This document shows, in pieces, positions 1 to 64,000 of a stretch of DNA of 64,000 nucleotides. Positions within the stretch are counted from its first letter, which is position 1. Every line of letters begins with the position of its first letter. The notes beneath the pieces are model-generated. The model worked only from the letters and a program-made list of their open reading frames with translations. It was not told the origin of the DNA and made no database searches. The stretch is from Klebsiella phage N1M2. A program made the position numbers and the translations under genes. Where the stretch lies: the sequence record MN642089.1; one strand, 5' to 3'.

Positions 1-17
1 TCTCTCAGTTAACTGCA

Positions 18-1046
18 ATGGATGGATGGAAGATTCTCGATACCTACGTTCGAGCATCCTGCCTCCGTCAGGAAGCAAGACGCAACAGTATCGGTGTAGT
101 TAGTGATGTGAAGTATATTGACTATATCGTATATAAAGGTTTGTTTAACAAATTGTGTCTGACCTTCTTGCCAAGTAAAATCAATGGCAAAAATCTTTCT
201 AAAGAACTGAACAGTTTAGTAGAAGGTGAGATTCGTGGCGGAGCTGATATTAAGTTCAAAACTTATAAAGATCCAAAGCCAGGTTCTGATGATCAATCGA
301 TTCCAGAATCCTATCGAATTACTCAAGCAGTAAACGGTACCGATGAAATTGCTCAGGCTGAGTATTTCACATTCGATTTATATATCGAAGAACACACCCA
401 AGATCAATGGGGTAATCCGGTAGTTAACTATCGTAAGAAGAATAAAGATTTCTTCTCCCATCAGTGTCGCGGGCTCGGTATCAAAAACCAGTTCTTGGCT
501 GAACGTCTATTTAACACATTACCACGTGTCTGGGAATTCCGACTGACTTCTATCCATATGAAGTTACTCCAACTGGCATTCATCGAAGACATTAACTATA
601 ACCTGATCCCGGTCCTGAACTATGACCAATTGATGTCAGCTATTTGTCTGGCACAAGTTAAACTGTTTGAAATGGGATTCGAACATTTGGCATGTCTGTG
701 CTCTATCGTTCGTAATCCAACTTATCCTGTAACGTTCCTGGATGATGACTTTAAGTTGTCCACCAAAGATCGCGAAATGCTAACCGAAATGTGTGATGTA
801 TATGTGGGTCAATCTGTATCCACCACTGAAAACATTCTGGTTAAATCTGTATCTGATTTCCTGGATGAACTCAGTACCTCTGGTTGGGATTCTACTATTG
901 AACCTGGTCTATTAGGTAATGAGAAATTTGTGAACGCAATGGCTTCCGGTCAAATGTATCAGGTAGACCTGGTCCCCGAAGTTAAACGTGAACTCCTGGA
1001 ATTAGTTAAATTAACAAACACTGTAGAAGAGAAGGAAGCTGAATAA
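18..1046 (+). CDS. hypothetical protein (342 aa); may be 5'-truncated by the window edge
   Basis: ATG at 18 with no in-frame stop upstream within the window, so the gene may begin upstream; enterobacterial-like codon usage; TAATG stop/start junction with the next gene. Confidence 0.55.
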   Translation: MDGWKILDTYVRASCLRQEARRNSIGVVSDVKYIDYIVYKGLFNKLCLTFLPSKINGKNLSKELNSLVEGEIRGGADIKFKTYKDPKPGSDDQSIPESYRITQAVNGTDEIAQAEYFTFDLYIEEHTQDQWGNPVVNYRKKNKDFFSHQCRGLGIKNQFLAERLFNTLPRVWEFRLTSIHMKLLQLAFIEDINYNLIPVLNYDQLMSAICLAQVKLFEMGFEHLACLCSIVRNPTYPVTFLDDDFKLSTKDREMLTEMCDVYVGQSVSTTENILVKSVSDFLDELSTSGWDSTIEPGLLGNEKFVNAMASGQMYQVDLVPEVKRELLELVKLTNTVEEKEAE

Positions 1047-2590
1047 TGAACATGACTCTGGTAAAAGCGCGCGCTGGTCTGACTAACTACTATCATCAGC
1101 AGGTTATCCGAAATGCAGCAATGGACATCGATTCCACTTTGATCGATCAGCTGACTGAAGAAAACCTGATGGGTGGTGTTAAAGCATCGACTCTGCAGAT
1201 GGCCGCGGTTTATTCCGGCGGTCTTAATGCTCAGGCATCTGACTTTGCAAATATCATGGGTGGTTGGAACGAATCCAAAGGTTTGATGATGCTGGACTTC
1301 ATCACTCAGGATTCTCCAGTAGCCGTTGAATATATGCACGTCATTGGTTATGTTACCAACAATGGTTCTGATCAAGGTTTAACAACCGATGCGATCTTCA
1401 CTCCAGTAATGAGTTGGAAATCTCATGAAACCATCACAGCTAACCTGATGGGTGGGGATAATCCAACAACAACTCGTCGCATGATCGGTGGTCGTACTGA
1501 CTATCTGTTGAACGATGGTTCTCAGGCTCAGGGCATGGTATCCATGCGACCTAATGATGTCATTGACTTCTCCATCGAACGTGCATCTGCTCAAGATGTT
1601 ATCGAACGTATGGAAGATGAAGGTCTGACCGGTCAGGTTCCACAGATCGGTGTGGCTGGTACTGATATTGGTCGTGTTGGTGTGATTGCATCTAAGCGTA
1701 ATAACTTGAACCCAAGTTCTTATGCAAAAGACATCCTGGCTGCAGGTACAGGTTATCAACGTAACCAACAACTCAGCAGCAACATGATGGATAACATGGG
1801 TGAAAACCTGACAGCCTTTGATGGAATGTTTAACGAACTGGCTAACATCTCCTATCAGGCAAGTAACAAAGAACCGCAGCTTCTGCGTGATGACTTCTTC
1901 CGTTCTATGATGGATGTAATGGGTCAAGCGCAAATGCGTGGCTTTACTGGTTATCCTATCAGCGATCTGCTGTGTGCATTCGAAAACCTGAACGATGTTC
2001 TTGATCTGACATTCATGGATAAAGGTCAGTTTGCAGTAAATGACTTTACTCAGAACACTGAGAGCATGGGTACTTCTCAAATTGAAGAATTCGTATCTCA
2101 GGAAATCACCATGAACATCATGGACCTGATGATCAAATATGGTCTGTCTGCAATCAACTTCCGTGGTTCTAACTGTGACCACTTTGGTGGCGACGGTAAT
2201 CTGAGCAACGTAGTTATTCTTCCTTATTCTCCGGCATCTCTGTCTGAAGACGATTTCGATATCGGTAATAAGGTACAGGCATTCGTTGACGATCTGACCA
2301 ACCAGATCTTTGCTAAACTCAATGGTCTGCGTAGCTCTGACCTGACGCCAATTCGTTTTGATGTCAATGCTGAACTGTTTGGTACTTGTATCATCAATAT
2401 GGTACGTGTAACTGATACCAACATGAGCAGCGGTTTCAACCTGCAGGAAACTGGAGTTCCTACTGGTATGTGTTCTCGTGTATATCCAACTTATGCACTC
2501 AATAACTATTCTCCAGTTATTGGTAATAAAGAACAGGCACAGATTGCAGGTTCTAACTTCTTCACCAATATCAACAACTACTTCTCTTAA
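1046..2590 (+). CDS. hypothetical protein, probably an abundant virion/structural protein (514 aa)
   Basis: Long ORF with very strong bias to ggt/ctg/cgt/aac/gaa codons; Gly/Asn/Thr/Met-rich; antisense ORFs 959..1375 and 1379..2182 have nonsense composition. Confidence 0.6.
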   Translation: MNMTLVKARAGLTNYYHQQVIRNAAMDIDSTLIDQLTEENLMGGVKASTLQMAAVYSGGLNAQASDFANIMGGWNESKGLMMLDFITQDSPVAVEYMHVIGYVTNNGSDQGLTTDAIFTPVMSWKSHETITANLMGGDNPTTTRRMIGGRTDYLLNDGSQAQGMVSMRPNDVIDFSIERASAQDVIERMEDEGLTGQVPQIGVAGTDIGRVGVIASKRNNLNPSSYAKDILAAGTGYQRNQQLSSNMMDNMGENLTAFDGMFNELANISYQASNKEPQLLRDDFFRSMMDVMGQAQMRGFTGYPISDLLCAFENLNDVLDLTFMDKGQFAVNDFTQNTESMGTSQIEEFVSQEITMNIMDLMIKYGLSAINFRGSNCDHFGGDGNLSNVVILPYSPASLSEDDFDIGNKVQAFVDDLTNQIFAKLNGLRSSDLTPIRFDVNAELFGTCIINMVRVTDTNMSSGFNLQETGVPTGMCSRVYPTYALNNYSPVIGNKEQAQIAGSNFFTNINNYFS

Positions 2591-2612
2591 TAACTAATTC
2601 GGAATATAGAAA

Positions 2613-4085
2613 ATGAACAAGCTGAACAAACTGTATGAAGCAATGCTGAAATCCTGGGGCTGTGTGTTTAGTGACGACGCAGCAATCATGCTGAACTTCG
2701 CAGGTAACGAAGTACCAGTTAAAGTAGATGATAAACAAACTTATCTGCCTACTTCTGAAAACCTGAACGGTGTGACTATCGGTAAAGTGTTCTTCCATCC
2801 GGCATGTGAATCTATCATGTCTAAAGAAACCGAAATCTTCAAAGTTATCCGTAAATTGACTGCAGCAAAAATCTATGCGGTGTTCCAACCAATCGCTGAA
2901 GTTCTGTTTGCAGCTTCTAGCAAGAAGTCTGGTAAAACTCTGACTGGTAAAATGCTGGAACAGCTGGAACCATTCAAAGCGGCAACCAAAGCGATCAAAC
3001 AGGAAGTGATTGATATCATCAAAACGATCTCTATCACTATTGAAGACAATGGTCTGGATACTCGACTGATTAACTTCAGTCTGATCAAAGGCGGTAAAAC
3101 TGAAGATGATGAATCTATCTATTATACCGCAACTCCAAGCTTCCCGTTCTATACTGAACTGTGTCGCACCATCGGTCAGAACGAACATCTGAAAGCTGCT
3201 GATCGTGTTAGCTTTAATAACATGAATGTATCTATGCAAGCTCTGCGTACAGTTCAGGCTCTGTTTGAATTTGCGCTGCCGGCATGTCTGGATCCATCTC
3301 GTAAGAAGTATTCTACTACTTCTCCTGATGCGGCGCGTCTGGTTGCTTATCTGCATTCTTATGGTCTGATCGCATCTGACCTGAATAGTCTGATCGGTAA
3401 GTTCCGTAAAGAGTTTGACTCCATCGGCATTTATGGTATTGATCTGGAATGGTTATCTGATCTGGATGAAATCGGTGAAATTAAGAAACTGATTCCTTCC
3501 CTGGATTATAATAACTACAACATGACTTCTGCTCCAGAAGCTCCTGCTGCTAACAGTGGTGCTCGTATCTCTAGCTATAACCCAATGGCTGGTGTTATGA
3601 ATACTCCAAGCAGTGGTAATGTTCCAGCTCCTACTGGCGCAAATACTCCGGCGTCTGCACCTAAGACTCCAGATGCGCTGCCTGGTGAAAACTATATCGG
3701 TTGTGACTATAACCAGACTAGTGGTATTTATGAATTTAAATTCCAACAGTCTAATGGTTATATTCGTGTTCGCTGTGTGGCTGAAGATGGTCGTTTCATT
3801 TCTGAAAACTTCCAGAACCCAATGCAGCAACCGAATATGGGGATGGCAATTCCAAATACCGGTCTGAACCCATATGGTATGCCTAACGGTATGATGGTTC
3901 CAAATACCGGTCTTCCAATTGGTATGGGTATGCCTGGTATGATGCGTGACCCGTACACCGGTCAGTATATCCAGGTTCCTCAAAACCAAATGCAGAACAA
4001 CTTCCAACAACCAATGACCACTGGTTTCCAGAACCCAATCGGTGGAATGGAATTCGGTGGTACTGTTGGGATTAACAACTACTAA
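2613..4085 (+). CDS. hypothetical protein with a Met/Gly/Pro/Asn-rich repetitive C-terminal tail (490 aa)
   Basis: ORF with ATG at 2613; globular N-terminal ~300 aa, then a low-complexity tail with repeated (I/V)PNTGL and GMPxGMM units; followed by a strong hairpin terminator. Confidence 0.6.
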   Translation: MNKLNKLYEAMLKSWGCVFSDDAAIMLNFAGNEVPVKVDDKQTYLPTSENLNGVTIGKVFFHPACESIMSKETEIFKVIRKLTAAKIYAVFQPIAEVLFAASSKKSGKTLTGKMLEQLEPFKAATKAIKQEVIDIIKTISITIEDNGLDTRLINFSLIKGGKTEDDESIYYTATPSFPFYTELCRTIGQNEHLKAADRVSFNNMNVSMQALRTVQALFEFALPACLDPSRKKYSTTSPDAARLVAYLHSYGLIASDLNSLIGKFRKEFDSIGIYGIDLEWLSDLDEIGEIKKLIPSLDYNNYNMTSAPEAPAANSGARISSYNPMAGVMNTPSSGNVPAPTGANTPASAPKTPDALPGENYIGCDYNQTSGIYEFKFQQSNGYIRVRCVAEDGRFISENFQNPMQQPNMGMAIPNTGLNPYGMPNGMMVPNTGLPIGMGMPGMMRDPYTGQYIQVPQNQMQNNFQQPMTTGFQNPIGGMEFGGTVGINNY

Positions 4086-4108
4086 TCAGAAAACATTTAT
4101 GTAAATAA

Positions 4109-4136
4109 CTACCACCTACTCTATAGTAGGTGGTAG
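4109..4136. terminator. bidirectional rho-independent terminator (12-bp perfect stem CTACCACCTACT/AGTAGGTGGTAG)
   Basis: Perfect inverted repeat with a 4-nt loop between convergent genes, followed by CTTTATATGTTTGTTTTCTTTTT. Confidence 0.6.
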
Positions 4137-4157
4137 CTTTATATGTTTGTTTTCTTT

Positions 4158-4493
4158 TTATTCTCGTCTTACACGAGTTACCTGTATAACGGAATCAATC
4201 TGTTCCGGAGTAACCGTATAAAGACCTGTAAGATGCATAAAGTCTTGATTGGGATCTTCAATACCATTAAGGTAACTGATAGTCCAAATCAGTTCCTCAG
4301 GAATGGTCGGATTCTCACCGCCTAATTGTCTAAGGAATTTGTGGAAGTTATAACGATAAGCAAACTTTATACTATCCCCGATGAATGGAGAGAAAGAAGC
4401 TTGTGCTAATAGGATCTCCTTACAAGAACGAATTATCGTTTTGTATTCTGGAGTGAAGTAATAAGCATTACTATAAGGAACAATTAAAGGCAT
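4158..4493 (-). CDS. hypothetical protein (111 aa from first ATG; the ORF-track start at 4505 is TTG)
   Basis: Minus-strand ORF between the bidirectional hairpin at 4109..4136 and the 4573 gene; AT-rich; the only candidate on this strand here. Confidence 0.35.
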   Translation of the reverse strand: MPLIVPYSNAYYFTPEYKTIIRSCKEILLAQASFSPFIGDSIKFAYRYNFHKFLRQLGGENPTIPEELIWTISYLNGIEDPNQDFMHLTGLYTVTPEQIDSVIQVTRVRRE

Positions 4494-4527
4494 AAAAGCA
4501 TCCAATTAATTTTGAGCCAAAGATAAT

Positions 4528-4553
4528 CAGACAGATATTATCTATATGTAATC
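4528..4553 (+). promoter_or_regulatory. promoter-like conserved element CAGACAGATATTATCTATATGTAATC
   Basis: One of four copies of CAGATATTATyTAynTGTA located 40-55 nt upstream of start codons (4573, 9662, 21170, 52142). Confidence 0.45.
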
Positions 4554-4572
4554 AACATAGAGGTATTAGTGA

Positions 4573-6681
4573 ATGAGCAATAAACATAACCAAATAAAAT
4601 CGAATACTGCTGGCCTAGCCATCGGTATGAACCCAAACCGTGCAACTAACTCCTCTGCACGTTTATATATGCTTGGTAAGAACCAAGGTAAAGCTGCCGT
4701 TATCTGGGGTTCTACTAACCGCAAATATTCCTCTGGTGATGAACAAGAATATGCACGAACTGCTCGTAAGGTACAAACTCTCTCTGATGTGGAAGTCGAA
4801 GAGGTTCTGTTTGTACGCGACATCATCAATGACAAAGAACCTAGTATGTGGGGAACGTACTATGTAATCGTGAAGGATCTGGAAACTGGTTTCTATGATC
4901 TCATTGAGATGCCTAAGTTCAATGCTCAAAATATGGACCTTGGGTTCGAGTATCATTATGATAATGACCTGATGCGTCAATTGACCAAAGGTGCACGATT
5001 CCGTAAAGGTACGGTATTCGCAACCAGTGCTCGTATTACTGAGTCCAATGAATGGTGTCCTGGTGTTGAGACTAAAGTAGCTGCAATGTCTCACCCATAT
5101 ACCGAAGAGGATGCGGTATTCATCTTTGAGCATTATGCCAAGAAGATCGGTGTTACATTTAAACGTGGTCTTGAGTTCCAATGGAACGAAGAAGAATATG
5201 TGATGCTGAATCTCTATGGTACTGTTGATAACCATCAAGGTTTCCCACTGTCTGGTGAGAAAGTTCGTAGTGATGGTATTGTAATGGGTTTCCGTCGTAA
5301 AGATCCCGATGCAGCAATGGCTGGTTTAACCAAAGCGGCGTTAATGAATCCGGATCCGATTTATGACCACCTGTTCTATGCATCTCCGAACTGTGTTGTT
5401 GCGGATATCAAAGTTGAGACAGAACGTTATAAGAATCTGTCCAACAACAAGCGTGCTGAAAAACGTAGTCAACCCCATACCAGACTGCTGGAGAAACTGG
5501 AAGAAGAACAAAACAGTTTTGCAAATAGTATCGTTAGCTGGTATCGTTCTAAGCAGAAACAGTATATCGATAAGAAACCACCTCTTACTCGTGAACTGTG
5601 GAACTTCATTACCTTCATGGGTGCCGGTCAGATTACTCGTGACTTCACCACTCCAACATCCAACGGTAAGTTTACTAAGATCAAACGTAAGCTGGGTAAC
5701 ATCCAGTTGAAAGATTGGCGTATCCAGATTAACCTACGTGAAGATGTAGAAGGTCAGGTCCGATTTAAGAATACCGGTATGGATGGTAACAAATCTGTTA
5801 TCATGAAGATTCTACCATCTGAATGCGCTCCGGTAGATGATCATGGTATCATGGCAGATATGGTAGTTGGTAACACTCCTGGCTATCGTCGTCAGATTTT
5901 CAACTCCTTCATGGAATTGGATATCAACTTTGTCAACATTCATCTCTATCCAGAAATCGTTAAGGCATATAAAGCTAAAGACTTCAAAAAGGCTTGGCAG
6001 ATTGCTCGTGATTTCTATGAAACGGTTTCCCCAGACCAAGGTGCAATGGCTGATCTATTCACACCAGAAGAACGAATGGCTCATCTCGACTGGATCATGA
6101 AAGATGAGAATGAGTTCTCTGCTCTAGGTAATAACACCGATGATGTACAGGGTGTTAAAATCATTGAGCGTCTGGCTGATAAGTATCCGTATATTCAACC
6201 TACACCGGTTACCTGGATTAATGAATGGGGCGAGAAGAAACGTAGTCGACATCCTATCGTGATTAGTAGTGTCTATTATATCATGTTGGATAAGTTCGGT
6301 GACGATATCTCTTGTCAGTCTACTCCGAAGCTGAATATCTTTGGGTTGCCGACATCGTTATCTAAACATGAACGTGCTCGCGATTTCTATCGTGCAACAC
6401 TTAACCGAAATGTGGGTGAAACTGAAGGACGACTTTATATTAACCAGAAAGGCGGTGCTGCTGCAGTACGAGTACTTGCACTTGCCAATAGCGCTGAATT
6501 GCTTGAAGAGGCCGTGCGCCGTTTAATCCGTGCACCTAACCCATTCACAATTGAACGCTTAGTTCTGCCTGGTGAAGAGAAGAAGAACCATTCTCTCCAG
6601 GTAATTGATAACATGCTCTCTGACTTTGGTTTAGGATTTAGGAAAGAAAATGAAAACGATAAAGCTGCGCGAGTTCGCTAA
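4573..6681 (+). CDS. multisubunit RNA polymerase beta-subunit-like protein (C-terminal catalytic module)
   Basis: Segment GMDGNKSVIMKILPSECAPVDDHGIMADMVVGNTPGYRRQIFNSFME aligns position by position with the bacterial beta active-site region [43 protein letters not shown]; 702 aa; good RBS. Confidence 0.55.
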   Translation: MSNKHNQIKSNTAGLAIGMNPNRATNSSARLYMLGKNQGKAAVIWGSTNRKYSSGDEQEYARTARKVQTLSDVEVEEVLFVRDIINDKEPSMWGTYYVIVKDLETGFYDLIEMPKFNAQNMDLGFEYHYDNDLMRQLTKGARFRKGTVFATSARITESNEWCPGVETKVAAMSHPYTEEDAVFIFEHYAKKIGVTFKRGLEFQWNEEEYVMLNLYGTVDNHQGFPLSGEKVRSDGIVMGFRRKDPDAAMAGLTKAALMNPDPIYDHLFYASPNCVVADIKVETERYKNLSNNKRAEKRSQPHTRLLEKLEEEQNSFANSIVSWYRSKQKQYIDKKPPLTRELWNFITFMGAGQITRDFTTPTSNGKFTKIKRKLGNIQLKDWRIQINLREDVEGQVRFKNTGMDGNKSVIMKILPSECAPVDDHGIMADMVVGNTPGYRRQIFNSFMELDINFVNIHLYPEIVKAYKAKDFKKAWQIARDFYETVSPDQGAMADLFTPEERMAHLDWIMKDENEFSALGNNTDDVQGVKIIERLADKYPYIQPTPVTWINEWGEKKRSRHPIVISSVYYIMLDKFGDDISCQSTPKLNIFGLPTSLSKHERARDFYRATLNRNVGETEGRLYINQKGGAAAVRVLALANSAELLEEAVRRLIRAPNPFTIERLVLPGEEKKNHSLQVIDNMLSDFGLGFRKENENDKAARVR

Positions 6682-8671
6682 TCTGTCTCTAATCTCCATG
6701 CTTCAATTTACTGAACGTCGTTTCAAGGTTGAAGTTCTGGATGATGTAGGCGAAAAGATCGTGACTGATAGTTGGATGTTAGGTCTTTCCTGGTTTAGTT
6801 TGATTGTTCATCGACACTTCAATGACGAACCTTATCATGTTGATGAATTAGCGGTACTGGTGGCTCCTAAGGGCCGCCAAGCATTTATCGATGATGATAC
6901 GCTTAAGGAACCCATTGATGCGTTCCTGGGTCGTTTGATGCCCAAGTATGATGATCCAGTGTTCTATGATTTCATCAAGCAATTGGTATTCACCTGGCAT
7001 AACCAAGTTCACAACTATATGGCTGTGATCTCTGAAACAGGTGTGGTATCTGCACGTGCGATGGACGTAGTACATTGTTATCGTCACCCTCCGGTAGCCG
7101 ATTTGAAGAAACGAGTTCGGGAAGGTAAGACTAATCTGGCAGATGCTGCTAAAGAGTTCGAAAAGATCATGATGGAAGATCCGGCTTTCGATAAGTCCGT
7201 CTTCGGTCTGTTGTATCGTACTCGTGCGGTTAACCCGACTCAGTCTTTCCAACTGGTAATTGCTCGTGGTGACGTATTCGACTTGAACAACGTAATCTTG
7301 CCGAATACCGTAATGACTTCTTATGCAGATGGCATTACAAACCTGGCTGACTCCTTAGGTGACTCCAAAGGTGCTGGCTTCTCTCTGATCAGTAATGGCT
7401 CTGCGCTACAGGACTCTGAATGGTTCCATAAAAAGATCCATAACGTGTCTCAGGTAGTGCAAGGTATTCGTTATCAATCTGATTGTGGTTCTACAACAGG
7501 TCCGGTACTGAAGATCATCTCCAGAGATTTCAAAATGTCTTTGGCTGGTCGTTATCGTATTAATGACGATGGGACTACAACTCTCTTAACTTATGATGAG
7601 TTGAAGAAGATCGAAACTGGTGACATCATCCGTATTCGTGATGTTGCCTGGTGTAAAGATTCGGGGCATGATGGTAAGCCTTGTTCTGTATGTTTCGGTA
7701 AAATGGAATCTGCACTTCCGTATAATCCATATACTAAGAAGTCTGCAGTCCCTGGTCTGTTCTATGGTTCTACCTTTGCGGAACCTATCGGTCAGTCCAT
7801 TCTGAAAACTAAACACCGTATCGGTTCCGCAACTGCAAAAGGCTTTGTGGTTCAACGTCAGGATGTTGACTATATCACTACAGATGAATCTGGAGACTTC
7901 ATCTATTTCAACAAAGGAATCCTCAACGAAGAAGCTGATCCGTATATCATCCTGGATAAAGAAACCCAGCAGGACTTCTCTGACTTCCAGTTCATGGATA
8001 ACATTGAAGATCTTGATGTGTCTCGTCTGCGTACTTATGAATCCATCAAACTTCGTGTTAACATTGTAAACCCGATGTTCGATAATCGTAAAGCAGTTCA
8101 TTATCCAATCGTGATCACTACGGTGGCTTCCCGTGATGCTCGTATGACAAAGCCGTTCATTGAGTATCTGTTAAGCAAACCAATGGAAGAAGAAGGTCGT
8201 ACATTTAAGATCAGTCTTAAAGACTTCAACTTCAAAGAACCAGCATTCGAACTACCACTGGTAAACGAAGACCTCGATGCTTATCGTAAACGTGTTGAAA
8301 CATTCCTGAAGTTCCCGAATATCAATCGTCGTTGGGATGTCAAAGTAACTCCTGAGTTGCATGGCGAAACCATGATTGCATTCTGGAAGGTAGTGGATGA
8401 GAAGTATAAAGGTGCGAATAGTATTATGCACTCTATCTTCTTGTGGGCATGTATGGCACGAGATCCTGAACATCTGGATTTTGGTATTCCAATTGGCGAC
8501 GAACCACGTAACTTCATTAGTCTGCATGATGCGGTACTGAGTCGTGGTTTGGGTAATACCTTGCTGTATGGTTGGCAGGGTAGTGCGTTGCTGGGTAGTC
8601 CGATCAACTTCTTGATCAAGAATCGACAGGGTGGGGCTCTAGAAGCATTCTGTCATCCAATCACACGTTAA
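6650..8671 (+). CDS. hypothetical protein (673 aa); possibly a further RNAP subunit fragment
   Basis: Overlaps the upstream gene by 32 nt in the +1 frame with its own RBS (AGGAAAG); Cys cluster WCKDSGHDGKPCSVC (C-x10-C-x2-C) suggests a zinc ribbon; no NADFDGD motif seen. Confidence 0.55.
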   Translation: MKTIKLREFANLSLISMLQFTERRFKVEVLDDVGEKIVTDSWMLGLSWFSLIVHRHFNDEPYHVDELAVLVAPKGRQAFIDDDTLKEPIDAFLGRLMPKYDDPVFYDFIKQLVFTWHNQVHNYMAVISETGVVSARAMDVVHCYRHPPVADLKKRVREGKTNLADAAKEFEKIMMEDPAFDKSVFGLLYRTRAVNPTQSFQLVIARGDVFDLNNVILPNTVMTSYADGITNLADSLGDSKGAGFSLISNGSALQDSEWFHKKIHNVSQVVQGIRYQSDCGSTTGPVLKIISRDFKMSLAGRYRINDDGTTTLLTYDELKKIETGDIIRIRDVAWCKDSGHDGKPCSVCFGKMESALPYNPYTKKSAVPGLFYGSTFAEPIGQSILKTKHRIGSATAKGFVVQRQDVDYITTDESGDFIYFNKGILNEEADPYIILDKETQQDFSDFQFMDNIEDLDVSRLRTYESIKLRVNIVNPMFDNRKAVHYPIVITTVASRDARMTKPFIEYLLSKPMEEEGRTFKISLKDFNFKEPAFELPLVNEDLDAYRKRVETFLKFPNINRRWDVKVTPELHGETMIAFWKVVDEKYKGANSIMHSIFLWACMARDPEHLDFGIPIGDEPRNFISLHDAVLSRGLGNTLLYGWQGSALLGSPINFLIKNRQGGALEAFCHPITR

Positions 8672-8708
8672 CGAAAAGGACAAGGATGTCCTTATAAAGG
8701 AATTAAAC

Positions 8709-9008
8709 ATGCAAACTTTATCTTTGGATTACATGGCTGAAACCGCGGTACCTGAAAATATCGATCACCTTTCCATTACTGTGATCCGCTATACCAATAA
8801 GATCCTGGGTGTAGAGGAAACGTTTGAACCAATCCCTGATAACAAGTTTGCATGGGAGAAACCTTTACCTGGATCAGAATACTATTTGGGATTCCTGAAT
8901 ACAGGACGTGGCGGGATCATCGAGATCCGTTATCATAAAGCACAAAACTTTATGATGGTCCGTGGTCCTATTCGTACTGATATTACTTTTGAATTAGTGG
9001 GTGAATAA
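8709..9008 (+). CDS. hypothetical small protein (99 aa)
   Basis: ORF with ATG; ATGA-type junction to the next gene. Confidence 0.5.
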   Translation: MQTLSLDYMAETAVPENIDHLSITVIRYTNKILGVEETFEPIPDNKFAWEKPLPGSEYYLGFLNTGRGGIIEIRYHKAQNFMMVRGPIRTDITFELVGE

Positions 9009-9310
9009 TGACAACTGAAGTTCATACGCTTACACTGAAAGTAGGTGAAGAAGTCAAAGTGCCTGATCGTGGTCCTTTCGCAAGCTTCCCTAAATTGCGG
9101 GTAACCGGCGTGACCAAAGATGGTGTAACTCACGCAACCGAATACTGGCCAACTAACAACAGTATTCCAAGTAACCTCCATACTAAAACCATTCGTCTGT
9201 TGAACCTTCAGTGGAACGGCATCGTAGTTCAGGGTGAATATGACGACAGTTCCAAATTGGTTAAAATTACCAAAGGGAACGTTGATTCGGTAACGATCGA
9301 AATCCGGTAA
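9008..9310 (+). CDS. hypothetical small protein (100 aa)
   Basis: ORF overlapping the previous stop (TAATG); followed by a hairpin at 9318..9341. Confidence 0.5.
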   Translation: MTTEVHTLTLKVGEEVKVPDRGPFASFPKLRVTGVTKDGVTHATEYWPTNNSIPSNLHTKTIRLLNLQWNGIVVQGEYDDSSKLVKITKGNVDSVTIEIR

Positions 9311-9357
9311 CCTTTATAGTATGATAACTAACTATCATACTTTATTAAGGCACTACT

Positions 9358-9588
9358 ATGATTACCAAGATCCAGGACATGAAACCAGGGGAATACTTTA
9401 AAGTAGACTCTAATGAAGGCGGGTGTAAGAAAGCACCATGTACTCGTCGCATTTTAGCTATCGGTGAAACATCAGTAGCTTCCGATCTTAAAGAAGATCA
9501 AGGTTTCTATTTCCGTTTGAAAATGGAAAACTATTTAGGGACGATTAAAACACCTAACGGTATGGTTGTACATCAGTTCAGTAAATAA
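9358..9588 (+). CDS. hypothetical small protein (76 aa)
   Basis: ORF with ATG; followed by hairpin 9594..9624. Confidence 0.45.
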   Translation: MITKIQDMKPGEYFKVDSNEGGCKKAPCTRRILAIGETSVASDLKEDQGFYFRLKMENYLGTIKTPNGMVVHQFSK

Positions 9589-9593
9589 GCTAT

Positions 9594-9624
9594 TACTCAC
9601 CTTCCTTAATTGGAGGGTGGGTAA
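9594..9624 (+). terminator. hairpin terminator (TTACTCACCTTCC / GGAGGGTGGGTAA, with G-U pairs)
   Basis: 13-bp RNA stem allowing U-G pairs, followed by TAAATTTTT. Confidence 0.4.
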
Positions 9625-9635
9625 TAAATTTTTAA

Positions 9636-9652
9636 GTAGATATTATTTATAG
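9636..9652 (+). promoter_or_regulatory. promoter-like element TAGATATTATTTATAGG
   Basis: Shorter copy of the same motif, immediately after a terminator hairpin and upstream of 9662. Confidence 0.35.
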
Positions 9653-9661
9653 GAGTTAGAC

Positions 9662-9931
9662 ATGCAGGTTATTAAAATTGTAAACGGTGAAACTACTGTC
9701 GTTGGAGATTCAAAGTTCACTCACGGCTATTTGGCCAGTGTCACGTTAGAAGATGGTGAACGTCGCACTTATCATAAGCCAACCTACCCTGGTGAGTATG
9801 ATTGGAAAACCGCAGCAAACATCAATTACAATTATGATGGCATGTTGTTGAATCTCAAATTCATTATTGAAGAGAAATCCATCAAAGGTGGTGGATACGG
9901 CTGGAAAGAATGTGAGTTCGTCGTATTCTAA
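9662..9931 (+). CDS. hypothetical small protein (89 aa)
   Basis: ORF preceded by a CAGATATTAT-like element and GGAG RBS; followed by a UUCG-loop terminator at 9951..9968. Confidence 0.5.
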   Translation: MQVIKIVNGETTVVGDSKFTHGYLASVTLEDGERRTYHKPTYPGEYDWKTAANINYNYDGMLLNLKFIIEEKSIKGGGYGWKECEFVVF

Positions 9932-9950
9932 TATCTGGGTGGGAGACTTC

Positions 9951-9968
9951 GGTCTCCCTTTATGTGTA
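9951..9968 (+). terminator. rho-independent terminator GGGAGAC-UUCG-GUCUCCC
   Basis: 7-bp GC-rich stem, UUCG tetraloop, then TTTATGTG. Confidence 0.55.
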
Positions 9969-10088
9969 CCAAAAGGAGGAGGTATTTATAAATACTACGA
10001 GGTCAATATATTAGAGAAAACCATATTTTGTGCTATAACCCTCACGGGTAAAGGGTTGGTGCTCTAATAGTTGAAGAAGGGTTAAGTT

Positions 10089-11633
10089 ATGCGTAGAACA
10101 TTAGTTGTTCATAAAGCGAGCACATATGTTCGTTTGACTGACTTTAAACCTGAACTCGTGCAGCAAATATTACGTCCTTTTTGTGCTCGTAACTTTTATA
10201 GGGTTCAGAAGGTCCCCATACCCGGCGGTGGACCTAATGCATTCAAAAAGGAAGTGAGTCATGTATTTGCTCGGTTTAATGAAGATAAGAGCGAGTTAAG
10301 GTTTAATGCTGAAAAGCTACCTGATCTTATTAAGTTCATGGAAGAACACGGGTATAGTAAATCTCGTATCCAGGTTTTAGAAGAAGCAGTTATCGATGCA
10401 GCTCCGGCTAACTTGAAACTGAAAGATCCTAAAATCAAACCAAGGAATGAGATTCAGGAAGAATACACTGCATTTATGGGTGGGCCAAAACCTTTAGTTG
10501 TTAACAATATGGGTACTGGTCAAGGTAAAACTTTCTGTGCTATCTGGACAGCGGTACAACTTGGTAAGCGTGTATTGATTACTGTGTTACCTCGTTATGT
10601 CGATATCTGGATTAAAGCATTTGGTGAGTTCCTAGATATCCATCCAACTGACATTTTGGTGGCTGATACATTTGGTGTTGAGAAATTACACCAGACCATG
10701 AAAGATGGATTAATTAACCCGTCAATCATTATTCTGCCGTTAACCAAAATAGATGTGTATATAAAACGTATGAAGGAAGATCCGTCTCTTCCTGGATTGG
10801 ATGAAGTATTCCATGACATGCGTTGTGGTGTGAGAATCATTGATGAAGCACATGAATCGATTTACTCGGTTTATATGTCATTGATGTTTGGGAACCACCA
10901 GAAGACAATGGCATTGTCAGCAACCTTGAAAGGTGATGATGATTTCATTAACTCTATCTATGGACAGATATTCCCAGCTCATTGTTATTTGCGACCACCT
11001 GAGTACACTAAGTATATTCATGTTATCGCTTATAGTCACCGGATGGATGTAAACAAATACCGAATCAATGCTAAAGGGTTTGGTGGTTATTCTCATGTGA
11101 AGTTTGAACAGGGGATAATGAAAAGGAGCTTCGTCTTTGAAGAGTATTACAAAATGCTCAAAGAGGCGTTCGTCACATATTACATGGATACGTATCGAGA
11201 AGGGCAAAAGGCTATGTGGTTCTTTGCAACTATCGAAATGTGTGACTTGTTCCTTAGACGACTTAAACAGGATTATCCTGATTTGGATGCAATCGTATTC
11301 ACAGGTGAGCAGAGTAGTAAGAAGGAAACTAAAACGGCCTATCGTGAGCACCAGGTGGTTATTACAACTCCAGGGTCTTGTGGTACTGGTAAGGACATTC
11401 CTCAGCTCTACATTGTGTTTAGCCCCATTTCTGTGAGTTCTTCACAGCGTAATGATCAGATGGTTGGACGTACTCGACCTATCGATAAATGGTGGCCGGA
11501 TTTGGACCCGATCTTCCTGTACTTCGTTTGTCCAGATATACCTAAGCAAGTAGACTATCACCGTAAACGTAGAACCATCTTTGATAAGAAGATGAAGAAG
11601 TTCACGCTGATTGACTCTGGTTCACGTATTTAA
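10089..11633 (+). CDS. superfamily-2 DEAH-box helicase (ATP-dependent DNA/RNA helicase)
   Basis: Motif I GTGQGKT, motif II IIDEAHES (DEAH), motif III SAT(L), motif VI QMVGRTRP, all in canonical order and spacing. Confidence 0.8.
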   Translation: MRRTLVVHKASTYVRLTDFKPELVQQILRPFCARNFYRVQKVPIPGGGPNAFKKEVSHVFARFNEDKSELRFNAEKLPDLIKFMEEHGYSKSRIQVLEEAVIDAAPANLKLKDPKIKPRNEIQEEYTAFMGGPKPLVVNNMGTGQGKTFCAIWTAVQLGKRVLITVLPRYVDIWIKAFGEFLDIHPTDILVADTFGVEKLHQTMKDGLINPSIIILPLTKIDVYIKRMKEDPSLPGLDEVFHDMRCGVRIIDEAHESIYSVYMSLMFGNHQKTMALSATLKGDDDFINSIYGQIFPAHCYLRPPEYTKYIHVIAYSHRMDVNKYRINAKGFGGYSHVKFEQGIMKRSFVFEEYYKMLKEAFVTYYMDTYREGQKAMWFFATIEMCDLFLRRLKQDYPDLDAIVFTGEQSSKKETKTAYREHQVVITTPGSCGTGKDIPQLYIVFSPISVSSSQRNDQMVGRTRPIDKWWPDLDPIFLYFVCPDIPKQVDYHRKRRTIFDKKMKKFTLIDSGSRI

Positions 11634-11669
11634 TAACTAGGCTCTGGGGACTTTGAGTCCCTGGAGTCT

Positions 11670-12095
11670 ATGTATTTAGTAATGGCGGTGATTATGGAAT
11701 TATTAAGTATCAATATCAGATTACCTGGTATTAATGACACTACTGTTTTAGAAGTAGTGGGTGCGGGTATTATGGTTATGTTTGATAGCCATAAAAAGTT
11801 AGGAACGGAGTTTGAAGATTTCTTAGTCATGGAAGAAGCCAAGTTGACGATGGGTGACCATTGTAGTGACCTGGTGATAGACGATGTTCAATTTGAACGT
11901 GTATTTCAAGCAGCAGACAGTGCGCTTAAAACTGTCCTAGCAGGACAGAGCGAAGATTTAAAATCTCTGGCTCTCCAAGTTAATGGTGTTGAAGATATCA
12001 TGACTATGGAGTATCCAGGAGTTATTAAGATGTACGTAAGGGAGAATCCGGAAGGTGAACAACTTCTTAGATATCGTCTCTTTAACGTTTGTTAA
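11670..12095 (+). CDS. hypothetical protein (141 aa)
   Basis: ORF; several candidate ATGs near the start; coding-like codon usage. Confidence 0.4.
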   Translation: MYLVMAVIMELLSINIRLPGINDTTVLEVVGAGIMVMFDSHKKLGTEFEDFLVMEEAKLTMGDHCSDLVIDDVQFERVFQAADSALKTVLAGQSEDLKSLALQVNGVEDIMTMEYPGVIKMYVRENPEGEQLLRYRLFNVC

Positions 12096-12450
12096 TAATA
12101 AAGTCAATAGTGCTATTTATACCGATCAAACATTCCTGCAGGAAATCATCGTCTTTATATTAGGCGAGCAACTTATGTTGGGACCTACTGATCCTTTTGA
12201 AATTAAAGGACGTATGTTTGACTACCTCTTGCAGGTATTAGATCCGTTAGATAAGCCTGTTGCGGAAACCATCATTACTGAAATTGAGAAACGAGTAGCT
12301 GACTTATCTTCTGAGTTAACTTATCGTTCTTTGTATCTCAGTGGGGAGTGTTTCCTTAAGTATGAATATGAACTTAGACATCGGTTTAGCAAGTTATATG
12401 TCTACACCGATGCCCATGCCTTTAATGATCCCTTCGATCAACCAATTTAA
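12055..12450 (+). CDS. hypothetical protein (start uncertain: GTG at 12055, or ATG at 12175 giving 91 aa)
   Basis: The ORF-track start is GTG and overlaps the previous gene by 41 nt; the in-frame ATG at 12175 is an alternative. Confidence 0.35.
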   Translation: MNNFLDIVSLTFVNNKVNSAIYTDQTFLQEIIVFILGEQLMLGPTDPFEIKGRMFDYLLQVLDPLDKPVAETIITEIEKRVADLSSELTYRSLYLSGECFLKYEYELRHRFSKLYVYTDAHAFNDPFDQPI

Positions 12451-12469
12451 CTTATCTGGAGATTTACAA

Positions 12470-13030
12470 ATGTTACAATCAACTAACGCAGCTGGCATCA
12501 CTGAGAACATGGTTACTTACAAATTCAAAGTACCTGACCTGGCTGACTTGTTTGAAACATTCACCCCTGATCAATCCCATATCGCACTGGAAGGTGCGCT
12601 GAACATTATCTTTGGTCGTGCTCCAGCTCAACTGGCTGCGGTTAAACTGGAAGGCGAAGAAGCTGAGCCAGAACAGACTGAAGAAGAACTGCAACAAGAT
12701 CATGAGACTCAGATCGTGGGTGAAGTTGCATATGCTCTGTATTGCCACCAGATGGGTGCTGAAGCGGCTGCTCTGGTACCGGAAGGTTGTGCTACTGCTT
12801 GGACCATTCCGGATGACTACGAGAACTCTGAGCAGTATCAGCGCATGGAAGAAATGTTCCGTGGTATCGTTAGTCATATTAGTAATCACATTGCTGCAGA
12901 TAAGTTTAACCAGGACGTTATTACTCTCCATGGTGAAATGGAATTCTTCAGCCGTATTGAGTTGTACACCTATAACTACAATACTGATTGCGAAGTTCTG
13001 TCTGTAACTATTGCTGCTATGCTTTCCTAA
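12470..13030 (+). CDS. hypothetical acidic protein (186 aa from the ATG at 12470)
   Basis: ORF-track start 12341 overlaps the previous gene by 110 nt; ATG at 12470 has a GGAG RBS 8 nt upstream; strong codon bias; followed by terminator 13037..13063. Confidence 0.55.
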   Translation: MLQSTNAAGITENMVTYKFKVPDLADLFETFTPDQSHIALEGALNIIFGRAPAQLAAVKLEGEEAEPEQTEEELQQDHETQIVGEVAYALYCHQMGAEAAALVPEGCATAWTIPDDYENSEQYQRMEEMFRGIVSHISNHIAADKFNQDVITLHGEMEFFSRIELYTYNYNTDCEVLSVTIAAMLS

Positions 13031-13036
13031 TCAACT

Positions 13037-13063
13037 CCTTACCCTTCCTAGTGGAGGGTAAGG
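13037..13063 (+). terminator. rho-independent terminator (CCTTACCCTTCC ... GGAGGGTAAGG)
   Basis: Hairpin plus TTATATGTTTATCTTTC. Confidence 0.5.
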
Positions 13064-13097
13064 GTTATATGTTTATCTTTCTATAGGTCCTTTTCTA

Positions 13098-13553
13098 ATG
13101 TTCAAATATAATAACCCAGCCCATAACGAAGCCGAACTATCTTTCCGCCAGTTAGTGACTCAGCCATTCTTTAAAGATCTTAAACATGACTTTATTCACA
13201 ATTTCAAAAATATGTGTTACCACTCATCTATAGGTAACCTATTTGCCAACCAATACATCAAACCAGATGCCAAAGTACGACTGGTAAGAGAGATTGTTGG
13301 GTGTGACCCTATTTGTAAGATCTCCATGTCCTGGGATCAGGAAGATGAAGTACTTACCCTCATGAACGGTGTTATTATTGAATTGAAAACGGAACGTTTA
13401 AATGCGTCTAAGGCGTTCCTGGCAATGTCTGCCGATAAAGAGCAAATAGGATTTGATATCGAGATCCATGTTCACTTTAAGACCGGGATTAAATCAGTAT
13501 ATAAAGTACCTAATAATAAACTTAAAGAAGCTTTGATTATTGCTTTAGGTTAA
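13098..13553 (+). CDS. hypothetical protein, paralog family member A (151 aa)
   Basis: Clearly homologous to 13697..14146 (shared blocks SFRQL/SFRDL, FIHNFKNMCYHSSIGNLF/FIHDFKNLCHHSDVGNLF, IELKTERL/IELNPERA, EIHVHF/EIHVHY). Confidence 0.6.
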   Translation: MFKYNNPAHNEAELSFRQLVTQPFFKDLKHDFIHNFKNMCYHSSIGNLFANQYIKPDAKVRLVREIVGCDPICKISMSWDQEDEVLTLMNGVIIELKTERLNASKAFLAMSADKEQIGFDIEIHVHFKTGIKSVYKVPNNKLKEALIIALG

Positions 13554-13696
13554 TATTTTTATTATACTCTATTTCTTATATATTGGGGGTAGGGGGTTAA
13601 TTCCGAAGGAAAGTTATATAAACTTAAAGGAACGATAGTGACTTCCTTTTATGTTATTCTCTTTTAAGTAAACTAATTAAACAAGGAAATATAGAA

Positions 13697-14146
13697 ATGA
13701 ATAAGTTCAATAAAGCAGCTATTAACCGTGCAGAGCAATCTTTCCGTGATCTGTTGAAACTAGATATCATGAAAGATGTTAAGAAACAATTCATTCATGA
13801 CTTCAAGAACCTGTGTCATCATTCTGATGTAGGCAACTTGTTTGATCATTACCTGGTAAGTAAAGTGGGCGATGTTAATCTGGTTTATGCCGCAATCAAT
13901 CAGATTGTTGAATGTGGGGACACTCCATTCATTTCAGAGATCGTAGAGGGTCTGAACGCAGTAGCTATTGAACTGAATCCTGAACGAGCTGGCGTCCGAC
14001 GAGCTTATTTGATGATCTCTGCAGATACTGCACAAATTAAACCAGTTGCTGAAATCCACGTTCATTACTATAGCGTTGGTAAAGTAATTTACCCAGTTAA
14101 AACTGATAACCTGCACAACACTCTGCTACTAGCAATCGGTAAATAA
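13697..14146 (+). CDS. hypothetical protein, paralog family member B (149 aa)
   Basis: Tandem paralog of 13098..13553; followed by a perfect 11-bp hairpin terminator. Confidence 0.6.
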   Translation: MNKFNKAAINRAEQSFRDLLKLDIMKDVKKQFIHDFKNLCHHSDVGNLFDHYLVSKVGDVNLVYAAINQIVECGDTPFISEIVEGLNAVAIELNPERAGVRRAYLMISADTAQIKPVAEIHVHYYSVGKVIYPVKTDNLHNTLLLAIGK

Positions 14147-14152
14147 CACATA

Positions 14153-14180
14153 CCTACTCACCCAATTAAGGGTGAGTAGG
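14153..14180 (+). terminator. rho-independent terminator (perfect 11-bp stem CCTACTCACCC/GGGTGAGTAGG)
   Basis: Perfect stem, 6-nt loop, then ATTTATATGCTTTCTTTTATTTTG. Confidence 0.6.
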
Positions 14181-14220
14181 ATTTATATGCTTTCTTTTAT
14201 TTTGTTTCAGACCTATATTA

Positions 14221-14244
14221 TTAATATGTGCTTACACATATTAA
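14221..14244. promoter_or_regulatory. perfect palindrome TTAATATGTG-CTTA-CACATATTAA (candidate operator/protein-binding site)
   Basis: 10-bp perfect arms, ~100 nt upstream of the HNH endonuclease gene in AT-rich DNA. Confidence 0.4.
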
Positions 14245-14347
14245 GTTAGTATGAAGGCTATGCATATCTTTTTACTACGAAGAGTATTTTAATACTATGT
14301 GTTAGATAAAATGACTAATAATGAAATATTAACAAATAGGAAGCATA

Positions 14348-15412
14348 ATGACCATACTGATTTATAAAGATACAAATTTCGATATGTTCACTCCAATTCA
14401 ATCTGTATTGGGAGTAGATGATTTAAGTGAAGAAGAAAAAGTAAGAGCCAGAGAAGAACATATCAAAGAACAACTATTGAAAAACCCTCGCTATTACTGC
14501 TGGGATTATTTAAATTACTATAGAACGACTAGAGATAGTGATCTAAAAGAAGGGGAACTCTATCAACCATATATCATGGTTTCATCTAGAGGTGAGATAG
14601 CCTGGTGGATGCCAGAAGAAAATGAAGTTCATGTTACCACCGGAACTCATTCTGCTAATTACCTGATGACGCATATATATGACGATGAAAAGGAAGCATT
14701 TAAAAATATCTACATTCATCGTGCCGTTGCTTCTACCTTTATAAGTAAAAAGGAATCGCATAAAGATATACCTTACTCTAAACTTCAGGTTAACCATAAA
14801 GATGGTAATAAATTATGCCCTCATTTCGGTAATCTAGAATGGAGTACCCAATCTGAAAATAGACAACATGCAATAGACACTGGATTAGTTAAGTCTGGAA
14901 TTGATGATCCAAATACTAAACCAGTACTTGGAACAGTCGTAGTAGATAGCATGTGGAAGGGAACACAGTTTGTTATTTATGGTAGAACCGCTATAAAGAA
15001 TCTTGGTTTAGATCCAGCATCCATTCAACAGACAGTGTCAGGTAAAGCTAAAACTACATATGGATGTTCATGGTCATATATAACCAGGGAAGAAGCTGCC
15101 ACGTATACAAACACAATACCACCTCAATTACTTGATAGAATGGTTAATGATGGTGTAACTTTACTATCTACGACCAAACCAGTTATGGGGACTATAGTAA
15201 TTCCTGGAAAACACCAAGGTGATAAGTTCGTATGCTACGGTGGTAAAGAACTAACTAAGTATGGTTTCCAGCAAGCCCATGTGAGCAGGGCCACCAAAGA
15301 TCCATCAATAGTTAGAAGCGGATGTGTTTGGGAGTATGTTGATTTAAGAAAGGCAGAGACATTACCTAGAGGAATAACTGAAGAACAAAGAGTTACACTA
15401 TTTGGTAAGTAA
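14348..15412 (+). CDS. free-standing HNH homing endonuclease with duplicated C-terminal DNA-binding repeats
   Basis: HNH motif VNHKDGNKLCPHFGNLEWSTQSENRQHA; two C-terminal repeats KPVLGTVVVDSMWKGTQFVIYG... and KPVMGTIVIPGKHQGDKFVCYG...; AT-rich codon usage unlike the neighbours; bracketed by hairpin terminators. Confidence 0.75.
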   Translation: MTILIYKDTNFDMFTPIQSVLGVDDLSEEEKVRAREEHIKEQLLKNPRYYCWDYLNYYRTTRDSDLKEGELYQPYIMVSSRGEIAWWMPEENEVHVTTGTHSANYLMTHIYDDEKEAFKNIYIHRAVASTFISKKESHKDIPYSKLQVNHKDGNKLCPHFGNLEWSTQSENRQHAIDTGLVKSGIDDPNTKPVLGTVVVDSMWKGTQFVIYGRTAIKNLGLDPASIQQTVSGKAKTTYGCSWSYITREEAATYTNTIPPQLLDRMVNDGVTLLSTTKPVMGTIVIPGKHQGDKFVCYGGKELTKYGFQQAHVSRATKDPSIVRSGCVWEYVDLRKAETLPRGITEEQRVTLFGK

Positions 15413-15418
15413 ACATAA

Positions 15419-15445
15419 CCTCTACTCCCATCACGGGAGTAGAGG
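15419..15445. terminator. bidirectional terminator hairpin (perfect 11-bp stem CCTCTACTCCC/GGGAGTAGAGG)
   Basis: Lies between the convergent HNH gene and the minus-strand operon. Confidence 0.5.
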
Positions 15446-15454
15446 TCTGTTATG

Positions 15455-16762
15455 CTATCTTAAAATTTGATCCATTGTCATAGATATTGTACGTAGTTGA
15501 GAAACATGCATTGCCTTCATACGAGTTAACATGAACTGTGTAAAGATGTAAACAGCTTCAGCGGAAACACGGTTTTCAATCTTACCCAGTTTCTGACCAC
15601 AGCAAATATGGCAGAGGTTATCTTCAGGTTGAGTGCAGTATTGCGGCACACGCATTTCAACTGTCTTACCAATCAGATCGGTATCTACCTTAGACAATAT
15701 CTTAGGTTGACCACCTACCATATGGAAACCACCAATCCAACCTTTAAAGTTATGTTTATTCAACTTAACAGTTTCAGTTCTTGGTGAACCACAATCATGA
15801 CCAGCTACTCTGATACGGTTAGTTAATAGAATAGCTACCTTAACTTCCGCACCACCTTCACCAGTTGCGTTACCACGGTCGAATGATGCAGAGATTGCGG
15901 TGTTGATATATTCAGGATAGTGGTCTGGATCCCAACCTTCATCCAGTGACTTACGTAACAGGTTATATTTACCAGTGTTAAAGTCAGGAACCATATCAAA
16001 GATAATGAACATCTTCTTACGGGCGTTATCAATAAACTTACCGTTAATGAAGAAGTCTTTAGAAGGACCGGAATATTGGATCTTAGCATCCAGGGCAATT
16101 ACTTTATCAATGGCAACAGCGACAGCCGTAGGATCGTCTAGCTTGCCTTCATCCTCTAACTGCTTGAGTAGTTCATCCCTGAGTTTAATAACCTCTGGGT
16201 GGACTGTGAGGACGTCTATAGATGATGCTTTAACAAAGACCTGGTTCATACCTTCCAGATAGTCTAACTGTTTAGTAACTTTCAAACAGTCATCTACAGA
16301 AGCTTTACCTTCAGGAACTTCTTGACCTGGTTCTGGGTTATCAACCATTAGACCATCGATGATCCCTTGAATGGTACCGCCAGCAATCTTACCATTAAAG
16401 TAATTGGTACGGTTCTGGAATGATTCAAAGAGAACAACGATATTGGTTAAAAAGATCCCTACAGTTGTTTCCATCTTTTCAGTGATGAAATCATGGGATT
16501 CAACGTCAACCGTAATCTTTTCATTCTTATTGAAAAGTGGCAGTGAATAATCGCCGCCTTCGATTGTAACCCTCTGACGGTTTTCATCAAGGAAGTATAT
16601 AGTTTTAGTTTCGTCATCTCGTATAGCAGCATATGGAACATCCTCCAACATCTTCCGGTTAGCCGGATTGTCGTGAACCAAACTAAAGATTGACATTAAA
16701 AACGATTTACGAATGTAAGCTCGTTTCTTGAAGGTGAGAAAGAGATAATCTAACTTATGCAT
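15455..16762 (-). CDS. hypothetical protein with a C-terminal Cys cluster (435 aa); translationally coupled to the upstream gene
   Basis: ATG at 16762 overlaps the stop of 16755..17636 (ATGCATAA junction); C-terminal CTQPEDNLCHICCGQ zinc-ribbon-like cluster. Confidence 0.65.
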   Translation of the reverse strand: MHKLDYLFLTFKKRAYIRKSFLMSIFSLVHDNPANRKMLEDVPYAAIRDDETKTIYFLDENRQRVTIEGGDYSLPLFNKNEKITVDVESHDFITEKMETTVGIFLTNIVVLFESFQNRTNYFNGKIAGGTIQGIIDGLMVDNPEPGQEVPEGKASVDDCLKVTKQLDYLEGMNQVFVKASSIDVLTVHPEVIKLRDELLKQLEDEGKLDDPTAVAVAIDKVIALDAKIQYSGPSKDFFINGKFIDNARKKMFIIFDMVPDFNTGKYNLLRKSLDEGWDPDHYPEYINTAISASFDRGNATGEGGAEVKVAILLTNRIRVAGHDCGSPRTETVKLNKHNFKGWIGGFHMVGGQPKILSKVDTDLIGKTVEMRVPQYCTQPEDNLCHICCGQKLGKIENRVSAEAVYIFTQFMLTRMKAMHVSQLRTISMTMDQILR

Positions 16763-17636
16763 TAAGTTTAACCTTATTCAAAATACTAGTTCCTTTATAA
16801 GCTTCTTCAATGGAATTACAATGTTCTTCCACCAAAGCTGTAAATTGGCCAACAATATCTGTATCGGTCATATAGGAGATTAGCATGAGGCTTAGTACAT
16901 TGGTCAGATAAACTGTGTTATCTTCATCAACTAAAGCTTTAGCCAGTTGGTTGGTGAACAGTTTATGATAACCATCGAAATCTTGACCAACACCGCCGCC
17001 ATTGACGATATGCTCTCCAGCAACAGTTCCTTTTAGGAATTCGCCATTGGCTTTGATTCGTTTTTGTAACCATGGATCTACCCAGGTCTCGTCATCTTGA
17101 TCGATCACATTAATACCGATCATGATACCACGAATAACGTTGGTAGAAACATCCTTGATGTAGTATTCCATGTTCTCCATATCAAACTGTGGTTGAACCA
17201 TTCTTACTACACGAATGAATCTTTCTTTAGGATCAGCTTGGTCATCATTAAGAGTATCATACAGACCAATAAGATCAGTCATACCGTCTACCATAAAAAT
17301 GGTATCCAATACTACGATTAATTCAGGTAATGAGTTTGGATCAATCCAGTCTTTATCAATGATGATTCCCATTATCTGCAAGGCATCAATGATTGTGTCG
17401 ATAAACAACATTCTCATATGTGCCATCATATCTGCAGTACCCAGCGCTTCATCCACTAGGATGTGGGTAATCGTATTGTCGATAAAGCTATCAGGAAAAC
17501 TGATTGCAATTAAATTATACGCCTGGTTGTATTGTGTAGCGTGTTCAGGTGTGCAGCGAGCAATAAAGTCCTGCCACATCTCACCAAGGTTTTCCACACC
17601 TAAATCTACGTTGGTAAGATCGATCATTTCTGACAT
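16755..17636 (-). CDS. hypothetical protein (294 aa from the ATG at 17636; ORF-track start 17651 is GTG); contains a GQDFDGY motif
   Basis: Minus-strand ORF; AGGT RBS before the ATG at 17636; first gene of a two-gene - strand operon ending at the 15419..15445 hairpin. Confidence 0.6.
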   Translation of the reverse strand: MSEMIDLTNVDLGVENLGEMWQDFIARCTPEHATQYNQAYNLIAISFPDSFIDNTITHILVDEALGTADMMAHMRMLFIDTIIDALQIMGIIIDKDWIDPNSLPELIVVLDTIFMVDGMTDLIGLYDTLNDDQADPKERFIRVVRMVQPQFDMENMEYYIKDVSTNVIRGIMIGINVIDQDDETWVDPWLQKRIKANGEFLKGTVAGEHIVNGGGVGQDFDGYHKLFTNQLAKALVDEDNTVYLTNVLSLMLISYMTDTDIVGQFTALVEEHCNSIEEAYKGTSILNKVKLNA

Positions 17637-17673
17637 AGGTTTACCTATCACTTATATTAAAAGGGTTCATAAC

Positions 17674-18429
17674 ATGTCCAAGAAAAACACCGCTCAAGTT
17701 AAAGCTGCTAAGCGTAATGCTCGTGCAAAAGCTAAAGCAAAATCAGTAGCAAAAGCTAAAGCTTGTCCTCAAGCTATCCAGCAACGCAAGCTGCGTGGTG
17801 CATTGGGTGCAGATGGACGTATCGCTGATTTCGATACTGTTCTGGAGAAAGCAGTTCTCGATATCAACAAAGGTAAGAAAGTTACCTCTGAGTTCAAGAC
17901 CACAACTGATATGATCGCTGGTATTAAAGAAGCAATCGGTCAGGTGTTTAAACTGTATTGCTACGTTACTCTCGGTAAAACTCTGGCAGATGCTGGAGCA
18001 ATGGAACATCAGGTAACCATTCCGATTGATGATATCTCCCGTGTACTGATGAACTTCGATAGCCGTATTGGTCGTCTGGAATTCATGGATAAAACTCCAG
18101 TTGAAGAACGTGACAATGTTGCTATTGAAACCGAAGCTCTGGATATCGGTACTAACCTGGCAAGCATCTCTGAAGATCTGTACGGTGAAGTTGCTCGTAT
18201 GGAAACCCATAGCTTGATCATGGAAGAAGCTATTTCCCGTATGGCTCTGGAAATCACTGAAGGTGAACCAGAACAACGTCGCATGGCTGCACTGCAAGCT
18301 GTGGCTTACAAATACCTGGCTGAGCTTAAGCTGCATGATGCCCGTGTTGAGAAAGAACAACGTGAAGCAGCTGACCCAAGTGAACACCTGACAGGTGTTG
18401 ATGAAGCACCATTTGTTCCACAAGTTTAA
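17674..18429 (+). CDS. Lys/Ala-rich basic-tailed protein (252 aa), histone-H1/Hc1-like N-terminus
   Basis: True ATG at 17674, because the ORF-track start 17215 lies inside the opposite-strand gene; N-terminus MSKKNTAQVKAAKRNARAKAKAKSVAKAKA, then an acidic helical domain; strong codon bias. Confidence 0.6.
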   Translation: MSKKNTAQVKAAKRNARAKAKAKSVAKAKACPQAIQQRKLRGALGADGRIADFDTVLEKAVLDINKGKKVTSEFKTTTDMIAGIKEAIGQVFKLYCYVTLGKTLADAGAMEHQVTIPIDDISRVLMNFDSRIGRLEFMDKTPVEERDNVAIETEALDIGTNLASISEDLYGEVARMETHSLIMEEAISRMALEITEGEPEQRRMAALQAVAYKYLAELKLHDARVEKEQREAADPSEHLTGVDEAPFVPQV

Positions 18430-18461
18430 TTCATCCATTTATCCTTATATAAGGTATTAAC

Positions 18462-20075
18462 ATGTCTGAGAATATTCCTCAAACTGAAATGCAGGAGAAC
18501 GTGAACAAGGAAGCTGCAATCATTGCACTTACCAATGCTCTCGTTGGTCCAGCAGATGACTACGATCCATCACTGCCTATGTTCCTCGGTACCATGAAAG
18601 AAGAACATGAGGCGATCTACAAAACAGCAGTTGCTTTCCTGGGTTGGCGTGATGCAGCTTCTTCCGGTAAAGAACGTGAGGCTAATGTCCTCAAAGATCG
18701 TTTCGAAGAATTACGCGATACTCACTTTGAAGGCGTAGAAGAAGAATTACTTGGTAACATGCTTACCAACTACTTCCGATTCTATTTCAATGGCTTTGAT
18801 CGCGGGATGGTTCGTAATGCTACAGTTGATGTTACTCGTCAACGTAAAGTTATCAATACGGTACCAATGAAGAACGGCCAACGGTTGGGATTGATTTCTG
18901 CGATTACCCCTACCGTTAAGAGCGAAATGGGTGTGCGTGAACGTATGCGTCGTACATTCCTCAAAGCTTCAGGTTCTCCAGATAGCTTCAACGTTATCCT
19001 GGCTAACTCTCTGATCTTCTTACGTGTTAAGATTCCTACTCCATTGGATCTGGTTCGTCTTATTAACGACATCGTTACCAAGCTTCATATGTACGGTGAA
19101 CGTTATAACCAAACCTCTATCCATTTGGAACGTGCGGGTATCAGTCAGATCCTGGTAGACTTCATTCTGGATCGTGTCAGCTACCACAGCGTCAAAGGTA
19201 TCGATGATCCTATCGAACTGAAGAACTATATCCTCAGTAATGACATCAACCACTTAGCCCAAGCTCTGCTGAAAATCACTTCCCCTAAAGGTGTGACTTA
19301 CCGCATGAACTGCCTGGCTAATAAATGTGGCTGGTCTTCCAATATGGTAATCGATCCAGCTAACATGCTTCTGTATGTTGAAGAAGATCAGCCTGAAGAA
19401 CGTCGGACTCTTCTGTTCAAATTAGTTAACGAAGGTCTTAAACTTTCTCCTGAAGATCTAGCGAATAACCCTCCTGTCTATAAAGACAAAGATGGTAACG
19501 TTCTGGATACCACGGTTGAACTGACAGAAGGTAATGGTCGTCTGGTCATTGATGTTCCTTATCTGTCAGAATACTTCCAGGCTTATGATGAAATGGCTGC
19601 TCGCATTAACCCTGAGTTACGTGAGTTGGCTGTTAAGTTTGCTAACCCTCAGGTGTTTGATGAGAAACGTCGTGAGTATCTGGCCCAGATGCGTGGTCAC
19701 GAATATATCCAATGGTTCCGTTCAATGGAGTTTGATCCACCGGCTGACTCTGAAGGAACTAAGGACGTTATCTATCGTGAAGAGAACCCGAAAGAGTTTG
19801 ATGAAGGTTTGATGGATATCTTCAACAAAGACGATCAGATGTATTATCGTGCTCTGGAAAAGGTTATTACAATCGCACCTCGCATGACCTATACCTATGT
19901 GGGTATTTGTGAAGACGAGTGTCCGAACTGTAAAGAAAAATCAGAAGGGAAAGATCAGGACCAGTTACATAACTTTACTCCTATCGATCCTATCCTGAAT
20001 TTTTTCGACCATACCCGAATGATGATCTCAATCAGAACCGGTCAGCAGAGTTTACAAGAGGACGGTCTTTCCTAA
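18462..20075 (+). CDS. hypothetical protein (537 aa); C-terminal CEDECPNC Cys pair
   Basis: Long ORF with RBS context AAGGTATTAAC-ATG-TCT shared with other highly expressed genes. Confidence 0.65.
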   Translation: MSENIPQTEMQENVNKEAAIIALTNALVGPADDYDPSLPMFLGTMKEEHEAIYKTAVAFLGWRDAASSGKEREANVLKDRFEELRDTHFEGVEEELLGNMLTNYFRFYFNGFDRGMVRNATVDVTRQRKVINTVPMKNGQRLGLISAITPTVKSEMGVRERMRRTFLKASGSPDSFNVILANSLIFLRVKIPTPLDLVRLINDIVTKLHMYGERYNQTSIHLERAGISQILVDFILDRVSYHSVKGIDDPIELKNYILSNDINHLAQALLKITSPKGVTYRMNCLANKCGWSSNMVIDPANMLLYVEEDQPEERRTLLFKLVNEGLKLSPEDLANNPPVYKDKDGNVLDTTVELTEGNGRLVIDVPYLSEYFQAYDEMAARINPELRELAVKFANPQVFDEKRREYLAQMRGHEYIQWFRSMEFDPPADSEGTKDVIYREENPKEFDEGLMDIFNKDDQMYYRALEKVITIAPRMTYTYVGICEDECPNCKEKSEGKDQDQLHNFTPIDPILNFFDHTRMMISIRTGQQSLQEDGLS

Positions 20076-20185
20076 ACGACTCTAACTTTGATCCCCGTGT
20101 TCTGACACGCTGTAGTGAACTCTTCATCGCAGCGGCCAGGGAAACTGACCATGTGAAATTAGCCGTCTTAGAAAGGCGGCTTTTC

Positions 20186-20518
20186 ATGATCAAGTATGGT
20201 TATATCGCAGAGCAAGAATCGATGAGTTCCCATCTGCGGTATAATACTAATACTAGAGATTACTTCCACCCGTGGGCAGCTAAGGTCATAGGCCACACAT
20301 TCGGGGCTAGAGAGTATAGTAAATTCATTCCTTTCAAAGACTATCTTGAAATGCCAGTGGATTTTATAGAGGACTTCATTGAAGGTTTAGCAGAAGGTGA
20401 ACAAGCTGTCGTCAAAGCTAAACTGGAAGCCGCCAAACGTGAAGCTTCTAAACAAGGTGGTGTTGGTGATCCTCACCAAGCCGCTATCGCTTTAGCTCAA
20501 AAGAGCAATAAAGGATAA
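20186..20518 (+). CDS. hypothetical protein (110 aa from the ATG; the ORF-track start 20153 is GTG)
   Basis: ATG at 20186 preceded by AAAGG; Lys/Ala-rich C-terminus. Confidence 0.45.
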   Translation: MIKYGYIAEQESMSSHLRYNTNTRDYFHPWAAKVIGHTFGAREYSKFIPFKDYLEMPVDFIEDFIEGLAEGEQAVVKAKLEAAKREASKQGGVGDPHQAAIALAQKSNKG

Positions 20519-20523
20519 CTATT

Positions 20524-21066
20524 ATGGGTAACGCATACCAACCTCCTAAGTTGGAGAAACGTGAGAATACTGTTGTTAAACAGGTTAAAGATGAAGCCCA
20601 AGGTGATCGTGTACTGGGTGTGAGTTCTGTTAACATGCAAATGTCTGCTGATGATATCTATAAAAAGAACATCACTGACTTTGCTGAATTCCTGAAAGGT
20701 AACATTGCCGCTGGTACTTTGGAAGAACGTCAGAAGTTCCAACGTACTTTCTTTAACTCTATCCCGGCTATGCTTCGTCTGAGCGATGCTCAGGTTAAAG
20801 CGGTCCTGGATCACTTCCTGGTGACCATTGCTGAAAACCGTCAGGTATTCGATTACAGCGTAGTTCTGTCCCCACTGTACACTATCGAATCTCAACTGAA
20901 TAAAGTTGAAGTAGAACGTTACAAGCGCTTCATGCTGTTCATTATCCTGCTGTCTGATAATGCTCGTGATCGTCAACGTTTCCTGGCTAACTTTGACATG
21001 ACTAAGTTTACTAGCATGTTTGATCCGGTCACCAAACAACGTCTGACCAACTACGTATACCGTTAA
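20524..21066 (+). CDS. hypothetical protein (180 aa)
   Basis: ORF with strong codon bias; followed by the GNRA-loop hairpin terminator 21073..21103. Confidence 0.6.
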   Translation: MGNAYQPPKLEKRENTVVKQVKDEAQGDRVLGVSSVNMQMSADDIYKKNITDFAEFLKGNIAAGTLEERQKFQRTFFNSIPAMLRLSDAQVKAVLDHFLVTIAENRQVFDYSVVLSPLYTIESQLNKVEVERYKRFMLFIILLSDNARDRQRFLANFDMTKFTSMFDPVTKQRLTNYVYR

Positions 21067-21072
21067 TAAGCT

Positions 21073-21103
21073 CCCTACTCCCTCCGAAAGGAAGGGGTAG
21101 GGG
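21073..21103 (+). terminator. rho-independent terminator with a GAAA loop (CCCTACTCCCTCC-GAAA-GGAAGGGGTAGGG)
   Basis: 13-bp stem with one mismatch, then TTTTATGTTG. Confidence 0.55.
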
Positions 21104-21152
21104 TTTTATGTTGTCTATTGATTTTCAAGCAGATATTATTAACATGTATAGG
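21104..21152 (+). promoter_or_regulatory. bipartite conserved intergenic element TTGTCTATTGA ... GCAGATATTATTAACATGTATAGG
   Basis: Both halves are repeated at 52047..52109 in the same order after a terminator. Confidence 0.5.
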
Positions 21153-21169
21153 TAATGAAGGAAACTGAA

Positions 21170-21685
21170 ATGAAAGATACATTTAAGAATATAGGTGAGT
21201 CAGAAGTTAAACATCCAGTCCAAGCTGGCAAAGATCTGATTAACCTGCTGACTAAGAAACGTCGCCATGCGTTCAACTACGTCAACCCAATCCCAGCGGA
21301 ACAATCTTTCCGTGACTGTATTCATTATGACGCTCTGTGGATCGGTAGTAACACAGTTAATACGGTAAAGGAAATCGCTGCTCTGAGCTTCCGCACCAAA
21401 AACCTATTTGAAACTTCTATCATACACCCGTCATATAAGTGCAGGGTGGTTTATGGACAACCGTGTATTGATAGTGAGAGCGATGGTATTATTATCCCAC
21501 TTAAGGCTCATGGTGAAGACTGTCATGCACGTCTGTTCGTTTCTGAGTATCGTGATATCGTTCTCCAGGTTAAACTGGGTCGTGAGTTTGAGTGGTTGAG
21601 TCTACCAGTTAAATCCCACCAAGTTAAAGCAGCTTACGATAAGCTGTTTCCTACCATCCAAGTTCCTAACTGTCCCGTGGAGTAA
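21170..21685 (+). CDS. hypothetical protein (171 aa from the ATG with an AAGGAAA RBS; the ORF track starts at 21155)
   Basis: Preceded by the CAGATATTAT promoter-like element; shares an exact AEQSFRD heptapeptide with 13697..14146. Confidence 0.55.
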   Translation: MKDTFKNIGESEVKHPVQAGKDLINLLTKKRRHAFNYVNPIPAEQSFRDCIHYDALWIGSNTVNTVKEIAALSFRTKNLFETSIIHPSYKCRVVYGQPCIDSESDGIIIPLKAHGEDCHARLFVSEYRDIVLQVKLGREFEWLSLPVKSHQVKAAYDKLFPTIQVPNCPVE

Positions 21686-21687
21686 TA

Positions 21688-21966
21688 ATGACTACTTCTA
21701 CAGTACGCCCAGGTGAACTCACTAATGAGAAATGGGTGGTATCATCCAAAGGTCGTCCATCTAGTTGTGTCGAGATCTCTGCTGTCCAGAATGGCGCACA
21801 TGGTCAGATATCTTGGGGATGGCCAGGGCCAGATAAGATAATCGTACTTGATGATAAAACTGGTTATCATCCAGACTTACCAAATGCTGCAGAGTTAATC
21901 AAAGATGCTGAAGAACTCGCACAAGTGATCTGTGATCACAAAAACAAGAAGTTAGGTTTACTGTAA
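21688..21966 (+). CDS. hypothetical small protein (92 aa)
   Basis: ORF immediately after the previous stop. Confidence 0.5.
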   Translation: MTTSTVRPGELTNEKWVVSSKGRPSSCVEISAVQNGAHGQISWGWPGPDKIIVLDDKTGYHPDLPNAAELIKDAEELAQVICDHKNKKLGLL

Positions 21967-21999
21967 TAATAACCCTCACCAATAAAAAGGAAATACAAT

Positions 22000-22539
22000 A
22001 TGTTACTCAATCAAGAAAATATCACCACCCTGGCTCAGAAACTGTTCGATGCTATCAAAGGTGCTGAACCAAAAGCAACTTCCATTGAAGTTGATAATCT
22101 GGCACTCATCAAAATCATTGATACCGAATGTGACCACGGGATGGGTACCGATGTATTCGGCGTCTACGTTAATGGTAAACGTCAGGGCGTGATACGTCTT
22201 CCATCGGAACTGGGAACAGCCGACCCTGTTCGCGCCACACTATCTCGCCTTATTGGTGAAACGATCAAGAGCAAAGTGGAAGCTATTACTTCCCACATCC
22301 TCTGTGGTGAAGAAGGTATGCCGAACCCAACCTATGTGACTCGCACTCTTAGCATCATTAAGAAGTGTGAAACCACGCAGGGTATCATGGTATACCAGAT
22401 TATCGTTAATGGTGAAATGGTTGCTAACATTCCTCATGAAGGTAAGATCACCGAACATGACTGGATCTACATCACCGTTCGTGGTATTATCCACAACGCA
22501 GCAATGGATGGCGATTATCATCTGACCGTACTCGAATAA
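22000..22539 (+). CDS. hypothetical protein (179 aa)
   Basis: ORF; last gene of the + block before the bidirectional terminator at 22550..22578 and a T9 run. Confidence 0.55.
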   Translation: MLLNQENITTLAQKLFDAIKGAEPKATSIEVDNLALIKIIDTECDHGMGTDVFGVYVNGKRQGVIRLPSELGTADPVRATLSRLIGETIKSKVEAITSHILCGEEGMPNPTYVTRTLSIIKKCETTQGIMVYQIIVNGEMVANIPHEGKITEHDWIYITVRGIIHNAAMDGDYHLTVLE

Positions 22540-22549
22540 CAAACATAAC

Positions 22550-22578
22550 CCCTACCCCTCCTTTCGGAGTGGGTAGGG
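22550..22578. terminator. bidirectional terminator (CCCTACCCCTCC ... GGAGTGGGTAGGG)
   Basis: Lies between convergent genes; a T9 run at ~22592..22600. Confidence 0.55.
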
Positions 22579-22600
22579 ATCTATGATTACTTATTTTTTT

Positions 22601-24340
22601 TTATGCTGCTTTCTTAGCTTCATTAATGAATGGGATTACAGACTCTTCATAGAAAGAGTTAATCTCAGTCAGTTGAGGCATACCGTAAATGGTATTACAC
22701 AAAGTCACCGCATTAGCAATTGGGGACGAAGCGTAGTTAACACCGACACGACGGAACTCGAAACGATCCAGACCTTCAATTTCACATACTTCCAACTTAG
22801 TTGTTTTGTTGGATACGTTAAGTGAAACTGTAATGTGAGGATATGCGCCCGTTACGTCGATATCATCCGTGTCGCCACGACCACGTGAACGCCATGAAGG
22901 AAGACCAGCATAGATTGGTTTACCTTTATCTTCATTAAGCTCAGCATGGAGCAGAGCGATCCAGTCACGAAGATCTGGCTTGATATCTTTCCAAATATCT
23001 TCTTTCTTACGGCCAACTGTTCCCCAAACATAACCATGTTCCAAAGCAATGAAAGATAACTTATCAGAAATCATTGATGGTTGTGATTGGTATGAACGAA
23101 GTTCAGAAGAAGTAATCAGAGAAGGCAATGACAGAGAGTAGTCATTAGTTACTCGGTTAAGATCTTCAATTACCCAGTTATCTCGAATGTTATACATTGC
23201 GTAGATATAAGGGAATTTCTTCTGCATGAATTTGTGCCATTCGGTAGAACCAGCTTGCAAGTGATCTGCTTCAGGAGTATATAACTTACCTTCTACCCCT
23301 TCAGCTTTAGCCGTGTTCTGTAACGAGTAAGATTCCTTCTTACCACCTGGAGCACGTTTAATCGCATAGAAAGACATCCCATCAAACCACTGCCACTTAG
23401 CAGGTGCCTGAAGAACAGGGAAACGTTCTTGAGGTTCTAGTGGCGATTTGGAACCATCAACCTTAGTTTTAAACTCACGACCTTTAAAATAGAAATAATC
23501 GCGATAAGGTTTAGGAACTTCTGGATCACTATATACGTCGGCTAAATCATAACCTTCATTAGTTAATGAATCTTCATTAGCTTGCATATCAAAGTTTGCG
23601 TTCCAGCTAACGACATAGTCTGGACCGATACGGTGAAATGCTTGAATGTTGTTATAAACAACTTGACCTGGAGTATCATAAAGTTCAAATACAATTTTGA
23701 CCTTATGTTTTTCCATGTACTCTTTCAAGTGTACTTCAGCTGCTTCATTCAGTTTACGCAGAATAGTCGCATCATCTTCCCCAGGGAAGAAGCTACGTAG
23801 GCCAGCCCAATATACTGTATCTCCACAGGTAATGGAAGCCATGTTGACACAACCGGTTGAACCATCATTATTGATATACGTTTCAACGTCGTATGCTGCT
23901 ACTTTATAAGCTTCCTGTGGTTGGTAATCAGGATACTTTTTATAGAAGCGTTCTTTAAAGATAACCGGAACACTTTCCTGACAACCAAATACATAAGGGC
24001 TGTTCTTTAATTCGCCCAGTTGAGCTTTACGATCTGGACGACCATAAAGACATTTACTAATTTGAACTGCCAAACGTGATTCATTAGAGCTATGCTTATC
24101 GCATTTAGCGATTTCAATGTAATCTCGTTTATCCTGGAATGTTTGATATTTCTTTTTGACGATATAGAAGTCTCGTTTAAAGTTTTCAATCTTAACTAAT
24201 CGATCTTCACGAGTACCGTCTTTACGAATGTTGGTTATCTTGGCAGTAAGTAAATCGTTACCGTCCATAAATTTGTTGAACGATAAGTATGCATGTTTAC
24301 AAACACGCCCAACAATTGGATTGTCAGTTTGATCTGTCAT
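22601..24340 (-). CDS. family-B DNA polymerase N-terminal + 3'-5' exonuclease module, ending just after polymerase motif A (split/partial PolB)
   Basis: Exo I AAYDVETY (D-x-E), Exo II SWNANFDMQ (N-x3-FD), Exo III YAMYNIRD (Y-x3-D), then DVTGAYPHI ~ motif A D-x-x-S-L-Y-P-S-I about 80 aa before the stop; motifs B (K-x3-NS-x-YG) and C (YGDTDS) absent. Confidence 0.65.
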   Translation of the reverse strand: MTDQTDNPIVGRVCKHAYLSFNKFMDGNDLLTAKITNIRKDGTREDRLVKIENFKRDFYIVKKKYQTFQDKRDYIEIAKCDKHSSNESRLAVQISKCLYGRPDRKAQLGELKNSPYVFGCQESVPVIFKERFYKKYPDYQPQEAYKVAAYDVETYINNDGSTGCVNMASITCGDTVYWAGLRSFFPGEDDATILRKLNEAAEVHLKEYMEKHKVKIVFELYDTPGQVVYNNIQAFHRIGPDYVVSWNANFDMQANEDSLTNEGYDLADVYSDPEVPKPYRDYFYFKGREFKTKVDGSKSPLEPQERFPVLQAPAKWQWFDGMSFYAIKRAPGGKKESYSLQNTAKAEGVEGKLYTPEADHLQAGSTEWHKFMQKKFPYIYAMYNIRDNWVIEDLNRVTNDYSLSLPSLITSSELRSYQSQPSMISDKLSFIALEHGYVWGTVGRKKEDIWKDIKPDLRDWIALLHAELNEDKGKPIYAGLPSWRSRGRGDTDDIDVTGAYPHITVSLNVSNKTTKLEVCEIEGLDRFEFRRVGVNYASSPIANAVTLCNTIYGMPQLTEINSFYEESVIPFINEAKKAA

Positions 24341-24428
24341 TTTAATTACCCGAATGTTATGACGTCTTGAGTTGAATTTTCTACATTATTCATCTCGCCC
24401 TTTTAAATTACTCCGGAGTTTTACTCAT

Positions 24429-25772
24429 ATGTTAGGAATCGACTTCCTCCAACCGCCACGGCCGATCACCGTAGCAGGCGTGGAGTTTATGGATTATCAG
24501 GATCCTAAGTGCTACCTTGAATTGGTAGACATCTTTAACAAAACACTTGTCGATGAAGTTGTTGATGAAGCAACTCACGTAACCTTTCAGGGCGGTATTG
24601 AAGCACTGAGAAGTATTGAAGATATTATCTTTAATCAATTCGGCATTAAAGTAAGTTTACACGCACCTTCAGACAGAACGGGTAACGTTGCTGTTGAATC
24701 TGGTTGGTTCTCTCCTAACCATGTATTCAACAATAAAGGTCTGGATGGTGTACTGAAATCTTCAGATAGTAATATTGGTCGTGCATTCCGTCGTCTTAAA
24801 ACCGACGTACTTCGTGGATGGGTCGATACCTCTAAAGGTAAAGTCGGTGGGGACTATAGTAAAATAGAATTCCCGATGTACATTGGTCGCTATATCGATT
24901 CCTTCTTAAAAGCTGGTATGCTTGCTCGATACAATATTACCATGAGTGAAGCACTTGCCTCTTTCATTCTGCATGAAGTAGGTCATATCTTCACTTCCTT
25001 CCTGTTCATTACCCGGAACATTATCGACACCATCATGCCGACAATTGCTGCCCGCATGATCACCGAAGGTAATATCTACGGTAAAGAGCGTTCTGCTATT
25101 GTTCATCAAACACTGACCGAACTTGAATGTTCTACCAGACCTACTGTTGAAGAACTCGACAGAATGGGTGGCCAGGAAATTATCGTGATGTTTGATAAAG
25201 CTATCAATACACGCGATCAACGCCGTACTCTTTCTTTAGGTGCCACTGACCGTGGTGCAGAGATTTATGCTGACCTCTTTGCTGTGCGTTGCGGTGTTCC
25301 AAAAGCATTGGTTGCTGCATTGATTAGTTCTGATGCAGGTGACTTCCTGAAAAGACTGAGTACCACAGCTGTTGGGGTTACTGTTCTTACTGCTATGGCG
25401 GCTATGCCAATTCTGGCTGGTATGTCTGCAGCTATCGGTGTATTCTCAGGTTTGCTGAACGTCCATATGTTACTTAACCCTAACGATCTGTATGATTCCC
25501 CATACCGTCGTGTTAAGAACCTGTTACGCGATCAGATCATCAGACTTAATACTGATAAGTCTTTAGACAATCGTACTAAAGCCCAAATGCTCAAAGATAC
25601 AAAAGAACTTGAGCAAATGGTCTCTGAAGCAAAACCTTTCTTTGAAGGTACTGCTGTTCAACGTCTGATCGGTTGGATTTTCTCCGGTAGTGATTTCAAA
25701 GCTTCTGAGTTTGAGCATTACACTGATGAATTAGTTGCCCATTCTCTGTCTGTTTATAAAGATGCCTTTTAA
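24429..25772 (+). CDS. putative membrane-associated zinc metalloprotease (HExxH)
   Basis: ATG at 24429 with a GGAG RBS (ORF track starts at 24372); zincin motif ILHEVGHIF; downstream hydrophobic helices TAVGVTVLTAMAAMPILAGMSAAIGVFSGLL. Confidence 0.6.
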   Translation: MLGIDFLQPPRPITVAGVEFMDYQDPKCYLELVDIFNKTLVDEVVDEATHVTFQGGIEALRSIEDIIFNQFGIKVSLHAPSDRTGNVAVESGWFSPNHVFNNKGLDGVLKSSDSNIGRAFRRLKTDVLRGWVDTSKGKVGGDYSKIEFPMYIGRYIDSFLKAGMLARYNITMSEALASFILHEVGHIFTSFLFITRNIIDTIMPTIAARMITEGNIYGKERSAIVHQTLTELECSTRPTVEELDRMGGQEIIVMFDKAINTRDQRRTLSLGATDRGAEIYADLFAVRCGVPKALVAALISSDAGDFLKRLSTTAVGVTVLTAMAAMPILAGMSAAIGVFSGLLNVHMLLNPNDLYDSPYRRVKNLLRDQIIRLNTDKSLDNRTKAQMLKDTKELEQMVSEAKPFFEGTAVQRLIGWIFSGSDFKASEFEHYTDELVAHSLSVYKDAF

Positions 25773-25781
25773 GGATTTAAC

Positions 25782-26216
25782 ATGAGCCATTTAGCCCATA
25801 TCGTAAAACTGAAACAAAACCTGATTGCAGAAGGTGTGACCAATCCAGAAATTCAGATTGCCATTGCACGTACTGCTTACGTTAAAGCTCTGATCACTGT
25901 CAATACTGCTAATAAACTGGATGAAGAAAAATGCATCGAGTTTAACCGCTATGTATTGAGCTACTGGAATGAGACAACTCCGGTAAACGGTCTCCTGGTT
26001 ATGAAAACTATTGGTGACTTCTTCCGTAACCTGGAAAACTTCCTGGAACACACTTTCACTGATTGTGTGTTGAACATTCAGATCGTTCCTTATGTAGAGA
26101 ACCCAGCTGACCTGGAGTATACCAAACTGGAAACTTATCAGTCTCTGGTACAGCAGTTGGTTGATGAAGCTAACTACAAGCTTCCTCAGTTCATGGAAAC
26201 CGAGCAGATCGTCTAA
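25782..26216 (+). CDS. hypothetical protein (144 aa)
   Basis: ORF with ATG and AAGGA RBS. Confidence 0.5.
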   Translation: MSHLAHIVKLKQNLIAEGVTNPEIQIAIARTAYVKALITVNTANKLDEEKCIEFNRYVLSYWNETTPVNGLLVMKTIGDFFRNLENFLEHTFTDCVLNIQIVPYVENPADLEYTKLETYQSLVQQLVDEANYKLPQFMETEQIV

Positions 26217-26230
26217 TATAAGGAATCATC

Positions 26231-27811
26231 ATGTCTGAAGTTAAACAAGTTAAAGATGATGATTCTGTTGAGCTGGGGACTGTTCTCCAGCTTGCTCCAC
26301 ATACTCCGACTAATAAAGTAGACTCTATTACTCGTGGTAAAGATGGTGAAGAATACATCTCTCTGGATGACGTTTATTCTACTACTGGTCAGGAGTCTTT
26401 CCAGCAAGTAGTTGATAACTGCCGTGCATACATCAAAAACAAACGACTGCACCGTTCAGGGTTTGAAGCTCTCCGTATTTCTGGTGTTGAAGGCTTAGTC
26501 CCAGGTTACGATCGCCTTAATGCCATTCGTGGTGGTGAATCATTTATTGATAGTCTGAAGAAAGGTTTTGTCACTATCATTAAAGCGGTTAAGCGTTTCT
26601 GTCTTGCTGTTATCGATTGGATCATTCTCCGTATCCGTACTCTTCTTGGGTTTGAGAAGACCGAGAAAGAATTAGCTATCGTAGCTGAGTACTCTGATTC
26701 AGTGAAAGCTAAGATCGGTAAACTGTTGGCACTGATGGCCAATGAAGATGGTGTCTCTCTTGACGTTAATGAACTGTTCTCTGGGTTACCTGATAACGTA
26801 AGTAACCAAGATGCTTTCACCATCATTCAGCACAAGAACCGTAATGCCTTAGAACAATCTCAAGCTTTAGTTGGTCTAACTAAAGATCTGGATAAAGCAG
26901 AAGAGATTATTCTGGCAGCTGGCCAGCGTGCTCGTAGTTCTGCTAGCCGTTATCAAATGGCTACTCGTAAACTCGAACAAGCCTTCAAGAACAAAGACAG
27001 CTTTAACGAGTCTGACATTCTTGAATATCGCCATGCCCTGGATCGTGAGATTCTGGAAGAGTTGGATGCGAAACCTCTGACTGACATGGTTAGTGATATT
27101 GTCAGTAAAGCATGGGGTATTGACCTCGGTGATATCGGTATTGAAAGTAACTTTAAGGCAAGCATGGAGAAAAACCGTGAAGCCATCCAAGCTACTGTCA
27201 AAGTCCGACTGAATGAAGAGTTCTACGAAGAGTATCGGAAGATCTCTAGTCAGCTCTCTAGAGTTCTGATGAGTGCTTCTAAACGTCGTTATGATGCTAA
27301 TCAGTTAGCTAATCTGAAATCTCTCATTGAAGTTAAAGATGCTGAACTGATTCAGGCTATTGATGCGTTTGCACCAGGGTCAGGTATTCTTACTGCTACC
27401 TATTCCACTTATTCTGGTTTGATCACTCGTTACATCAGTCAGCTTGAATATCTGGTTACACTAGTTTCTCAGATTCGTCGTTCTATTGCAGGTATCGTCA
27501 ACTGGTCTAATAAAGTTGATAAACTGATGTTGGCTTATATTAGTCGCGATATCAAAAATATCCTGGAAACTGAATCAGAGGTTCTCCCTCCAGCAGGTAT
27601 TGATGCTGTTCGTGCTGAAGATAGTGGTGAACGTAAACGTTCAACTCTGGATATCGATTATGATGCTTTGTTCATTAACAAGCATCCTAAACTCTCAGGT
27701 ATTCTGGAAGCATGGCGTGGTCAGACAATGAACTTCCGTAAGAAGAACATTGGGATCATCAATACCATCAACGAAGAACTGAAAAAGATCGGTATCACAA
27801 GAGGCATTTAA
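26231..27811 (+). CDS. hypothetical alpha-helical protein (526 aa)
   Basis: Long ORF, helix-favouring composition, strong codon bias. Confidence 0.6.
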   Translation: MSEVKQVKDDDSVELGTVLQLAPHTPTNKVDSITRGKDGEEYISLDDVYSTTGQESFQQVVDNCRAYIKNKRLHRSGFEALRISGVEGLVPGYDRLNAIRGGESFIDSLKKGFVTIIKAVKRFCLAVIDWIILRIRTLLGFEKTEKELAIVAEYSDSVKAKIGKLLALMANEDGVSLDVNELFSGLPDNVSNQDAFTIIQHKNRNALEQSQALVGLTKDLDKAEEIILAAGQRARSSASRYQMATRKLEQAFKNKDSFNESDILEYRHALDREILEELDAKPLTDMVSDIVSKAWGIDLGDIGIESNFKASMEKNREAIQATVKVRLNEEFYEEYRKISSQLSRVLMSASKRRYDANQLANLKSLIEVKDAELIQAIDAFAPGSGILTATYSTYSGLITRYISQLEYLVTLVSQIRRSIAGIVNWSNKVDKLMLAYISRDIKNILETESEVLPPAGIDAVRAEDSGERKRSTLDIDYDALFINKHPKLSGILEAWRGQTMNFRKKNIGIINTINEELKKIGITRGI

Positions 27812-27812
27812 A

Positions 27813-28466
27813 ATGCAGAAAGAAGAAATTATTGCGCTTCTTGACCAACTGTATCTCGACCAAGAGAAATATAATAAATTCACTGATTATGTAAGTGACT
27901 TTGTTTCTCAACCACGTTGTAAGAAAGGGATCATCTCCTTCATTGAAGATATCTTTAACTTACCTGAGATCGCTGGCAAGAACCAACTCGCTATTCAATT
28001 GTTGTCTTCCAAGACTACTGGTAACTCCTTAAAAGCAGCTGACTTTATTTTCAGTCATCCTGTTACTAAGGGATATAATAAAGCATTGGTTGATGCTCGT
28101 TTAATGATCATGACCAAGATCGCTGAATATATCCTGGAGATGTCGAAACGTATTCAGGAGACGACTCTCGAAGATCGCCCAGAGCGTCAGGTGTATCTAC
28201 GCCGTGCAGTTGCACGTCTGATCACTGCTACCAGTTATAGTCTGCAGACTTCGATTACTGCTGAACAGTGGGCTGAAGTTGAACCATACAAATGGACCAA
28301 CTACCTTACCACCACACTGGAAGAATTAACCGACGCTATTAAAAATGAAAAGCGTATTGTTGAATGGTCCGACACCACCTATGCTGGTATGGAACTTGAC
28401 AACCTTCACGTTATTCGTTCACTTAGCTCGTATCTGGATTACCTGGAAACCTTCTTAGTGTTCTAA
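27813..28466 (+). CDS. hypothetical protein (217 aa)
   Basis: ORF directly abutting the previous stop; followed by the bidirectional terminator 28476..28507. Confidence 0.55.
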   Translation: MQKEEIIALLDQLYLDQEKYNKFTDYVSDFVSQPRCKKGIISFIEDIFNLPEIAGKNQLAIQLLSSKTTGNSLKAADFIFSHPVTKGYNKALVDARLMIMTKIAEYILEMSKRIQETTLEDRPERQVYLRRAVARLITATSYSLQTSITAEQWAEVEPYKWTNYLTTTLEELTDAIKNEKRIVEWSDTTYAGMELDNLHVIRSLSSYLDYLETFLVF

Positions 28467-28475
28467 ACAAACATA

Positions 28476-28507
28476 CTCCCTACCCTTCCTTACGGAGGGG
28501 TAGGGGG
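28476..28507. terminator. bidirectional terminator (CTCCCTACCCTTCC-UUAC-GGAGGGGTAGGGGG)
   Basis: 14-bp stem with two U-G pairs, between convergent genes. Confidence 0.55.
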
Positions 28508-28513
28508 ATATGA

Positions 28514-31501
28514 TTAGTTCATGTTTTCAGGCATGTGACGTTTGAACTGAATATCGATATCTTCTTTAATAGAGAGATAACGGTCAGCAGTTTGGTCAAT
28601 AACTTTACGTACAGAGAAACCGTTAGTGGTATCAACGTTAGTGATAATATCAATTGGGGAAGTACCCGCAGAAGAAGTTACTTTAACATCAATAACATCA
28701 CTACCACCTGCAGTCTTAAGTTCAGTAATAGCTTCACTGACACTAACTGTATCATTACGCAGTATAGTGTTAAGAATGCGATGAGTTGCAATAACCAGGT
28801 TATCTTTAAGGTTCTGGTTACGCAGACCTTCTCTGGTAAGCGAGTATACAACAGTAAATGACAGATCCGTTTTGAGCATACGTTCGATTGCTTCGTTGAT
28901 AACGCAACGAGTATAACCCATAGTAGAACGTGGTTTGAATACTAGACGAGTTTCATCCAAGGTAATCTTGTTGAATTCATCCAACTGAGAGATGACTTCA
29001 TCAACAAAGAAGTCATCAATACGGTCCATGTAGTCAGTATCGTATTCATCCTGAGAAACCATGTAGTTAAAGTCGAAACCGATGAAGTCGAAGTAATACA
29101 ACATCTTGCGTGGTTCCAACATGACAGGGTTACCCAAGTCATCATAAACTGTTTGACCCTTAGTAAACTTCCATACCGGTTTGCCATCAGGAGTGAAGCG
29201 TTGTTCACCTTTCTTATGGAGAATGATTGGAAGATTAGTTTTAGGATCAATAACCAATTGCTGCATTGGTTTGCCGTTCACAATCACAGTTTCATACTTG
29301 TATTCTGTTTCTTCATATACAGAAGGAACGTTGGTAGTATATTTCTTATACTGAGCCAAACCAGTGATTGGACGAATACGAGTATAAAGAGATTTCAACT
29401 GACGTCCAAATTCAAGCACGTAATCAGTTTCAATCATGGAGATCGTTGTTGACTTAAACAGAGACTGATCGATCTTCATATCAGAAGCTGATTTCAGCTC
29501 TAAGTTTTTACCGCTATAAGTAAAGATAAAGTTAGCAGTAGTTCCCAGATCAACATAGGTCTTTTCTTGTTCACGACCAAACTGGTTAAATCCACCCAGA
29601 TCAATCTGATCGTTGGAGTCGACATCAAACCGAGTAGGCAATGTGAATTTAAAGATACGTTCACCGTCTTTTGTTTTGCCCATGTATTGCGCACGGGTAG
29701 TTGCTGGTGACGTTGTACCGGTTGGTGTCAAGCTAAGCTGAATACCCAATTGGTTATCTGGGATATTCTTATACGCATCACTAGACTGGGTTCTGATTTC
29801 AATCTCGTAAGCCGTATCAGTGGCTTTAACATTAATAGCACCCACCCCTACCTGAACACCCAAATTAACGTTTTCAAAACGGAAGGTCTGATAACGAATG
29901 TTAGGTTTAGACAGTCGATAGATGCGACAAGCCACTCGATCCTGAGTTGTGTCGATAACATATGCAAATGGGTTATAACACATTGTCTTATTTGCCAAGG
30001 CGTCGATCTTACCTTGGTTAGACATATTCATTAATGTATTATAATCATTCTTAACAACCAGGAATGGTGTTTGGTTAGTGATATCAAAAACAGAACGCGC
30101 TAACAAAGTCACACGTTTACCGTTATCAATACCCCAGCCAGTACCAATCATATTTTCAAGAGAGGTAGTTAAAGAACCCACATGTGTGCCGATAGAACTG
30201 TTAAAGCGAGCTACTGTATCATCCTGGTACAGTTTATCATCTTGCAGAGGTAAGTTCTTGGTAACGCGATACAGACGACTAGTGACCTGGTCAATTGACT
30301 TAACAGACGAATAACCATTTTCCAGCAAGAACTGGGAAACGTCAGAGTTACTCACTGGAATCAAACGACGACGGTGACCATAGATCTGTTGTTCCTTCAA
30401 TTGCGCAAATGGCATTGAGTTACGACCACCGGTAATAGGTTCAAGCGAATCAATCAACACATCGTTAATAGAACGGAATGGAGCTTCATACTGATTCAGC
30501 TTACCTTTATCGTTATTGTAGTTGTAATACTCGGCACTATGGTACTGAGCTTTCAACGTAGTCAAGTCACGATAGTATTGACCTTTGGTGGTATAAACCA
30601 AAATGGTAATACGACCAATACCGGTCCCATTCTGAACATACACGGATGGAAGAGAAGCAACAAAGCTACCCGTACCCAAATCAGTGGTACCGTTAGTATC
30701 CTGCAGATCAATGGTCAGTGTTGGTTGAATAGGATCATAAATATCGTTATTGAATACGACAGCCATTTCATTGCGAATGTTAGTTCCTTCAGGTGTTATA
30801 AAGGCACGTACCGCATAAAGGCTATCTGAGAACTGAACTTGTTCACGGAAACCAGAAGACTGGTTGACCGGGCGGTTAGGTAGTTCAGTAATTTCCAATT
30901 GACGGAGAGGCAGATGAATAGAGAGATATTGACGACGATCAATATTCAAGTAATCAACATCTGGTGTATTGGAGCTTAAAGGGTTCAAAGGAGATTGGCG
31001 AGCAACGTCATAAACAACCTGATATCCACCATGATCCATTACTCGAATCTCAACCGGGTTTTCCAGCAAGAAAGGAATGTCTGCAATAGTGAAGCGAGTA
31101 TCACCTGGGATAACTAATTTACGATAAGAGTTATCAAGATTACCACTTGGTTCATTAAAGCGAACTGAATAACGATCCAGTGATTCTTCACTAATAATGA
31201 AACGAATTGCCGTTTGAGATGGATCAGCAAATACACCATACCAATCTTCATCCGACATTACCTGAGCAAGGTCAGAAATGTTTCTGGCATGTACTGCATA
31301 ACTTCTTGCTTCAGAATCACCCAGTCTCGAAATGAAACCAAAGTTAGTTCCAACTACCAGATCGACCATATAGCTAAATGGATGACCTGAACCATTAAGA
31401 GTACCAAAACCCTGATCGAACGATGCTTCAATATCGTTAAAGATAGTTGAGATTGCACGAGCAGGGTTATTGGCTGTACGATTTAACTCATCGAAATCCA
31501 T
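28514..31501 (-). CDS. large hypothetical protein, likely a virion structural component (995 aa)
   Basis: 3-kb minus-strand ORF with coding-like codon usage; first gene after the bidirectional terminator. Confidence 0.7.
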   Translation of the reverse strand: MDFDELNRTANNPARAISTIFNDIEASFDQGFGTLNGSGHPFSYMVDLVVGTNFGFISRLGDSEARSYAVHARNISDLAQVMSDEDWYGVFADPSQTAIRFIISEESLDRYSVRFNEPSGNLDNSYRKLVIPGDTRFTIADIPFLLENPVEIRVMDHGGYQVVYDVARQSPLNPLSSNTPDVDYLNIDRRQYLSIHLPLRQLEITELPNRPVNQSSGFREQVQFSDSLYAVRAFITPEGTNIRNEMAVVFNNDIYDPIQPTLTIDLQDTNGTTDLGTGSFVASLPSVYVQNGTGIGRITILVYTTKGQYYRDLTTLKAQYHSAEYYNYNNDKGKLNQYEAPFRSINDVLIDSLEPITGGRNSMPFAQLKEQQIYGHRRRLIPVSNSDVSQFLLENGYSSVKSIDQVTSRLYRVTKNLPLQDDKLYQDDTVARFNSSIGTHVGSLTTSLENMIGTGWGIDNGKRVTLLARSVFDITNQTPFLVVKNDYNTLMNMSNQGKIDALANKTMCYNPFAYVIDTTQDRVACRIYRLSKPNIRYQTFRFENVNLGVQVGVGAINVKATDTAYEIEIRTQSSDAYKNIPDNQLGIQLSLTPTGTTSPATTRAQYMGKTKDGERIFKFTLPTRFDVDSNDQIDLGGFNQFGREQEKTYVDLGTTANFIFTYSGKNLELKSASDMKIDQSLFKSTTISMIETDYVLEFGRQLKSLYTRIRPITGLAQYKKYTTNVPSVYEETEYKYETVIVNGKPMQQLVIDPKTNLPIILHKKGEQRFTPDGKPVWKFTKGQTVYDDLGNPVMLEPRKMLYYFDFIGFDFNYMVSQDEYDTDYMDRIDDFFVDEVISQLDEFNKITLDETRLVFKPRSTMGYTRCVINEAIERMLKTDLSFTVVYSLTREGLRNQNLKDNLVIATHRILNTILRNDTVSVSEAITELKTAGGSDVIDVKVTSSAGTSPIDIITNVDTTNGFSVRKVIDQTADRYLSIKEDIDIQFKRHMPENMN

Positions 31502-31509
31502 AATTTACC

Positions 31510-32595
31510 TTACGCTGTTTTAGGGACCCACCAGGTCAGCTTGATACCAGTACGTAGTGCAGTCCTACCACCTTCACCCTTTACTTCACCTTGGCGTGGG
31601 AGTAATAAAGGATAAGCTCCATAGTTGTAGGGGATGTACTCCTTGGCATTCAGCTCACGGAAATACGTATTTCGCATTTCTGGTCTGAGTCTTGGGTTAT
31701 ACATAAATGAATGTTCATTGAAGGACTGGATTAGTCCCCACTCATCAAATCTCATACCCACTGAAGCGAACTGGATGGTAAAGTCATCCTGACCTTCACC
31801 ACGCAAAGTGTTGGAGGTATTATCGATATCAGCAATGGAACCTGCTGGATAAGTAACAGGTATGGATTGAACGGTGGCAAAGATATGTTCCAGATACTCA
31901 GTATCTTTGTTCATTATCAAGTGATAGATACGACAGTCATAATCTATACGGTTAGACATTAAGTACCAATCTCTAGGTGTTACTTGCCGGTCACCAGAAA
32001 CAACTTCAGAAATATAGTCTTCCCAGATTTGGAATAGACCTTGTATAACTGAAGGTTTGGGGTTGAAGTAAGTTTGGTTGATAGTGAATGCACTGTTATC
32101 TTCCAGCTTACTAGAGACTCGTTGGTAAACCTGTTGACGCAAACCTGGATCAGTTGTATCTATTTGGAGTTGTAAATCTCCGAATCCTGTAGAGGTTTTA
32201 AGATATTCTGTCAGGCACGTAATAAAAGGCATTTGGTTATCAAGAGCAACATTGGGATTACTTGCAGCCCAACGCTCATCCAACATCCCTCTTATATATC
32301 CCGACATACTGTATTGGCTAGCACCATATAAGCTAACTAATTTTTCTGAACGACTAATATTGTCATCGGTCAAATTGAGTTGCGGACGGGTCACAAGGGC
32401 CAATCCTATGGTGTTATCGGCCAGAGGCATCATTGCCGGGCCTTTACCAAGTATCCTTAGTCCTCTTAAGGAATTGATAAGTGGTGAAGTATAACCAGGT
32501 GAAGTACCCATCAAAAGGCTAGCGTCAAAGATCTCTCTGCGCTTTTCTAGGTTCTCCCCTGAATAATTTGTAAAATTATTTTCATCTTGATCCAT
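31510..32595 (-). CDS. hypothetical protein (361 aa)
   Basis: Minus-strand ORF immediately upstream of 28514..31501; its start is only 26 nt from the divergent + gene. Confidence 0.6.
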   Translation of the reverse strand: MDQDENNFTNYSGENLEKRREIFDASLLMGTSPGYTSPLINSLRGLRILGKGPAMMPLADNTIGLALVTRPQLNLTDDNISRSEKLVSLYGASQYSMSGYIRGMLDERWAASNPNVALDNQMPFITCLTEYLKTSTGFGDLQLQIDTTDPGLRQQVYQRVSSKLEDNSAFTINQTYFNPKPSVIQGLFQIWEDYISEVVSGDRQVTPRDWYLMSNRIDYDCRIYHLIMNKDTEYLEHIFATVQSIPVTYPAGSIADIDNTSNTLRGEGQDDFTIQFASVGMRFDEWGLIQSFNEHSFMYNPRLRPEMRNTYFRELNAKEYIPYNYGAYPLLLPRQGEVKGEGGRTALRTGIKLTWWVPKTA

Positions 32596-32621
32596 ATATA
32601 AACCTCGAACGGAGCATAGTA

Positions 32622-33710
32622 ATGATTCCTCAAATTCTTACCTTTGGGCCCATGATCGCCCAACTCGCCAAAAGCTTTGGCGCTAATAAGGATAAGGCAG
32701 ACGCAGCCAAAACGATGTTGGAAGGTGCTGCCGCGACATATGATGTCCTAAAAACAGGTAGCATTTCCCAGTCCGCTGGTAAAACCCTTATCGCCCCGAT
32801 GGTGGCTATTGAAGACACATTGATTCACCAGGAATACATGGCTGACTTAATGCAAGTTGTCAATATCCGCGATATCAAAGATACCTTAACTCACTTGTCC
32901 ATGCAGGGTGAAGTAAATGGTATTAAAATCAGCCAACTGGTAGATTCTATCAACCCACGTCGTGCTGGTCTGTTGTCTCTGGCTGGTGCTGAAGCTTTCG
33001 GCGCACCTGCAACCAAATCAGGTAAACAGGGTAATCAGGTAGTTGAAGGTCGTGTTACCGTTAATGGCAAACAAATGGCTGACCTGACCGAATACCAACC
33101 TCTTGCAGTTGGTCGTACCGTTGAAGCTTCCGTTTATATCGATGGTCACAACGTCACCTTCCCGCTGAACTTCCGTCAAATTCCAGTACCAGTCTCTGCA
33201 AATGATCTTCAAACGATCTTTGAAGCAGCTCGTCCAGAAGACGGTATGTACGCTCGTTTCATGATGTGGCGTGCTGGTGAGATCACCGGACCTGAGTTCC
33301 TGATGGGTACTGATGAAATCAAACGTGAATTCAATATCCGTAAAGATGACCTGTCTGGTTATTATGCTGAAGCTAACGCACGTGCAGAGAAAAACCGTAT
33401 CGCTTCCCTGCGTACTGGTGTAATGTCAGTAAACACCGAAGCTAACACCATCATCATGTCCGCCGATACCGCTCGCAACATCGAACTGGAATTGGGTGTT
33501 TCCTTTGATTCCAAAGGTATTGCTAAGATCCGTAAATCGGTGCTGGCAAATACCATTATTGTTGTAGATGACGGTATGGGCATCTTTACCTTCTATTCTT
33601 CTGCGACCTCTCGTCCTGAAGTCTATACTCGTCGTGAAATCACCGTGACTGCCAAGAAGGATACTTCTCTGGACCTGGCGTCTCTCATGAAAATGTTTAA
33701 CGGGCGTTAA
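32622..33710 (+). CDS. hypothetical protein (362 aa)
   Basis: ORF with a GGAG RBS 7 nt upstream; strong codon bias. Confidence 0.6.
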   Translation: MIPQILTFGPMIAQLAKSFGANKDKADAAKTMLEGAAATYDVLKTGSISQSAGKTLIAPMVAIEDTLIHQEYMADLMQVVNIRDIKDTLTHLSMQGEVNGIKISQLVDSINPRRAGLLSLAGAEAFGAPATKSGKQGNQVVEGRVTVNGKQMADLTEYQPLAVGRTVEASVYIDGHNVTFPLNFRQIPVPVSANDLQTIFEAARPEDGMYARFMMWRAGEITGPEFLMGTDEIKREFNIRKDDLSGYYAEANARAEKNRIASLRTGVMSVNTEANTIIMSADTARNIELELGVSFDSKGIAKIRKSVLANTIIVVDDGMGIFTFYSSATSRPEVYTRREITVTAKKDTSLDLASLMKMFNGR

Positions 33711-33712
33711 TA

Positions 33713-34597
33713 ATGATCATTATCTCAGAAACTCCAAAACTGGACGTACTGATTGCCATTGATACTGAAATGGCTACGGTAGCTGGTCTGCGTGATACCA
33801 TCGATCTGTTGAAAGATGGCGATCCAGAAAACATGAAGCTGGCTGAAGAAGCTGTACAGAAGAACGCTGTTCTGCGTGGTATCGAAAACGATCTGAAACG
33901 TACGCTGTCGCCTTCTGTTACTTTCCTTAGCGCTATTGAAGATGCTCTGGATCAATTGAACCTGTGGCTTCCTAAGCTGCGTGAACGTATCGCTAAATCT
34001 CCAACTAAGATTTACGATAAAGAAACTATTACGTTCCGTGAAAAAGGTGTGCTGGATACTGTCTCTAGCATTAACTTCTGGAACCGTTATGCTACTATGG
34101 CTATCGACATTATTATCGATCAAGCCACTAAACAGCAAGACGTTTCTAAGCTGCTGACCAAAGTTGATCTTCAGTTCTTCAATGACACCCCTAAATACTT
34201 CGGTCATCTGACTGTTAAGTTCTCTGACTCCATCAAGAATCTGGAAACGATGATTGATAACCTGTCTGATGAAACTTACGATGAGATCTCTGAACAGGTT
34301 ATTGAAGCCGCATCTGGTATCGATTCTGTTTCAGTACAGAAGAACCTGGCACCACACCAGCTGAACCCGCTGCACTGGTACAAAATGCGCCGTATGCGTA
34401 AAGACATCAACAAGATCCAATCTAACGTTGAAAGCATTAACATGCTGGCAATGAAGATTGCTCGTCTGAACAACCGTCGCAATGGTTCTGAAGATCCATC
34501 CCTGGATCGCCAGATCGAAACTTACCAGGACGCTATCATTAAGAAACGCGCCCAGAACATCGCAATCGAGGCTAAGTATAATGGCGACAGAGTTTAA
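33713..34597 (+). CDS. hypothetical protein (294 aa)
   Basis: ORF; TAATAATG junction with the previous gene. Confidence 0.6.
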   Translation: MIIISETPKLDVLIAIDTEMATVAGLRDTIDLLKDGDPENMKLAEEAVQKNAVLRGIENDLKRTLSPSVTFLSAIEDALDQLNLWLPKLRERIAKSPTKIYDKETITFREKGVLDTVSSINFWNRYATMAIDIIIDQATKQQDVSKLLTKVDLQFFNDTPKYFGHLTVKFSDSIKNLETMIDNLSDETYDEISEQVIEAASGIDSVSVQKNLAPHQLNPLHWYKMRRMRKDINKIQSNVESINMLAMKIARLNNRRNGSEDPSLDRQIETYQDAIIKKRAQNIAIEAKYNGDRV

Positions 34598-35111
34598 GCA
34601 TCTTAAATTCGGTTTGGTTCCATCCTCGTTCGATACAGCTACTCTTGAAAACTCAGAAACCATCATTAAAGCTTTCCTGGCACAATTTGCTAGTTTCAAG
34701 CTGATGGATGATGCAAGCGCTCATGCTGAGATCTTTGTCACCACTCGCCGTTATATCGGTAGCGACTTCCGTAATTGGTTGATCGTTAACTTCCGTAATG
34801 GCGGTGGTGCTCGTAAAGAACTGTGTCGGAAAATCGTTGGTTGGATTGGCGGTCGTTTATCTGAACGTACTGTGCTTAACCAACTGGGGATCGATATCAA
34901 CTCCCTTAAAGGTACTTCGGTACGTAATGAGCCAATTAAGACCTCAGTGATCTACAATGAGTACGACGCTGCTCGCGATCATTTCAAAGTCGAGAATGTT
35001 GACTTCTCCATTATTGAAGATCGTCACTTGTATGATTTCCTGGCACTGATTGGTCCAGAACTGGCAGCTAAATTCTGCTTAAGTTTGGATGGTATCTACT
35101 ATGACCGATAG
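34581..35111 (+). CDS. hypothetical protein (176 aa from the ATG at 34581)
   Basis: ORF-track start 34482 overlaps the previous gene by 116 nt; ATG at 34581 has a GAGG RBS and overlaps it by only 17 nt. Confidence 0.5.
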   Translation: MATEFKHLKFGLVPSSFDTATLENSETIIKAFLAQFASFKLMDDASAHAEIFVTTRRYIGSDFRNWLIVNFRNGGGARKELCRKIVGWIGGRLSERTVLNQLGIDINSLKGTSVRNEPIKTSVIYNEYDAARDHFKVENVDFSIIEDRHLYDFLALIGPELAAKFCLSLDGIYYDR

Positions 35112-36384
35112 TAATGCTAATAACGTTATTAACGATCTGAAGATGGCCGAGATCTCCTTGGCCAAAGTTCCTAACATCGAACAGCTCGCAACTGACGCTA
35201 AAAGTGTTATGGAAAACTTCAGAACAAATATTAATATCAAAGAACAAGTTGAGAATGCGCTGGACACTATTGAACAGCGCAGTGACTATCAGCTTGATCT
35301 CGGTACTGTAGCTGAAGTAGATCAGGTCATTAGTAAATACTCCAATGTGGTTGTAAAGGACGGTACTCCATTAATTAGTGGAACAGAGGCATTCGGTTTA
35401 ACACTTATGCCTTCTGAGTGGCGTTCTACTCGTGCAGCTGCATTGAGAGAAATCCTGAGCGAGACTTATAAGAATATCAAACGTTGGGCTAACCAACTGT
35501 CTGATAACTTCCAAACTCGTTGGGTTGAACTGATGACAACTACCGATGTTTTAGAAAGTCGTTTAGAGTCTCTAGACGCCACTATGGACATCGTTACCAA
35601 TATTGTTGACGGAACTACATCTTTAGAGTTAAATGAGCTTATAGCTCGCTCTATCTCCAAAAATGGCCGTGTTCTGACTGGAGATGTTGGTAAGTCACTT
35701 CAAGGTGAGATTAATTACATCCTACTGTGTCTTCGTGCATGGGAAATGGAACAGGTTAAATTCAAGAACTCTGTTATCCGTTATTTTGGTAATGAGCGTA
35801 ATAAAGACATTACCGATATCGTACGCGAACTACCTAAGTTGTTTGACCAGCGTAATAAACTGGAAGATGACAACCAGGGAATGCTGACCAGTAAACTCAC
35901 CCGCCCTATGTTAGACGATTATGCTTTTGAAGGCATTACTCTTGAACCTAGCTGGATTAAGAGTAATATTAAATCAGAAGCTGATAACACCACTTATGCT
36001 GATGCGCTTTCCTATACCGGTTATCGCGTTAAAGCACCGAGTGACAAAAGTCGTGTAGGGAAGACTACAGTTCCGGTAATGCCATTGTCTCAAATGTATG
36101 TCATTCGTGACTCCATCGAGGCGATCATTAACAAACTGAAGAATATGAACGTTGAAGATGATCCGGTGAACTTCAATCCAGATGACGTCAAAGATGTCCT
36201 GAATACCTTGAAGAATTCTCCAACCACCGAAGATCAACGCGCATACCAATACGGTTTGATCACTGCTGATTATCAGTATGACGTTAACCAGTTCAAAACG
36301 CAGACTTCTAATATGCTGACTGTTCTGGCTAGTCATCTCATCACCATGTTAAATCAACATCTGGGATGTTACAATGTCGAGTAA
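35089..36384 (+). CDS. hypothetical protein (431 aa), helical/coiled-coil-like
   Basis: ORF; alternative ATG at 35101; overlaps the neighbours by a few codons. Confidence 0.6.
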   Translation: MVSTMTDSNANNVINDLKMAEISLAKVPNIEQLATDAKSVMENFRTNINIKEQVENALDTIEQRSDYQLDLGTVAEVDQVISKYSNVVVKDGTPLISGTEAFGLTLMPSEWRSTRAAALREILSETYKNIKRWANQLSDNFQTRWVELMTTTDVLESRLESLDATMDIVTNIVDGTTSLELNELIARSISKNGRVLTGDVGKSLQGEINYILLCLRAWEMEQVKFKNSVIRYFGNERNKDITDIVRELPKLFDQRNKLEDDNQGMLTSKLTRPMLDDYAFEGITLEPSWIKSNIKSEADNTTYADALSYTGYRVKAPSDKSRVGKTTVPVMPLSQMYVIRDSIEAIINKLKNMNVEDDPVNFNPDDVKDVLNTLKNSPTTEDQRAYQYGLITADYQYDVNQFKTQTSNMLTVLASHLITMLNQHLGCYNVE

Positions 36385-37336
36385 TGACTTTCGTCAAGCT
36401 CAACGTGATTTAACCAAACAGCTACACACTGTGGAGGGATGTGAATCCCTCCTCGGTGACGCTTATTCAAAGGTTAAAGAAGCTGGAGCTACCATTAGTA
36501 AAAGTGTTGCTAATAAAGCTATTGATGCCACAGCAAGTGGTTTAAAGCGTGCAAACACTGAGCTAATTAAATTGGTAGGATCTCGTCGTTTGTTTATCTC
36601 CCATATCTTTAGTAAAGCCAAAAAAGATGACCGGGCACAGATTGAAGTTACATTTCCTAAAACTCTATTGAGCAAGATTACTCGTGACGGTAATCCCGAT
36701 GACATCATTCCTTCTGTTGATGTCCTGAGTAGAAATGTGGATTCTATACTGAAGTACGGTAAAGAACTCGAAGGCTATTATGCTAAAGAGCTAGAGATTC
36801 TCAAAGGCATCGAGAAAATTAAAACCACAGAAGACGCAGCCAGATTAGTCAACCGGCTGGAAGAGTTACGGTATCCAACAATGAAGTTGAATAACCAAAG
36901 TAATTCTATGTCTCAAAGTGAGTGGTTGCCAGGTGGATATGCGTTTGGTTTCAATTCTGAAACAGGGTCTATTACCTTTGTTGAAGATGAGGAATTCGCA
37001 ACGACTGAGATTGAAGATAACTTTACAGTAGCTGACATTAAGACACTTCTGACTAAGTTAAATACTTTGACCTCACATTACCAAGACGCCTCAAAGTTAT
37101 CCAATAGTTATGTGAATCATTTAAAAACCTTCAATACTGTGGTGGTTAAATCATTCAAACATTTGGACTCTCTTAAAGGTGAGATCTCAACTAGTTTGTT
37201 GAATGATCTCAAGGACCGTCTGAATGGAGACCAACTAGTCTTTACATTCTTTGTCGGATCTTTGCCAAAAGTAATGGTTCGCCTCGACGATTATGTGGAT
37301 ACATTGTCGTCCTACTTAAGTAAACAATTTAATTAA
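36374..37336 (+). CDS. hypothetical protein (320 aa)
   Basis: ORF overlapping the previous gene by 11 nt. Confidence 0.55.
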   Translation: MSSNDFRQAQRDLTKQLHTVEGCESLLGDAYSKVKEAGATISKSVANKAIDATASGLKRANTELIKLVGSRRLFISHIFSKAKKDDRAQIEVTFPKTLLSKITRDGNPDDIIPSVDVLSRNVDSILKYGKELEGYYAKELEILKGIEKIKTTEDAARLVNRLEELRYPTMKLNNQSNSMSQSEWLPGGYAFGFNSETGSITFVEDEEFATTEIEDNFTVADIKTLLTKLNTLTSHYQDASKLSNSYVNHLKTFNTVVVKSFKHLDSLKGEISTSLLNDLKDRLNGDQLVFTFFVGSLPKVMVRLDDYVDTLSSYLSKQFN

Positions 37337-37373
37337 ATCGTTTTAACTCTTTCTATAGAAAAAGGTATTAACT

Positions 37374-38597
37374 ATGTCTCTTAAGAACGTTTTCGCTTCT
37401 ATCGCTGGTCAAGAATCTGCAGATCTGGATCCGGCACTGGCTGGTATCGTTGAAGTAACCGCTGAAGAAGCAGCAGAAGCAGTGATCGATAAAGAAATCG
37501 CTGAAACTGAAAAATGCATCGCTGAACACGATCACGAAATCGAAAAGCATGAAGATGCTATCGAAGCGATCGAAGAAAAAGTTGAAGAACTGGAAGAAGT
37601 AATCGAAGGCATGGAATCTCAGATGTCTGGTTCTACTCCGTTCAACGCTGGCCTGTTCGCCCACCAGTACGCTCAGGGTGCTAAGATCGTTGCTAAGATG
37701 GGTGCTCCGGTTGAACTGCACGGCGCTGAAAGCTATGCAGACGCTTCTACCGCTAACCTGAACGCTCTGGCTGGTGTTGAGTCCATGAAAGAAACTGCTG
37801 TTAAAGCTGCTGCAGCTGCGAAGAAATTCTTCGTTGAACTGTACAACGGCTTCATCGCAGTTGTTACTGGTCTGTTCAACCGCTTCAAAGGCATCGAGAA
37901 GAAAGCTGCTAACCTGAAAGCTCAGGTTGCTGGTAAAGATGCAGACGCTATCAAAGGCGAAGTTACCCGTACCGGTTCTATGCGTTTCGTTGATGCTAAC
38001 GGTCATGCGCCGAAAGTTGTTGATGCTATCGTTGAAGCTGGTAACACCCTGGCTGCAACCATGGACACCATCAACGCAGGTGGCGTAGTTGACGGTATCG
38101 ATCGTGTTATCGATAAACTGGCTAAGATGGGTACCAAGAAAGTAAACGGCGACGTCGTTGAAATCCACATCAATGGTGGTGTAGTAGCTATCCACGCTCC
38201 TAAAGATGACGCTGATCTGCCTAAAGTTTCTCTGTCTGTTAAAGGCAGCGGTGAAGCTGCTAAAGGTCAGAAACTGGGTAAACCAGCTCTGGAAGCTCTG
38301 TGCAACGAAGTTGCTAAAGACGCTAAGAAACTGCAGATCGCTAAATTCGACAGCCGTGCTCTGACTGCTTCCCGCGACAAAGCTATCGCTCAGATGGAAA
38401 AACGTGGCGCAGAGAAAGACGAAGATCGTAAGAACGTCAAATCTGGCGTTGCTGCAATCAAGAACGGCCATCGTGCTGGTATGAAACTGATCCGTGGCGC
38501 ATTCGGCCTGGCAGGTGACGTACTGGACGGTCAGCTGGCGTTCGTTAAAGCTCACCTGGGTGGTGCCGCTAAGAAAGAAGAAGAAAAAGCTGAGTAA
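37374..38597 (+). CDS. highly expressed Ala-rich protein with an acidic coiled-coil N-terminus (407 aa); abundant structural or scaffold-type protein
   Basis: Extreme codon bias (gct/ggt/ctg/gaa/aaa/cgt); N-terminal EEAAEAVIDKEIAETEKCIAEHDHEIEKHEDAIEAIEEKVEELEEVIEGME; the antisense 395-aa ORF has Ser/Phe/Cys-rich nonsense composition; UUCG-loop terminator follows. Confidence 0.7.
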   Translation: MSLKNVFASIAGQESADLDPALAGIVEVTAEEAAEAVIDKEIAETEKCIAEHDHEIEKHEDAIEAIEEKVEELEEVIEGMESQMSGSTPFNAGLFAHQYAQGAKIVAKMGAPVELHGAESYADASTANLNALAGVESMKETAVKAAAAAKKFFVELYNGFIAVVTGLFNRFKGIEKKAANLKAQVAGKDADAIKGEVTRTGSMRFVDANGHAPKVVDAIVEAGNTLAATMDTINAGGVVDGIDRVIDKLAKMGTKKVNGDVVEIHINGGVVAIHAPKDDADLPKVSLSVKGSGEAAKGQKLGKPALEALCNEVAKDAKKLQIAKFDSRALTASRDKAIAQMEKRGAEKDEDRKNVKSGVAAIKNGHRAGMKLIRGAFGLAGDVLDGQLAFVKAHLGGAAKKEEEKAE

Positions 38598-38628
38598 TAT
38601 CAGTCTTCTTAAAGCATAATGCTTAATG

Positions 38629-38656
38629 AGAGTAGGGGCCTTCGGGCTCCTACTCT
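38629..38656 (+). terminator. rho-independent terminator AGAGTAGGGGCC-UUCG-GGCTCCTACTCT
   Basis: 12-bp stem, UUCG tetraloop, then TATATGTTTGCTTTT; follows the highly expressed gene 37374..38597. Confidence 0.6.
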
Positions 38657-38705
38657 TATATGTTTGCTTTTAAGAATACTTTGATCTCACATAGGAGTTA
38701 TTTTA

Positions 38706-39767
38706 ATGACACAAGTTCTTCCTAAGCCGAACGCTCCAAAAGAGTCGACGGATTACATTTATGGTAAGCGCTTAGCTAAATACGAAGATCGAATGAACTT
38801 CTTTCTTAATGAGAAAGTTGACATTGATAAAACCAATGTCAAGGATATTGACGCCGGTACTGTAGACGGTCTAGAAAACCTTGTACAACGTTTTACTAGT
38901 TATGGTAAGCCATCGTTCATTGAGGTGGACGATAGCGGCATGGTTGCCGGGACAGAGGCTTCTGGTAAAGCTAAACGTTTTATTGATATCATTATTCAAG
39001 CAGCCAAAGATGCGGTAGAGTTTATTCTTAACTTTATCAATAACCGTATCGCTAGACTTGATGTTCGTTCTCATCGTGCTGGTTTAGAGCGTAAACGTTC
39101 GGGTATCAAAGATGGGGAAGCTAGATATCCAGCTAGCATCCGTAGACTTATGTTACCGCAAATTACTGGGGGTGATCCTAACTGGGTTCCTCAGTCTCTT
39201 GATAAAGTTCTAGATATTTATAAGAACTCTGTTAAGGGTTATAAATACTTAACCAGTCGTATCGATAAGTGGGAAGGGGCTAATGCTTATGATGTCATCA
39301 AGGAATCTGTTAAAGGTTTCTCTGACATAATGGGTATGAGTTATAAGAATGGTGGTTATCAAACTGATACATTGCCTGGTGTACGACAATTGATCGTTTC
39401 AGCACCAAGCCAAGAAGATCCTACCAAAATAGATGTGTTCTTCAATACAGTTGATGTCGCTGTTAAATTACCTACCCCTACTTTCCATCCGACTAGTAAC
39501 CTGTTGGACAGCACGCTTAACAAAGTAAACTCAATCATTAAAGAAATACGTTCTAACCAATCTACTATGTCTCAGCTTTCACGTAACTTCGAAAAGGCTG
39601 TACGTAAGTTCGAAGCCAACAAGGGTGAAAAGATTGGACCTGAAGAACGTAAGTATTATGAATGGTTGATCCGTTTCAATAAACGAATGATGAACACGGT
39701 TATTCAGTACACTATTTCTGAACTGGATGCTGGGATTGATTTCGTTAATGCAGGGATTGATAAATGA
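38706..39767 (+). CDS. hypothetical protein (353 aa)
   Basis: ORF with a GGAG RBS. Confidence 0.6.
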   Translation: MTQVLPKPNAPKESTDYIYGKRLAKYEDRMNFFLNEKVDIDKTNVKDIDAGTVDGLENLVQRFTSYGKPSFIEVDDSGMVAGTEASGKAKRFIDIIIQAAKDAVEFILNFINNRIARLDVRSHRAGLERKRSGIKDGEARYPASIRRLMLPQITGGDPNWVPQSLDKVLDIYKNSVKGYKYLTSRIDKWEGANAYDVIKESVKGFSDIMGMSYKNGGYQTDTLPGVRQLIVSAPSQEDPTKIDVFFNTVDVAVKLPTPTFHPTSNLLDSTLNKVNSIIKEIRSNQSTMSQLSRNFEKAVRKFEANKGEKIGPEERKYYEWLIRFNKRMMNTVIQYTISELDAGIDFVNAGIDK

Positions 39768-40276
39768 CAGTTGACGTAATTTCCATTAGTCGTGAAGATA
39801 TAAGAAACTATGTTGTTGACTTATATGAAATAGCTAATGGTTGTCGCGCTACTGTTGATACTAGTTCCTTAGAACCAGAACGGATTTGTGATGGAACGAC
39901 TATGATGCAGAACTCCCAAACTAAATCGGGAGTTCTTATCAACAAAATAAACATTGCTGACTTATTCCCTAACACTATAGATATAACGCAATATAAAGCA
40001 CCACACGGCGTTTTATCTGTAATGCAAGGCGATGATGCAGATTCGTTTAATAATAAGCATGGGAAGCTTCTGGTGAGTCCAGAGATGGACGTTCTTAAAT
40101 CACAAACACCGTTTGCTGTAGAAGACATTAAAGACTTTATTCTTTTTTGTCGTGTATATGGTTTCTGGGAATTGGATATCGGTAGCGTCACATTGATACG
40201 TTACAATGGTAAATTGAGAATTCAAGTTAACCAAGGTAATAAACTTTTTCATGGTTTTATAGAGGTTACTGTATGA
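39764..40276 (+). CDS. hypothetical protein (170 aa)
   Basis: ATGA overlap with the previous gene. Confidence 0.5.
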   Translation: MTVDVISISREDIRNYVVDLYEIANGCRATVDTSSLEPERICDGTTMMQNSQTKSGVLINKINIADLFPNTIDITQYKAPHGVLSVMQGDDADSFNNKHGKLLVSPEMDVLKSQTPFAVEDIKDFILFCRVYGFWELDIGSVTLIRYNGKLRIQVNQGNKLFHGFIEVTV

Positions 40277-40881
40277 CCTATGATAACCAAGATCGATACT
40301 TGCTATTAAAACAATTGCTGGTGACAATCTGCTTGGCTGCTAAACAAGCTAAGCTATCTGTTAATGGTACCCCACTTACTTTAGATGAACAACAGGGTAA
40401 GGTAATTCGTCTTATCCAGGAAATCCAAGATAACTTTACTATCCCCTATGGGTTACTTCGTGGTGGACGTGTTTATCTTTATCTTGACCCTATTGTTGGT
40501 CATATTAGTGGTCTGGCTTCCGGTCGTCTTCCTGAAGACTGCTGGGAGAATGAATATCTAAAGAAACTGGAAGATCGTGAACTTTTAGCTGACTGTATTC
40601 TCCACTACCCACTCACTGAAGAGTATGTGGAAGAACACGCACAAAGTTTGAAAGATAAAAACTTCCACACCAATGGTCGTGAACGTGCCGGTGAACTTAT
40701 TGAGAAAACCGAAGCGGCTTTACGAGCTATTAGACGTTGGGCGGAAGGCCACCCAGGTATGACACTTGAACAGTGTGTTGTTCTTTGTAATGCCGTAGAG
40801 TTGGTTGACTGGATCTTTAGTTTCACTAATGACGTAATTGGAGTTGAGAATGTCCCAGACGACGACATCCCTGGATGCTGA
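40273..40881 (+). CDS. hypothetical protein (202 aa)
   Basis: ATGA overlap with the previous gene. Confidence 0.5.
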   Translation: MTYDNQDRYLLLKQLLVTICLAAKQAKLSVNGTPLTLDEQQGKVIRLIQEIQDNFTIPYGLLRGGRVYLYLDPIVGHISGLASGRLPEDCWENEYLKKLEDRELLADCILHYPLTEEYVEEHAQSLKDKNFHTNGRERAGELIEKTEAALRAIRRWAEGHPGMTLEQCVVLCNAVELVDWIFSFTNDVIGVENVPDDDIPGC

Positions 40882-41689
40882 TTTCGATTACCTTGACTGG
40901 TGTTATGACGGTATGGAATCGTTGCTGAATAATTCCAGTCGTTCTTACTTCCAAGGTATGATGGGTGGTGAATCTTTCTATTGTCTCCACCTTGATGCTA
41001 ATAATTATGCTGGTATGGAAGATAAGTTTAGTGATGGAATCAAGAAGGCAGCAAGAACCCTTTATGATAACATCATCAACATGCTGAAGCGTATTCGTGA
41101 ATATTTCTTCGGTGATGGTGAGAAAGCTGCTGACGATGCTCAAGCTAATGCTGAATCATCCATAAGTGCTTTGATGGAAATGAGTGGTGATACACCTATC
41201 CCGGAAGATTCCCCAGCTCGTAATCCAGAAAACTACATCAAGTCTCTTGAAGGCGGTGTGGAGTTCAATGAACTCAAGGAAGAGAATGGTGCACTAAGTT
41301 CTGCACTAGACAAAGTTAAAGCAGCAGCCATGAAAGTAAAGGACGCTAAGACAGTTGGTCAACTTCGGTCAGTCTATACTGAAATTGGTAAAGCAGCAAC
41401 AGCCGGTAATCGCGTTGTAACTGAAACACTACGCAGTACTGTCTCTGCGGCCGAACAAGCTGCTCGTAAACTACAGAACGCCAAGATCCCTAAAGAGGAC
41501 GATACTTCCGAAGTTAAAGCAGCTATTAAAGCAGAAAACTCTGAAGTATCCGCTAAGGCTAAAGAGGAAACCAAGAAAGCTCGTTTAGTCGGTGGTGTTC
41601 GTAATAAATTTGTCGGTGCTTTGAATTCCATTAGCCGTATGTCTAAAGGTGTCAAAGAGAAACCTGTAGAACCTAAATTCAAGGGTTAA
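40850..41689 (+). CDS. hypothetical protein (279 aa from the ATG at 40850; the ORF-track start 40838 is TTG)
   Basis: GGAG RBS 9 nt upstream of the ATG at 40850; Lys/Ala-rich C-terminal part. Confidence 0.5.
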   Translation: MSQTTTSLDADFDYLDWCYDGMESLLNNSSRSYFQGMMGGESFYCLHLDANNYAGMEDKFSDGIKKAARTLYDNIINMLKRIREYFFGDGEKAADDAQANAESSISALMEMSGDTPIPEDSPARNPENYIKSLEGGVEFNELKEENGALSSALDKVKAAAMKVKDAKTVGQLRSVYTEIGKAATAGNRVVTETLRSTVSAAEQAARKLQNAKIPKEDDTSEVKAAIKAENSEVSAKAKEETKKARLVGGVRNKFVGALNSISRMSKGVKEKPVEPKFKG

Positions 41690-41690
41690 C

Positions 41691-42398
41691 ATGACTTACT
41701 CATTTCAGAATGAGGTTATTAAAAGTCTACCTACTGGTCATCGCTTTATAAGAATGGTTTCTGGGGCTAACAATACCACCATTGTCTACACTGTGAAGAA
41801 TGCAGTTAAACATGAGCTGGTAATGCCCAAGATGGATATCAGTCGGTATTTTTACAAGATACCGACTATCTTCATACCTGAGAACAGCTCCTATAACGAC
41901 CTGTATGAACTCATCAGCGAGCGTTATGGATTAGGGTTACAGAAGAACATTGATTTCTACAATAGCGCCACAGTGCCCGTTACAGAGAGCCCTGTTTATA
42001 TGGAGCTTCCTGTCAATGAGTCTTGTTGCGCTTATTATGGAAACATCCGTTGTTATGTTCTTAAACATAACTTGTATAATGGTAACCTTAAACCCGTTCG
42101 TGATTTAACCAGTACAGACGGTAGTACTTACCTCAACAAACTAAAAATCAAATCTTACTTTATAGGTAAATTGATTTGTTTAGCTGATCATCTAACTATC
42201 GGTGATACACTAACTCCTGACATTGTTGAATTGTTAGTTAGTGATATGGATGGTCAAACTTATCCAGGTGCTTCAGATAGTTATCGCTATATCCTTTCTG
42301 ATGCTAAAGTTATTGATCTTTTTAATGATGGTATTTCTGACATACTTCTAATTGAAACATTTCAAGGTTTACTTTCTATTCGTTATTCTCTTAATTAA
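41691..42398 (+). CDS. hypothetical protein (235 aa)
   Basis: ORF; followed by the 260-nt ORF-free region. Confidence 0.55.
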   Translation: MTYSFQNEVIKSLPTGHRFIRMVSGANNTTIVYTVKNAVKHELVMPKMDISRYFYKIPTIFIPENSSYNDLYELISERYGLGLQKNIDFYNSATVPVTESPVYMELPVNESCCAYYGNIRCYVLKHNLYNGNLKPVRDLTSTDGSTYLNKLKIKSYFIGKLICLADHLTIGDTLTPDIVELLVSDMDGQTYPGASDSYRYILSDAKVIDLFNDGISDILLIETFQGLLSIRYSLN

Positions 42399-42597
42399 AA
42401 ACGATGGTATTGATCTTGAGACTGATACTGCGAGAGTGGTGTTAGTTGGTTGAGTTAGATGTGTTGCGGAGAAACCGAGTGAGGGGAAAGGGGATTTATT
42501 ATATACAGCAGAGCGTAGCGATATCTCTATTCCTATCTCTTCTCTTTACAATGATCAAGAAATAAAAAGATTCAATAATAAACTTTAAATATCATTT

Positions 42598-42625
42598 CCT
42601 CTACTCCTTTTATCGGGAGTAGGGG
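42598..42625 (+). terminator. rho-independent terminator (CCTCTACTCC ... GGGAGTAGGGG) ending an ORF-free 200-nt segment
   Basis: Hairpin then TTTGATGTTATG; lies 200 nt downstream of the nearest stop codon. Confidence 0.45.
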
Positions 42626-42660
42626 TTTGATGTTATGATTGTTCTAAAGAGGAATTAATT

Positions 42661-44247
42661 ATGTTTAAAGTAAAGATTCCTTCCTTTGAGACTTACAAGA
42701 TAGCTACAAGACCAGTTGTCTTAACTTCACTCAAACAAGTACTTGAGTATTTCAATATTGATTTAAATCAGAAAATTTATTTCAATGGTGAAGCAGAAGT
42801 TTCTAAACTCTTAGGTGGGGAATATAACGATAAACGTGGTGGGGACTTAAAGACTGATGTAGGGTATGACAACAAGATATTTGTTGAACTAGAAAGAGAG
42901 ATGGGTGATTATAACAATGAACTAGACGGGAACACAACGGATGATACTATCCCACCTGTTTGGTTTGAGCCCATTACCAAATCTAGAATCACACCTAAGT
43001 TCAGTACACGTATCTATCGCGTTACTGTCAATAAGTATATGAAGGATCGTGTTACAGCTGAACGATACCTTGAAGATATCAGAGCTAAAACCTTTGGTGT
43101 TAACTTCAATAGCTTGTTCAGTATGGAAACGCATTACCCAGTTACTTATCCTGTTCTTCAGTGCTTTAAAGAAATCTTCGACAGACTCATTAAAGCCAAA
43201 CAGGTTCCGGAAGACACTAACTTCATTGATTGGATGTTAAAGAACTCTGTCATTCCTTCTGGAATCTTGAGAAACGTCATTGGTAATAACCCAGTATACG
43301 TTTTCAAACAGTGCATTGACAATATCGGAATCAATATGGAAAACCCCAATATGGCCACCGTAACAAGTGGTGCTTATATTGGTAAGTTTGAAGTTAGCTT
43401 CCAATATTGGTTCTATTGGTCAGAACACAAGAACTGGATCTTTGAATACCCACTGCAAGTATATCAACAACCTATGCCGTATGAGTATATGCCAGAAGTA
43501 TTCGAAGAGAATATCCAGAGCAATACCAACAAACAGTTCTTCGAGTCGGCAGCTGCTAGATCTGTTTGGGGTAGTTCAGATATCATGCCTCTATATCACG
43601 TTCTTCCTAATTTTGATAACTGGAGACCTGAACCAACTAAATGGATTTCTCCCCAGTTACAAATTGTGACGAATGTTGAAGATGTACAAGAACAAGTATT
43701 GATCAACATCAAAGATATTCATGGCTTTGATTGGGATCCTACTTTTATTCATTACATCATGAAGTACCGTGATAAAGTGACTAACCGTCATAATAACCCG
43801 ATGCAGTTCAAAGTTTATTCTGATGAAACAGAAGTTTTAAATAGTCAGATACAGCTGAGAGAGAACGGCGATCTAGTTATTATACGTCCACCGAGAATGT
43901 CCAGTATTTACCGTGTTACATTTAACTTAGATTATGCTTTACGTTTATACAGTGAAATCTGCATAAAGGATTTCCTGGATGATCCTGAGTATACTAAATG
44001 GATTATTGGGATTCTCTACCCGCATTGGCACTTACGTGATGATTGGGGTAACGGTGGGATAGATGATTGGTGGGAGATTCATAACGGGATTGATGTCGGT
44101 GATGGGGATGAGATTGATTTCTATCTTCCATATGGCATGATGGGCTTGACTATTATCGCCCATAATTCAGAAACCTACCAGAAGTACATAACACTTAAAG
44201 AAAGAGGCATTATTAATGGCGCAGACTATTATTGGCCGCGAACCTGA
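42661..44247 (+). CDS. hypothetical protein (528 aa)
   Basis: ORF with a GAGG RBS. Confidence 0.6.
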   Translation: MFKVKIPSFETYKIATRPVVLTSLKQVLEYFNIDLNQKIYFNGEAEVSKLLGGEYNDKRGGDLKTDVGYDNKIFVELEREMGDYNNELDGNTTDDTIPPVWFEPITKSRITPKFSTRIYRVTVNKYMKDRVTAERYLEDIRAKTFGVNFNSLFSMETHYPVTYPVLQCFKEIFDRLIKAKQVPEDTNFIDWMLKNSVIPSGILRNVIGNNPVYVFKQCIDNIGINMENPNMATVTSGAYIGKFEVSFQYWFYWSEHKNWIFEYPLQVYQQPMPYEYMPEVFEENIQSNTNKQFFESAAARSVWGSSDIMPLYHVLPNFDNWRPEPTKWISPQLQIVTNVEDVQEQVLINIKDIHGFDWDPTFIHYIMKYRDKVTNRHNNPMQFKVYSDETEVLNSQIQLRENGDLVIIRPPRMSSIYRVTFNLDYALRLYSEICIKDFLDDPEYTKWIIGILYPHWHLRDDWGNGGIDDWWEIHNGIDVGDGDEIDFYLPYGMMGLTIIAHNSETYQKYITLKERGIINGADYYWPRT

Positions 44248-45517
44248 ACCACAAAAGCCAGAGACAGCGTTGCCTGAGTCATATCAGAACACGATCATAG
44301 AGTCTCGTTATATTCCTCATACCAGTCTACTTTCTTTTGTACCTGGTATGCCAACGAGAACTATCTACTACCGTGGTTCTTATGGACGTGATGAAGAACA
44401 GCAGGGATTTGAACCAGAGTCTATTCAAACCTATGCTTCCTATAAACGGGTTCATAACCTAATCATCAAAATCGATAACGGTAATGGTAACTATAACTTT
44501 GATGCGATGAACGGTCAAGGCAGTAACCAACTTACTGGTTATGTTCTTTTCGACCTGACTCCTAACAAAGGTGACTTGTTCGTTAAAGATATTGGCGATG
44601 GTCGTGCTGGACTTTACGTTCTGACACAACAGCCTGAATTGAGAACCATCCATGCTGACAAATGTTATTATATTGAAGCCGAACTAACGGCGATAATGAC
44701 AAATGAAATACAGCTTAATCTGGACCAGAAAGTTATAGAAGAACTTTACTATTCCAAAGATTCTGCTGTAGATGGTGGTAATGCGGTTCTCACTAAAGAC
44801 GATTACAGTCTTAATAAGAAACTGTATGATTTGCAGTTTGCCATTGTGGACGATATTCTCGCTAACCACTATTTCATGGACGAAGATACAATCATTATCC
44901 CTAATGATGATGACGATCGTCTGTACGATCCATATTTAGCTAAATTCTTGAGTTACGTATTCCCACAGAAAGTTATCGGGGCACGTAGAAAGATCAAGCT
45001 ACTGGATCCAAACTACTATGTCGATAACCGTAGAGCTAACCAACCATTAACTGTTTGGGATATGTTCTACCGCAACGACTTCAGTATGCCTAAACGATAT
45101 CAACAAAAGTATTGGGTTCATAATCGTCGTGATATGTTGAACACCCGTATGTATGGTAACATCTTCTTCTCCAAAATGGATAGAATGATAAACGTGTATG
45201 AAGAGTCTGCTAAACGTGGTCCCTATTCATTCACTGGTGCATTGTTACCTAACTTAGTACCTCCAGGTTATGACGGTCCTCGTGAACCTGGTCAACCATG
45301 GGAATACTTCTTCTCTGAAGAATTCTACTCTGGTGGTGGGACTGAGACAGAGCAGTTCGTTTGGAAAATGTTTAAAGATAAAACAATCGATAAACGTGGA
45401 CTAGTGAATGTGCTTGAGAAATACTGGGATCTGGACGATAAGGCCAAACTTTATATGTCGGGCATATATGTCGGTGCAATCAAACAAGCTTTGATCACCA
45501 ATAGCAGCTACACATAA
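44216..45517 (+). CDS. hypothetical protein (433 aa)
   Basis: ORF overlapping the previous gene by 32 nt; AGAGG RBS. Confidence 0.6.
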   Translation: MAQTIIGREPEPQKPETALPESYQNTIIESRYIPHTSLLSFVPGMPTRTIYYRGSYGRDEEQQGFEPESIQTYASYKRVHNLIIKIDNGNGNYNFDAMNGQGSNQLTGYVLFDLTPNKGDLFVKDIGDGRAGLYVLTQQPELRTIHADKCYYIEAELTAIMTNEIQLNLDQKVIEELYYSKDSAVDGGNAVLTKDDYSLNKKLYDLQFAIVDDILANHYFMDEDTIIIPNDDDDRLYDPYLAKFLSYVFPQKVIGARRKIKLLDPNYYVDNRRANQPLTVWDMFYRNDFSMPKRYQQKYWVHNRRDMLNTRMYGNIFFSKMDRMINVYEESAKRGPYSFTGALLPNLVPPGYDGPREPGQPWEYFFSEEFYSGGGTETEQFVWKMFKDKTIDKRGLVNVLEKYWDLDDKAKLYMSGIYVGAIKQALITNSSYT

Positions 45518-45527
45518 AGGTAAAGTT

Positions 45528-46166
45528 ATGGAACTAGAACGTTACACTTTTCTTCGCAATGAACTCCGTAAAATGTACACCATTCTTACTGAGCAAACTT
45601 TTATTGTTTCAATTCCACTAAGTTCATTTATGACACTTAAGCAATTGGACAGAGCGAAGAACAATCCGCCGTTGACGGGATTTGAAACGTATGAGACTGC
45701 AGTGGAACGTCCTTTCACCGTCCAGCGTATTTTGCAAGCAGTAGAGATCATGGGGGATGACCTTCAAATTGGTTTCCGCAATGCCCGTCAGGATATCCCC
45801 TTCCTCTACAACACCATCCAAACATGGATTCAGTATTGGATTGAAATTAAAAGAGATATTGGTTACTTAAGAACACCAGACTTAAGTGAGCTAGAACTCA
45901 TTGAGAGACTCGCTAAGCACTTGTTTAGTGCGTATGCTCACTACCACTATGAGAAGATCAATAAAACGCTTGGTGTTGGTCATAGCGGCGAAATGACACT
46001 TCTTGATGCACTTCGTGGTAGAATGATGTTTGGTACTGATATGGATGAAGGACTATCATTCATTTCCCATGTTGACGAATACCGTTCATTGACAGGTCAA
46101 ACTGGTGGTGCTGGAATGTCCTTCGGTAGTGCAAGTGGATTGCTTCAAGGACTTGGAGGTCTTTAA
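45528..46166 (+). CDS. hypothetical protein (212 aa)
   Basis: ORF with an AAAGG RBS. Confidence 0.55.
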   Translation: MELERYTFLRNELRKMYTILTEQTFIVSIPLSSFMTLKQLDRAKNNPPLTGFETYETAVERPFTVQRILQAVEIMGDDLQIGFRNARQDIPFLYNTIQTWIQYWIEIKRDIGYLRTPDLSELELIERLAKHLFSAYAHYHYEKINKTLGVGHSGEMTLLDALRGRMMFGTDMDEGLSFISHVDEYRSLTGQTGGAGMSFGSASGLLQGLGGL

Positions 46167-47509
46167 TGTTAGCTACACAGATTCAAGCTTTCTTAAAGCA
46201 AGCTAAATCCACAGCTGACTATGCCAACAACGCAGCTAGTACAGTTACCATGACTGCTGTGTTTATAACTCCTGAGGGCCAATATACGGCCCTAGGTGTT
46301 GAAAGGTTTATGGAGTATGGGGATTTCGTAAATAACCGCTCAGATGTTATTCAGATTCGCGTAAGGTTGCAACCAGGAATCTACTTTAACAAGATCGTCC
46401 CTTTCCGTGATGATTTAACTGTTCAGGTATTTGTGGATTCAGAAAGTGATCGTGTTTTGCGTGAGTTTGTTGGGGTCCCTCTTGTTTCCACTGACGTAAG
46501 AGCTGAGGGGAACAACACAGCTGCTGTTAATATAGATGGACTCAATGATACCAACCTGGTTCCCTATGAGTTCCAGTTGATGTCCCGCGGCTTTGCTAAA
46601 TTGAAAACGATACCTGTTTCCAATATTTATCAAATGGGAACTATTGGGGATGTTATCGCTACTGCCATGGAAACTTATTCTGCACAAGCAGGGTTAACCG
46701 GGTGGGATGCTTACAAAGGTATGCAATTCCATCAACCTATCGATAACACTAACCGTTATGACTCTATAGAGATTCCCAATGGAACGAAACTCATTAACGT
46801 TCCTGTCATACTTCAGAATGATAACGATTATGGTGTTTATACCAAAGGTCTTTGTTGTTACTATAAACAAAACTATTGGTGGGTTGTTCCCTTGTATAAC
46901 ACTGAGCTTGTGGAAACACATCCAAGACCGTTAGATATTATCAGAGTACCTGAAAATAAAATACCTGATCTGGATGCTACATTCTATCGATCCAATGTCG
47001 CTATGACAATCATTGCTTGTGGTAAAGCTACGCACACTGATAATGCGGATATCGATAAACAGAACGAAGGTGTTGGTCAAAGATTAGTTATGGGTGACGC
47101 TATTGCCGGTGATACAGGTTATCACTATAACAATGGTCGTGCCATTACAACTCGTGCAGATACTGTTCAGGAATATAAATTAAGTAACCGTAGAGATGGT
47201 GATCAGTGGATACCACTAAACCAAGCACCAACTGGAAACCTTTGTGTACCTCTAACACAGAACGCCATAAACGAAGGTGAGATCATCGAAGTGGAGTGGC
47301 GCAATGGAGATGTGGGTTATTTAGAGCCAGGGCACCCTGTACGTTATCAATACATGTACAGTGATAGTGAGATGATGGTCAGACGTGGAGTCCTATTAGG
47401 ATACCGTACAGACTACATACCAATCACTAGCTATGCAAAACCAATGCTTAAAAGAACTACTATTTTAAAACTGTTTGTTAAACGTCGTTCTGAATTTAAA
47501 GTTGATTAA
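46166..47509 (+). CDS. hypothetical protein (447 aa)
   Basis: TAATG junction; last + gene before the 14-bp palindromic bidirectional terminator. Confidence 0.6.
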   Translation: MLATQIQAFLKQAKSTADYANNAASTVTMTAVFITPEGQYTALGVERFMEYGDFVNNRSDVIQIRVRLQPGIYFNKIVPFRDDLTVQVFVDSESDRVLREFVGVPLVSTDVRAEGNNTAAVNIDGLNDTNLVPYEFQLMSRGFAKLKTIPVSNIYQMGTIGDVIATAMETYSAQAGLTGWDAYKGMQFHQPIDNTNRYDSIEIPNGTKLINVPVILQNDNDYGVYTKGLCCYYKQNYWWVVPLYNTELVETHPRPLDIIRVPENKIPDLDATFYRSNVAMTIIACGKATHTDNADIDKQNEGVGQRLVMGDAIAGDTGYHYNNGRAITTRADTVQEYKLSNRRDGDQWIPLNQAPTGNLCVPLTQNAINEGEIIEVEWRNGDVGYLEPGHPVRYQYMYSDSEMMVRRGVLLGYRTDYIPITSYAKPMLKRTTILKLFVKRRSEFKVD

Positions 47510-47515
47510 CAACTA

Positions 47516-47547
47516 CTAGAACTAGGGGCACCAGCCCCTAGTTCTAG
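47516..47547. terminator. bidirectional terminator, perfect palindrome CTAGAACTAGGGGC-ACC-GCCCCTAGTTCTAG
   Basis: 14-bp perfect arms between convergent genes. Confidence 0.55.
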
Positions 47548-47557
47548 ATTATCTTAT

Positions 47558-49096
47558 TTAGATGTCGTCAAAGTCTGAGCCACCGCCCATTGCTTCACTT
47601 CTGTGTGCTAATGATTTACGATAAATCTTTTTATCAAAGTTAATATCATGAACAAGACCATTAACAGGGTCTAATGGATAGATACCGAAACGACTACTTT
47701 CTTGAGCACCTTCACCACGCATCTTACCAACGTAATAAGTAAACCAACATTCGTTGTTTTGAAGTTTAGCTACATGCAGACCGATTACACAGTCGACTTC
47801 GTTAGTAAGTTTAGTACAACCTTCAGTCATTGACTTACCGCCAACATCACGGATGAAGTAAATCTCTGAATCATCATCTTGTTCACGGATGAATTTCTTA
47901 GCATCCGGGTTAAGCTGGTGAGGAGTAAGGAAAGCTGCACCACGAGAGGTAAAGAAGTTACGAGCACGGTTATACAGGTTCTGTAGTTTATCAGAACGTG
48001 ATTCACCTTGACAGCCAGTTAAGTCTGCCATTGCCAGATAGTCATATGCACCAACAATGATTTCATGACCTTTCAGTTCTAATGTGCGAACACGTTGCAT
48101 GATCTCATGGATATTATCGTGAGATGGGTTAACGCGATAGAATTTGAAAGACCAACCATTCTCATCAAAGGTATCGATAATTGTAGATACAACTTCATCT
48201 GTAGTTGCTTCGAAGAAGTTAGGCTTAGTACCAGTCTTAGCAGTAACGAACAATTCGTACATACGTTTAAAGATCAGACCTAAGCTATCCTCAGCAGACA
48301 TTAATACAACAGTTGGAATCTTGGACTTATTACGAAGAACCGGTTTGTTGTATAACGGAACAGATGCGATGAGGTGTGCAAGACCAAATGACTTACCGCG
48401 GTTAGTCAGTGCTTCGATCATGTACATCAAGCCACGACGTAGACCGCAGTCAGGATATAAAGCTTCGTTAAGACCAGCTAAGCCAGTTTTGATAATACCT
48501 TCTGGAGAAGTCTCAACTTTAAGTTGATCAATAACTGTCTTGATGCCATCAGGGTTATCAGAACCAGTAGCTTCAACAACAGCCTTATCGAATGTATTAT
48601 CATTCAGGTCAGCAATCTTTTCATTAATCAGTTCGTTGATCTTCATCCAATCATCTTTGGAGAGATCATCTTCACCTTCAAACAAGAATGGACGAACCAT
48701 ACTTTTGAATTGGAACGCGAACTTGTTACTTGTTGCTACATCACGCAGCTCTTTAATAATTTGGAAGATTAGCTGTCGCGAGTCTTCATTACCCAAATCT
48801 GATTTAAAAGCGTCTGTGAGTAGTTTCTCAAGTTCAGGAGAAAGGAGAATAATCTCAGTTAACTTAGGGGTCAACAGTGATGTTATGATATTAGAGTCAT
48901 TCGGTTGCTCTCTAAACCACCCCAGTAATTTGCGGAGCAGAGCTTCTGTTTTCTTGTCTTGTTGAACTAGACTTTCTTTACTCTTAGGAACGTCCTCAGA
49001 TAACAAAAGGATTTCATCCATTAAATCTTTGTCATCTAAACGCCAAGCTTGGAACATTGCTTGTGCAAGTTTGACGAGACGAATCAGGTTGTTCAT
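47558..49096 (-). CDS. DnaB-family replicative DNA helicase (T4 gp41-like)
   Basis: Walker A ALTNRGKS (A-x4-GKS) in a GLAGLNEALYPDCGLRRGLMYMIEA context typical of DnaB; Walker B-like IIVGAYDYLAMADL; H4-like HQLNP (cf. SQLNR); ~200-aa N-terminal domain. Confidence 0.6.
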   Translation of the reverse strand: MNNLIRLVKLAQAMFQAWRLDDKDLMDEILLLSEDVPKSKESLVQQDKKTEALLRKLLGWFREQPNDSNIITSLLTPKLTEIILLSPELEKLLTDAFKSDLGNEDSRQLIFQIIKELRDVATSNKFAFQFKSMVRPFLFEGEDDLSKDDWMKINELINEKIADLNDNTFDKAVVEATGSDNPDGIKTVIDQLKVETSPEGIIKTGLAGLNEALYPDCGLRRGLMYMIEALTNRGKSFGLAHLIASVPLYNKPVLRNKSKIPTVVLMSAEDSLGLIFKRMYELFVTAKTGTKPNFFEATTDEVVSTIIDTFDENGWSFKFYRVNPSHDNIHEIMQRVRTLELKGHEIIVGAYDYLAMADLTGCQGESRSDKLQNLYNRARNFFTSRGAAFLTPHQLNPDAKKFIREQDDDSEIYFIRDVGGKSMTEGCTKLTNEVDCVIGLHVAKLQNNECWFTYYVGKMRGEGAQESSRFGIYPLDPVNGLVHDINFDKKIYRKSLAHRSEAMGGGSDFDDI

Positions 49097-49133
49097 TTAT
49101 TGCTCCTAGGTATAAAACTTTAAAGGTAAGGTT

Positions 49134-49685
49134 ATGATCTTTAAATCCGGTCAAAGTGACATCGAGGTGTACTTCCTACAAGAACATCACCTTGAACTGT
49201 TGAATTCTTTAGGTCTTGAATTATCACAGTTGCCACTACTTCCTAAGTTCCCAGAGGTCTCAGATGAAGACTGCCTGGAATGGCTTAAGTTCCAACGTGG
49301 TGTAGAAAAACAATTATGTGGTTTCAAGAGTACAACTTATGATTATGCCAGTGATATTACAATCGGTGACATTAATCGTAAAGGCGTGGTATATAAAACA
49401 AAATATGATGAAGTAATTAATTCAGACTCTCGTATTAATTTAGGTCATCAGTTCTATTACCATATCTTTAACGGGAAGTTGTTTATTCTAAACAGTAATA
49501 ATACTGTGAATAGCAACTGGTTTACGAATGTGCAGGGGAACCTGGCCAGTTCTCTTTATCAGGCACTGCTGTCTTCCTTTAGTATCTTTGAATTGTACTT
49601 CCGTCCAACCAAAGATTTAAAAGAAACAGTAAGCCAAAGAAATTACATTGACTTAGGTTATTTGATTTCTAAAGTAATCAGCTAA
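49134..49685 (+). CDS. hypothetical protein (183 aa), AT-rich
   Basis: ORF diverging from the helicase gene, with start codons 37 nt apart; AAGGTAAGG RBS. Confidence 0.5.
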   Translation: MIFKSGQSDIEVYFLQEHHLELLNSLGLELSQLPLLPKFPEVSDEDCLEWLKFQRGVEKQLCGFKSTTYDYASDITIGDINRKGVVYKTKYDEVINSDSRINLGHQFYYHIFNGKLFILNSNNTVNSNWFTNVQGNLASSLYQALLSSFSIFELYFRPTKDLKETVSQRNYIDLGYLISKVIS

Positions 49686-49750
49686 TACTTTGTGGAACAG
49701 TTGATATCAAGCGCTTATCTATCTTATGCGTAAAAATATTAACTACCGCG

Positions 49751-49766
49751 AACAAATATATTTGTT
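49751..49766. promoter_or_regulatory. 16-bp perfect palindrome AACAAATATATTTGTT upstream of the putative major capsid gene
   Basis: Seen directly ~35 nt upstream of the ATG at 49802. Confidence 0.4.
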
Positions 49767-49801
49767 TTCAAAAAGACTTTTTGTAAAAAGGTATTTTAAC
49801 T

Positions 49802-51979
49802 ATGTCTCAAGAACAATCCAAGAACTTCCATTTCATCACCTCTAAATCTGGTGCTGATCTTAAAGCGATGATCAACGGTTTTGCAACCAACCCATCTGTA
49901 CACACTGGTAAAGATCTGGGCCTGGAAAGCATCGTTGGTAAAGAGTCCATGTCTCCGACTCTGCGTAACTTTGAAAAAGGTATGGGCTTCAACCAGCGTA
50001 ATGCTGTTAGCTCTGCTATCAGCGGTATTGCTAACTTCAACCAGCGCGCTCAACAGCTGCAGGACATGATCAAACACGGTGGTATGGAATCTTTCTCCAT
50101 GCAGCTGGATCAAGGTGCTGTTGCTCGTCAGAAAGCTGCTACCATCGACCTGAACGCCCGTTCTAACCGTCAGTGGGCTGCTGCTGAAGCTCTGTTCCCG
50201 ACCCTGGTTGTTCCTTACGATCAAGAAGCTCTGGTTCTGCCAATCGACATCGCTGGTGTTGGTGCATATAACAGCTCCGGTAACGCTAACGAAGCTTGGG
50301 AAGATCTACGTCCGATCGCTTCCGTTCTGGCTGACTCCACCTTCAACGCTGGTGACGACCTGAAACTGGTTCCGGTTCTGCCTGCTAACCCTGCTGATGC
50401 AAACACCGCTATGTTTGTTCCTTCAGCTGATTGGGCTCCGTGGGATGCTACTTATGACACTAACGACCTGCTGGGCCGTGAAACTCATAAAACCAACTAC
50501 CTGGCTATTCGCAAAATCAACAACCTGCTGAGCCTGTGCCGTGCTCCTGGTGCTGCTCCGTTCGAGCAGAACGATGAAATCGAAGCTTCTTCGATCCGTC
50601 TGCAGTCCCTGCTGTTCAAAGTTAAAACCAAAGATGGTGAAGGCTTTGTAACTCTGGACACCGAAAACATGGCTGGTGTTGCAGCTCGTCCTTCTACCGG
50701 TGTTACTTCCGATGAAAAACGTCAGATCAACTTCGTTCTGAACGGCATCAACGTAACCAACCTGAAAGACAAAGATGGTAAAGCTACCGAACTGTTCAAG
50801 TCTCTGACCGACGCTGGTCTGAAAGTATTCCTGAGCTTCGAACTGAGCGCTACCTATAGCCGTTCTACCCGTAGCTGGTCTCCGACTGTTTCTCCTGTTG
50901 CTATCGCTTACGTGATCAACAAAGACGGCGACAAACTGGTCCCAGGTACTCCAGGTATGCCAGAAGACATCACCAACCTGATCACTGCTCAGGCACTGGA
51001 AGCTTCTATCCACGGTATCCTGCTGAAACTGAACCATGCTAACACCAACCGTAGCCGTTACGGTACTACTGTTGTTTACGCTAACACCGTTAAGTCTTAC
51101 AACATCAACCGTCGCCAGCCGATCTCCGTTAAGTATCCGATGCTGAACGAAGATAACAACGCTGACGTTCTGGCAATGCTGGTTCAGCAGATGGACGTAA
51201 TGGTTACCCGTAACATGTCTCACGATGCATTTAAAGCGGCTAACATCCACTTTAACTACGTCTACGACAACAACGGTATGAAGATCGTTAACATCAACGA
51301 CGATTCCTCTTCTGTCCTGCCTGGTCAGCACTTCCTGGGTACCACTGGTATCGAAGCGAAACTGAACCTGGTTAAAGAAGTATCTACTCTGGATAGCAAA
51401 GATACTCGTGATAACATCGAAGCAACTCTGGTCAACAAGATCTATGACGTGATCACTGCGCTGCGTGTTAACTCTAACATCTCTGCTCTGAAAGAACTGG
51501 ATAACCGTCCTGAGTCTTACACCATCGTAGCTCACGCTGCTCTGGCTCCGTTCCTGATGACCACCGGTGACTACCGTACCTTCGGTGAAAATGTTAAGTT
51601 CAACATCGTTGAAACTAACATCAGCTCTGAAGTAGGTCGTATGTGGATCGTTCCGACTTCCATGACCAAAGAAGGTTCTGTTGATATCTTCGGTGGTATG
51701 GGCGTCTGTGTAGCTAAAGAACTGCTGGTAATCGAAGGTTCTGTAAACCAGGCCGATCGTCAATACCGCATGATCATCACTCAGCCTGCATACCAGCACC
51801 ACCCGCTGTGCCCAGTTGTTGGCCGTGTGACCATCGAAGACATCCAGGATCTGCTGGGTGACGAAGGTCTGATCACCAAGGTGAACAAACACCTGGCTGA
51901 AATCAGCGGCAAGATTGCTGTTGACAACGGTACTACTGGTACTGGTAAAGAAGTTGCTATCGAAATCCCTAAAGGTTAA
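49802..51979 (+). CDS. very highly expressed 725-aa virion protein, probably the major capsid protein (tail sheath not excluded)
   Basis: Strongest codon bias in the window; size matches jumbo-phage major capsid proteins; the antisense 489-aa ORF is compositionally nonsense; strong UUCG-loop terminator follows. Confidence 0.65.
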   Translation: MSQEQSKNFHFITSKSGADLKAMINGFATNPSVHTGKDLGLESIVGKESMSPTLRNFEKGMGFNQRNAVSSAISGIANFNQRAQQLQDMIKHGGMESFSMQLDQGAVARQKAATIDLNARSNRQWAAAEALFPTLVVPYDQEALVLPIDIAGVGAYNSSGNANEAWEDLRPIASVLADSTFNAGDDLKLVPVLPANPADANTAMFVPSADWAPWDATYDTNDLLGRETHKTNYLAIRKINNLLSLCRAPGAAPFEQNDEIEASSIRLQSLLFKVKTKDGEGFVTLDTENMAGVAARPSTGVTSDEKRQINFVLNGINVTNLKDKDGKATELFKSLTDAGLKVFLSFELSATYSRSTRSWSPTVSPVAIAYVINKDGDKLVPGTPGMPEDITNLITAQALEASIHGILLKLNHANTNRSRYGTTVVYANTVKSYNINRRQPISVKYPMLNEDNNADVLAMLVQQMDVMVTRNMSHDAFKAANIHFNYVYDNNGMKIVNINDDSSSVLPGQHFLGTTGIEAKLNLVKEVSTLDSKDTRDNIEATLVNKIYDVITALRVNSNISALKELDNRPESYTIVAHAALAPFLMTTGDYRTFGENVKFNIVETNISSEVGRMWIVPTSMTKEGSVDIFGGMGVCVAKELLVIEGSVNQADRQYRMIITQPAYQHHPLCPVVGRVTIEDIQDLLGDEGLITKVNKHLAEISGKIAVDNGTTGTGKEVAIEIPKG

Positions 51980-52014
51980 TATAGCGACCGAACAAAAATA
52001 AGTGATTACGCTTT

Positions 52015-52046
52015 CCTCCTACCTCACCTTCGGGTGGGGTAGGGGG
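52015..52046 (+). terminator. rho-independent terminator CCTCCTACCTCACC-UUCG-GGTGGGGTAGGGGG + T5
   Basis: 14-bp stem, UUCG loop, TTTTTGTTG; follows the putative major capsid gene. Confidence 0.65.
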
Positions 52047-52109
52047 TTTTTGTTGTCTATTGAAAATAACTTCTAAAAATGTTTAGGCAGATATTATCTA
52101 CTTGTAAAC
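52047..52109 (+). promoter_or_regulatory. bipartite conserved intergenic element TTGTCTATTGA ... GGCAGATATTATCTACTTGTAAAC
   Basis: Second copy; lies between the capsid-gene terminator and the GTG-start gene. Confidence 0.5.
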
Positions 52110-52141
52110 GTATGATCGTTTATAAACAAGAGGATATATAA

Positions 52142-53230
52142 GTGGCTAGAGTTAGTGGTGATAATTGGCATCACGGCTGGGACACTCCATATGTCGAAGG
52201 TATTGAATATTTCAACTATACTGACTTTGATATCACTGTGACTGATAAGTTAGGTGTAGAGTGTGAGATATTGCGATCTGACGAACGCCCTGCAAGGTTA
52301 GAAGACCGAGGTAAGGTGATTGTTAGGATTACTCGCTTAATCGATCCTAGACGTGTTAGAGTCCCAAGTACTGATGCACAACTTGCAGCCGATAGAATGT
52401 ATCTTGAATCTTTCAAGGAAGCTGTCGAGAATGCAAGTAAAAATAGGATAGGGATTTATGAATCTGAACATAATCAGATCAGAGTTACGTGTCAAGCAGA
52501 AATTCGGTTAGACTTCTATCTTCAGAATACCGTTGTTAAATCCAACCTGTTGGGGATTACTGTCCGTGCAACGAATAATGTCGTTGATAAATCGCACGGT
52601 AACACACCAGAAGGATATATCAATGATGTCATTCTGAATGAATTAAAGGATGCCGATGAACAAGCGGATGAAGGGCAGGATAAAGGTATCCGAACTTTAT
52701 TCTCCGCTAGATTAATTGATAACCATAATCGGGTCGGTACTTTATGGACCACAGGGTTCGGTGAAGTGACCAGGATTATCCCAGTAAAAGATGAGGAGCA
52801 AGCAGAAGGGCTATATTTAGCCGGTGGATTAGGATTACAACATAAAGAATTTATTCCAATTGAAGAACTCATTCAACCCAAAAGAATGCTGGGACTGAAT
52901 GTTCATCGTACTGAAATAGATGCCAGGAAATTTGGCTTAGGAGAATATACCATTTCGGTTATGACCGAACGAGATAAAATTAGAAAAGAATGTAAAGATC
53001 TACGTACTGAAAACAAGAAGCTTGCTAGTAAAGTGGATGACTTGGAAAACAAGATCAGTATCGAAAAGATCAATAAGGCCCATGGTGATTTTAAACACAC
53101 AGTCTCTATGGAATATATAAAAGAAAACAACGTTAATAATGCTTTAGGTGGATTTTCGAGGTTAGTTTCTCTCGTCGTGTCCAACATTAAAACATTTATA
53201 AGCCTTGCTTCTATACTAAGAGCGATGTAA
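52142..53230 (+). CDS. hypothetical protein (362 aa), GTG start
   Basis: GTG preceded by AAGAGGA at 7-nt spacing; no in-frame ATG until ~residue 85; preceded by the CAGATATTAT element. Confidence 0.5.
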   Translation: MARVSGDNWHHGWDTPYVEGIEYFNYTDFDITVTDKLGVECEILRSDERPARLEDRGKVIVRITRLIDPRRVRVPSTDAQLAADRMYLESFKEAVENASKNRIGIYESEHNQIRVTCQAEIRLDFYLQNTVVKSNLLGITVRATNNVVDKSHGNTPEGYINDVILNELKDADEQADEGQDKGIRTLFSARLIDNHNRVGTLWTTGFGEVTRIIPVKDEEQAEGLYLAGGLGLQHKEFIPIEELIQPKRMLGLNVHRTEIDARKFGLGEYTISVMTERDKIRKECKDLRTENKKLASKVDDLENKISIEKINKAHGDFKHTVSMEYIKENNVNNALGGFSRLVSLVVSNIKTFISLASILRAM

Positions 53231-53242
53231 CTAGGAGTTAAA

Positions 53243-54937
53243 ATGGATCCACAATTTCTGAAGAAAGTGAGAAAGCAACGCGGAGGCTTTACTCAAGCTT
53301 TAGTTGATGGGTGGCATAAAAAGGACATGGACAGGATTGTTCCACACCTGACCAAGTGCTTTGAAAATATGTTCAGGTCTCTACAGGAAAAGGGCTATTA
53401 TTTCGATGGGATTGAGGAAGTGTGTCCTCTTGAGTTCTATAACTCGATCACTCGTTCTAGTAGTAGTGGGACCAAGGATTTTGAAATCGCCAAGAACAGT
53501 TTCTTTGGAGTTCGTATCAAGAACCATTTCAAAGATCCTGTAACTGGTATTGAATCAGAATTAAAATGCCCTCTGATGTTCTTACCTTATACCAATATCT
53601 ACGGTGACATCTATACACGTAACTCCACATATTCCATGCAATATGTGTTGTCTGAACGTGGTCCTTCTGTTGATGGTGGTCGTGACAAAACCATTTTCAT
53701 CAGGGTGTTGGGTTATAAGTTTAAAGTAACTAAAGAGATCCACACATTTAACCGTGTATTCCGCAGTGGAAACAAAGTTAATACTGGTGCGATCAATATG
53801 ACGCTTCCAGCTAACCGTTTCTATAACTCCAAAAATGATCGCAAGATCACCAGTAAGAAAGTTCCAATTCCATTACTGGCCTGGTACGTGTTTGGTAAAT
53901 ATGGATTCACACACTGCATGAAACAATTTGCAGAATGTGATTACATGATCGACACCTTAGACACTCTGCTCGATATTTGTCCAGAGTCTGATGGTTGGCA
54001 GATCTATTCCAACACAGGTTGCATTCATCCAAAAGCATTCGATCGCCCTAAAGGCGCTCCGCTGTTAGATGAACCAGCAATTGCGATTAAGAGCATTAAC
54101 AAAGGTGGTGAAATCTCCAACCTTGCACTGCAATATACCGCAGGGCTGTTGTTCATGTTTGGTGTCTTCAGTCACGAATTAGATATTCGTCGTCTGGATG
54201 ATATTAACTATTGGCGTCTGATCATTGGCAGGTGTTCTATTCGCCTACCAGCTAAAACTCTACCTGATGTTTATCTGCGTCAGATGAACGAGCACTTCAG
54301 CTCTGTAGAGGAATATGCTGATGACATCACCATCGACAAGTATAATAAGTTTGACATTGAAGTTCGTGACACTTATGAGTTACTGAACTATCTCATGATG
54401 AACTATTCTAACTTGATCAAACTGTATGACCCTGCGAACATGCTTCATAAAGAAGTAGCCTCTATGGAATTCATCGTCGACTTCCTGATTCACCAGGCGA
54501 ACGACTTTAAGTTCATGATTCGTAATAAAAGTAATATCACGCCGAAGATTATCAACCGAGAACTAGACGCTCACTTCCGTCTGTTTAATGCTGATAAATC
54601 CGTACGCGAAAATAACACCATACTCGAACAGACTGGTACCGATAATCCATTCATCGACTATGGACTGGGAATTATCCTTCAAACCAAATCCACCGTTAAC
54701 CGCGGTCCTGGTAAGAAGAAGGAAGAATTTGATCCCAACCATCCCGGTAGTATCATCCACGCATCTCAGCCTTTTGTTGTGTCTTATCAGTTCTCTACTA
54801 AACCTAACCCAGATGCTCGTGGTTTCTTCCAACCGCGTGTTCACTTGGATCAGGATAAGTATACTGGTTTAAGACCTGAAGACAGGGCGTTGTATGAAGC
54901 TACTGAACACAGACTTAAGTTTAGAGAAGGTAAATAA
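53243..54937 (+). CDS. hypothetical protein (564 aa)
   Basis: ORF with an AGGAG RBS. Confidence 0.6.
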   Translation: MDPQFLKKVRKQRGGFTQALVDGWHKKDMDRIVPHLTKCFENMFRSLQEKGYYFDGIEEVCPLEFYNSITRSSSSGTKDFEIAKNSFFGVRIKNHFKDPVTGIESELKCPLMFLPYTNIYGDIYTRNSTYSMQYVLSERGPSVDGGRDKTIFIRVLGYKFKVTKEIHTFNRVFRSGNKVNTGAINMTLPANRFYNSKNDRKITSKKVPIPLLAWYVFGKYGFTHCMKQFAECDYMIDTLDTLLDICPESDGWQIYSNTGCIHPKAFDRPKGAPLLDEPAIAIKSINKGGEISNLALQYTAGLLFMFGVFSHELDIRRLDDINYWRLIIGRCSIRLPAKTLPDVYLRQMNEHFSSVEEYADDITIDKYNKFDIEVRDTYELLNYLMMNYSNLIKLYDPANMLHKEVASMEFIVDFLIHQANDFKFMIRNKSNITPKIINRELDAHFRLFNADKSVRENNTILEQTGTDNPFIDYGLGIILQTKSTVNRGPGKKKEEFDPNHPGSIIHASQPFVVSYQFSTKPNPDARGFFQPRVHLDQDKYTGLRPEDRALYEATEHRLKFREGK

Positions 54938-54940
54938 GAA

Positions 54941-57352
54941 ATGACTATGAACAATGGCCCACAAGTATTAACTGGTCGTAACCCTCAGACTCAAACCCTG
55001 ATGGGTAATCAACAAAATGGTAACCTGGGTGGGCAGCCCCAGCAACCACAAATACAGCAAAACAATAACCCACTTGCTCAGCTGGCAGGTTTCTCTGCTA
55101 AGATCGCAGGTCAGGTTAATAACCCTAATAGTCAGACAAGTTTGTATTCCACTGTAACTTCCCGTAACAACTATGCACATCTGTTGTGTCTGGAAGATAA
55201 CGCAGCCGAAGAACAAATGAAAGCGCAAGCATTGGCAGATGCTGGCAACCTGGCTACTAACATCTTTAATATCTGTGCACGTCGTATTGTTCAGAACCCG
55301 TTCTATCGTGTTCACTGTGCGGCTAAGGAACGTTTCAAGTCCCCACGTAAAAATCTTCCACCTGATCAAACTCTGAGTGCGTTTATCGACGAGATCGATA
55401 GTAACCAGATTCTGTATCAATTCATCCTGGCAAACGTCTCCATTATGTTCACCGCAGAATTTGCAAACGCAATCATGCGTGGTGATGAGCGTGTGCGTAC
55501 CGATCGTGCTGTTGTAGATGATATGTATTATCGTTGTACTATCGATGCAATCTACATGCAGTATTTCGATTTCCTGGCGCAGCATCCAGATGGTTCCCAG
55601 ATTTATTATAACGCAGCTCCAGTTGTTAAGGAAGTGTTGAATGATCTTGAACCAAAACTGTATGACATGGTCCTGAGCAAGTTTACTTTTGTAAACGTTC
55701 AATGTCCATGGCGTAAAGGTCGTCTGGGTGAATTGCAACAGCGCTCTACTCAGTCTAATCCATTGTTGGATAATTCCAATATCATGGATATGGGTTTTGC
55801 TGGGACTTATTATGATCCTAACTATAATCCAAACATGGCTGGACTGGCAGGTCAGACTAATGATGCTGGTCTGCGGGAGCTTCAGGAATATGTCCGTCAG
55901 AAAGCTGCAGGTTATACTCCTAAGCCACAACAGCCGACAGAGGAAAACCGTATCCTGCAAACTACTTATGGCGGGTATGATCAGCCAGAACTGAAACTGG
56001 AAGATATGACTCGTGAGAACCGCCTGCGTTATTCGCTGGATAAATGGGGTTCTCAGATTCCTGGTACTGAGTGGTGGGTGATGCGTGAGAAGGACGTGGT
56101 TCACTTTGCTCGTGTTATGGATATGGATGATGGCATTCCATTCCGTGTTCGTGATACACGTTGTGTAGGAACTGTTCCTGTATATCGTTTCAACTGGCAG
56201 AACGGTACATTTAACTTCCGTCTTGTTAAACATAAACTACAGGCATTTGATATCATGGGAACTTTGATCAGTAATCCTGATAAACTGTTACCGTACATGT
56301 ATGAAGAAGATGGTGTTCAGAAAACTACTTTCGATCCAACCATTCTGGAAACTAGCAAGTTCGTAAATGAAGGACATGTTATCCCAGTTGGTGAAATGAA
56401 AGAGCTGGAGAAAGAACCTGATATTCTGATCGGCAACAAACCGATGAAAGCTAATCAGGGAAATGAACACATCCTGAATCGCATGGACGTTATTACTCAA
56501 ACTTATGATCCAAAGAACAAACTGGACGCATTTGTAATGCCGATGGTTATTACTCGTGAATGGCAGATGGATTCCCATGTTAATATGGATCGTTTCTATT
56601 CCCAGTTCCGTGTAATGGTTCAAGGTAATACTGCTGGTATGGATGATACCATCCAGGTACTGCGCAGCATTCGTGCAGCATATAACGAATGTGAAGACCA
56701 AGAATTTAAAGATTTCATTAAACCATATATCACCAACCTGGTTAACCGTTATCTGATCGAAGTTCGTGGTTATGCAGAAACCAAACAAGAATCTATCGAT
56801 TCTGGTGTGATCTGTTATCTGAAGTCTTCCGACATCTTTGAAGATCTGGAAGATTGGATTGAATGTCTGAAAAACGACGACCTTCCTACTCTGCGTGCTT
56901 TTGCTGACTATCGTTTCAATACTTTCATGCGCATGGGTATTGAAGTTCTGTGTGGACCAGAACAAGTAAAAGAAGAGTATCAAGAAAAATATGGTAAAGA
57001 CGATGATGAGATCTTTGTGGCTGCAATGCTGAAGTCTGCAGAGAAAGCAGTAATCATCAAACGTAACACCGTGTTCTTCAATCTCCGTAAACAACCAGCC
57101 CCACATACCGTAGAAGCAATTACCATTAAAGAGTCAGTAAACCCAGAACTGTTTGCAATTATCCGTGAAGCTACTCGTATCACAGCGAAACACTTCAAAG
57201 ATACTCCGCAAATCCTGGTACGCTTTGAAACCGATTCCGGTAACAAAGTCTTTACTGTAACTCCAAGTGGTTTCGATCCAGAATCCGTAGTGACCTTACG
57301 CCCTGTTGATGCAGGACAAACGTATTGCCACCCATATCCGATTGTGGACTAA
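54941..57352 (+). CDS. hypothetical protein with a Gln/Asn-rich N-terminal region (803 aa)
   Basis: Long ORF; the antisense ORFs 54968..56233 and 56288..57106 have Ile/Phe/Cys-rich nonsense composition. Confidence 0.65.
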   Translation: MTMNNGPQVLTGRNPQTQTLMGNQQNGNLGGQPQQPQIQQNNNPLAQLAGFSAKIAGQVNNPNSQTSLYSTVTSRNNYAHLLCLEDNAAEEQMKAQALADAGNLATNIFNICARRIVQNPFYRVHCAAKERFKSPRKNLPPDQTLSAFIDEIDSNQILYQFILANVSIMFTAEFANAIMRGDERVRTDRAVVDDMYYRCTIDAIYMQYFDFLAQHPDGSQIYYNAAPVVKEVLNDLEPKLYDMVLSKFTFVNVQCPWRKGRLGELQQRSTQSNPLLDNSNIMDMGFAGTYYDPNYNPNMAGLAGQTNDAGLRELQEYVRQKAAGYTPKPQQPTEENRILQTTYGGYDQPELKLEDMTRENRLRYSLDKWGSQIPGTEWWVMREKDVVHFARVMDMDDGIPFRVRDTRCVGTVPVYRFNWQNGTFNFRLVKHKLQAFDIMGTLISNPDKLLPYMYEEDGVQKTTFDPTILETSKFVNEGHVIPVGEMKELEKEPDILIGNKPMKANQGNEHILNRMDVITQTYDPKNKLDAFVMPMVITREWQMDSHVNMDRFYSQFRVMVQGNTAGMDDTIQVLRSIRAAYNECEDQEFKDFIKPYITNLVNRYLIEVRGYAETKQESIDSGVICYLKSSDIFEDLEDWIECLKNDDLPTLRAFADYRFNTFMRMGIEVLCGPEQVKEEYQEKYGKDDDEIFVAAMLKSAEKAVIIKRNTVFFNLRKQPAPHTVEAITIKESVNPELFAIIREATRITAKHFKDTPQILVRFETDSGNKVFTVTPSGFDPESVVTLRPVDAGQTYCHPYPIVD

Positions 57353-57567
57353 TTGATTTAAAGGTGAACTGTAGAAAAATTAACTAAGTTAATTCATGAA
57401 TTAAAATAGCTATAGATTGGAGAACTGGGCGGAGGCTCGGTTCTCCTTTCTGCCTTCTGTATCGTCCTGTAGAGACTTTAGTTATAAAGACCGATAAGTA
57501 TTAGCCTTTATAGATAAAGCTTCTCAGAAGCTCTTACATAACCGTTAAACATATATAGGAAATAGCA

Positions 57568-57996
57568 ATGAAAACCTTTACCACTTCTATCTTCGTTCCT
57601 TCCGTAGCCAAAGAAGAAATGAACTTGATTGATAGACTGGAATTGGCAAGTAACCTGAACAAACCAGTTAACCTACCTGACAACTTAATGCACGGTGGTT
57701 TGGATGATGTTCAGGAAGGTGAAGAATTCATTCTGGTTGTAAATGGACTTCATGAACGTCACGAAATTAAAATGCGTGGTTGTAATAAAGTAGCGGGTAA
57801 AGTACGCTTCATGTTTGTTGAACCTGAGAAGCCTGAAGTATTCCGCTTTGCTCAGTGGCGGTTACGCTCAGCTAACTTAATGAGTATGAAGAATGGCAAA
57901 GAGTTACAACTACGTAATTTCTCTGCTCAAGATCTTCGTCGCTTGATTCGTCACAGTGTCGCCAACCAAGAACGCAAAATGGTAGAATATCGTTAA
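57568..57996 (+). CDS. hypothetical protein (142 aa)
   Basis: ORF with an AGGAAA RBS after a palindrome-rich intergenic region. Confidence 0.5.
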   Translation: MKTFTTSIFVPSVAKEEMNLIDRLELASNLNKPVNLPDNLMHGGLDDVQEGEEFILVVNGLHERHEIKMRGCNKVAGKVRFMFVEPEKPEVFRFAQWRLRSANLMSMKNGKELQLRNFSAQDLRRLIRHSVANQERKMVEYR

Positions 57997-58007
57997 GGAA
58001 TAGAATT

Positions 58008-58190
58008 ATGTCCGCAGAAGAAAAGTTTGATGATTACCTGAAAGAAAACAGAGATGCCTCTTATGCAGAGATCCAAAGTAAGATGGAAGAGATCTTAGGT
58101 GCTGAAGGGGAATGTAACCGTGAAGAGTTAGAGGAAATGTTGGATGAACATTTTGAAGATTACCAAAGCACTCCCGAAGATTTCGAGTAG
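58008..58190 (+). CDS. small highly acidic protein (60 aa; about 22 Asp/Glu against 6 basic residues)
   Basis: ORF with an AAGGAA RBS; MSAEEKFDDYLKENRD...EELEEMLDEHFEDYQSTPEDFE. Confidence 0.5.
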   Translation: MSAEEKFDDYLKENRDASYAEIQSKMEEILGAEGECNREELEEMLDEHFEDYQSTPEDFE

Positions 58191-58191
58191 C

Positions 58192-58533
58192 ATGGTGCTT
58201 TATGATGATGAGTTATCTCTGAGAGAGTTAGCTAGAGATATCGAGTCGATGAACTGTAAGTTAGAAATATTCGAAATAATTAATGAAAGAATAGCTAACT
58301 ATCATCCGGTGATGTCACATGCAATGATCGAGTTGCTCCCAGGTGAAATTGAACATATGTTTGGTCAATACCTTATACAAGTTCTCGAATCGAATAAAAC
58401 ACCTTGGGCAATTGCTTTAGAATTCCAGGATAAATACTGGGATCTTTTAAAGGGTAATGTGATCAATATACTTAGACTTAAACTAGGTATAATTGGATAT
58501 GATCCTAAAGTCTGGTTAGAAGCAGGTAAGTAA
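58192..58533 (+). CDS. hypothetical protein (113 aa from the ATG; the ORF-track start 58144 overlaps the previous gene)
   Basis: ATG 1 nt after the upstream stop (TAGCATG). Confidence 0.45.
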   Translation: MVLYDDELSLRELARDIESMNCKLEIFEIINERIANYHPVMSHAMIELLPGEIEHMFGQYLIQVLESNKTPWAIALEFQDKYWDLLKGNVINILRLKLGIIGYDPKVWLEAGK

Positions 58534-58622
58534 AATAATGGCCTGAGATTCAGTTGAAAGAAATTTCAGGTCTATATCATCTAAGTGTATAAGACAATAA
58601 ATATTTATACATGGAGATCTAT

Positions 58623-59285
58623 ATGTCTCGTAATATCAAATACTTAGGTTCTAACTGTAAACCGGTAACAACCGAGACTGTAGAATCTAAACAAACAAAT
58701 CAATTAAACTCTAGTAAGGAAATCAAAATGGAAAACGTACAAACTGCAGCTATCGAACTGAACACCACTGTTGAAGCAGTAGAAACCGCTCAACCTGAAA
58801 CCATCGAAGTTACCGCACCTACCAACAACCAACCTGTGGAAGAGAAAGACATGAACATCGAAACTAAAGAAGACAAACTGAAAGAAGCCGCGCAGATCGC
58901 TTCCGAAGTCAGAACCCGTAATGTTAACTGGCACGCTGTATCTGCATCAGCAGTAATTGCCGGCGTGGCTGTGGGCTCTCGCCTGATCGTTGAAAACAAA
59001 ACCACTGAAGAAAATCACAGTGCTCTGGAAATCGTAGGTCGCGTAGCAGCAGTATCAACTGTTGCTGCTGGTATGAGCTTCGTTACTCAGAAGCTCGCTC
59101 CTTCCATTGCAAATAACGACAGCTATAACCTGATGACCACTGCAACAATTGCAAATGGTCTGAGTGTAGCTGACGCATTCTTCGGTGATGACCTGGTTGC
59201 CATGATGAATGGCGCGGGTGCTAAGGTTACTGAAACTGTAACCGAAATGTTCAACAAAGAAGAAGCAGCAGAACTGGAAGCATAA
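58623..59285 (+). CDS. hypothetical protein with C-terminal hydrophobic/amphipathic segments (220 aa from the second ATG)
   Basis: GGAG RBS 9 nt before the second ATG (ORF track starts at 58611); AVSASAVIAGVAVGSRLIV and VAAVSTVAAGMSFV segments. Confidence 0.5.
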   Translation: MSRNIKYLGSNCKPVTTETVESKQTNQLNSSKEIKMENVQTAAIELNTTVEAVETAQPETIEVTAPTNNQPVEEKDMNIETKEDKLKEAAQIASEVRTRNVNWHAVSASAVIAGVAVGSRLIVENKTTEENHSALEIVGRVAAVSTVAAGMSFVTQKLAPSIANNDSYNLMTTATIANGLSVADAFFGDDLVAMMNGAGAKVTETVTEMFNKEEAAELEA

Positions 59286-59291
59286 TAGCTA

Positions 59292-59321
59292 ACCTCCTAC
59301 TCACCGATTGGTGAGTAGGAG
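59292..59321. terminator. bidirectional terminator (perfect 13-bp stem CCTCCTACTCACC/GGTGAGTAGGAGG)
   Basis: Lies between convergent genes; a T8 run at ~59340. Confidence 0.6.
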
Positions 59322-59345
59322 GATTAACTTAGTTACTTATTTTTT

Positions 59346-62234
59346 TTATGATGACCAGAGATCGTCACCGGTAGCTTTAAGATCACCACCAAGATCCGCA
59401 TCTAAGGTTTCTGTTTCTGCATCTGTCAACTCAGCTTGTCCTTCCTCTTTTTGTTCCTGAGGAGTTTCTAAGCCAGTTTCATTATCAGCGTTAGCTTCCA
59501 GGTCTTCATCCAGACTTACTTGAGCTGGATTTTCATCAAGAATAGGTTCTTCTTCTCCTGGCATTGTTTCATCAACACCGGCATTGAACTTATCTTGTTC
59601 TTCTTTCTCAATCTTATCTTTCAGCTTCTCAACTTTAGTCTCAGTCTTCTTACCAGACTTATGGTAATCAGCCAGGAATTTAACAACGTTAGCATCAAGA
59701 TCAGATGCCTTGTTAATGATGTTGAGAATACCACCTGCTTGACCATTGCTAAGGATATCTTCAAACGGCATTGGAAGATTAAAGCGAGTGAAAGCTTCAT
59801 TAAGCAATACAGCTTTAATGGATTCGATGATAGCTTCACCATCAAGTCCAACTTCTTCAGCACGTTTACGAAGCATCTTAGAACCACCACCCAACTCAAC
59901 CCAAGTAGCAGCCAGTTTTTCAACTGCTTCAATCTTGTCTTCAAGTTTGTTAAGGGAATCGGTGATTGCAGGAGTAGGAAGTACAACATAGAAGGTATTC
60001 ATGAAGTCTTTCAGAACAACACGAATAATATCCATTTCTTCTGGAGAGATATCATCATCCCCATCAGTGTTAACTTTCTCTTTAACTTCGTCAGTAATAT
60101 CCAGAGCGCCTTGGTCTGGTTTCATGTACAGCTGTTTGTTTTCTTTAATGATGTCAACCAACTCACCAATGAATGGTTCATTGACGCGCATATGTTTACG
60201 CATGATGTCAGTAAAGTAACGAGAGAATGTACGAGAATAATCGTTAGTTTGGTTACGGAGTAATTCCTGGTCAGCAAGAGCTTCAATAGCGAAGTCATTA
60301 CCCTCACCAGTATCTTCCAGCCAACTACGTTTCAGACCGAAGTAACCTGCAATGGTATTTAACAAGTTATCACGAGTATCGCGATCGATAGACTTGAGAG
60401 GTTCACGTTGCATTTGACCAGCTTGGAAATCAGGAGCAGCCACATATGGGTTATCACCTGGGTTAACCTTAATGGTCAGTGTCTGTTCTTTAAAACGGTC
60501 GAGAACAGCATCAATGGAAACGTTGTTATAACCAATGATATCATGAAGTGTCGGGTTATTAGCGAACCACTCATCACGAGCCATGGCAATGGTGTTACGA
60601 ACATCAATATCTTCACGTTCAGGAGTAATCTCCAATAACGTATGAGAAATGGAGTTCTCTACCTGAGCCAGAGCATCAGCAGTATCAAGTACAGCCAAAC
60701 GAGTAATGTGAAGTTTAGCTTCATCAACTAATGAACGACCAGTACCCAGACGGTTAAAGTCAATAGCGACATAGGTAACATAGTCAGAAGGAATGAATAC
60801 CGCACGAACACCTTGATCACGCATAGCACGAGACCAGAAGAGTTTCTTGTTTTCCTCAGTCAAGGAAATGGTAACATCCTTATGAAGATCACCGTTGATA
60901 AAACCTTCGATCAGTTCTTTCTCAAGAGTAGCTGATGCGAAGTTAACCATCCACTCCATATCTTCATTACACTCAGAACCCTGAGCGACGTTTCGGATAT
61001 GTTCAACGATATCGTTGATAGATCCCATCTTAGGACCATTGGTATCTTGTTCAGCACCTTTGGTCTTCTGATAGAACTTAACGTCAGAGGTAGATTTAAG
61101 TGGTTCACCAGTTTCTGGATCAAGCAGGAAGATATGACCGAATGGTTTACCAATCTCACCGTTGATGTTTACAGGAATAGCTGCTTCAGAAGGCCAGTGG
61201 TAATCAATACCAATACCACGACCATCACCAGTGTAGTATTTACCTTTACGAACAGATAAGGTTTCATTCTTATCGTAATGACGATCTGGATAAAGTTCAT
61301 CCAGCTCTTGTTCTAAGGTTTTTCTGGAAACGGCATTAACGTGGTTGTTGTTGGTCTTGTGGCGTTTTCCTTTCTCTTTAGTCCAGCGGTTATTGATAGC
61401 GTCATCAATACCTTCCAGACCACTGATCTTCTTAAGACGTTCTTCACGTAACTTAGAAGCCAGTTCACCAACTTTAAGAACAACCGGGTTATCAGTAAAA
61501 GTAAACTTAAGCGATGGATGAACGAGATTATATTCTGGTTCCCTTTCACCAACACCACCGTATAAAGCCTCAAAGCCTACAAAGCTACCAGCAGTGTTTT
61601 TCTTTTCTTTGCGGATATAACCAACGTTCTTAGCCTTGTTCCAATCACCACCAACAAACTGATCATTAAGAATGTTCATGGTGGTGGCTTTGATTGCAGA
61701 TTCTTGACCAGCAACATCTACTTCCATACCGTTAATCAAATGGTCGAGAGCAGCATGAGACAGACTTAAATGGACATAAGAACCAGTGCGGAAAAGAACA
61801 TCTTTAATAATTTGAGGCGCTAACTCTTCAAAAGGGTATTTTGTTGTAAAGTAATTTTCAACTTTAGTCAACAATAACTCATGAAGCTTACTGTTTTTGA
61901 TATCAGAACTTTCTGTATCATAGATGAGAAGGTTTCTCTGATCACCGTTAGGTTTCAGCAGAAGGGTAGTCCAGATCTGTTCAGCGCGTTTGATAAAGTG
62001 AGTAATGGTACGCAGGTCATTATTGGCCTGAATGTTATTACTGATAATATCAGAGAGGTTCTTTACCTTAGCCACAGGAGGCTTGGATTTATTCTCTCTA
62101 TCTTTATCATTACGAATAGTGCTATCTTTTACTAGCAAAGAACGCATACTTTTGTCTAAAGGAGACAGGTTATTTAATCTGCCTCTTACTTTAGCCCTGT
62201 CGATCGGTTTTACCCCTTTGGGTAATCTAGACAT
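59346..62234 (-). CDS. large hypothetical protein with an acidic C-terminal tail (962 aa); possibly a portal or other virion protein
   Basis: 2.9-kb minus-strand ORF with an AAGGAGAA RBS; size and acidic C-terminus are compatible with jumbo-phage portal proteins, but no motif is recognised. Confidence 0.65.
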   Translation of the reverse strand: MSRLPKGVKPIDRAKVRGRLNNLSPLDKSMRSLLVKDSTIRNDKDRENKSKPPVAKVKNLSDIISNNIQANNDLRTITHFIKRAEQIWTTLLLKPNGDQRNLLIYDTESSDIKNSKLHELLLTKVENYFTTKYPFEELAPQIIKDVLFRTGSYVHLSLSHAALDHLINGMEVDVAGQESAIKATTMNILNDQFVGGDWNKAKNVGYIRKEKKNTAGSFVGFEALYGGVGEREPEYNLVHPSLKFTFTDNPVVLKVGELASKLREERLKKISGLEGIDDAINNRWTKEKGKRHKTNNNHVNAVSRKTLEQELDELYPDRHYDKNETLSVRKGKYYTGDGRGIGIDYHWPSEAAIPVNINGEIGKPFGHIFLLDPETGEPLKSTSDVKFYQKTKGAEQDTNGPKMGSINDIVEHIRNVAQGSECNEDMEWMVNFASATLEKELIEGFINGDLHKDVTISLTEENKKLFWSRAMRDQGVRAVFIPSDYVTYVAIDFNRLGTGRSLVDEAKLHITRLAVLDTADALAQVENSISHTLLEITPEREDIDVRNTIAMARDEWFANNPTLHDIIGYNNVSIDAVLDRFKEQTLTIKVNPGDNPYVAAPDFQAGQMQREPLKSIDRDTRDNLLNTIAGYFGLKRSWLEDTGEGNDFAIEALADQELLRNQTNDYSRTFSRYFTDIMRKHMRVNEPFIGELVDIIKENKQLYMKPDQGALDITDEVKEKVNTDGDDDISPEEMDIIRVVLKDFMNTFYVVLPTPAITDSLNKLEDKIEAVEKLAATWVELGGGSKMLRKRAEEVGLDGEAIIESIKAVLLNEAFTRFNLPMPFEDILSNGQAGGILNIINKASDLDANVVKFLADYHKSGKKTETKVEKLKDKIEKEEQDKFNAGVDETMPGEEEPILDENPAQVSLDEDLEANADNETGLETPQEQKEEGQAELTDAETETLDADLGGDLKATGDDLWSS

Positions 62235-62262
62235 TGATGGGATTCTCCTTCAAGGGATCTTT

Positions 62263-64000
62263 ATGCTTAACAATATCGAGTTTAAAGCTTACATTAAAAA
62301 CACGATTGCTTTCGCAAGAACTATCGTTATAAAATGTAATGATATTGCGCTACTTGATAACAGGTTGATGGAGCAACACTATGGGATAAACCCAGGTACC
62401 GATCCAGCTAAGTGGCGGTACTACATGAACCTGAATGGCGAATATCACGTAACAGATGAAAAAATGTACGTACAGTCTTTGGACAACGGTGATACGATAG
62501 AGTTTACTAAAGCCAATTTAGATTTGCACTTGGCAACTAAACGAGCTTATCGCCTGGGTTCTTATTACTATACCCGACTAGTCGAAAAATATCCGTCTCA
62601 GTCAAATCTTATTAACGGTGTAATAAACCCAATTCCGCAGTCTGAATCTGTACCAGCAAAGGATTACCAAATCCTAAGGTATAACACTGATTATGTTCAA
62701 TGGAACGAATATCAGTTAATGCCTGCTTTACAGAAGCACATTGATGCAATGGTATTAGGGTCATTTCAAACAGAATACCTCTTAACCGATAACTTGATGT
62801 TGCCTTCTCTTTTAATGACCTTACACGCTTCATTAGTTTCCAACATTCTGATGTTGAGAAAAGAAGCAGCCCATACTCGTTATGCACATGACTTTTATAT
62901 ATGGAGTAAATTAAACTCCGTAGGTATTTCCAGTGTGTATAAAAAGTTCCTGGATAATAAACAAACGATGTGGTTGTTCCGTAACGTAGATTACGTTCTT
63001 CGGAAACTAGGTCGTAGAGCAACCTTTGATGATGTATTGGAAATAGTCCTTACACATCGCCGTATACCTTTATCACGTTATGAAACCATCCAGACAACTA
63101 CTGGAATGGATGAGTCATTTGAACCTCAACCTATGATGCTCAGAAGACCTATTAACCTGATAAAAGACTTCGGTATGGATAATAGGCTATTTACGATACC
63201 GGATGTACTCAAGAAAGAGAACCCCCTGGCACTCGATAACGAGGACAATTACCCAGAAGGTGAATCTCAGACTGACTACTTGATTCGGTATGGTCTTTTT
63301 GGCGAAGTACCTTCTAAGGTGCTAGAATCCAACATGACAGATACCACAGGTAGAAACCCAGATCGGTTGATGCGTGTCCTTCATAATGAATGGGTTTATT
63401 TAACATTCAACAAGTTGTACAACATCAATATCGACGTTACAGATATTCGAACAGGTAAACGATTCCGTCTAGCAATGCCTGATGCCATTATACTCTGGTA
63501 CTATTTGATTGACAGAGCACGTGGCATCGACAAGCCAGGGAAGATTCCTGAATATGAATACTGGCACGTCAGAAAGATCAAAGATCCTACCTGGCAGGAA
63601 CTAAGATTACTCGGCCATAAAGATATACTTACAGAAACTGTCTGTAAAGACATTCTTAAAGTCCATATCGATTTCCCTAACTTGATCACCCCAGACGGCT
63701 TCTTCCACAAATGTAAAGAAGTTCAGGATGGAATGTGGGATCATAAGAAACTTTATTCCAGAATACTCAACCTATTCTCTGCAACCAGGCGTAAGAATGC
63801 CGTAGACGCCTGCTATGCTGATGGTTTGGCTAAGATAGGTAATTATGCCACTTATGACGAATTCCTCACTAAGCTCGATTTAGACTTCTTAGACTATAAC
63901 CAAGATGAGTGTCTGGATTTGGCATGGTCGATCTGGAGTAAGGCAACGGGTTGGGAATATAACGATATCCAGTCGATTGGTGAACAACAGCGTATGCTGA
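62263..64000 (+). CDS. hypothetical protein, 3'-truncated by the window end (at least 579 aa)
   Basis: Manual translation from the ATG at 62263 (AAGGGA RBS) runs to the window end with no stop; absent from the ORF track because no stop codon occurs in the window. Confidence 0.55.
   Translation, partial: MLNNIEFKAYIKNTIAFARTIVIKCNDIALLDNRLMEQHYGINPGTDPAKWRYYMNLNGEYHVTDEKMYVQSLDNGDTIEFTKANLDLHLATKRAYRLGSYYYTRLVEKYPSQSNLINGVINPIPQSESVPAKDYQILRYNTDYVQWNEYQLMPALQKHIDAMVLGSFQTEYLLTDNLMLPSLLMTLHASLVSNILMLRKEAAHTRYAHDFYIWSKLNSVGISSVYKKFLDNKQTMWLFRNVDYVLRKLGRRATFDDVLEIVLTHRRIPLSRYETIQTTTGMDESFEPQPMMLRRPINLIKDFGMDNRLFTIPDVLKKENPLALDNEDNYPEGESQTDYLIRYGLFGEVPSKVLESNMTDTTGRNPDRLMRVLHNEWVYLTFNKLYNINIDVTDIRTGKRFRLAMPDAIILWYYLIDRARGIDKPGKIPEYEYWHVRKIKDPTWQELRLLGHKDILTETVCKDILKVHIDFPNLITPDGFFHKCKEVQDGMWDHKKLYSRILNLFSATRRKNAVDACYADGLAKIGNYATYDEFLTKLDLDFLDYNQDECLDLAWSIWSKATGWEYNDIQSIGEQQRML

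Follow-up and report, generated by a model that had tools for sequence, protein, structure and literature searches.

The element that recurs in the window (i.e. the whole 64,000-nt stretch of DNA analysed here), with one copy at position 21,123, is very probably an early-class promoter of an OBP-like, phiKZ-related jumbo phage of the Petsuvirus group, as judged by analogy with its studied relatives. The observation itself is confirmed and extended from the four copies noticed originally to six. By the same analogy, transcription from these sites would belong to the early stage of infection, and the enzyme would most likely be a virion RNA polymerase (vRNAP) initiating at a conserved G. The original prediction had proposed either a promoter for a phage-specific RNA polymerase (RNAP) or a binding site for a regulator; the promoter is the best-supported reading, given the match to the OBP consensus, the ATATTAT-(6N)-G rule, the polarity of the sites and their position in front of genes for non-virion RNAP (nvRNAP) subunits.

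The window was assigned to its lineage by nucleotide and protein comparisons. Its top megablast matches are the Serratia phages Sureiya and Yubaba (~87 % identity), followed at greater distance by Shewanella phage SXP01 and Pseudomonas phage OBP; taxonomically, Sureiya, OBP and pEt-SU belong to Petsuvirus. The capsid protein (gene 49802-51979) belongs to the phiKZ gp120 major-capsid family (PhiKZ_MCP, E = 3e-188), and gene order in the RNAP region and in the capsid region agrees with that of the relatives fetched for each. Megablast, gene order and capsid family together place the phage in the OBP/Petsuvirus group. The proteins of genes 4573-6681 and 6650-8671 are homologues of phiKZ gp71-73 and gp74, that of gene 53243-54937 is a homologue of phiKZ gp123, and all of them match the nvRNAP subunits solved in PDB 7OGP. 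Taken with the capsid family, these homologues indicate, as the source of the window, a phiKZ-related jumbo phage that has a multisubunit transcription machinery of its own. No vRNAP genes were found within the 64-kb window; in Sureiya, extra beta/beta'-like genes adjoin virion genes (SUREIYA_00950, 00960 and 00120) and have weak Pfam scores (Rpb2_6, E = 9e-4; Rpb1_2, E = 2e-6). Rfam gave no known RNA family anywhere in the window, and an exact-sequence search with the 21123 site gave no match in the viral contig collection.

Copies of the element and their orientation

The four copies quoted in the original prediction are all present where it had placed them. The octamer GATATTAT occurs 10 times in the window against 3.4 expected, and among these occurrences longer flanks are common only to the four intergenic + strand copies. 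Searching for the originally proposed 19-mer consensus with up to 3 mismatches retrieved three copies (4532, 21130 and 52088) against 0.29 expected; the copy at 9636 is weaker, with 4 mismatches to this consensus, but is real by a wider test based on the OBP consensus. In that test, the 24-nt OBP core consensus TTTYARRYAKATATTATYWWADTG, searched with up to 3 mismatches, found 6 sites in the window against 0.08 expected, the maximum being 1 site in 100 shuffles. The six sites (Table 1) differ from the OBP core by 1-3 mismatches and include two copies beyond the original four, i.e. 14205-14228 (TTTCAGACCTATATTATTAATATG), seen on reading all intergenic regions, and 58564-58587 (TTTCAGGTCTATATCATCTAAGTG), seen by consensus search. 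Each lies between genes, on the + strand and ahead of + strand genes, and the minus strand of the window holds no copy of the element.

As an independent test, a 45-column weight matrix was built only from the 26 sites that the OBP consensus finds, all on one strand, in the complete Sureiya genome, which had been assembled from six fetched pieces. Applied to the window, this matrix recovered the same six sites at 27.5-44.9 bits; everything else in the window scored below 8 bits, and the best shuffled score was 13.6. On the Sureiya genome it gave 27 sites above 26 bits, the next best reaching 12.6. The GenBank CDS tables put every one of the 27, again all on one strand, between annotated CDS and immediately ahead of a co-oriented gene; simple ORF calling had put 7 of the 27 in coding DNA, an artefact of over-extended ORFs. 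The original prediction had named equal frequency inside coding regions, or random orientation, as evidence against itself. Neither was observed, intergenic and co-oriented sites making up 6/6 in the window and 27/27 in Sureiya, and the element is therefore not a chance motif.

Two further statements about the placement of the copies fared less well. The distance to the start codon, thought to be fixed, is not so, the predicted +1 G preceding that codon by anything from 9 to 120 nt. A position just downstream of a terminator was found directly at 9630, 21123 and 52081, whereas there is no terminator at 4525; as for the two added copies, a terminator lies directly upstream of 14205 and no clear one was seen at 58564.

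Table 1. Predicted early promoters and terminators of the window (scores from the Sureiya-trained matrix)
Feature	Position	Strand	Motif start	Core	Predicted +1 G	Score (bits)	Sequence or remark
Early promoter copy 1	4510-4548	+	4525	4535-4541	4548	32.5	
Early promoter copy 2	9615-9653	+	9630	9640-9646	9653	27.5	weakest copy
Early promoter copy 3	14190-14228	+	14205	14215-14221	14228	30.8	
Early promoter copy 4	21108-21146	+	21123	21133-21139	21146	42.5	
Early promoter copy 5	52066-52104	+	52081	52091-52097	52104	42.5	
Early promoter copy 6	58549-58587	+	58564	58574-58580	58587	44.9	core ATATCAT
Terminator hairpin and tail	21071-21121	+					CTCCCTACTCCCTCC-gaaa-GGAAGGGGTAGGGG, tail TTTTATGTTGTCTATTGA
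Major capsid gene terminator and tail	52015-52063	+					stem 52015-52046, tail TTTTTGTTGTCTATTGA
Terminator family	4109-4136						
Terminator family	13036-13064						
Terminator family	14153-14180						
Terminator family	15413-15454						
Terminator family	21071-21104						
Terminator family	22540-22600						
Terminator family	28467-28513						
Terminator family	38626-38659						
Terminator family	42598-42625						
Terminator family	52015-52046						
Terminator family	59293-59322						

Anatomy, gene context and conservation

In all six window sites, the core ATATTAT or ATATCAT is followed by six bases and then a G; five have the exact core ATATTAT and the variant ATATCAT occurs once, at 58564. 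A G six bases past the core is also found in 25 of the 26 Sureiya sites. In an ungapped alignment of the six, the invariant columns are an A 29 nt before the G, the G itself, one T and one A of the TTTYA block, and the ATAT and AT of the core. This A, which stands at the position of the A in the consensus A-WWWWW-TTT, is invariant in 6/6 window and 26/26 Sureiya sites. Relative to the predicted +1, the parts of the element are the invariant A at -29, preceded in about half of the copies by TTG(T/A) as a weak element, then TTTYARRYAK at -23 to -14, ATATTAT at -13 to -7, and T-1/G+1. The element hence shows the AT-rich sequence near -10 and the conserved G 6 nt further on that are typical of jumbo-phage early promoters, the start being predicted.

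Early promoters of other jumbo phages have a comparable layout. The early consensus of AR9 is AAATATATATTAT-(6N)-G(+1), and the early promoters of phiKZ and phiR1-37 start 6 nt downstream of the element (PMC5312081); judged by sequence, the window element obeys the spacing rule of the mapped vRNAP promoters of these three phages. The early promoters of phiKZ combine an extended -10 with a T-rich block upstream of -19 (PMC8244752), and those of 201phi2-1 have conserved -10, -20 and -30 regions (PMC11512511). The four-part anatomy predicted here parallels both arrangements.

Some of the predicted leaders start with a hairpin at +1 (52104-52123, also 14222-14239 and 58588-58610). The one at 52104, GTAAACG-tatgat-CGTTTAT, is kept in OBP (GTAAAC/GTTTAC) and Kc263 (GTAAACG/CGTTTA) with a changed loop and stem end. 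As a general feature, a 5'-terminal leader hairpin was considered and rejected: it is present in about one third of the leaders and, since the folding z-score against shuffles is not significant over the 33 predicted leaders (mean -0.43), no generality is claimed for it.

Two copies stand in front of nvRNAP genes. Copy 1 heads genes 4573-6681 and 6650-8671, and copy 5 heads the operon 52142-57352, which includes the gp123 homologue. Beside copy 1, the minus-strand ORF 4158-4505 looked spurious at first; it matches phrog_3455 (E = 2e-24) and is annotated in Sureiya, OBP, SXP01, pEt-SU and AVP1, so that copy 1 sits in a divergent intergenic region of 67 nt without a terminator. Copy 2 directly follows the terminator hairpin 9591-9626 and precedes an 89-aa ORF and then the helicase-like gene 10089-11633. 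Its predicted +1 lies only 9 nt before the ATG at 9662, and a leader this short would cut into the Shine-Dalgarno sequence, a point against the early-promoter reading. Copy 3 follows the terminator 14153-14180 and has a predicted leader of 120 nt to the HNH endonuclease gene 14348-15412. This gene, with its own early promoter and wedged between two terminators, is likely an early-expressed homing endonuclease.

Small genes of unknown function lie downstream of copy 4, which has its invariant A (-29) at 21117, TTTCAAGCAG at 21123-21132 and 1 mismatch to the OBP consensus. Copy 6, the best matrix score in the window, is upstream of ORF 58611/58623-59285, which encodes an unknown protein of ~220 aa. 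Shine-Dalgarno sequences precede the ATGs at 21170 and 58623, and the in-frame ATGs upstream of them, at 21155 and 58611, have none. From this arrangement, the true start codon behind copy 4 is likely 21170 (AAGGA, 7 nt, ATG) and not 21155, and the one behind copy 6 is probably 58623, preceded by GGAG, and not 58611. No site was found in front of the capsid gene 49802 or of the window genes for which the counterpart in Sureiya carries a virion-structural annotation. Gene context thus agrees with another trait of jumbo-phage early promoters, namely presence ahead of nvRNAP genes and absence from structural genes.

Sureiya has an orthologue of every one of the six window sites, and the element has been retained at orthologous places across at least five genera. 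Copy 1 is identical in Sureiya. Ahead of the orthologous gene it is also kept in OBP, SXP01, pEt-SU and AVP1, an Aeromonas phage of the genus Ferozepurvirus whose gp71-73 homologue is only 67 % identical as a protein. Copy 5 has a counterpart at the corresponding position in Sureiya, OBP and pEt-SU, and also in AH04, an Erwinia phage (Meadowvirus), and Kc263, a Kosakonia phage (Branisovskavirus). For copy 2 the orthologous Sureiya site is kept, and for copy 3 the motif is identical in Sureiya, the first difference occurring 1 nt past the predicted +1.

The loci at 21123 and 58564 are informative because their flanks have been replaced and the promoter blocks retained. At 21123, homology to Sureiya spans the terminator and the promoter and ends 4-5 nt after the predicted +1; past this breakpoint lie genes 21170-21685 and 21688-21966, without Sureiya counterpart. 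The window thus has a two-gene insertion relative to Sureiya (21151-21967), with homology resuming at the leader of gene 22000-22539, and Sureiya has instead an extra promoter and the small gene SUREIYA_02460 further downstream. At 58564, homology to Sureiya starts ~15 nt before the motif, the sequence further upstream being unrelated.

Terminators, rival explanations and proposed mechanism

A longer bipartite element had also been proposed for the loci at 21104 and 52047, a proposal that holds only in part. The 11-mer common to both loci, TTGTCTATTGA, does exist and occurs exactly twice in the window (21111 and 52053), but it belongs to the terminator tail. At both loci it directly follows GGGGTAGGGG(G)TTTTnTG, which forms the 3' arm of a terminator with its T-rich tail, and it stands 22 nt from the core at 21111 vs 38 nt at 52053. 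Because these distances to ATATTAT differ, by 16 nt, the 11-mer is not a second promoter half at fixed spacing. The 3' arm and tail of 21071-21121 recur at 52033-52063. At 21111, the tail overlaps the -35 to -25 part of copy 4 and is in register with the -30 element of the promoter, its A at 21117 being the invariant A; three Sureiya promoters have TGTCTA in the same register. At 52053, TTGTCTATTGA does not line up with the -30 element, whose place is taken by CTTCTAAAAAT. OBP, AH04 and Kc263 retain both the terminator behind the capsid gene and its TTGTCTAT tail, and pEt-SU does so in part; TTGTCTAT is therefore best read as part of the terminator and not as a distal promoter half.

The terminator hairpins form a dispersed sequence family (Table 1), their stems sharing CCTAC(T/C)C…G(G/A)GTAGG and their tails being TTATATGTTT (T(T)TATATG(T/C)TT type) or TTATGTTTG. 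Terminator copies of 40-68 nt recur at six or more further places in Sureiya, with 81-91 % identity. Conserved terminator motifs have already been reported for phiKZ and 201phi2-1. The TATG of the tails was also considered as a phiKZ-type late promoter (TATG, G = +1) and rejected as the main reading: bidirectional terminators between convergent genes carry the tail on both strands, with no gene behind it, so that it looks like a terminator feature.

Three other readings of the element were weighed. If terminator tail and promoter formed one bipartite unit, TTGTCTATTGA would be a distal element (UP-like or activator-binding) at some promoters. The occurrence of the 11-mer at only two places in 64 kb, both upstream of a promoter copy, would fit this idea, as would the conservation of TTGTCTAT after the capsid terminator and the register of TGTCTA with the -30 element at 21111 and in the three Sureiya promoters. 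We nevertheless consider it improbable: besides the 16-nt difference in spacing to the core and the replacement by CTTCTAAAAAT in register at 52081, the position of TTGTCTATTGA is fixed relative to the terminator stem and not to the promoter, the other four copies are without it, and other terminator tails carry the related T-rich TGTTTG/TGTTGT with no promoter nearby. It is more doubtful still that the element is a strong host sigma-70 promoter, with TATTAT as -10 and a TTG-type -35, used immediately after infection. TATTAT does differ from TATAAT at one position, 21111-21139 was flagged as TTGTCT-17-TATTAT with 9/12 matches, TTG(T/A)A occurs near -33 in about half of the copies, and according to PMC5468394 some phiKZ-related phages without a virion RNAP subunit depend on host RNAP. 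At a spacing of 16-18 nt, however, the best -35 match of 33 sites averages 2.76/6, no better than the 2.53/6 of random positions in the genome; only the 21111 site and a few others reach 4/6, which falls short of a sigma-70 -35 element, and TTG(T/A)A sits at a 15-nt spacing. The invariant A at -29, TTT at -23 to -21, ATAT before the hexamer and T-1/G+1 are not sigma-70 contacts, and a nearly fixed sequence of 40 nt is unlike the degenerate sigma-70 pattern. Moreover, the motif is absent from all other intergenic regions, it is kept in phages of Pseudomonas, Serratia, Aeromonas, Shewanella, Edwardsiella, Erwinia and Kosakonia, and the homologous phiKZ motif works in the presence of rifampicin (PMC7598289, PMC13282480).

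Least probable of all, in our view, is an operator by which a phage-encoded regulator (repressor or activator) would coordinate a regulon, the real promoter lying elsewhere. This was the second explanation offered originally, and it draws on the near-palindrome AGATA-T-TATCT in the core of some copies and on the lambda-repressor-like and winged-helix proteins encoded by Sureiya. The palindrome is not conserved across copies, though, the K, Y and W positions varying and many copies reading TATATTATTA, and the polarity of the sites is absolute; for these two reasons a regulator site is not favoured. Conservation is asymmetric over ~40 nt, with 33/33 sites co-oriented with the downstream gene, the spacing to the conserved G matches the mapped starts of relatives (PMC5312081), and no other candidate promoter is common to these regions.

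For an early promoter read by a phage polymerase, which we favour, the following mechanism can be proposed by analogy with phiKZ, AR9 and phiR1-37. A multisubunit vRNAP would be packaged in the capsid and injected with the DNA, bind the extended promoter of ~40 bp and start at the conserved G six bases past the core, a step that would require neither host RNA polymerase nor new protein synthesis. Initiation at this G would give leaders of 9 to 120 nt. Each copy would head a transcription unit, often right after the terminator of the preceding unit, and the early transcripts would encode, among others, the nvRNAP subunits, which would take over middle and late transcription. In phiKZ, initiation by the vRNAP at 28 early promoters leads to expression of the nvRNAP subunits (PMC13282480), a scheme with which the copies before the gp71-73/gp74 and gp123 homologues are consistent. 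This gene-class argument is suggestive and not strict, since in 201phi2-1 some nvRNAP genes are without a nearby early promoter (PMC11512511). Our literature search found no transcription-start, timing or transcriptome data for any OBP-clade phage.

The result leaves current understanding unchanged, and its value lies first in annotation: the element marks six transcription-unit starts and predicts early genes, including two nvRNAP operons, and several unknown small genes behind the sites are candidates for host takeover. It also adds cross-genus conservation (A at -29, T-1/G+1) to a promoter class of the clade known from sequence prediction, and this conservation could guide mutagenesis or structural work on DNA recognition by the sigma-less vRNAP.

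Comparison with known promoters and gene-cassette modules

The closest parallels are within the OBP clade. In Table 2 of PMC7058600, the predicted promoters are given as BSHAWWWWWTTTYARRYAKATATTATYWWADTG for OBP, cited from the 2012 OBP genome paper, and as TBYAWWWWWTTTCARRYAKATATTATYWAAGTGWA for Klebsiella phage N1M2 (31 sites); according to the same source, the OBP motif has been judged phage-specific and early. The window element belongs to this family, already described from sequence for OBP and N1M2, to which the window adds copies. As in the window, the predicted early promoter of OBP and N1M2 has an A five W-positions upstream of TTT and heads non-structural operons, including RNAP beta-like genes, and copy numbers per genome are similar (27 in Sureiya, 31 in N1M2). 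In the window as in the cited papers, the OBP-clade element is predicted from sequence, and the nearest sequenced genome stands at ~87 % nucleotide identity.

On a broader scale, an AT-rich motif of ~10 nt, centred near -10, can be detected bioinformatically ahead of the early operons in every jumbo phage that encodes an RNAP; in all cases with profiled transcripts it turned out to be the early promoter, and the virion RNAP must be the enzyme that reads it (PMC7598289). The window element is homologous to the experimentally mapped vRNAP promoters of phiKZ and AR9. The early promoters of phiKZ have the core TATATTAC, with 28-32 sites mapped by dRNA-seq and 5' RACE. They resemble the window sites in their AT-rich core of extended -10 type, (T)ATATTA(T/C), in a T-rich block farther upstream than ~-19 and in a start that lies a few bases past the core; like them, they serve to express nvRNAP subunits, in a phage of the same family with the same two-polymerase strategy. 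They differ in the last core base, C instead of T, in the flanks (TTTYARRYAK and the A at -29 in the window) and in host range, and they are mapped experimentally whereas the window sites are predicted. AR9 shares with the window the identical core heptamer ATATTAT and the identical 6-nt spacing to a conserved G start. A single deviation from the AR9 consensus can abolish promoter use (PMC5312081), an intolerance that fits the sharp score gap seen in the window. AR9 differs in that its DNA contains uracil and that it forms no nucleus; it is a distant relative only, and the upstream part of its promoter is a plain A/T run instead of TTTYARRYAK.

The 21123 and 58564 loci, by their sequence, suggest cassette exchange at promoter/terminator modules, for which the dispersed terminator arms with 81-91 % identity could be recombination substrates. 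That modules of terminator and early promoter act as recombination joints for accessory-cassette swaps in OBP-like jumbo phages is a tentative idea, to which we give a rather low probability. In T4-type phages, PeSL cassettes are promoter-early stem-loop modules that flank mobile ORFs and use host sigma-70 early promoters. The window resembles them in that a terminator hairpin followed by an early promoter recurs at gene-cassette boundaries and that, at 21123 and 58564, homology with the nearest relative breaks at the module edges; it differs in that the promoter of its modules is predicted to be of the vRNAP type instead of sigma-70.

Follow-up and report, generated by a model that had tools for sequence, protein, structure and literature searches.

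The split DNA polymerase of phiKZ-like phages has reportedly been present in the literature since 2008-2012, in work that is said to be that of Thomas in 2008 and of Cornelissen in 2012. Ten years separate the phiKZ genome from the identification of its 'split subunit DNA polymerase' (Thomas et al. 2016, PMC5105663, citing Cornelissen 2012). Both aspartates of the active site (in phage EL, D229 and D398) were put on the polymerase chain by Kazlauskas & Venclovas 2011 (PMC3201878), and the exonuclease was described as a stand-alone protein by Iyer et al. 2021 (PMC7824862). No paper placing motif A on the exonuclease chain was found in an incomplete literature search. Natural and engineered split family-B DNA polymerases (PolBs) are active, an engineered split Pfu polymerase being fully active (PMC3061061). 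The natural splits lie at the fingertip in the T4-like phages 133, 44RR, 31, 25 and 65, in the palm after the fingers in Methanothermobacter, and at the boundary of the N-terminal and palm domains in RM378 (PMC3061061). Inteins are known in phage polB genes (PMC6892783).

The locus analysed here belongs to a 64-kb stretch of the genome of Klebsiella phage N1M2, hereafter the window. Its minus-strand ORF 22601..24340 was confirmed to encode 579 amino acids followed by a stop codon. It is a complete gene and very probably encodes, in intact form, the N-terminal of the two subunits that make up the replicative PolB of a Chimalliviridae (phiKZ-like, Petsuvirus/OBP-like) jumbo phage. In the PHROGs, it matches phrog_3011, 'DNA polymerase' (E 1.1e-202), residues 4-569 being aligned with positions 4-569 of a profile of 576. 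Its closest relative among phage records (tblastn) is SUREIYA_02450, 'DNA-directed DNA polymerase', of Serratia phage vB_SmaM-Sureiya (genus Petsuvirus, family Chimalliviridae), with 96% amino acid identity; the feature is therefore already known, as the orthologue of a described and annotated gene. DNA identity to Sureiya over the region is only ~83%, so that the two phages probably represent different species of the same group. The order of the genes around the ORF is shared with its Chimalliviridae orthologues, with virion-protein and RNA-polymerase genes as neighbours.

Homologues of the ORF were found by tblastn in 291 phage records (283 covering at least 80% of the query), all of them jumbo phages, whose hosts are Pseudomonas, Erwinia, Salmonella, Vibrio, Serratia, Aeromonas and similar bacteria. 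When 1.84 billion proteins (representatives of clusters at 50% identity) were searched with a profile, 983 relatives were obtained at E <= 1e-3. Among the best 150 of these 983 representatives, the median length is 572 amino acids and the protein continues for a median of 70 residues past the YP of motif A, vs 78 in the N1M2 protein. The reading made from the sequence only had called this PolB truncated, a description that does not hold, ~575 amino acids being the normal and conserved length of the family. No fused full-length polB was found among the best 150 of 983 representatives; the 894-residue relative P0244, considered as a fused form, was rejected, its extra length being an acidic, low-complexity tail only.

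The protein family is too divergent for the Pfam models PF03104 and PF00136. A Pfam search of the ORF protein at E <= 1 returned neither of them and nothing except a chance match to YOMG_N, and only chance matches came from sequence searches of Pfam and the PDB, whether the query was the single protein or a 62-sequence profile; one relative (P0050) carries a precomputed PF03104 match. PHROGs, fold comparison and profile-profile alignment were used because of this divergence. The annotations of the homologues in phage records include 'ribonuclease', 'nucleic acid binding protein' and 'hypothetical', labels that under-describe the protein.

The N-terminal and 3'-5' exonuclease domain (residues 1-440, minus strand, 23021..24340) was delimited from an AlphaFold2 model built with 62 homologues (mean pLDDT 84.3) and from Foldseek comparisons. 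Up to about residue 410, the pLDDT means of 10-residue blocks stay mostly within 88-98 (lowest 73); for residues 411-440 they are 77-84. Of the best 50 Foldseek matches in the PDB, 49 are RB69 gp43 and one (rank 39) is the T4 holoenzyme; the best match has E 5.5e-14, probability 1.00, ~446 aligned columns and ~14% identity. The fold is that of the N-terminal and exonuclease domains of RB69/T4 gp43. The three exonuclease motifs, all on the minus strand, show the expected carboxylate patterns (DxE, Nx2-3FD and Yx3D, respectively): Exo I, YDVETY, residues 150-155 (23876..23893), with D151 and E153; Exo II, WNANFDM, residues 246-252 (23585..23605), with N247 and D251, paired with WN..FD in both T4 gp43 and phiR1-37 g170; Exo III, YAMYNIRD, residues 380-387 (23180..23203), with Y383 and D387, aligned to the YISYNIID of T4 gp43. 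In the alignment of the 62 homologues (A1; 45-85% identity), D151, E153, N247, D251, Y383 and D387 are invariant, as are D493, D495, Y500 and P501 in the motif A region. On these alignments the proofreading site looks intact. A stand-alone DnaQ-like 3'-5' exonuclease was rejected as a description of the protein, because its N-terminal domain is that of a PolB and motif A, together with its helix, is conserved.

Palm motif A is found downstream of the exonuclease domain. DIDVTGAYPHI occupies residues 493-503 (window 22832-22864), and DVTGAYPH (residues 495-502) fits the motif A pattern DxxSLYPS. The motif and the helix that follows it, DIDVTGAYPHITVSLNVSNKTT, extend over 22799..22864 on the minus strand; according to profile-profile alignment (hhalign) and conservation, D495 would correspond to T4 D408 and Y500 to the steric-gate tyrosine. 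The alignment of A1 with T4 gp43, of moderate strength (E 2.7e-4, probability 41%), pairs DVTGAYPHI...NVSNKTT with DLTSLYPSI...NISPETI, SRGRGDTDDIDVTGAYPHITVSLNVSNKTTK being the family segment that is paired with the motif A region of gp43. It also pairs GKPIYAGL (22901..22924, minus strand), the strand preceding motif A, in which G473 is invariant, with PGAFVFEP of T4. The alignment of A1 with phiR1-37 g170 is stronger (probability 96.8%, E 2.6e-10) and puts the motif on DLSSMYPSII: the segment of g170 aligned to motif A and its helix (22799..22864) is DEDLSSMYPSIILAYGIDNETL, and its canonical motif matched to that of the ORF is DEDLSSMYPSII. In turn, g170 matches T4 gp43 by BLASTP (E 3e-12) over an alignment that spans motif A.

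D-x4-YP stands in the expected place in 145 of the best 150 of the 983 representatives, the five others being truncated sequences or matches that end before the motif. In columns that the search pattern leaves unfixed, D-2 is kept in 144/145, N+13 in 140/145 and T+18 in 136/145; the motif of SPN3US gp44 is DADLTQAYPS. Given this frequency and the ten invariant residues, the exonuclease and palm motifs are not chance matches. All four had been pointed out in the sequence-only reading; they stand where it had placed them and are conserved in homologues. Judged from the profile alignments to T4 gp43 and phiR1-37 g170 and from conservation throughout the family, motif A is genuine and is located on the chain encoded by 22601..24340, and D495 would have a catalytic role. 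The pLDDT of motif A is below 50 in the single-chain model; low values near the motif could be mere model weakness.

The remaining polymerase motifs are not encoded after motif A, the protein ending 78 residues past its YP, as had been proposed, nor do they lie elsewhere in the window. A six-frame regular-expression scan found K-x3-NS-x-YG, DTDS and KKRY in none of the long ORFs of the 64 kb; motif B (Kx3NSxYG), motif C (DTDS) and KxY do not occur together on the ORF's own polypeptide. The polymerase half of SPN3US (gp18) has no tblastn match in the window, and no second polB half came to light when 20 further long ORFs of the window were compared with PHROGs and Pfam. The minus-strand ORFs at 15455..17651, considered as polB pieces, were rejected; one product is an RNA polymerase subunit (phrog_2962), the other a protein of unknown function (phrog_5038). 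The only other 'polymerase' match in the window, 53243..54937 (phrog_2943), was also rejected, with no PolB motifs and no Pfam match; its product is tentatively taken for an RNA-polymerase subunit. The absence of the missing half from the neighbourhood of the gene, already suspected, was borne out by these assignments and by the position of the partner gene in Sureiya, 33.7 kb from the N-terminal half across the origin of the record.

In relatives, the second half is encoded by a separate gene, the ORF that the sequence-only reading had advised searching for. SPN3US gp18 (759 residues) carries KTLNNGMSG, VVSDTDST and KAKHY. Its homologue in Sureiya, SUREIYA_00150 (14817..16895, 692 residues, annotated 'DNA polymerase'), carries KIFNNAQSGAM, LTSDTDSS and SKHYY and matches PF20286 (divDNApol), 'Divergent Family B DNA polymerase' (E 6e-263). 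The partner aligns by hhalign with phiR1-37 g167 (probability 97%), its motifs falling on the canonical KILANSYYGAFG and on LLSDTDST. Along the partner are found the fingers with motif B (109-160), a helical insert (176-362), motif C (386-390) and KxY (463-465). Two long helices of the fingers, the helical insert (~190 residues) and a thumb can be recognised in its AlphaFold2 model (pLDDT 83.8), whose best PDB matches, weak ones (E 1e-4), are RB69/T4 gp43. In the single-chain models of both halves, few segments have pLDDT below 50, among them motif A and the motif B loop of the partner (160-166), and most of the rest is confident; block means in the motif C stretch of the partner (381-400) are 55-63.

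The two halves co-occur. The PF20286 partner is present in 300 phage records vs 291 for the N-terminal half, and the counts are identical in 7 of the 8 best-represented host genera (N-terminal half/partner: Pseudomonas 81/81, Erwinia 62/62, Vibrio 23/23, Serratia 21/21, Aeromonas 20/20, Klebsiella 14/14, Ralstonia 13/13), Salmonella being the one that differs (24 vs 29). The partner is present in Sureiya, SPN3US, pAEv1810, AhC3_1, Moabite and RTH11. In the Chimalliviridae genomes examined, the two genes are never adjacent and lie 27-49 kb apart (27.4 kb in SPN3US, 34.5 kb in AhC3_1, 35.4 kb in pAEv1810 and 48.5 kb in Moabite, besides the Sureiya pair). Positions 10-2978 of the window align to positions 2976-2 of Sureiya, in reverse orientation; if N1M2 is collinear with Sureiya, its partner gene would be predicted outside the window, ~12-14 kb past the left end (position 1). 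Of the two possibilities that had been left side by side, a split polB and an exonuclease-only derivative, the former is retained, on account of the partner gene and of the genuine motif A, and the latter is not.

On the partner, neither the alignment nor the model shows a motif A upstream of motif B. The only invariant acidic residue upstream of partner motif B is D71, which lies in a hairpin turn in KNKxGDRExKV and is not followed by an aromatic residue. The published view is that of a stand-alone proofreading exonuclease acting beside a catalytically complete polymerase chain, motif A of the exonuclease protein being a relic or a structural element. It has in its favour the assignment of both catalytic aspartates to the polymerase chain (PMC3201878), the description of the exonuclease as a separate protein (PMC7824862) and the fact that the exonuclease part is the sole confidently modelled part of the chain. 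However, D229 of the EL-like polymerase lies in QLQFADRDLIQSVI, ~60 residues past motif B (KIFNNSQSG, 160-168); being downstream of motif B, it is out of order for a motif A and breaks the A-B-C order. Its equivalent in the partner model lies between two helices and not at the end of a strand, and is just 'nearly invariant' in the alignment. A relic, moreover, would not keep the D, the Y, the P and the N-x-S-x-x-T tail in ~145 representatives, and the chain of alignments through T4 and phiR1-37 puts motif A on the N-terminal half. The published view is accordingly considered unlikely.

The break can be placed roughly by alignment to PolBs, as had been suggested: it would lie within the first segment of the palm, between the motif A helix and the fingers, at about T4 residues 428-450, the upper bound (~450) being taken from a non-significant alignment. 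The profile of the partner matches T4 gp43 weakly (E 0.019), and that of its N-terminal 175 residues alone does not match significantly (E 0.52); with such scores, the correspondence of YHFSPSMVAY of the partner with YSCSPNGWMY of T4 is suggestive only. Extra residues are found on both sides of the break, ~65 helical ones after the motif A helix of the N-terminal half and ~90 before the pre-finger hairpin of the partner. The former make up a family-specific C-terminal helical extension (residues 515-579, minus strand, 22604..22798), for which the AlphaFold2 model shows helices at 526-538, 544-552 and 557-578 (block pLDDT 62-86). It has no counterpart in T4 gp43, in which ~24 residues separate NISPETI from YSCSPNG, and it may serve as a surface for docking of the partner.

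Such extra sequence at the break and the known occurrence of inteins in phage polB genes (PMC6892783) speak for another reading, in which the halves are spliced together in trans after translation through a split intein, as they are in Nanoarchaeum PolB and phage MIJ3. This is very improbable, since no invariant Cys or Ser follows motif A (the distant member P0279 has Gly in place of the Cys of EVCEIEG), no intein family is found among the Pfam matches of the N-terminal half or of the partner, and the conserved sequence of the partner starts within ~6 residues in the clade (S-P-F), too early for a C-intein with terminal HN and a nucleophile to fit in front of it. More generally, neither a homing endonuclease nor an intein was found at the break in this phage, whereas an insertion of this kind had been proposed as a source of the break.

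The stop codon is followed by a gap of 61 nt and then by the 3' end of a convergent plus-strand gene (22000..22539). The gap contains a strong stem-loop, CCCTACCCACTCC-GAAA-GGAGGGGTAGGG (22550..22578, not assigned to a strand), which is a probable two-way terminator; the minimum free energy of the gap is -28.2 kcal/mol for minus-strand RNA and -24.2 kcal/mol for the plus strand. The stem-loop was not reported by a simple consensus terminator scan, and a consensus scan for sigma-70 promoters and terminators around the gene performed no better than on shuffled sequence. The hairpin gap and the convergent gene leave no room for a frameshifted continuation; neither such a frameshift nor a full-length polB elsewhere, either of which would have spoken against a split gene, was found. 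A truncated or frameshifted polB, whether as a pseudogene, through a sequencing error or after recent mobile-element disruption, is scarcely conceivable: although the ORF stops 78 residues past motif A without motif B or C and an HNH endonuclease gene lies 7 kb off (14348..15412), the same length and end point recur in 291 phage records and among the best 150 of 983 representatives, the stop is followed by the hairpin and the convergent gene with no polB in another frame, and motif B or C occurs nowhere in the 64-kb window.

We therefore return to a polymerase made of two chains. The N-terminal subunit would provide the N-terminal domain, the complete 3'-5' proofreading site and the first part of the palm, i.e. 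the strand before motif A and motif A itself, with the putative metal-binding aspartate D495 and the putative steric-gate tyrosine Y500. The fingers with motif B, the large helical insert, motif C (SDTDS), KxY and the thumb would come from the PF20286 partner, encoded ~34 kb off. Association of the two chains would most likely be non-covalent, the palm sheet and the two-metal site being formed by both, and the extensions flanking the break (~65 residues on this chain, ~90 on the partner) would probably form the docking surface; these extensions are possibly the leftover of an old mobile-element insertion. Alignment, conservation and the single-chain models suggest that both polypeptides probably contribute to the active site of the palm. 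The low pLDDT at motif A and in the motif C stretch of the partner fits a palm sheet that is completed only in the complex. Taken as a whole, a replicase whose catalytic centre is built in trans, the 'exonuclease' chain contributing the aspartate and steric-gate tyrosine of motif A and the extensions acting as docking modules, is on balance the probable arrangement.

If this is true, the assignment of motif A to EL D229 made in 2011 has to be corrected, the PF20286 chain expressed alone is expected to be an inactive enzyme, and mutation of the 'exonuclease' gene is expected to cause a loss of DNA synthesis that goes beyond proofreading. The gene itself is an ordinary one: it is among the core replication genes of a phage family that has been well studied, and it is annotated as DNA polymerase in its nearest relative. 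The sole new point, a modest one, is the presence of a catalytic polymerase motif on the so-called exonuclease half.

Compared with the split PolBs of Chimalliviridae (SUREIYA_02450/00150, SPN3US gp44/gp18, OBP, EL), the ORF is an orthologue with the same motifs and the same end point. It shows no difference in kind from them; the placement of motif A proposed here departs from the published domain assignment. T4/RB69 gp43, which gives the best structural matches for both halves, has in common with the ORF protein the fold of the N-terminal and exonuclease domains, Exo I-III, and motif A followed by an N-x-S-x-E-T helix; it is a single chain of 898 residues, whereas the protein is split here and the partner has a helical insert of ~190 residues between the fingers and motif C. 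In phiR1-37, g170 (576 residues) is a homologue that likewise ends ~60 residues past its canonical motif A, and g167 carries motifs B and C with the same helical insert as the PF20286 partner. Unlike in the Chimalliviridae genomes examined, these pieces lie within 4 kb of each other, and g170 is immediately followed by a gene with the annotation 'homing endonuclease'. A further cut, at the position of MKNE, divides the second piece of phiR1-37, the thumb being on a third piece; g169 was rejected as this thumb piece, and the third piece was not found. Other natural split PolBs, like the pair described here, are encoded by two genes and form a non-covalent complex. The break differs from theirs in lying after motif A and before the fingers, and is a fourth natural split point tolerated by a family-B DNA polymerase.

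The N-terminal, exonuclease-bearing subunit of the split family-B DNA polymerase is inconsistently annotated in GenBank. Depending on the phage record, its homologues are labelled 'DNA polymerase', 'hypothetical protein', 'nucleic acid binding protein', 'ribonuclease H-like superfamily protein' or 'ribonuclease'.

Yersinia phage phiR1-37 has its polB divided into three or more pieces (L004, the record of this phage, NC_016163.1, 305-6704). g170, the homologue of the N-terminal subunit, ends about 60 aa past motif A; the very next gene is g171, annotated 'homing endonuclease' (Pfam matches: Mom family, REase_MTES_1575 domain, zinc finger). Motifs B and C are carried by g167, on the strand opposite to g170. 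g167 ends exactly at the MKNE position of the Chimalliviridae partner chain, ahead of KxY and the thumb. The thumb-bearing piece of phiR1-37 polB was not found; g169 was considered for this role and rejected (hhalign E 0.3).

The phiKZ-like phages are not known to have a sliding clamp. The partner chain of Serratia phage Sureiya (L003, the record of this phage, 14817-16895, minus strand) has the C-terminal end ITRLVSDEH, which matches 'TRLISDFY', a C-terminal motif proposed as possibly clamp-binding (Kazlauskas & Venclovas 2011, PMC3201878). The window also encodes a divergent DnaB-like replicative helicase (47558-49096, minus strand; phrog_3213, E 4e-157), which is the helicase described as co-diverging with this split polymerase (Iyer et al. 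2021, PMC7824862).

Long antisense ORFs are found at three places in the window. An ORF of 489 aa without stop codons (50423-51892, minus strand) lies inside the major head protein gene (49802-51979, plus strand), which belongs to the part of the window with the highest G+C content (0.49, compared with about 0.41). Similar ORFs of 395 aa and 421 aa are found inside 37374..38597 and 54941..57352, respectively. These ORFs probably reflect an effect of codon usage.

A free-standing homing-endonuclease-like gene adjoins a split-polymerase gene: the ORF at 14348-15412 (plus strand, 354 aa), counterpart of a 'putative HNH endonuclease' of Sureiya, is tail-to-tail with an RNA polymerase subunit gene (15455-16762, minus strand; phrog_2962). 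Pieces of multisubunit RNA polymerases are spread over several separate genes of the window, including this phrog_2962 gene, two overlapping genes at 4573-8671 (plus strand; both annotated RNA polymerase beta in Sureiya) and a putative piece at 53243-54937 (plus strand; phrog_2943). These separate genes correspond to the fragmented RNA polymerase architecture that is a known trait of Chimalliviridae, and this fragmentation parallels the split of the DNA polymerase.

Follow-up and report, generated by a model that had tools for sequence, protein, structure and literature searches.

The hairpin at 52015-52046 belongs to a family of operon-end stem-loops that very probably serve as transcription terminators of an OBP/Petsuvirus-like, nucleus-forming chimallivirus. 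The DNA directly shows how they fold, where they lie, how the two strands differ, that they form a family and that they are conserved; the terminating role is deduced from the mapped terminators of relatives. Judged by sequence, the CCTAC/GTAGG family is a lineage-specific version of a conserved terminator motif known from phiKZ and 201phi2-1. As a phenomenon, such a motif is already published for relatives; the strand asymmetry and the TTATG tail described here go beyond the first-pass annotation of this DNA. The window is the whole stretch that was analysed, 64,000 nucleotides in length.

By its nearest relatives, the window's phage is an OBP/Petsuvirus-like chimallivirus, a phiKZ-like jumbo phage. 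Serratia phage Yubaba and Sureiya are closest (89.7% identity), followed by SXP01, OBP and pEt-SU. Phages of the phiKZ type have their own multisubunit RNA polymerases and mapped terminators with a conserved hairpin and a TTAT motif (PMC10914365, PMC11512511). The window's phage is likewise a chimallivirus with multisubunit RNA polymerases of its own, and the relatives' annotation places RNAP beta-like subunit genes at positions orthologous to the window region. We also considered as a termination factor the SF2 helicase encoded at 10089-11633, whose Yubaba counterpart is annotated as 'transcript termination protein'. It offers no evidence for such a factor: the protein matches only the generic DEAD and ResIII families, and it has no relative by sequence in the Protein Data Bank.

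Operon-end hairpins share a stem core

The first-pass annotation had listed GC-rich hairpins at 12 operon ends. We find a stable stem-loop at every one, and all 12 are strong RNA hairpins with stems of 11-15 bp. Hairpins were called with a stem-extension scan, which misses bulged stems such as that at 22550. The dG of 16 window hairpins ranges from -12 to -27 kcal/mol, with z from -3.5 to -8 for those refolded against shuffles. The sites are as follows (energies in kcal/mol).

4109..4136, unstranded: bidirectional hairpin, CTACCACCTACT-ctat-AGTAGGTGGTAG, at the convergent junction of genes 2613-4085 (+) and 4158-4505 (-); + tail CTTTATATGTTTG
9591..9626, + strand: variant member, TATTACTCACCTTCC-uuaauu-GGAGGGTGGGTAATA, 3' of gene 9358-9588; dG sense -22.6 vs antisense -14.2; covariance model match E = 7e-6
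9941..9958, + strand: short UUCG hairpin without the core, GGGAGAC-uucg-GUCUCCC; tail TTTATG
11638..11670, + strand: core-less hairpin, TAGGCTCTGGGGACT-uug-AGTCCCTGGAGTCTA; the next start codon begins with its final base (A)
13036..13064, + strand: member, TCCTTACCCTTC-cuagu-GGAGGGTAAGGG; tail TTATATGTTTATC; covariance model E = 6e-10
14153..14180, unstranded: member, CCTACTCACCC-aauuaa-GGGTGAGTAGG, at the 5' end of an HNH-endonuclease insertion absent from Yubaba
15417..15447, unstranded: bidirectional member, GACCTCTACTCCC-N5-GGGAGTAGAGGTT, between convergent genes; TATG tails on both strands; dG -22.0 on each strand
21072..21103, + strand: member, TCCCTACTCCCTCC-gaaa-GGAAGGGGTAGGGG; tail TTTTATGTTGTCTA, an exact match to the phiKZ tail consensus
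22550..22578, unstranded: bidirectional member with one bulge, CCCTACCCCTCC-uuuc-GGAGTGGGTAGGG, between convergent genes; tails ATCTATG (+) and GTTATGTTTGTT (-)
28476..28507, unstranded: bidirectional member, CTCCCTACCCTTCC-uuac-GGAGGGGTAGGGGG, between convergent genes; tails ATATG (+) and TATGTTTGTTT (-); dG -30.6 with flanks
38626..38659, + strand: inverted-polarity member with the purine arm 5', ATGAGAGTAGGGGCC-uucg-GGCTCCTACTCTTAT; TATATG overlaps the stem end; z = -6.6
42598..42625, + strand: member, CCTCTACTCCT-uuuauc-GGGAGTAGGGG, then TTTGATGTTATGATTG; 36 nt upstream of gene 42661
47516..47547, unstranded: bidirectional hairpin at an operon end, CCTAC core lacking, CTAGAACTAGGGGC-acca-GCCCCTAGTTCTAG, at a junction convergent with the helicase gene
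52015..52046, + strand: focal candidate terminator hairpin, CCTCCTACCTCACC-uucg-GGTGGGGTAGGGGG; tail TTTTTGTTGTCTA to ~52059; 3' of the major capsid gene 49802-51979
57419..57446, + strand: operon-end hairpin without the core, GGAGAACTGGGC-ggag-GCTCGGTTCTCC; dG -20.6 vs -11.4
59293..59322, unstranded: bidirectional member, CCTCCTACTCACC-gauu-GGTGAGTAGGAGG, between genes 58611-59285 (+) and 59346-62234 (-); dG -24.7 on each strand

The focal hairpin folds at -27.3 kcal/mol on the + strand (z = -5.75; 0/200 shuffles fold equally well) and at -19.2 on the - strand. As a separate observation, the gene at 59346-62234 (-) encodes 962 aa, and its orthologue is annotated as a putative portal protein in SXP01 and as a virion structural protein in Yubaba and OBP.

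UUCG accounts for three of 10 tetraloops (P = 7e-6). The annotated UUCG loops at 38641 and 52029 and the GAAA loop at 21086 are confirmed; the first UUCG, however, is at 9948-9951, in the hairpin 9941-9958, which lies outside the 12. The UACG loops reported at first were not found, the loop at 28490 being UUAC. Rfam 15 gives no family above its gathering threshold anywhere in the window.

The hairpins had been described as built on a common CCTAC(T/C)C core. Family enrichment of this core is real, but the exact CCTAC is present at just eight of the 12 listed sites and TAC/GTA alone is invariant; 9591, 13036, 15418 and 42598 carry one-off core variants (ATTAC, CTTAC, TCTAC). Nor are all operon-end hairpins of one type: those at 11638, 47516 and 57419 lack the core, and that at 38626 has the opposite polarity.

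A randomised-sequence control, which the first-pass annotation had named as a possible refutation, rejects chance frequency of the core. CCTACYC occurs 22 times in the window, mostly within hairpin arms, vs 8.9 +/- 2.8 in dinucleotide shuffles, where 22 was reached in 0/100; CCTAC alone is not enriched in the window (65 vs 82 expected). GTAGG is present in 9/16 intergenic hairpin arms vs 1.2 expected by purine-rich-arm shuffling (P<5e-5), and the mean pairwise longest common substring of the arms is 5.15 vs 4.33 +/- 0.16 in arm shuffles. A covariance model built from the window hairpins matches, within the window, solely at intergenic family sites (0 in coding sequence), and it finds at least 40 independent sites in four related phages (E<1e-4). 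Among 59 distinct sequences, 94.9% of cells are paired, 8/10 pairs covary and the core A-U and C-G pairs are invariant, an invariance that is partly circular because the sequences were picked with a model containing the core; in unbiased lists, CTAC/GTAG occurs in about 40-60% of strong clade hairpin loci. The window shuffles, the arm shuffles and the covariance model E-values exclude a chance origin of the shared core and support a true sequence family rather than arbitrary palindromes.

The exact form of one stem type, type B, was found in 9 stretches only, in IMG/VR viral contigs that are all jumbo-phage contigs of 227-285 kb. None was found in bacterial genomes, where ~0.02 would be expected by chance, so this null only places the hosts outside the family.

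The core is kept across phages and varies by lineage

Conservation in related phages had been proposed as a check on the core, and at orthologous sites in five phages the core is fixed. Loop sequences differ (gauu, uaag, guaau, auuu), and substitutions in the apical pairs are compensatory. The focal site has orthologues in Yubaba, SXP01, OBP and pEt-SU, in which the basal CCTCCTACC/GGGGTAGGGGG is invariant and the apical part is exchanged with full compensation. At 59293, CTCCTAC is invariant in five phages with four different loops; at 4109, an A-T pair is replaced by T-A in the OBP orthologue, which also has another loop; at 21072, Yubaba and OBP have the same stem with a gcaa loop. At 42598 all five phages retain TAC/GTA and, in the tail, TTATGATTG; the 38626 site is kept in 5/5, and the core-less hairpin at 57419 is kept with covariation in 5/5. 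We infer selection on the core sequence.

Across lineages, stems fall into what may be called dialects: OBP-like phages, EL and RisingSun carry GTAGG, and phiKZ, 201phi2-1 and Goslar carry GGGAGGGC. GTAGG is found in 7/25 hairpin arms of EL (1.2 expected, P = 3e-4) and in 3/11 of RisingSun (P = 0.006), two phages whose capsid proteins are just 31-33% identical to that of the window. The enrichment is absent from hairpin arms of phiKZ (1/33 arms), 201phi2-1, Goslar, Aeromonas D3 and Vibrio Aphrodite1.

A shared stem could also arise by copying instead of recognition, if terminator modules spread with mobile or shuffled cassettes and were homogenised by recombination, any stable hairpin being sufficient. 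Near-identical stems do occur at non-homologous sites (type B at 21072, 22550 and 28476; the CCTACTCACC type at 14153, 52015 and 59293). A 1.26 kb insertion absent from Yubaba, consisting of a family hairpin and an HNH endonuclease gene, is located exactly between a stop codon and the resident terminator, and further homology breaks relative to Yubaba coincide with promoter or terminator boundaries. At the helicase-convergent site different phages have unrelated hairpins (the SXP01 counterpart of 47516 is a core-type hairpin), indicating turnover. However, neutral copies would have decayed at the distance of EL and RisingSun, whose arms are enriched in GTAGG, and the core persists at orthologous sites despite changes in loops and apical pairs. 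Flanks past the tail are not shared, target-site duplications are absent and covariance matches are confined to gene ends, unlike a REP- or MITE-like mobile palindrome. Copying in place of recognition is a possible but doubtful account. The spread by duplication suggested in the first-pass annotation probably contributes, as the HNH homing-endonuclease cassette carries its own family hairpin, but alone it fails to explain a core shared across genera.

Repeated stem-loops in the promoter-early stem-loop (PeSL) cassettes of T4-type phages are said to have been proposed by Arbiol et al. in 2010 to drive modular shuffling. There as here, stem-loops border variable cassettes, and in the window family hairpins mark the borders of the HNH cassette and of other indels. 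PeSLs, in contrast, flank early promoters and were defined from recombination products, whereas the window cassettes are known from hairpin-bounded indels alone.

Hairpins and tails follow the direction of transcription

Stems begin a median of ~7 nt past stop codons at the 12 listed sites, and the stop-to-stem gap is 2-35 nt at 14/16 sites. Clade-wide, hairpins occupy 70 intergenic loci, of which 45 lie between tandem genes, 23 between convergent genes and only 2 between divergent ones. Where genes are in tandem, the sense strand folds better by a mean of 5.0 kcal/mol, an advantage gained via G-U pairs, and dG(sense) minus dG(antisense) never exceeds +2 (Wilcoxon 2e-8); at convergent sites the absolute difference between strands has a median of 0.9 kcal/mol.

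This asymmetry bears on whether the palindromes could act as DNA, as protein-binding or cruciform sites in recombination, replication or packaging. The GGGTAGGG/CCCTACCC core is indeed conserved as sequence, and the clade encodes an SbcD-like palindrome nuclease (OBP_065). The G-U pairs of tandem stems, however, are C-A mismatches on the other strand and leave an imperfect DNA repeat that favours one RNA strand, and both position and tail track the direction of transcription, which makes a DNA-level element extremely improbable.

The sequence 3' of the stems is also directional, with a U-rich tail of roughly GTTATGTTTGTT on the transcribed side. Of 91 sense tails clade-wide, 40 have TATG no more than 9 nt from the stem, vs a background of ~5%, as in a phiKZ-like tail. 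At tandem sites it is found in 19/45 sense vs 6/45 antisense tails (Fisher 0.004), and at convergent sites in 21/46 tails, on both strands (background ~5%). The tail column consensus is TATGTTTGTT. Window tails are U-rich yet interrupted (UUAUAUGUUU, UUAUGUUUGU) and make poor U-tracts by the E. coli standard; the focal hairpin has the sole tail with five consecutive U, and this capsid terminator keeps TTTTTG, with TATG absent, in 5/5 phages. A lenient terminator scan of positions 1-20000 returned 16 sites vs 11.8 +/- 3.8 in shuffles, an excess that is not significant, and flagged several family hairpins.

Three further candidate features were dropped, being indistinguishable from what purine/pyrimidine-rich arms and U-rich tails would bring about anyway: Shine-Dalgarno/anti-Shine-Dalgarno mimicry (GGAGG/CCUCC in the arms), G-quadruplex formation and short ORFs from the tail ATG.

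Late promoters of phiKZ consist of a TATG whose G is the +1 position, a motif that is necessary but not sufficient (PMC4666361). The tail TATG could be a late initiator of the non-virion RNA polymerase (nvRNAP) in a composite signal, where the polymerase stops and restarts at G or is paused through its TATG pocket. Post-hairpin TATG far over background in both the window clade and phiKZ would fit such a signal, as would TTATGATTG, 24 nt upstream of virion gene 42661 and conserved in five phages, and the promoter-coupled terminators recently reported in bacteria (bioRxiv 10.64898/2026.08.19.745784). Against it, restart at convergent junctions, which have TATG on both strands, would yield antisense RNA only, TTTTTG stands at the capsid terminator in each of the five phages, and hairpins of EL and RisingSun are mostly without TATG. 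A separate AT-rich promoter-like motif is present farther downstream at three tandem sites. UUAUGU may moreover be a plain U-rich tail, with its complement, ACAUAA, providing both a stop codon and the tail for the other direction. We regard a composite signal as unlikely. The phiKZ promoter P119L has TATG and no upstream hairpin, which also speaks against this signal and led us to reject the hairpin as a required part of the late promoter.

The hairpins could instead be RNA processing or stability elements on read-through transcripts, that is, RNase III or RNase E sites or blocks to 3' exonucleases. Stable UUCG and GNRA loops in a 3'-terminal position would guard mRNA ends, and an AU-rich single strand beside a stem would resemble RNase E contexts. 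The stems, however, are 11-15 bp without internal loops, too short for classical RNase III substrates (duplexes of some 20 bp upward, which often contain an internal loop), which speaks against the RNase processing site offered in the first-pass annotation. The relatives' motif, in addition, was defined at mapped termination sites of primary transcripts (PMC10914365, PMC11512511), and their terminators stop transcription in a reporter trap (PMC11512511). Processing as the main role is therefore very unlikely. Among the options first offered, a termination signal for the phage RNAP would fit best, by analogy with the similar mapped terminators of relatives of this phiKZ-like phage.

Proposed mechanism and implications

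In the mechanism we propose, a hairpin of 11-15 bp forms in the nascent RNA, its 5' arm rich in pyrimidines and its 3' arm in purines, and is directly followed by a weak U-rich tail with a consensus of about G-UUAUGUUUGUU. Hairpin and weak hybrid together would release the transcript from the phage's multisubunit RNA polymerases, and the residual 3' hairpin probably also shields the mRNA end. Between tandem genes the element would work one way, G-U pairs stabilising the sense hairpin by ~5 kcal/mol over its complement. Between convergent genes the stem, a Watson-Crick palindrome flanked by tails on both sides, would therefore terminate both transcripts. The stem may be seen as an apical helix like the phiKZ stem (CCYTCC-N4-GGARGG) set on a basal helix, CCUAC/GUAGG, in which UAC/GUA is nearly invariant.

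The conserved sequence had been said to imply a dedicated recognition factor. Conservation does not imply one by itself, since 201phi2-1 terminators also work with the host polymerase (PMC11512511), but such a factor is possible, and the core could be read by the polymerase exit channel or by another phage protein. A more elaborate and distinctly improbable reading is that chimallivirus terminators are polymerase-specific two-part signals read by sequence, the basal helix being joined by a second part that acts as a pause/release or stop-restart signal. The basal CCUAC/GUAGG helix would then make a putative sequence-specific contact with a phage protein, and co-evolution of this partner by lineage would give rise to dialects. 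Candidate contacts are the RNA exit region of the split-subunit polymerase, an mRNA 3'-end binder and a factor exporting mRNA from the phage nucleus.

Under the terminator reading, the hairpin-plus-tail model marks operon ends and the direction of transcription in OBP/EL-like jumbo phages that lack a transcriptome. The hairpins could provide a compact set of uni- and bidirectional terminators, and the lineage dialects are natural variants for swaps. Two questions are sharpened: why specific terminator stems are kept across genera despite non-canonical, sigma-less multisubunit polymerases, and, with the determinants of late-promoter specificity still to be explained (PMC12809450), why the terminator tail holds the very TATG by which those promoters are defined.

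Relation to known terminators

Extra-stable C(UUCG)G loops at gene ends are common to our hairpins and to another large lytic phage, T4, where Tuerk et al. reportedly described UUCG-tetraloop hairpins in intercistronic regions and in terminators in 1988. The T4 hairpins differ in having only the loop in common, with no stem core, and in operating on the host polymerase.

Bacterial bidirectional and promoter-coupled terminators resemble the family in pairing a palindromic stem with complementary flanks between convergent genes and in overlapping termination with initiation signals; unlike it, they have no common stem sequence and carry A/U tracts instead of ACAUAA/UUAUGU flanks (bioRxiv 10.64898/2026.08.19.745784).

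In 201phi2-1, motif A (n = 59) resembles the phiKZ motif, an added motif B yields a longer hairpin, and elongated hairpins terminate more strongly in vivo (PMC11512511). Eight of its terminators, chosen to span its motifs, stop transcription in uninfected Pseudomonas chlororaphis, i.e. with the host polymerase (PMC11512511). Like the window, this phage has a repeated terminator motif, and its two-motif elongated hairpin parallels the apical and basal build found here. It differs in genus and in stem sequence (GCCCCTCC or GCCTCTCC), and function was assayed there, whereas the window hairpins are known from sequence alone.

The closest likeness is within the same virus family: 61 phiKZ terminators, predicted as intrinsic by ARNold, share BCCYCCCCHWWDGGGRRGGBYTTATKYYGT (Putzeys et al. 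2024, PMC10914365). In both sets the hairpin is short and GC-rich, C and U prevailing in its 5' arm and G and A in its 3' arm, the loop is usually of 4 nt, and TTAT(G/T)YYGT stands directly 3'; both stand at dozens of gene ends and are often bidirectional between convergent genes. The phiKZ stems, in contrast, are ~8 bp, of the form GCCCTCCC/GGGAGGGC without the TAC core, whereas window stems are 11-15 bp. The literal phiKZ consensus has 0 matches in the window at <=3 mismatches because of the extra basal CCTAC/GTAGG helix in the stems. The strict phiKZ tail 13-mer matches at two window sites only, and the window-derived covariance model reaches phiKZ sites only at E>0.02. In a scan of 89 kb of phiKZ, GCCCTCCC-N4-GGGAGGGC followed by TTATG occurs at many gene ends, including that of the capsid gene.

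Hairpins with a shared core

A stem-loop is present at all twelve positions where the first-pass annotation had placed a GC-rich operon-end hairpin with a CCTAC/GTAGG core. A stem-extension scan of both strands ranks these among the strongest in the window and adds hairpins at 9941, 11638, 47516 and 57419. The hairpin 3' of the major capsid gene (52015-52046) folds at -27.3 kcal/mol, compared with -13.2 ± 2.5 for its shuffles (z = -5.75), and shuffle refolding gives z of -3.5 to -8.0 for five other hairpins. CCTACYC occurs 22 times versus 8.9 ± 2.8 expected; CCTAC alone is not enriched in the same count. GTAGG is found in 9 of 16 purine-rich arms versus 1.2 after arm shuffling, and G[AG]GTAGG 8 times versus 0.5 expected in the same 16 arms (both P<5e-5). 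In this randomised-sequence control, proposed in the annotation as one way to refute the family, the shared core exceeds shuffle expectation, and composition does not account for it. The 16 hairpin strands align on the core (MAFFT), and RNAalifold predicts from them a helix of 10 pairs, 8 of which covary. The family stands, but the exact core is not at all sites, with one-off variants at 4 of 12. The first UUCG loop lies at 9948-9951 rather than 9958, and the reported UACG loop does not exist, the loop at 28490 being UUAC. The stems group into few near-identical types.

Stem types of the hairpins
21072, 22550 and 28476, with a variant at 13036: type B, CCCTACCCYTCC-N4-GGARGGGTAGGG
14153, 52015 and 59293: CCTACYCACC-N4-6-GGTGRGTAGG
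15418 and 42598: CCTCTACTCC-N5-6-GGGAGTAGRGG
38626: inverted-polarity stem

The exact type-B hairpin is found in only nine stretches in IMG/VR, all jumbo-phage contigs of 227-285 kb, and in no bacterial genome, where chance expectation is also none. In the related Pseudomonas phage OBP, an inverted-polarity hairpin with the purine arm 5' (GGCTAGGGGT, TAGGTAGAAGGGC, AGCTAGAGTGGGG, GGATAGGGGGC) follows each internal-head-protein paralogue (L003, the OBP locus, 6950-10630) and is then trailed by TTTATG, with a parallel at window 38626; their common element is TAGG/CCTA, not GTAGG.

Phage relatives, placement and strand logic

By megablast, the segment 48000-56000, which includes the major capsid gene and an RNA polymerase beta-like gene, matches Serratia phages Yubaba and Sureiya over its full length at 89.7% identity, and Shewanella SXP01, Pseudomonas OBP, Pantoea Survivor, Erwinia AH04 and Edwardsiella pEt-SU at 76-80%. 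Within the phiKZ-like, nucleus-forming jumbo phages, the window phage and these relatives are of the OBP/Petsuvirus-like kind. More RNAP subunit genes lie in the orthologous regions of Yubaba and OBP; phiKZ-like phages are transcribed by two phage-encoded multisubunit polymerases (PMC4666361). One further gene lies in the RNAP gene neighbourhood:

10089-11633 (+): 514-aa SF2 helicase (Pfam DEAD and ResIII)

Its orthologues are annotated 'transcript termination protein' in Yubaba and 'DNA helicase' in OBP. It has no sequence relative in the Protein Data Bank, and nothing links it to the hairpins.

At 14 of 16 sites the stem starts 2-35 nt after a stop codon. For a clade survey, the stem-extension scan and a simple ORF caller were run on the window plus six loci of four relatives; together they yielded 70 hairpin loci between genes (45 tandem, 23 convergent, 2 divergent). 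At tandem junctions the sense RNA is more stable than the antisense by a mean of 5.0 kcal/mol (Wilcoxon 2e-8) and never more than 2 kcal/mol less stable, because G-U pairs turn into C-A mismatches on the opposite strand, whereas at convergent junctions the strands are near equal (median difference 0.9 kcal/mol; Mann-Whitney 6e-5 vs tandem). This pattern is the signature of an RNA-level element, directed by transcription and two-way where transcripts meet. A role at the DNA level is disfavoured by the G-U asymmetry, and an RNase III processing site by the stem length.

The 3' flank, unmentioned in the first-pass annotation, is also conserved, with column consensus G-T-TATGTTTGTT after the stem; the 5' flank is often the complement of this tail, (C)ATAAC, frequently with the stop codon inside. 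At tandem sites 19/45 sense versus 6/45 antisense tails have TATG no more than 9 nt from the stem (Fisher 0.004), as do 21/46 tails at convergent sites, against a background of ~5% from intergenic TATG density. That the tail doubles as a promoter, or as a pause signal, is attractive, since promoter-coupled terminators are reported in bacteria and TATG is the late-promoter initiator (PMC4666361). However, convergent sites carry TATG tails on both strands, all five phages read TTTTTG at the capsid terminator, phiKZ P119L lacks a hairpin upstream, and a separate AT-rich promoter-like motif lies downstream at three tandem sites.

Conservation in close relatives

Trained on the window's own hairpins, a covariance model detects no further site elsewhere in the window and at least 40 sites at E<1e-4 in Yubaba, SXP01, OBP and pEt-SU, so that the family, whose conservation the annotation had left to be checked, is found in four related phages. 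Across 59 distinct hits, 94.9% of cells pair, versus 82% when shuffled and ~50% with the partner slid, and in 8/10 pairs both partners change. Within TAC/GTA, the A-U and C-G pairs are invariant in these hits, a partly circular result as the model selects for them.

Orthologous sites give a view free of this bias. At the site convergent with the 962-aa gene 59346-62234, whose orthologue is annotated portal only in SXP01, five phages share CTCCTAC, with gauu, gauu, uaag, guaau and auuu as their loops; in pEt-SU the apical part carries a compensated change. The capsid terminator combines an invariant basal CCTCCTACC/GGGGTAGGGGG with a mosaic apex: TCACC-uucg-GGTG in the window (52015-52046) and the more distant OBP and pEt-SU, CTGGGC-aua-GCCTG in Yubaba, the window's closest relative, and SXP01 (compared loci: L001 16616-16648 and L002 24008-24040). 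The pattern points to terminator segments having passed between lineages, or to two old alleles. Site 42598 keeps TAC in an otherwise variable core (CTAC, TTAC, ATTAC). That the core endures across genera, and at orthologous sites despite loop and apical changes, argues for selection on its sequence.

Three of the surveyed places have features of their own:

42398-42661: 263-nt intergenic region with a weaker GAGA-loop hairpin (42420-42447) and family hairpin 42598
47516-47547: helicase-convergent hairpin
57419-57446 (+): core-less hairpin GGAGAACTGGGC-ggag-GCTCGGTTCTCC, 66 nt past a stop codon in the 215-nt intergenic region 57353-57567

Downstream of hairpin 42598, all five phages conserve TTATGATTG, which lies 24 nt ahead of a gene for a virion structural protein and is a candidate late promoter with TATG. 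The helicase-convergent site, compared with L002 19512-19545, has CTAGAAC-type hairpins in the window, Yubaba and OBP, a different stem containing CTAC in pEt-SU, and core-type AACTCCTACCCCTCC in SXP01; this comparison shows putative terminator sequence turning over at a fixed place. The hairpin at 57419-57446 is kept in five phages with compensatory changes and is strongly one-stranded (-20.6 vs -11.4 kcal/mol); it could represent a separate class of terminator or belong to a small RNA.

Copying and recombination certainly contribute to the spread of terminator hairpins, but leave cross-genus conservation of the core unexplained. Homology breaks relative to Yubaba fall at promoter or terminator borders, and include an insertion and a slot with different genes:

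14147-15403: 1.26 kb comprising family hairpin 14153-14180 and an HNH endonuclease gene, exactly between the stop of gene 13697-14146 and the resident bidirectional terminator
14348-15412: the free-standing HNH gene (Pfam HNH_3, E = 7e-6)
21151-22404: genes between promoter-like motif 21131 and terminator 22550, non-homologous to the Yubaba slot (L007 25887-26359)

The insertion looks like a homing-endonuclease cassette with its own terminator. The Yubaba slot has an extra small gene and a hairpin beyond the terminator, and 21151-22404 is a cassette replacement bounded by regulatory elements.

Lineage dialects and probable termination

Repeated terminator hairpins are already published for relatives. 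In phiKZ, ONT-cappable-seq terminators include 61 ARNold-predicted intrinsic ones sharing BCCYCCCCHWWDGGGRRGGBYTTATKYYGT, and six bidirectional regions between convergent genes (PMC10914365). Motif A of 201phi2-1 (n = 59) is similar, a second motif lengthens the stem, and reporter constructs in P. chlororaphis show that eight 201phi2-1 terminators stop transcription (PMC11512511). Scanning 89 kb of phiKZ, we found GCCCTCCC-N4-GGGAGGGC between ACATAA and TTATG at many gene ends, among them GGCCCTCCC-uucg-GGGAGGGC-TTTATGTTGT after the capsid gene. The window hairpins share this architecture and part of the tail, and their apical CCYTCC-N4-GGARGG resembles the phiKZ stem; what sets them apart from phiKZ is the TAC-bearing basal helix. 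Literal membership in the phiKZ motif does not hold: the published consensus has no window match at ≤3 mismatches, 21102 and 52044 are the only places that match the strict tail 13-mer, and the window model reaches only E>0.02 on phiKZ sites.

For six additional chimalliviruses, we repeated the arm-shuffle test on ~42 kb of sequence surrounding the capsid gene. The test shows GTAGG enrichment in the window and in Yubaba, SXP01, OBP and pEt-SU. It extends to EL (7/25 arms vs 1.2 expected, P = 3e-4) and RisingSun (3/11 arms, P = 0.006), two phages with no more than 31-33% capsid protein identity to the window. Enrichment is absent from Aeromonas D3, Vibrio Aphrodite1, phiKZ, 201phi2-1 and Goslar, and GGGAGG/GGAGGG-type arms are significantly enriched instead in phiKZ, 201phi2-1 and Aphrodite1. 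The TATG tail is frequent in the phiKZ/201phi2-1/Goslar and OBP-like groups and rare in pooled EL, RisingSun, D3 and Aphrodite1 loci; in these small samples, stem core and tail thus differ from lineage to lineage independently of each other, in a distribution that does not simply track capsid similarity. New here are the basal helix variant with CCTAC/GTAGG, the finding that it is conserved in the OBP-like, EL and RisingSun lineages, and the statistics on strand logic.

The hairpins, with the structure, placement, strand logic and family conservation observed here, are probably terminators and a phage polymerase signal, one of the options in the first-pass annotation, whose interpretation is partly right; termination is the most likely function by analogy with the mapped and reporter-tested elements of relatives. 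The dedicated recognition factor it also proposed is not required for termination as such, since 201phi2-1 terminators function with host polymerase (PMC11512511). In the best-supported mechanism, a nascent-RNA hairpin and weak U-rich hybrid would end transcription by the phage polymerases, one-way or two-way by gene context, and the hairpin left on the transcript would shield the mRNA 3' end.

A promoter-like motif near probable terminators

AGATATTAT, which follows a TTTnAAG-like sequence, is found ahead of four gene starts at a distance of 24-53 nt:

4533-4541 (+): before gene start 4573
9638-9646 (+): before gene start 9662
21131-21139 (+): before gene start 21155
52089-52097 (+): before gene start 52142

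Three of the four copies are just downstream of family terminators. The motif is similar to an annotated 'putative phage promoter' of EL (TATTTTAAACCTA[CG]ATTAT) and to TTTAAGATCTATATTAC after the phiKZ capsid terminator, and is probably the window phage's AT-rich (early-type) promoter class.
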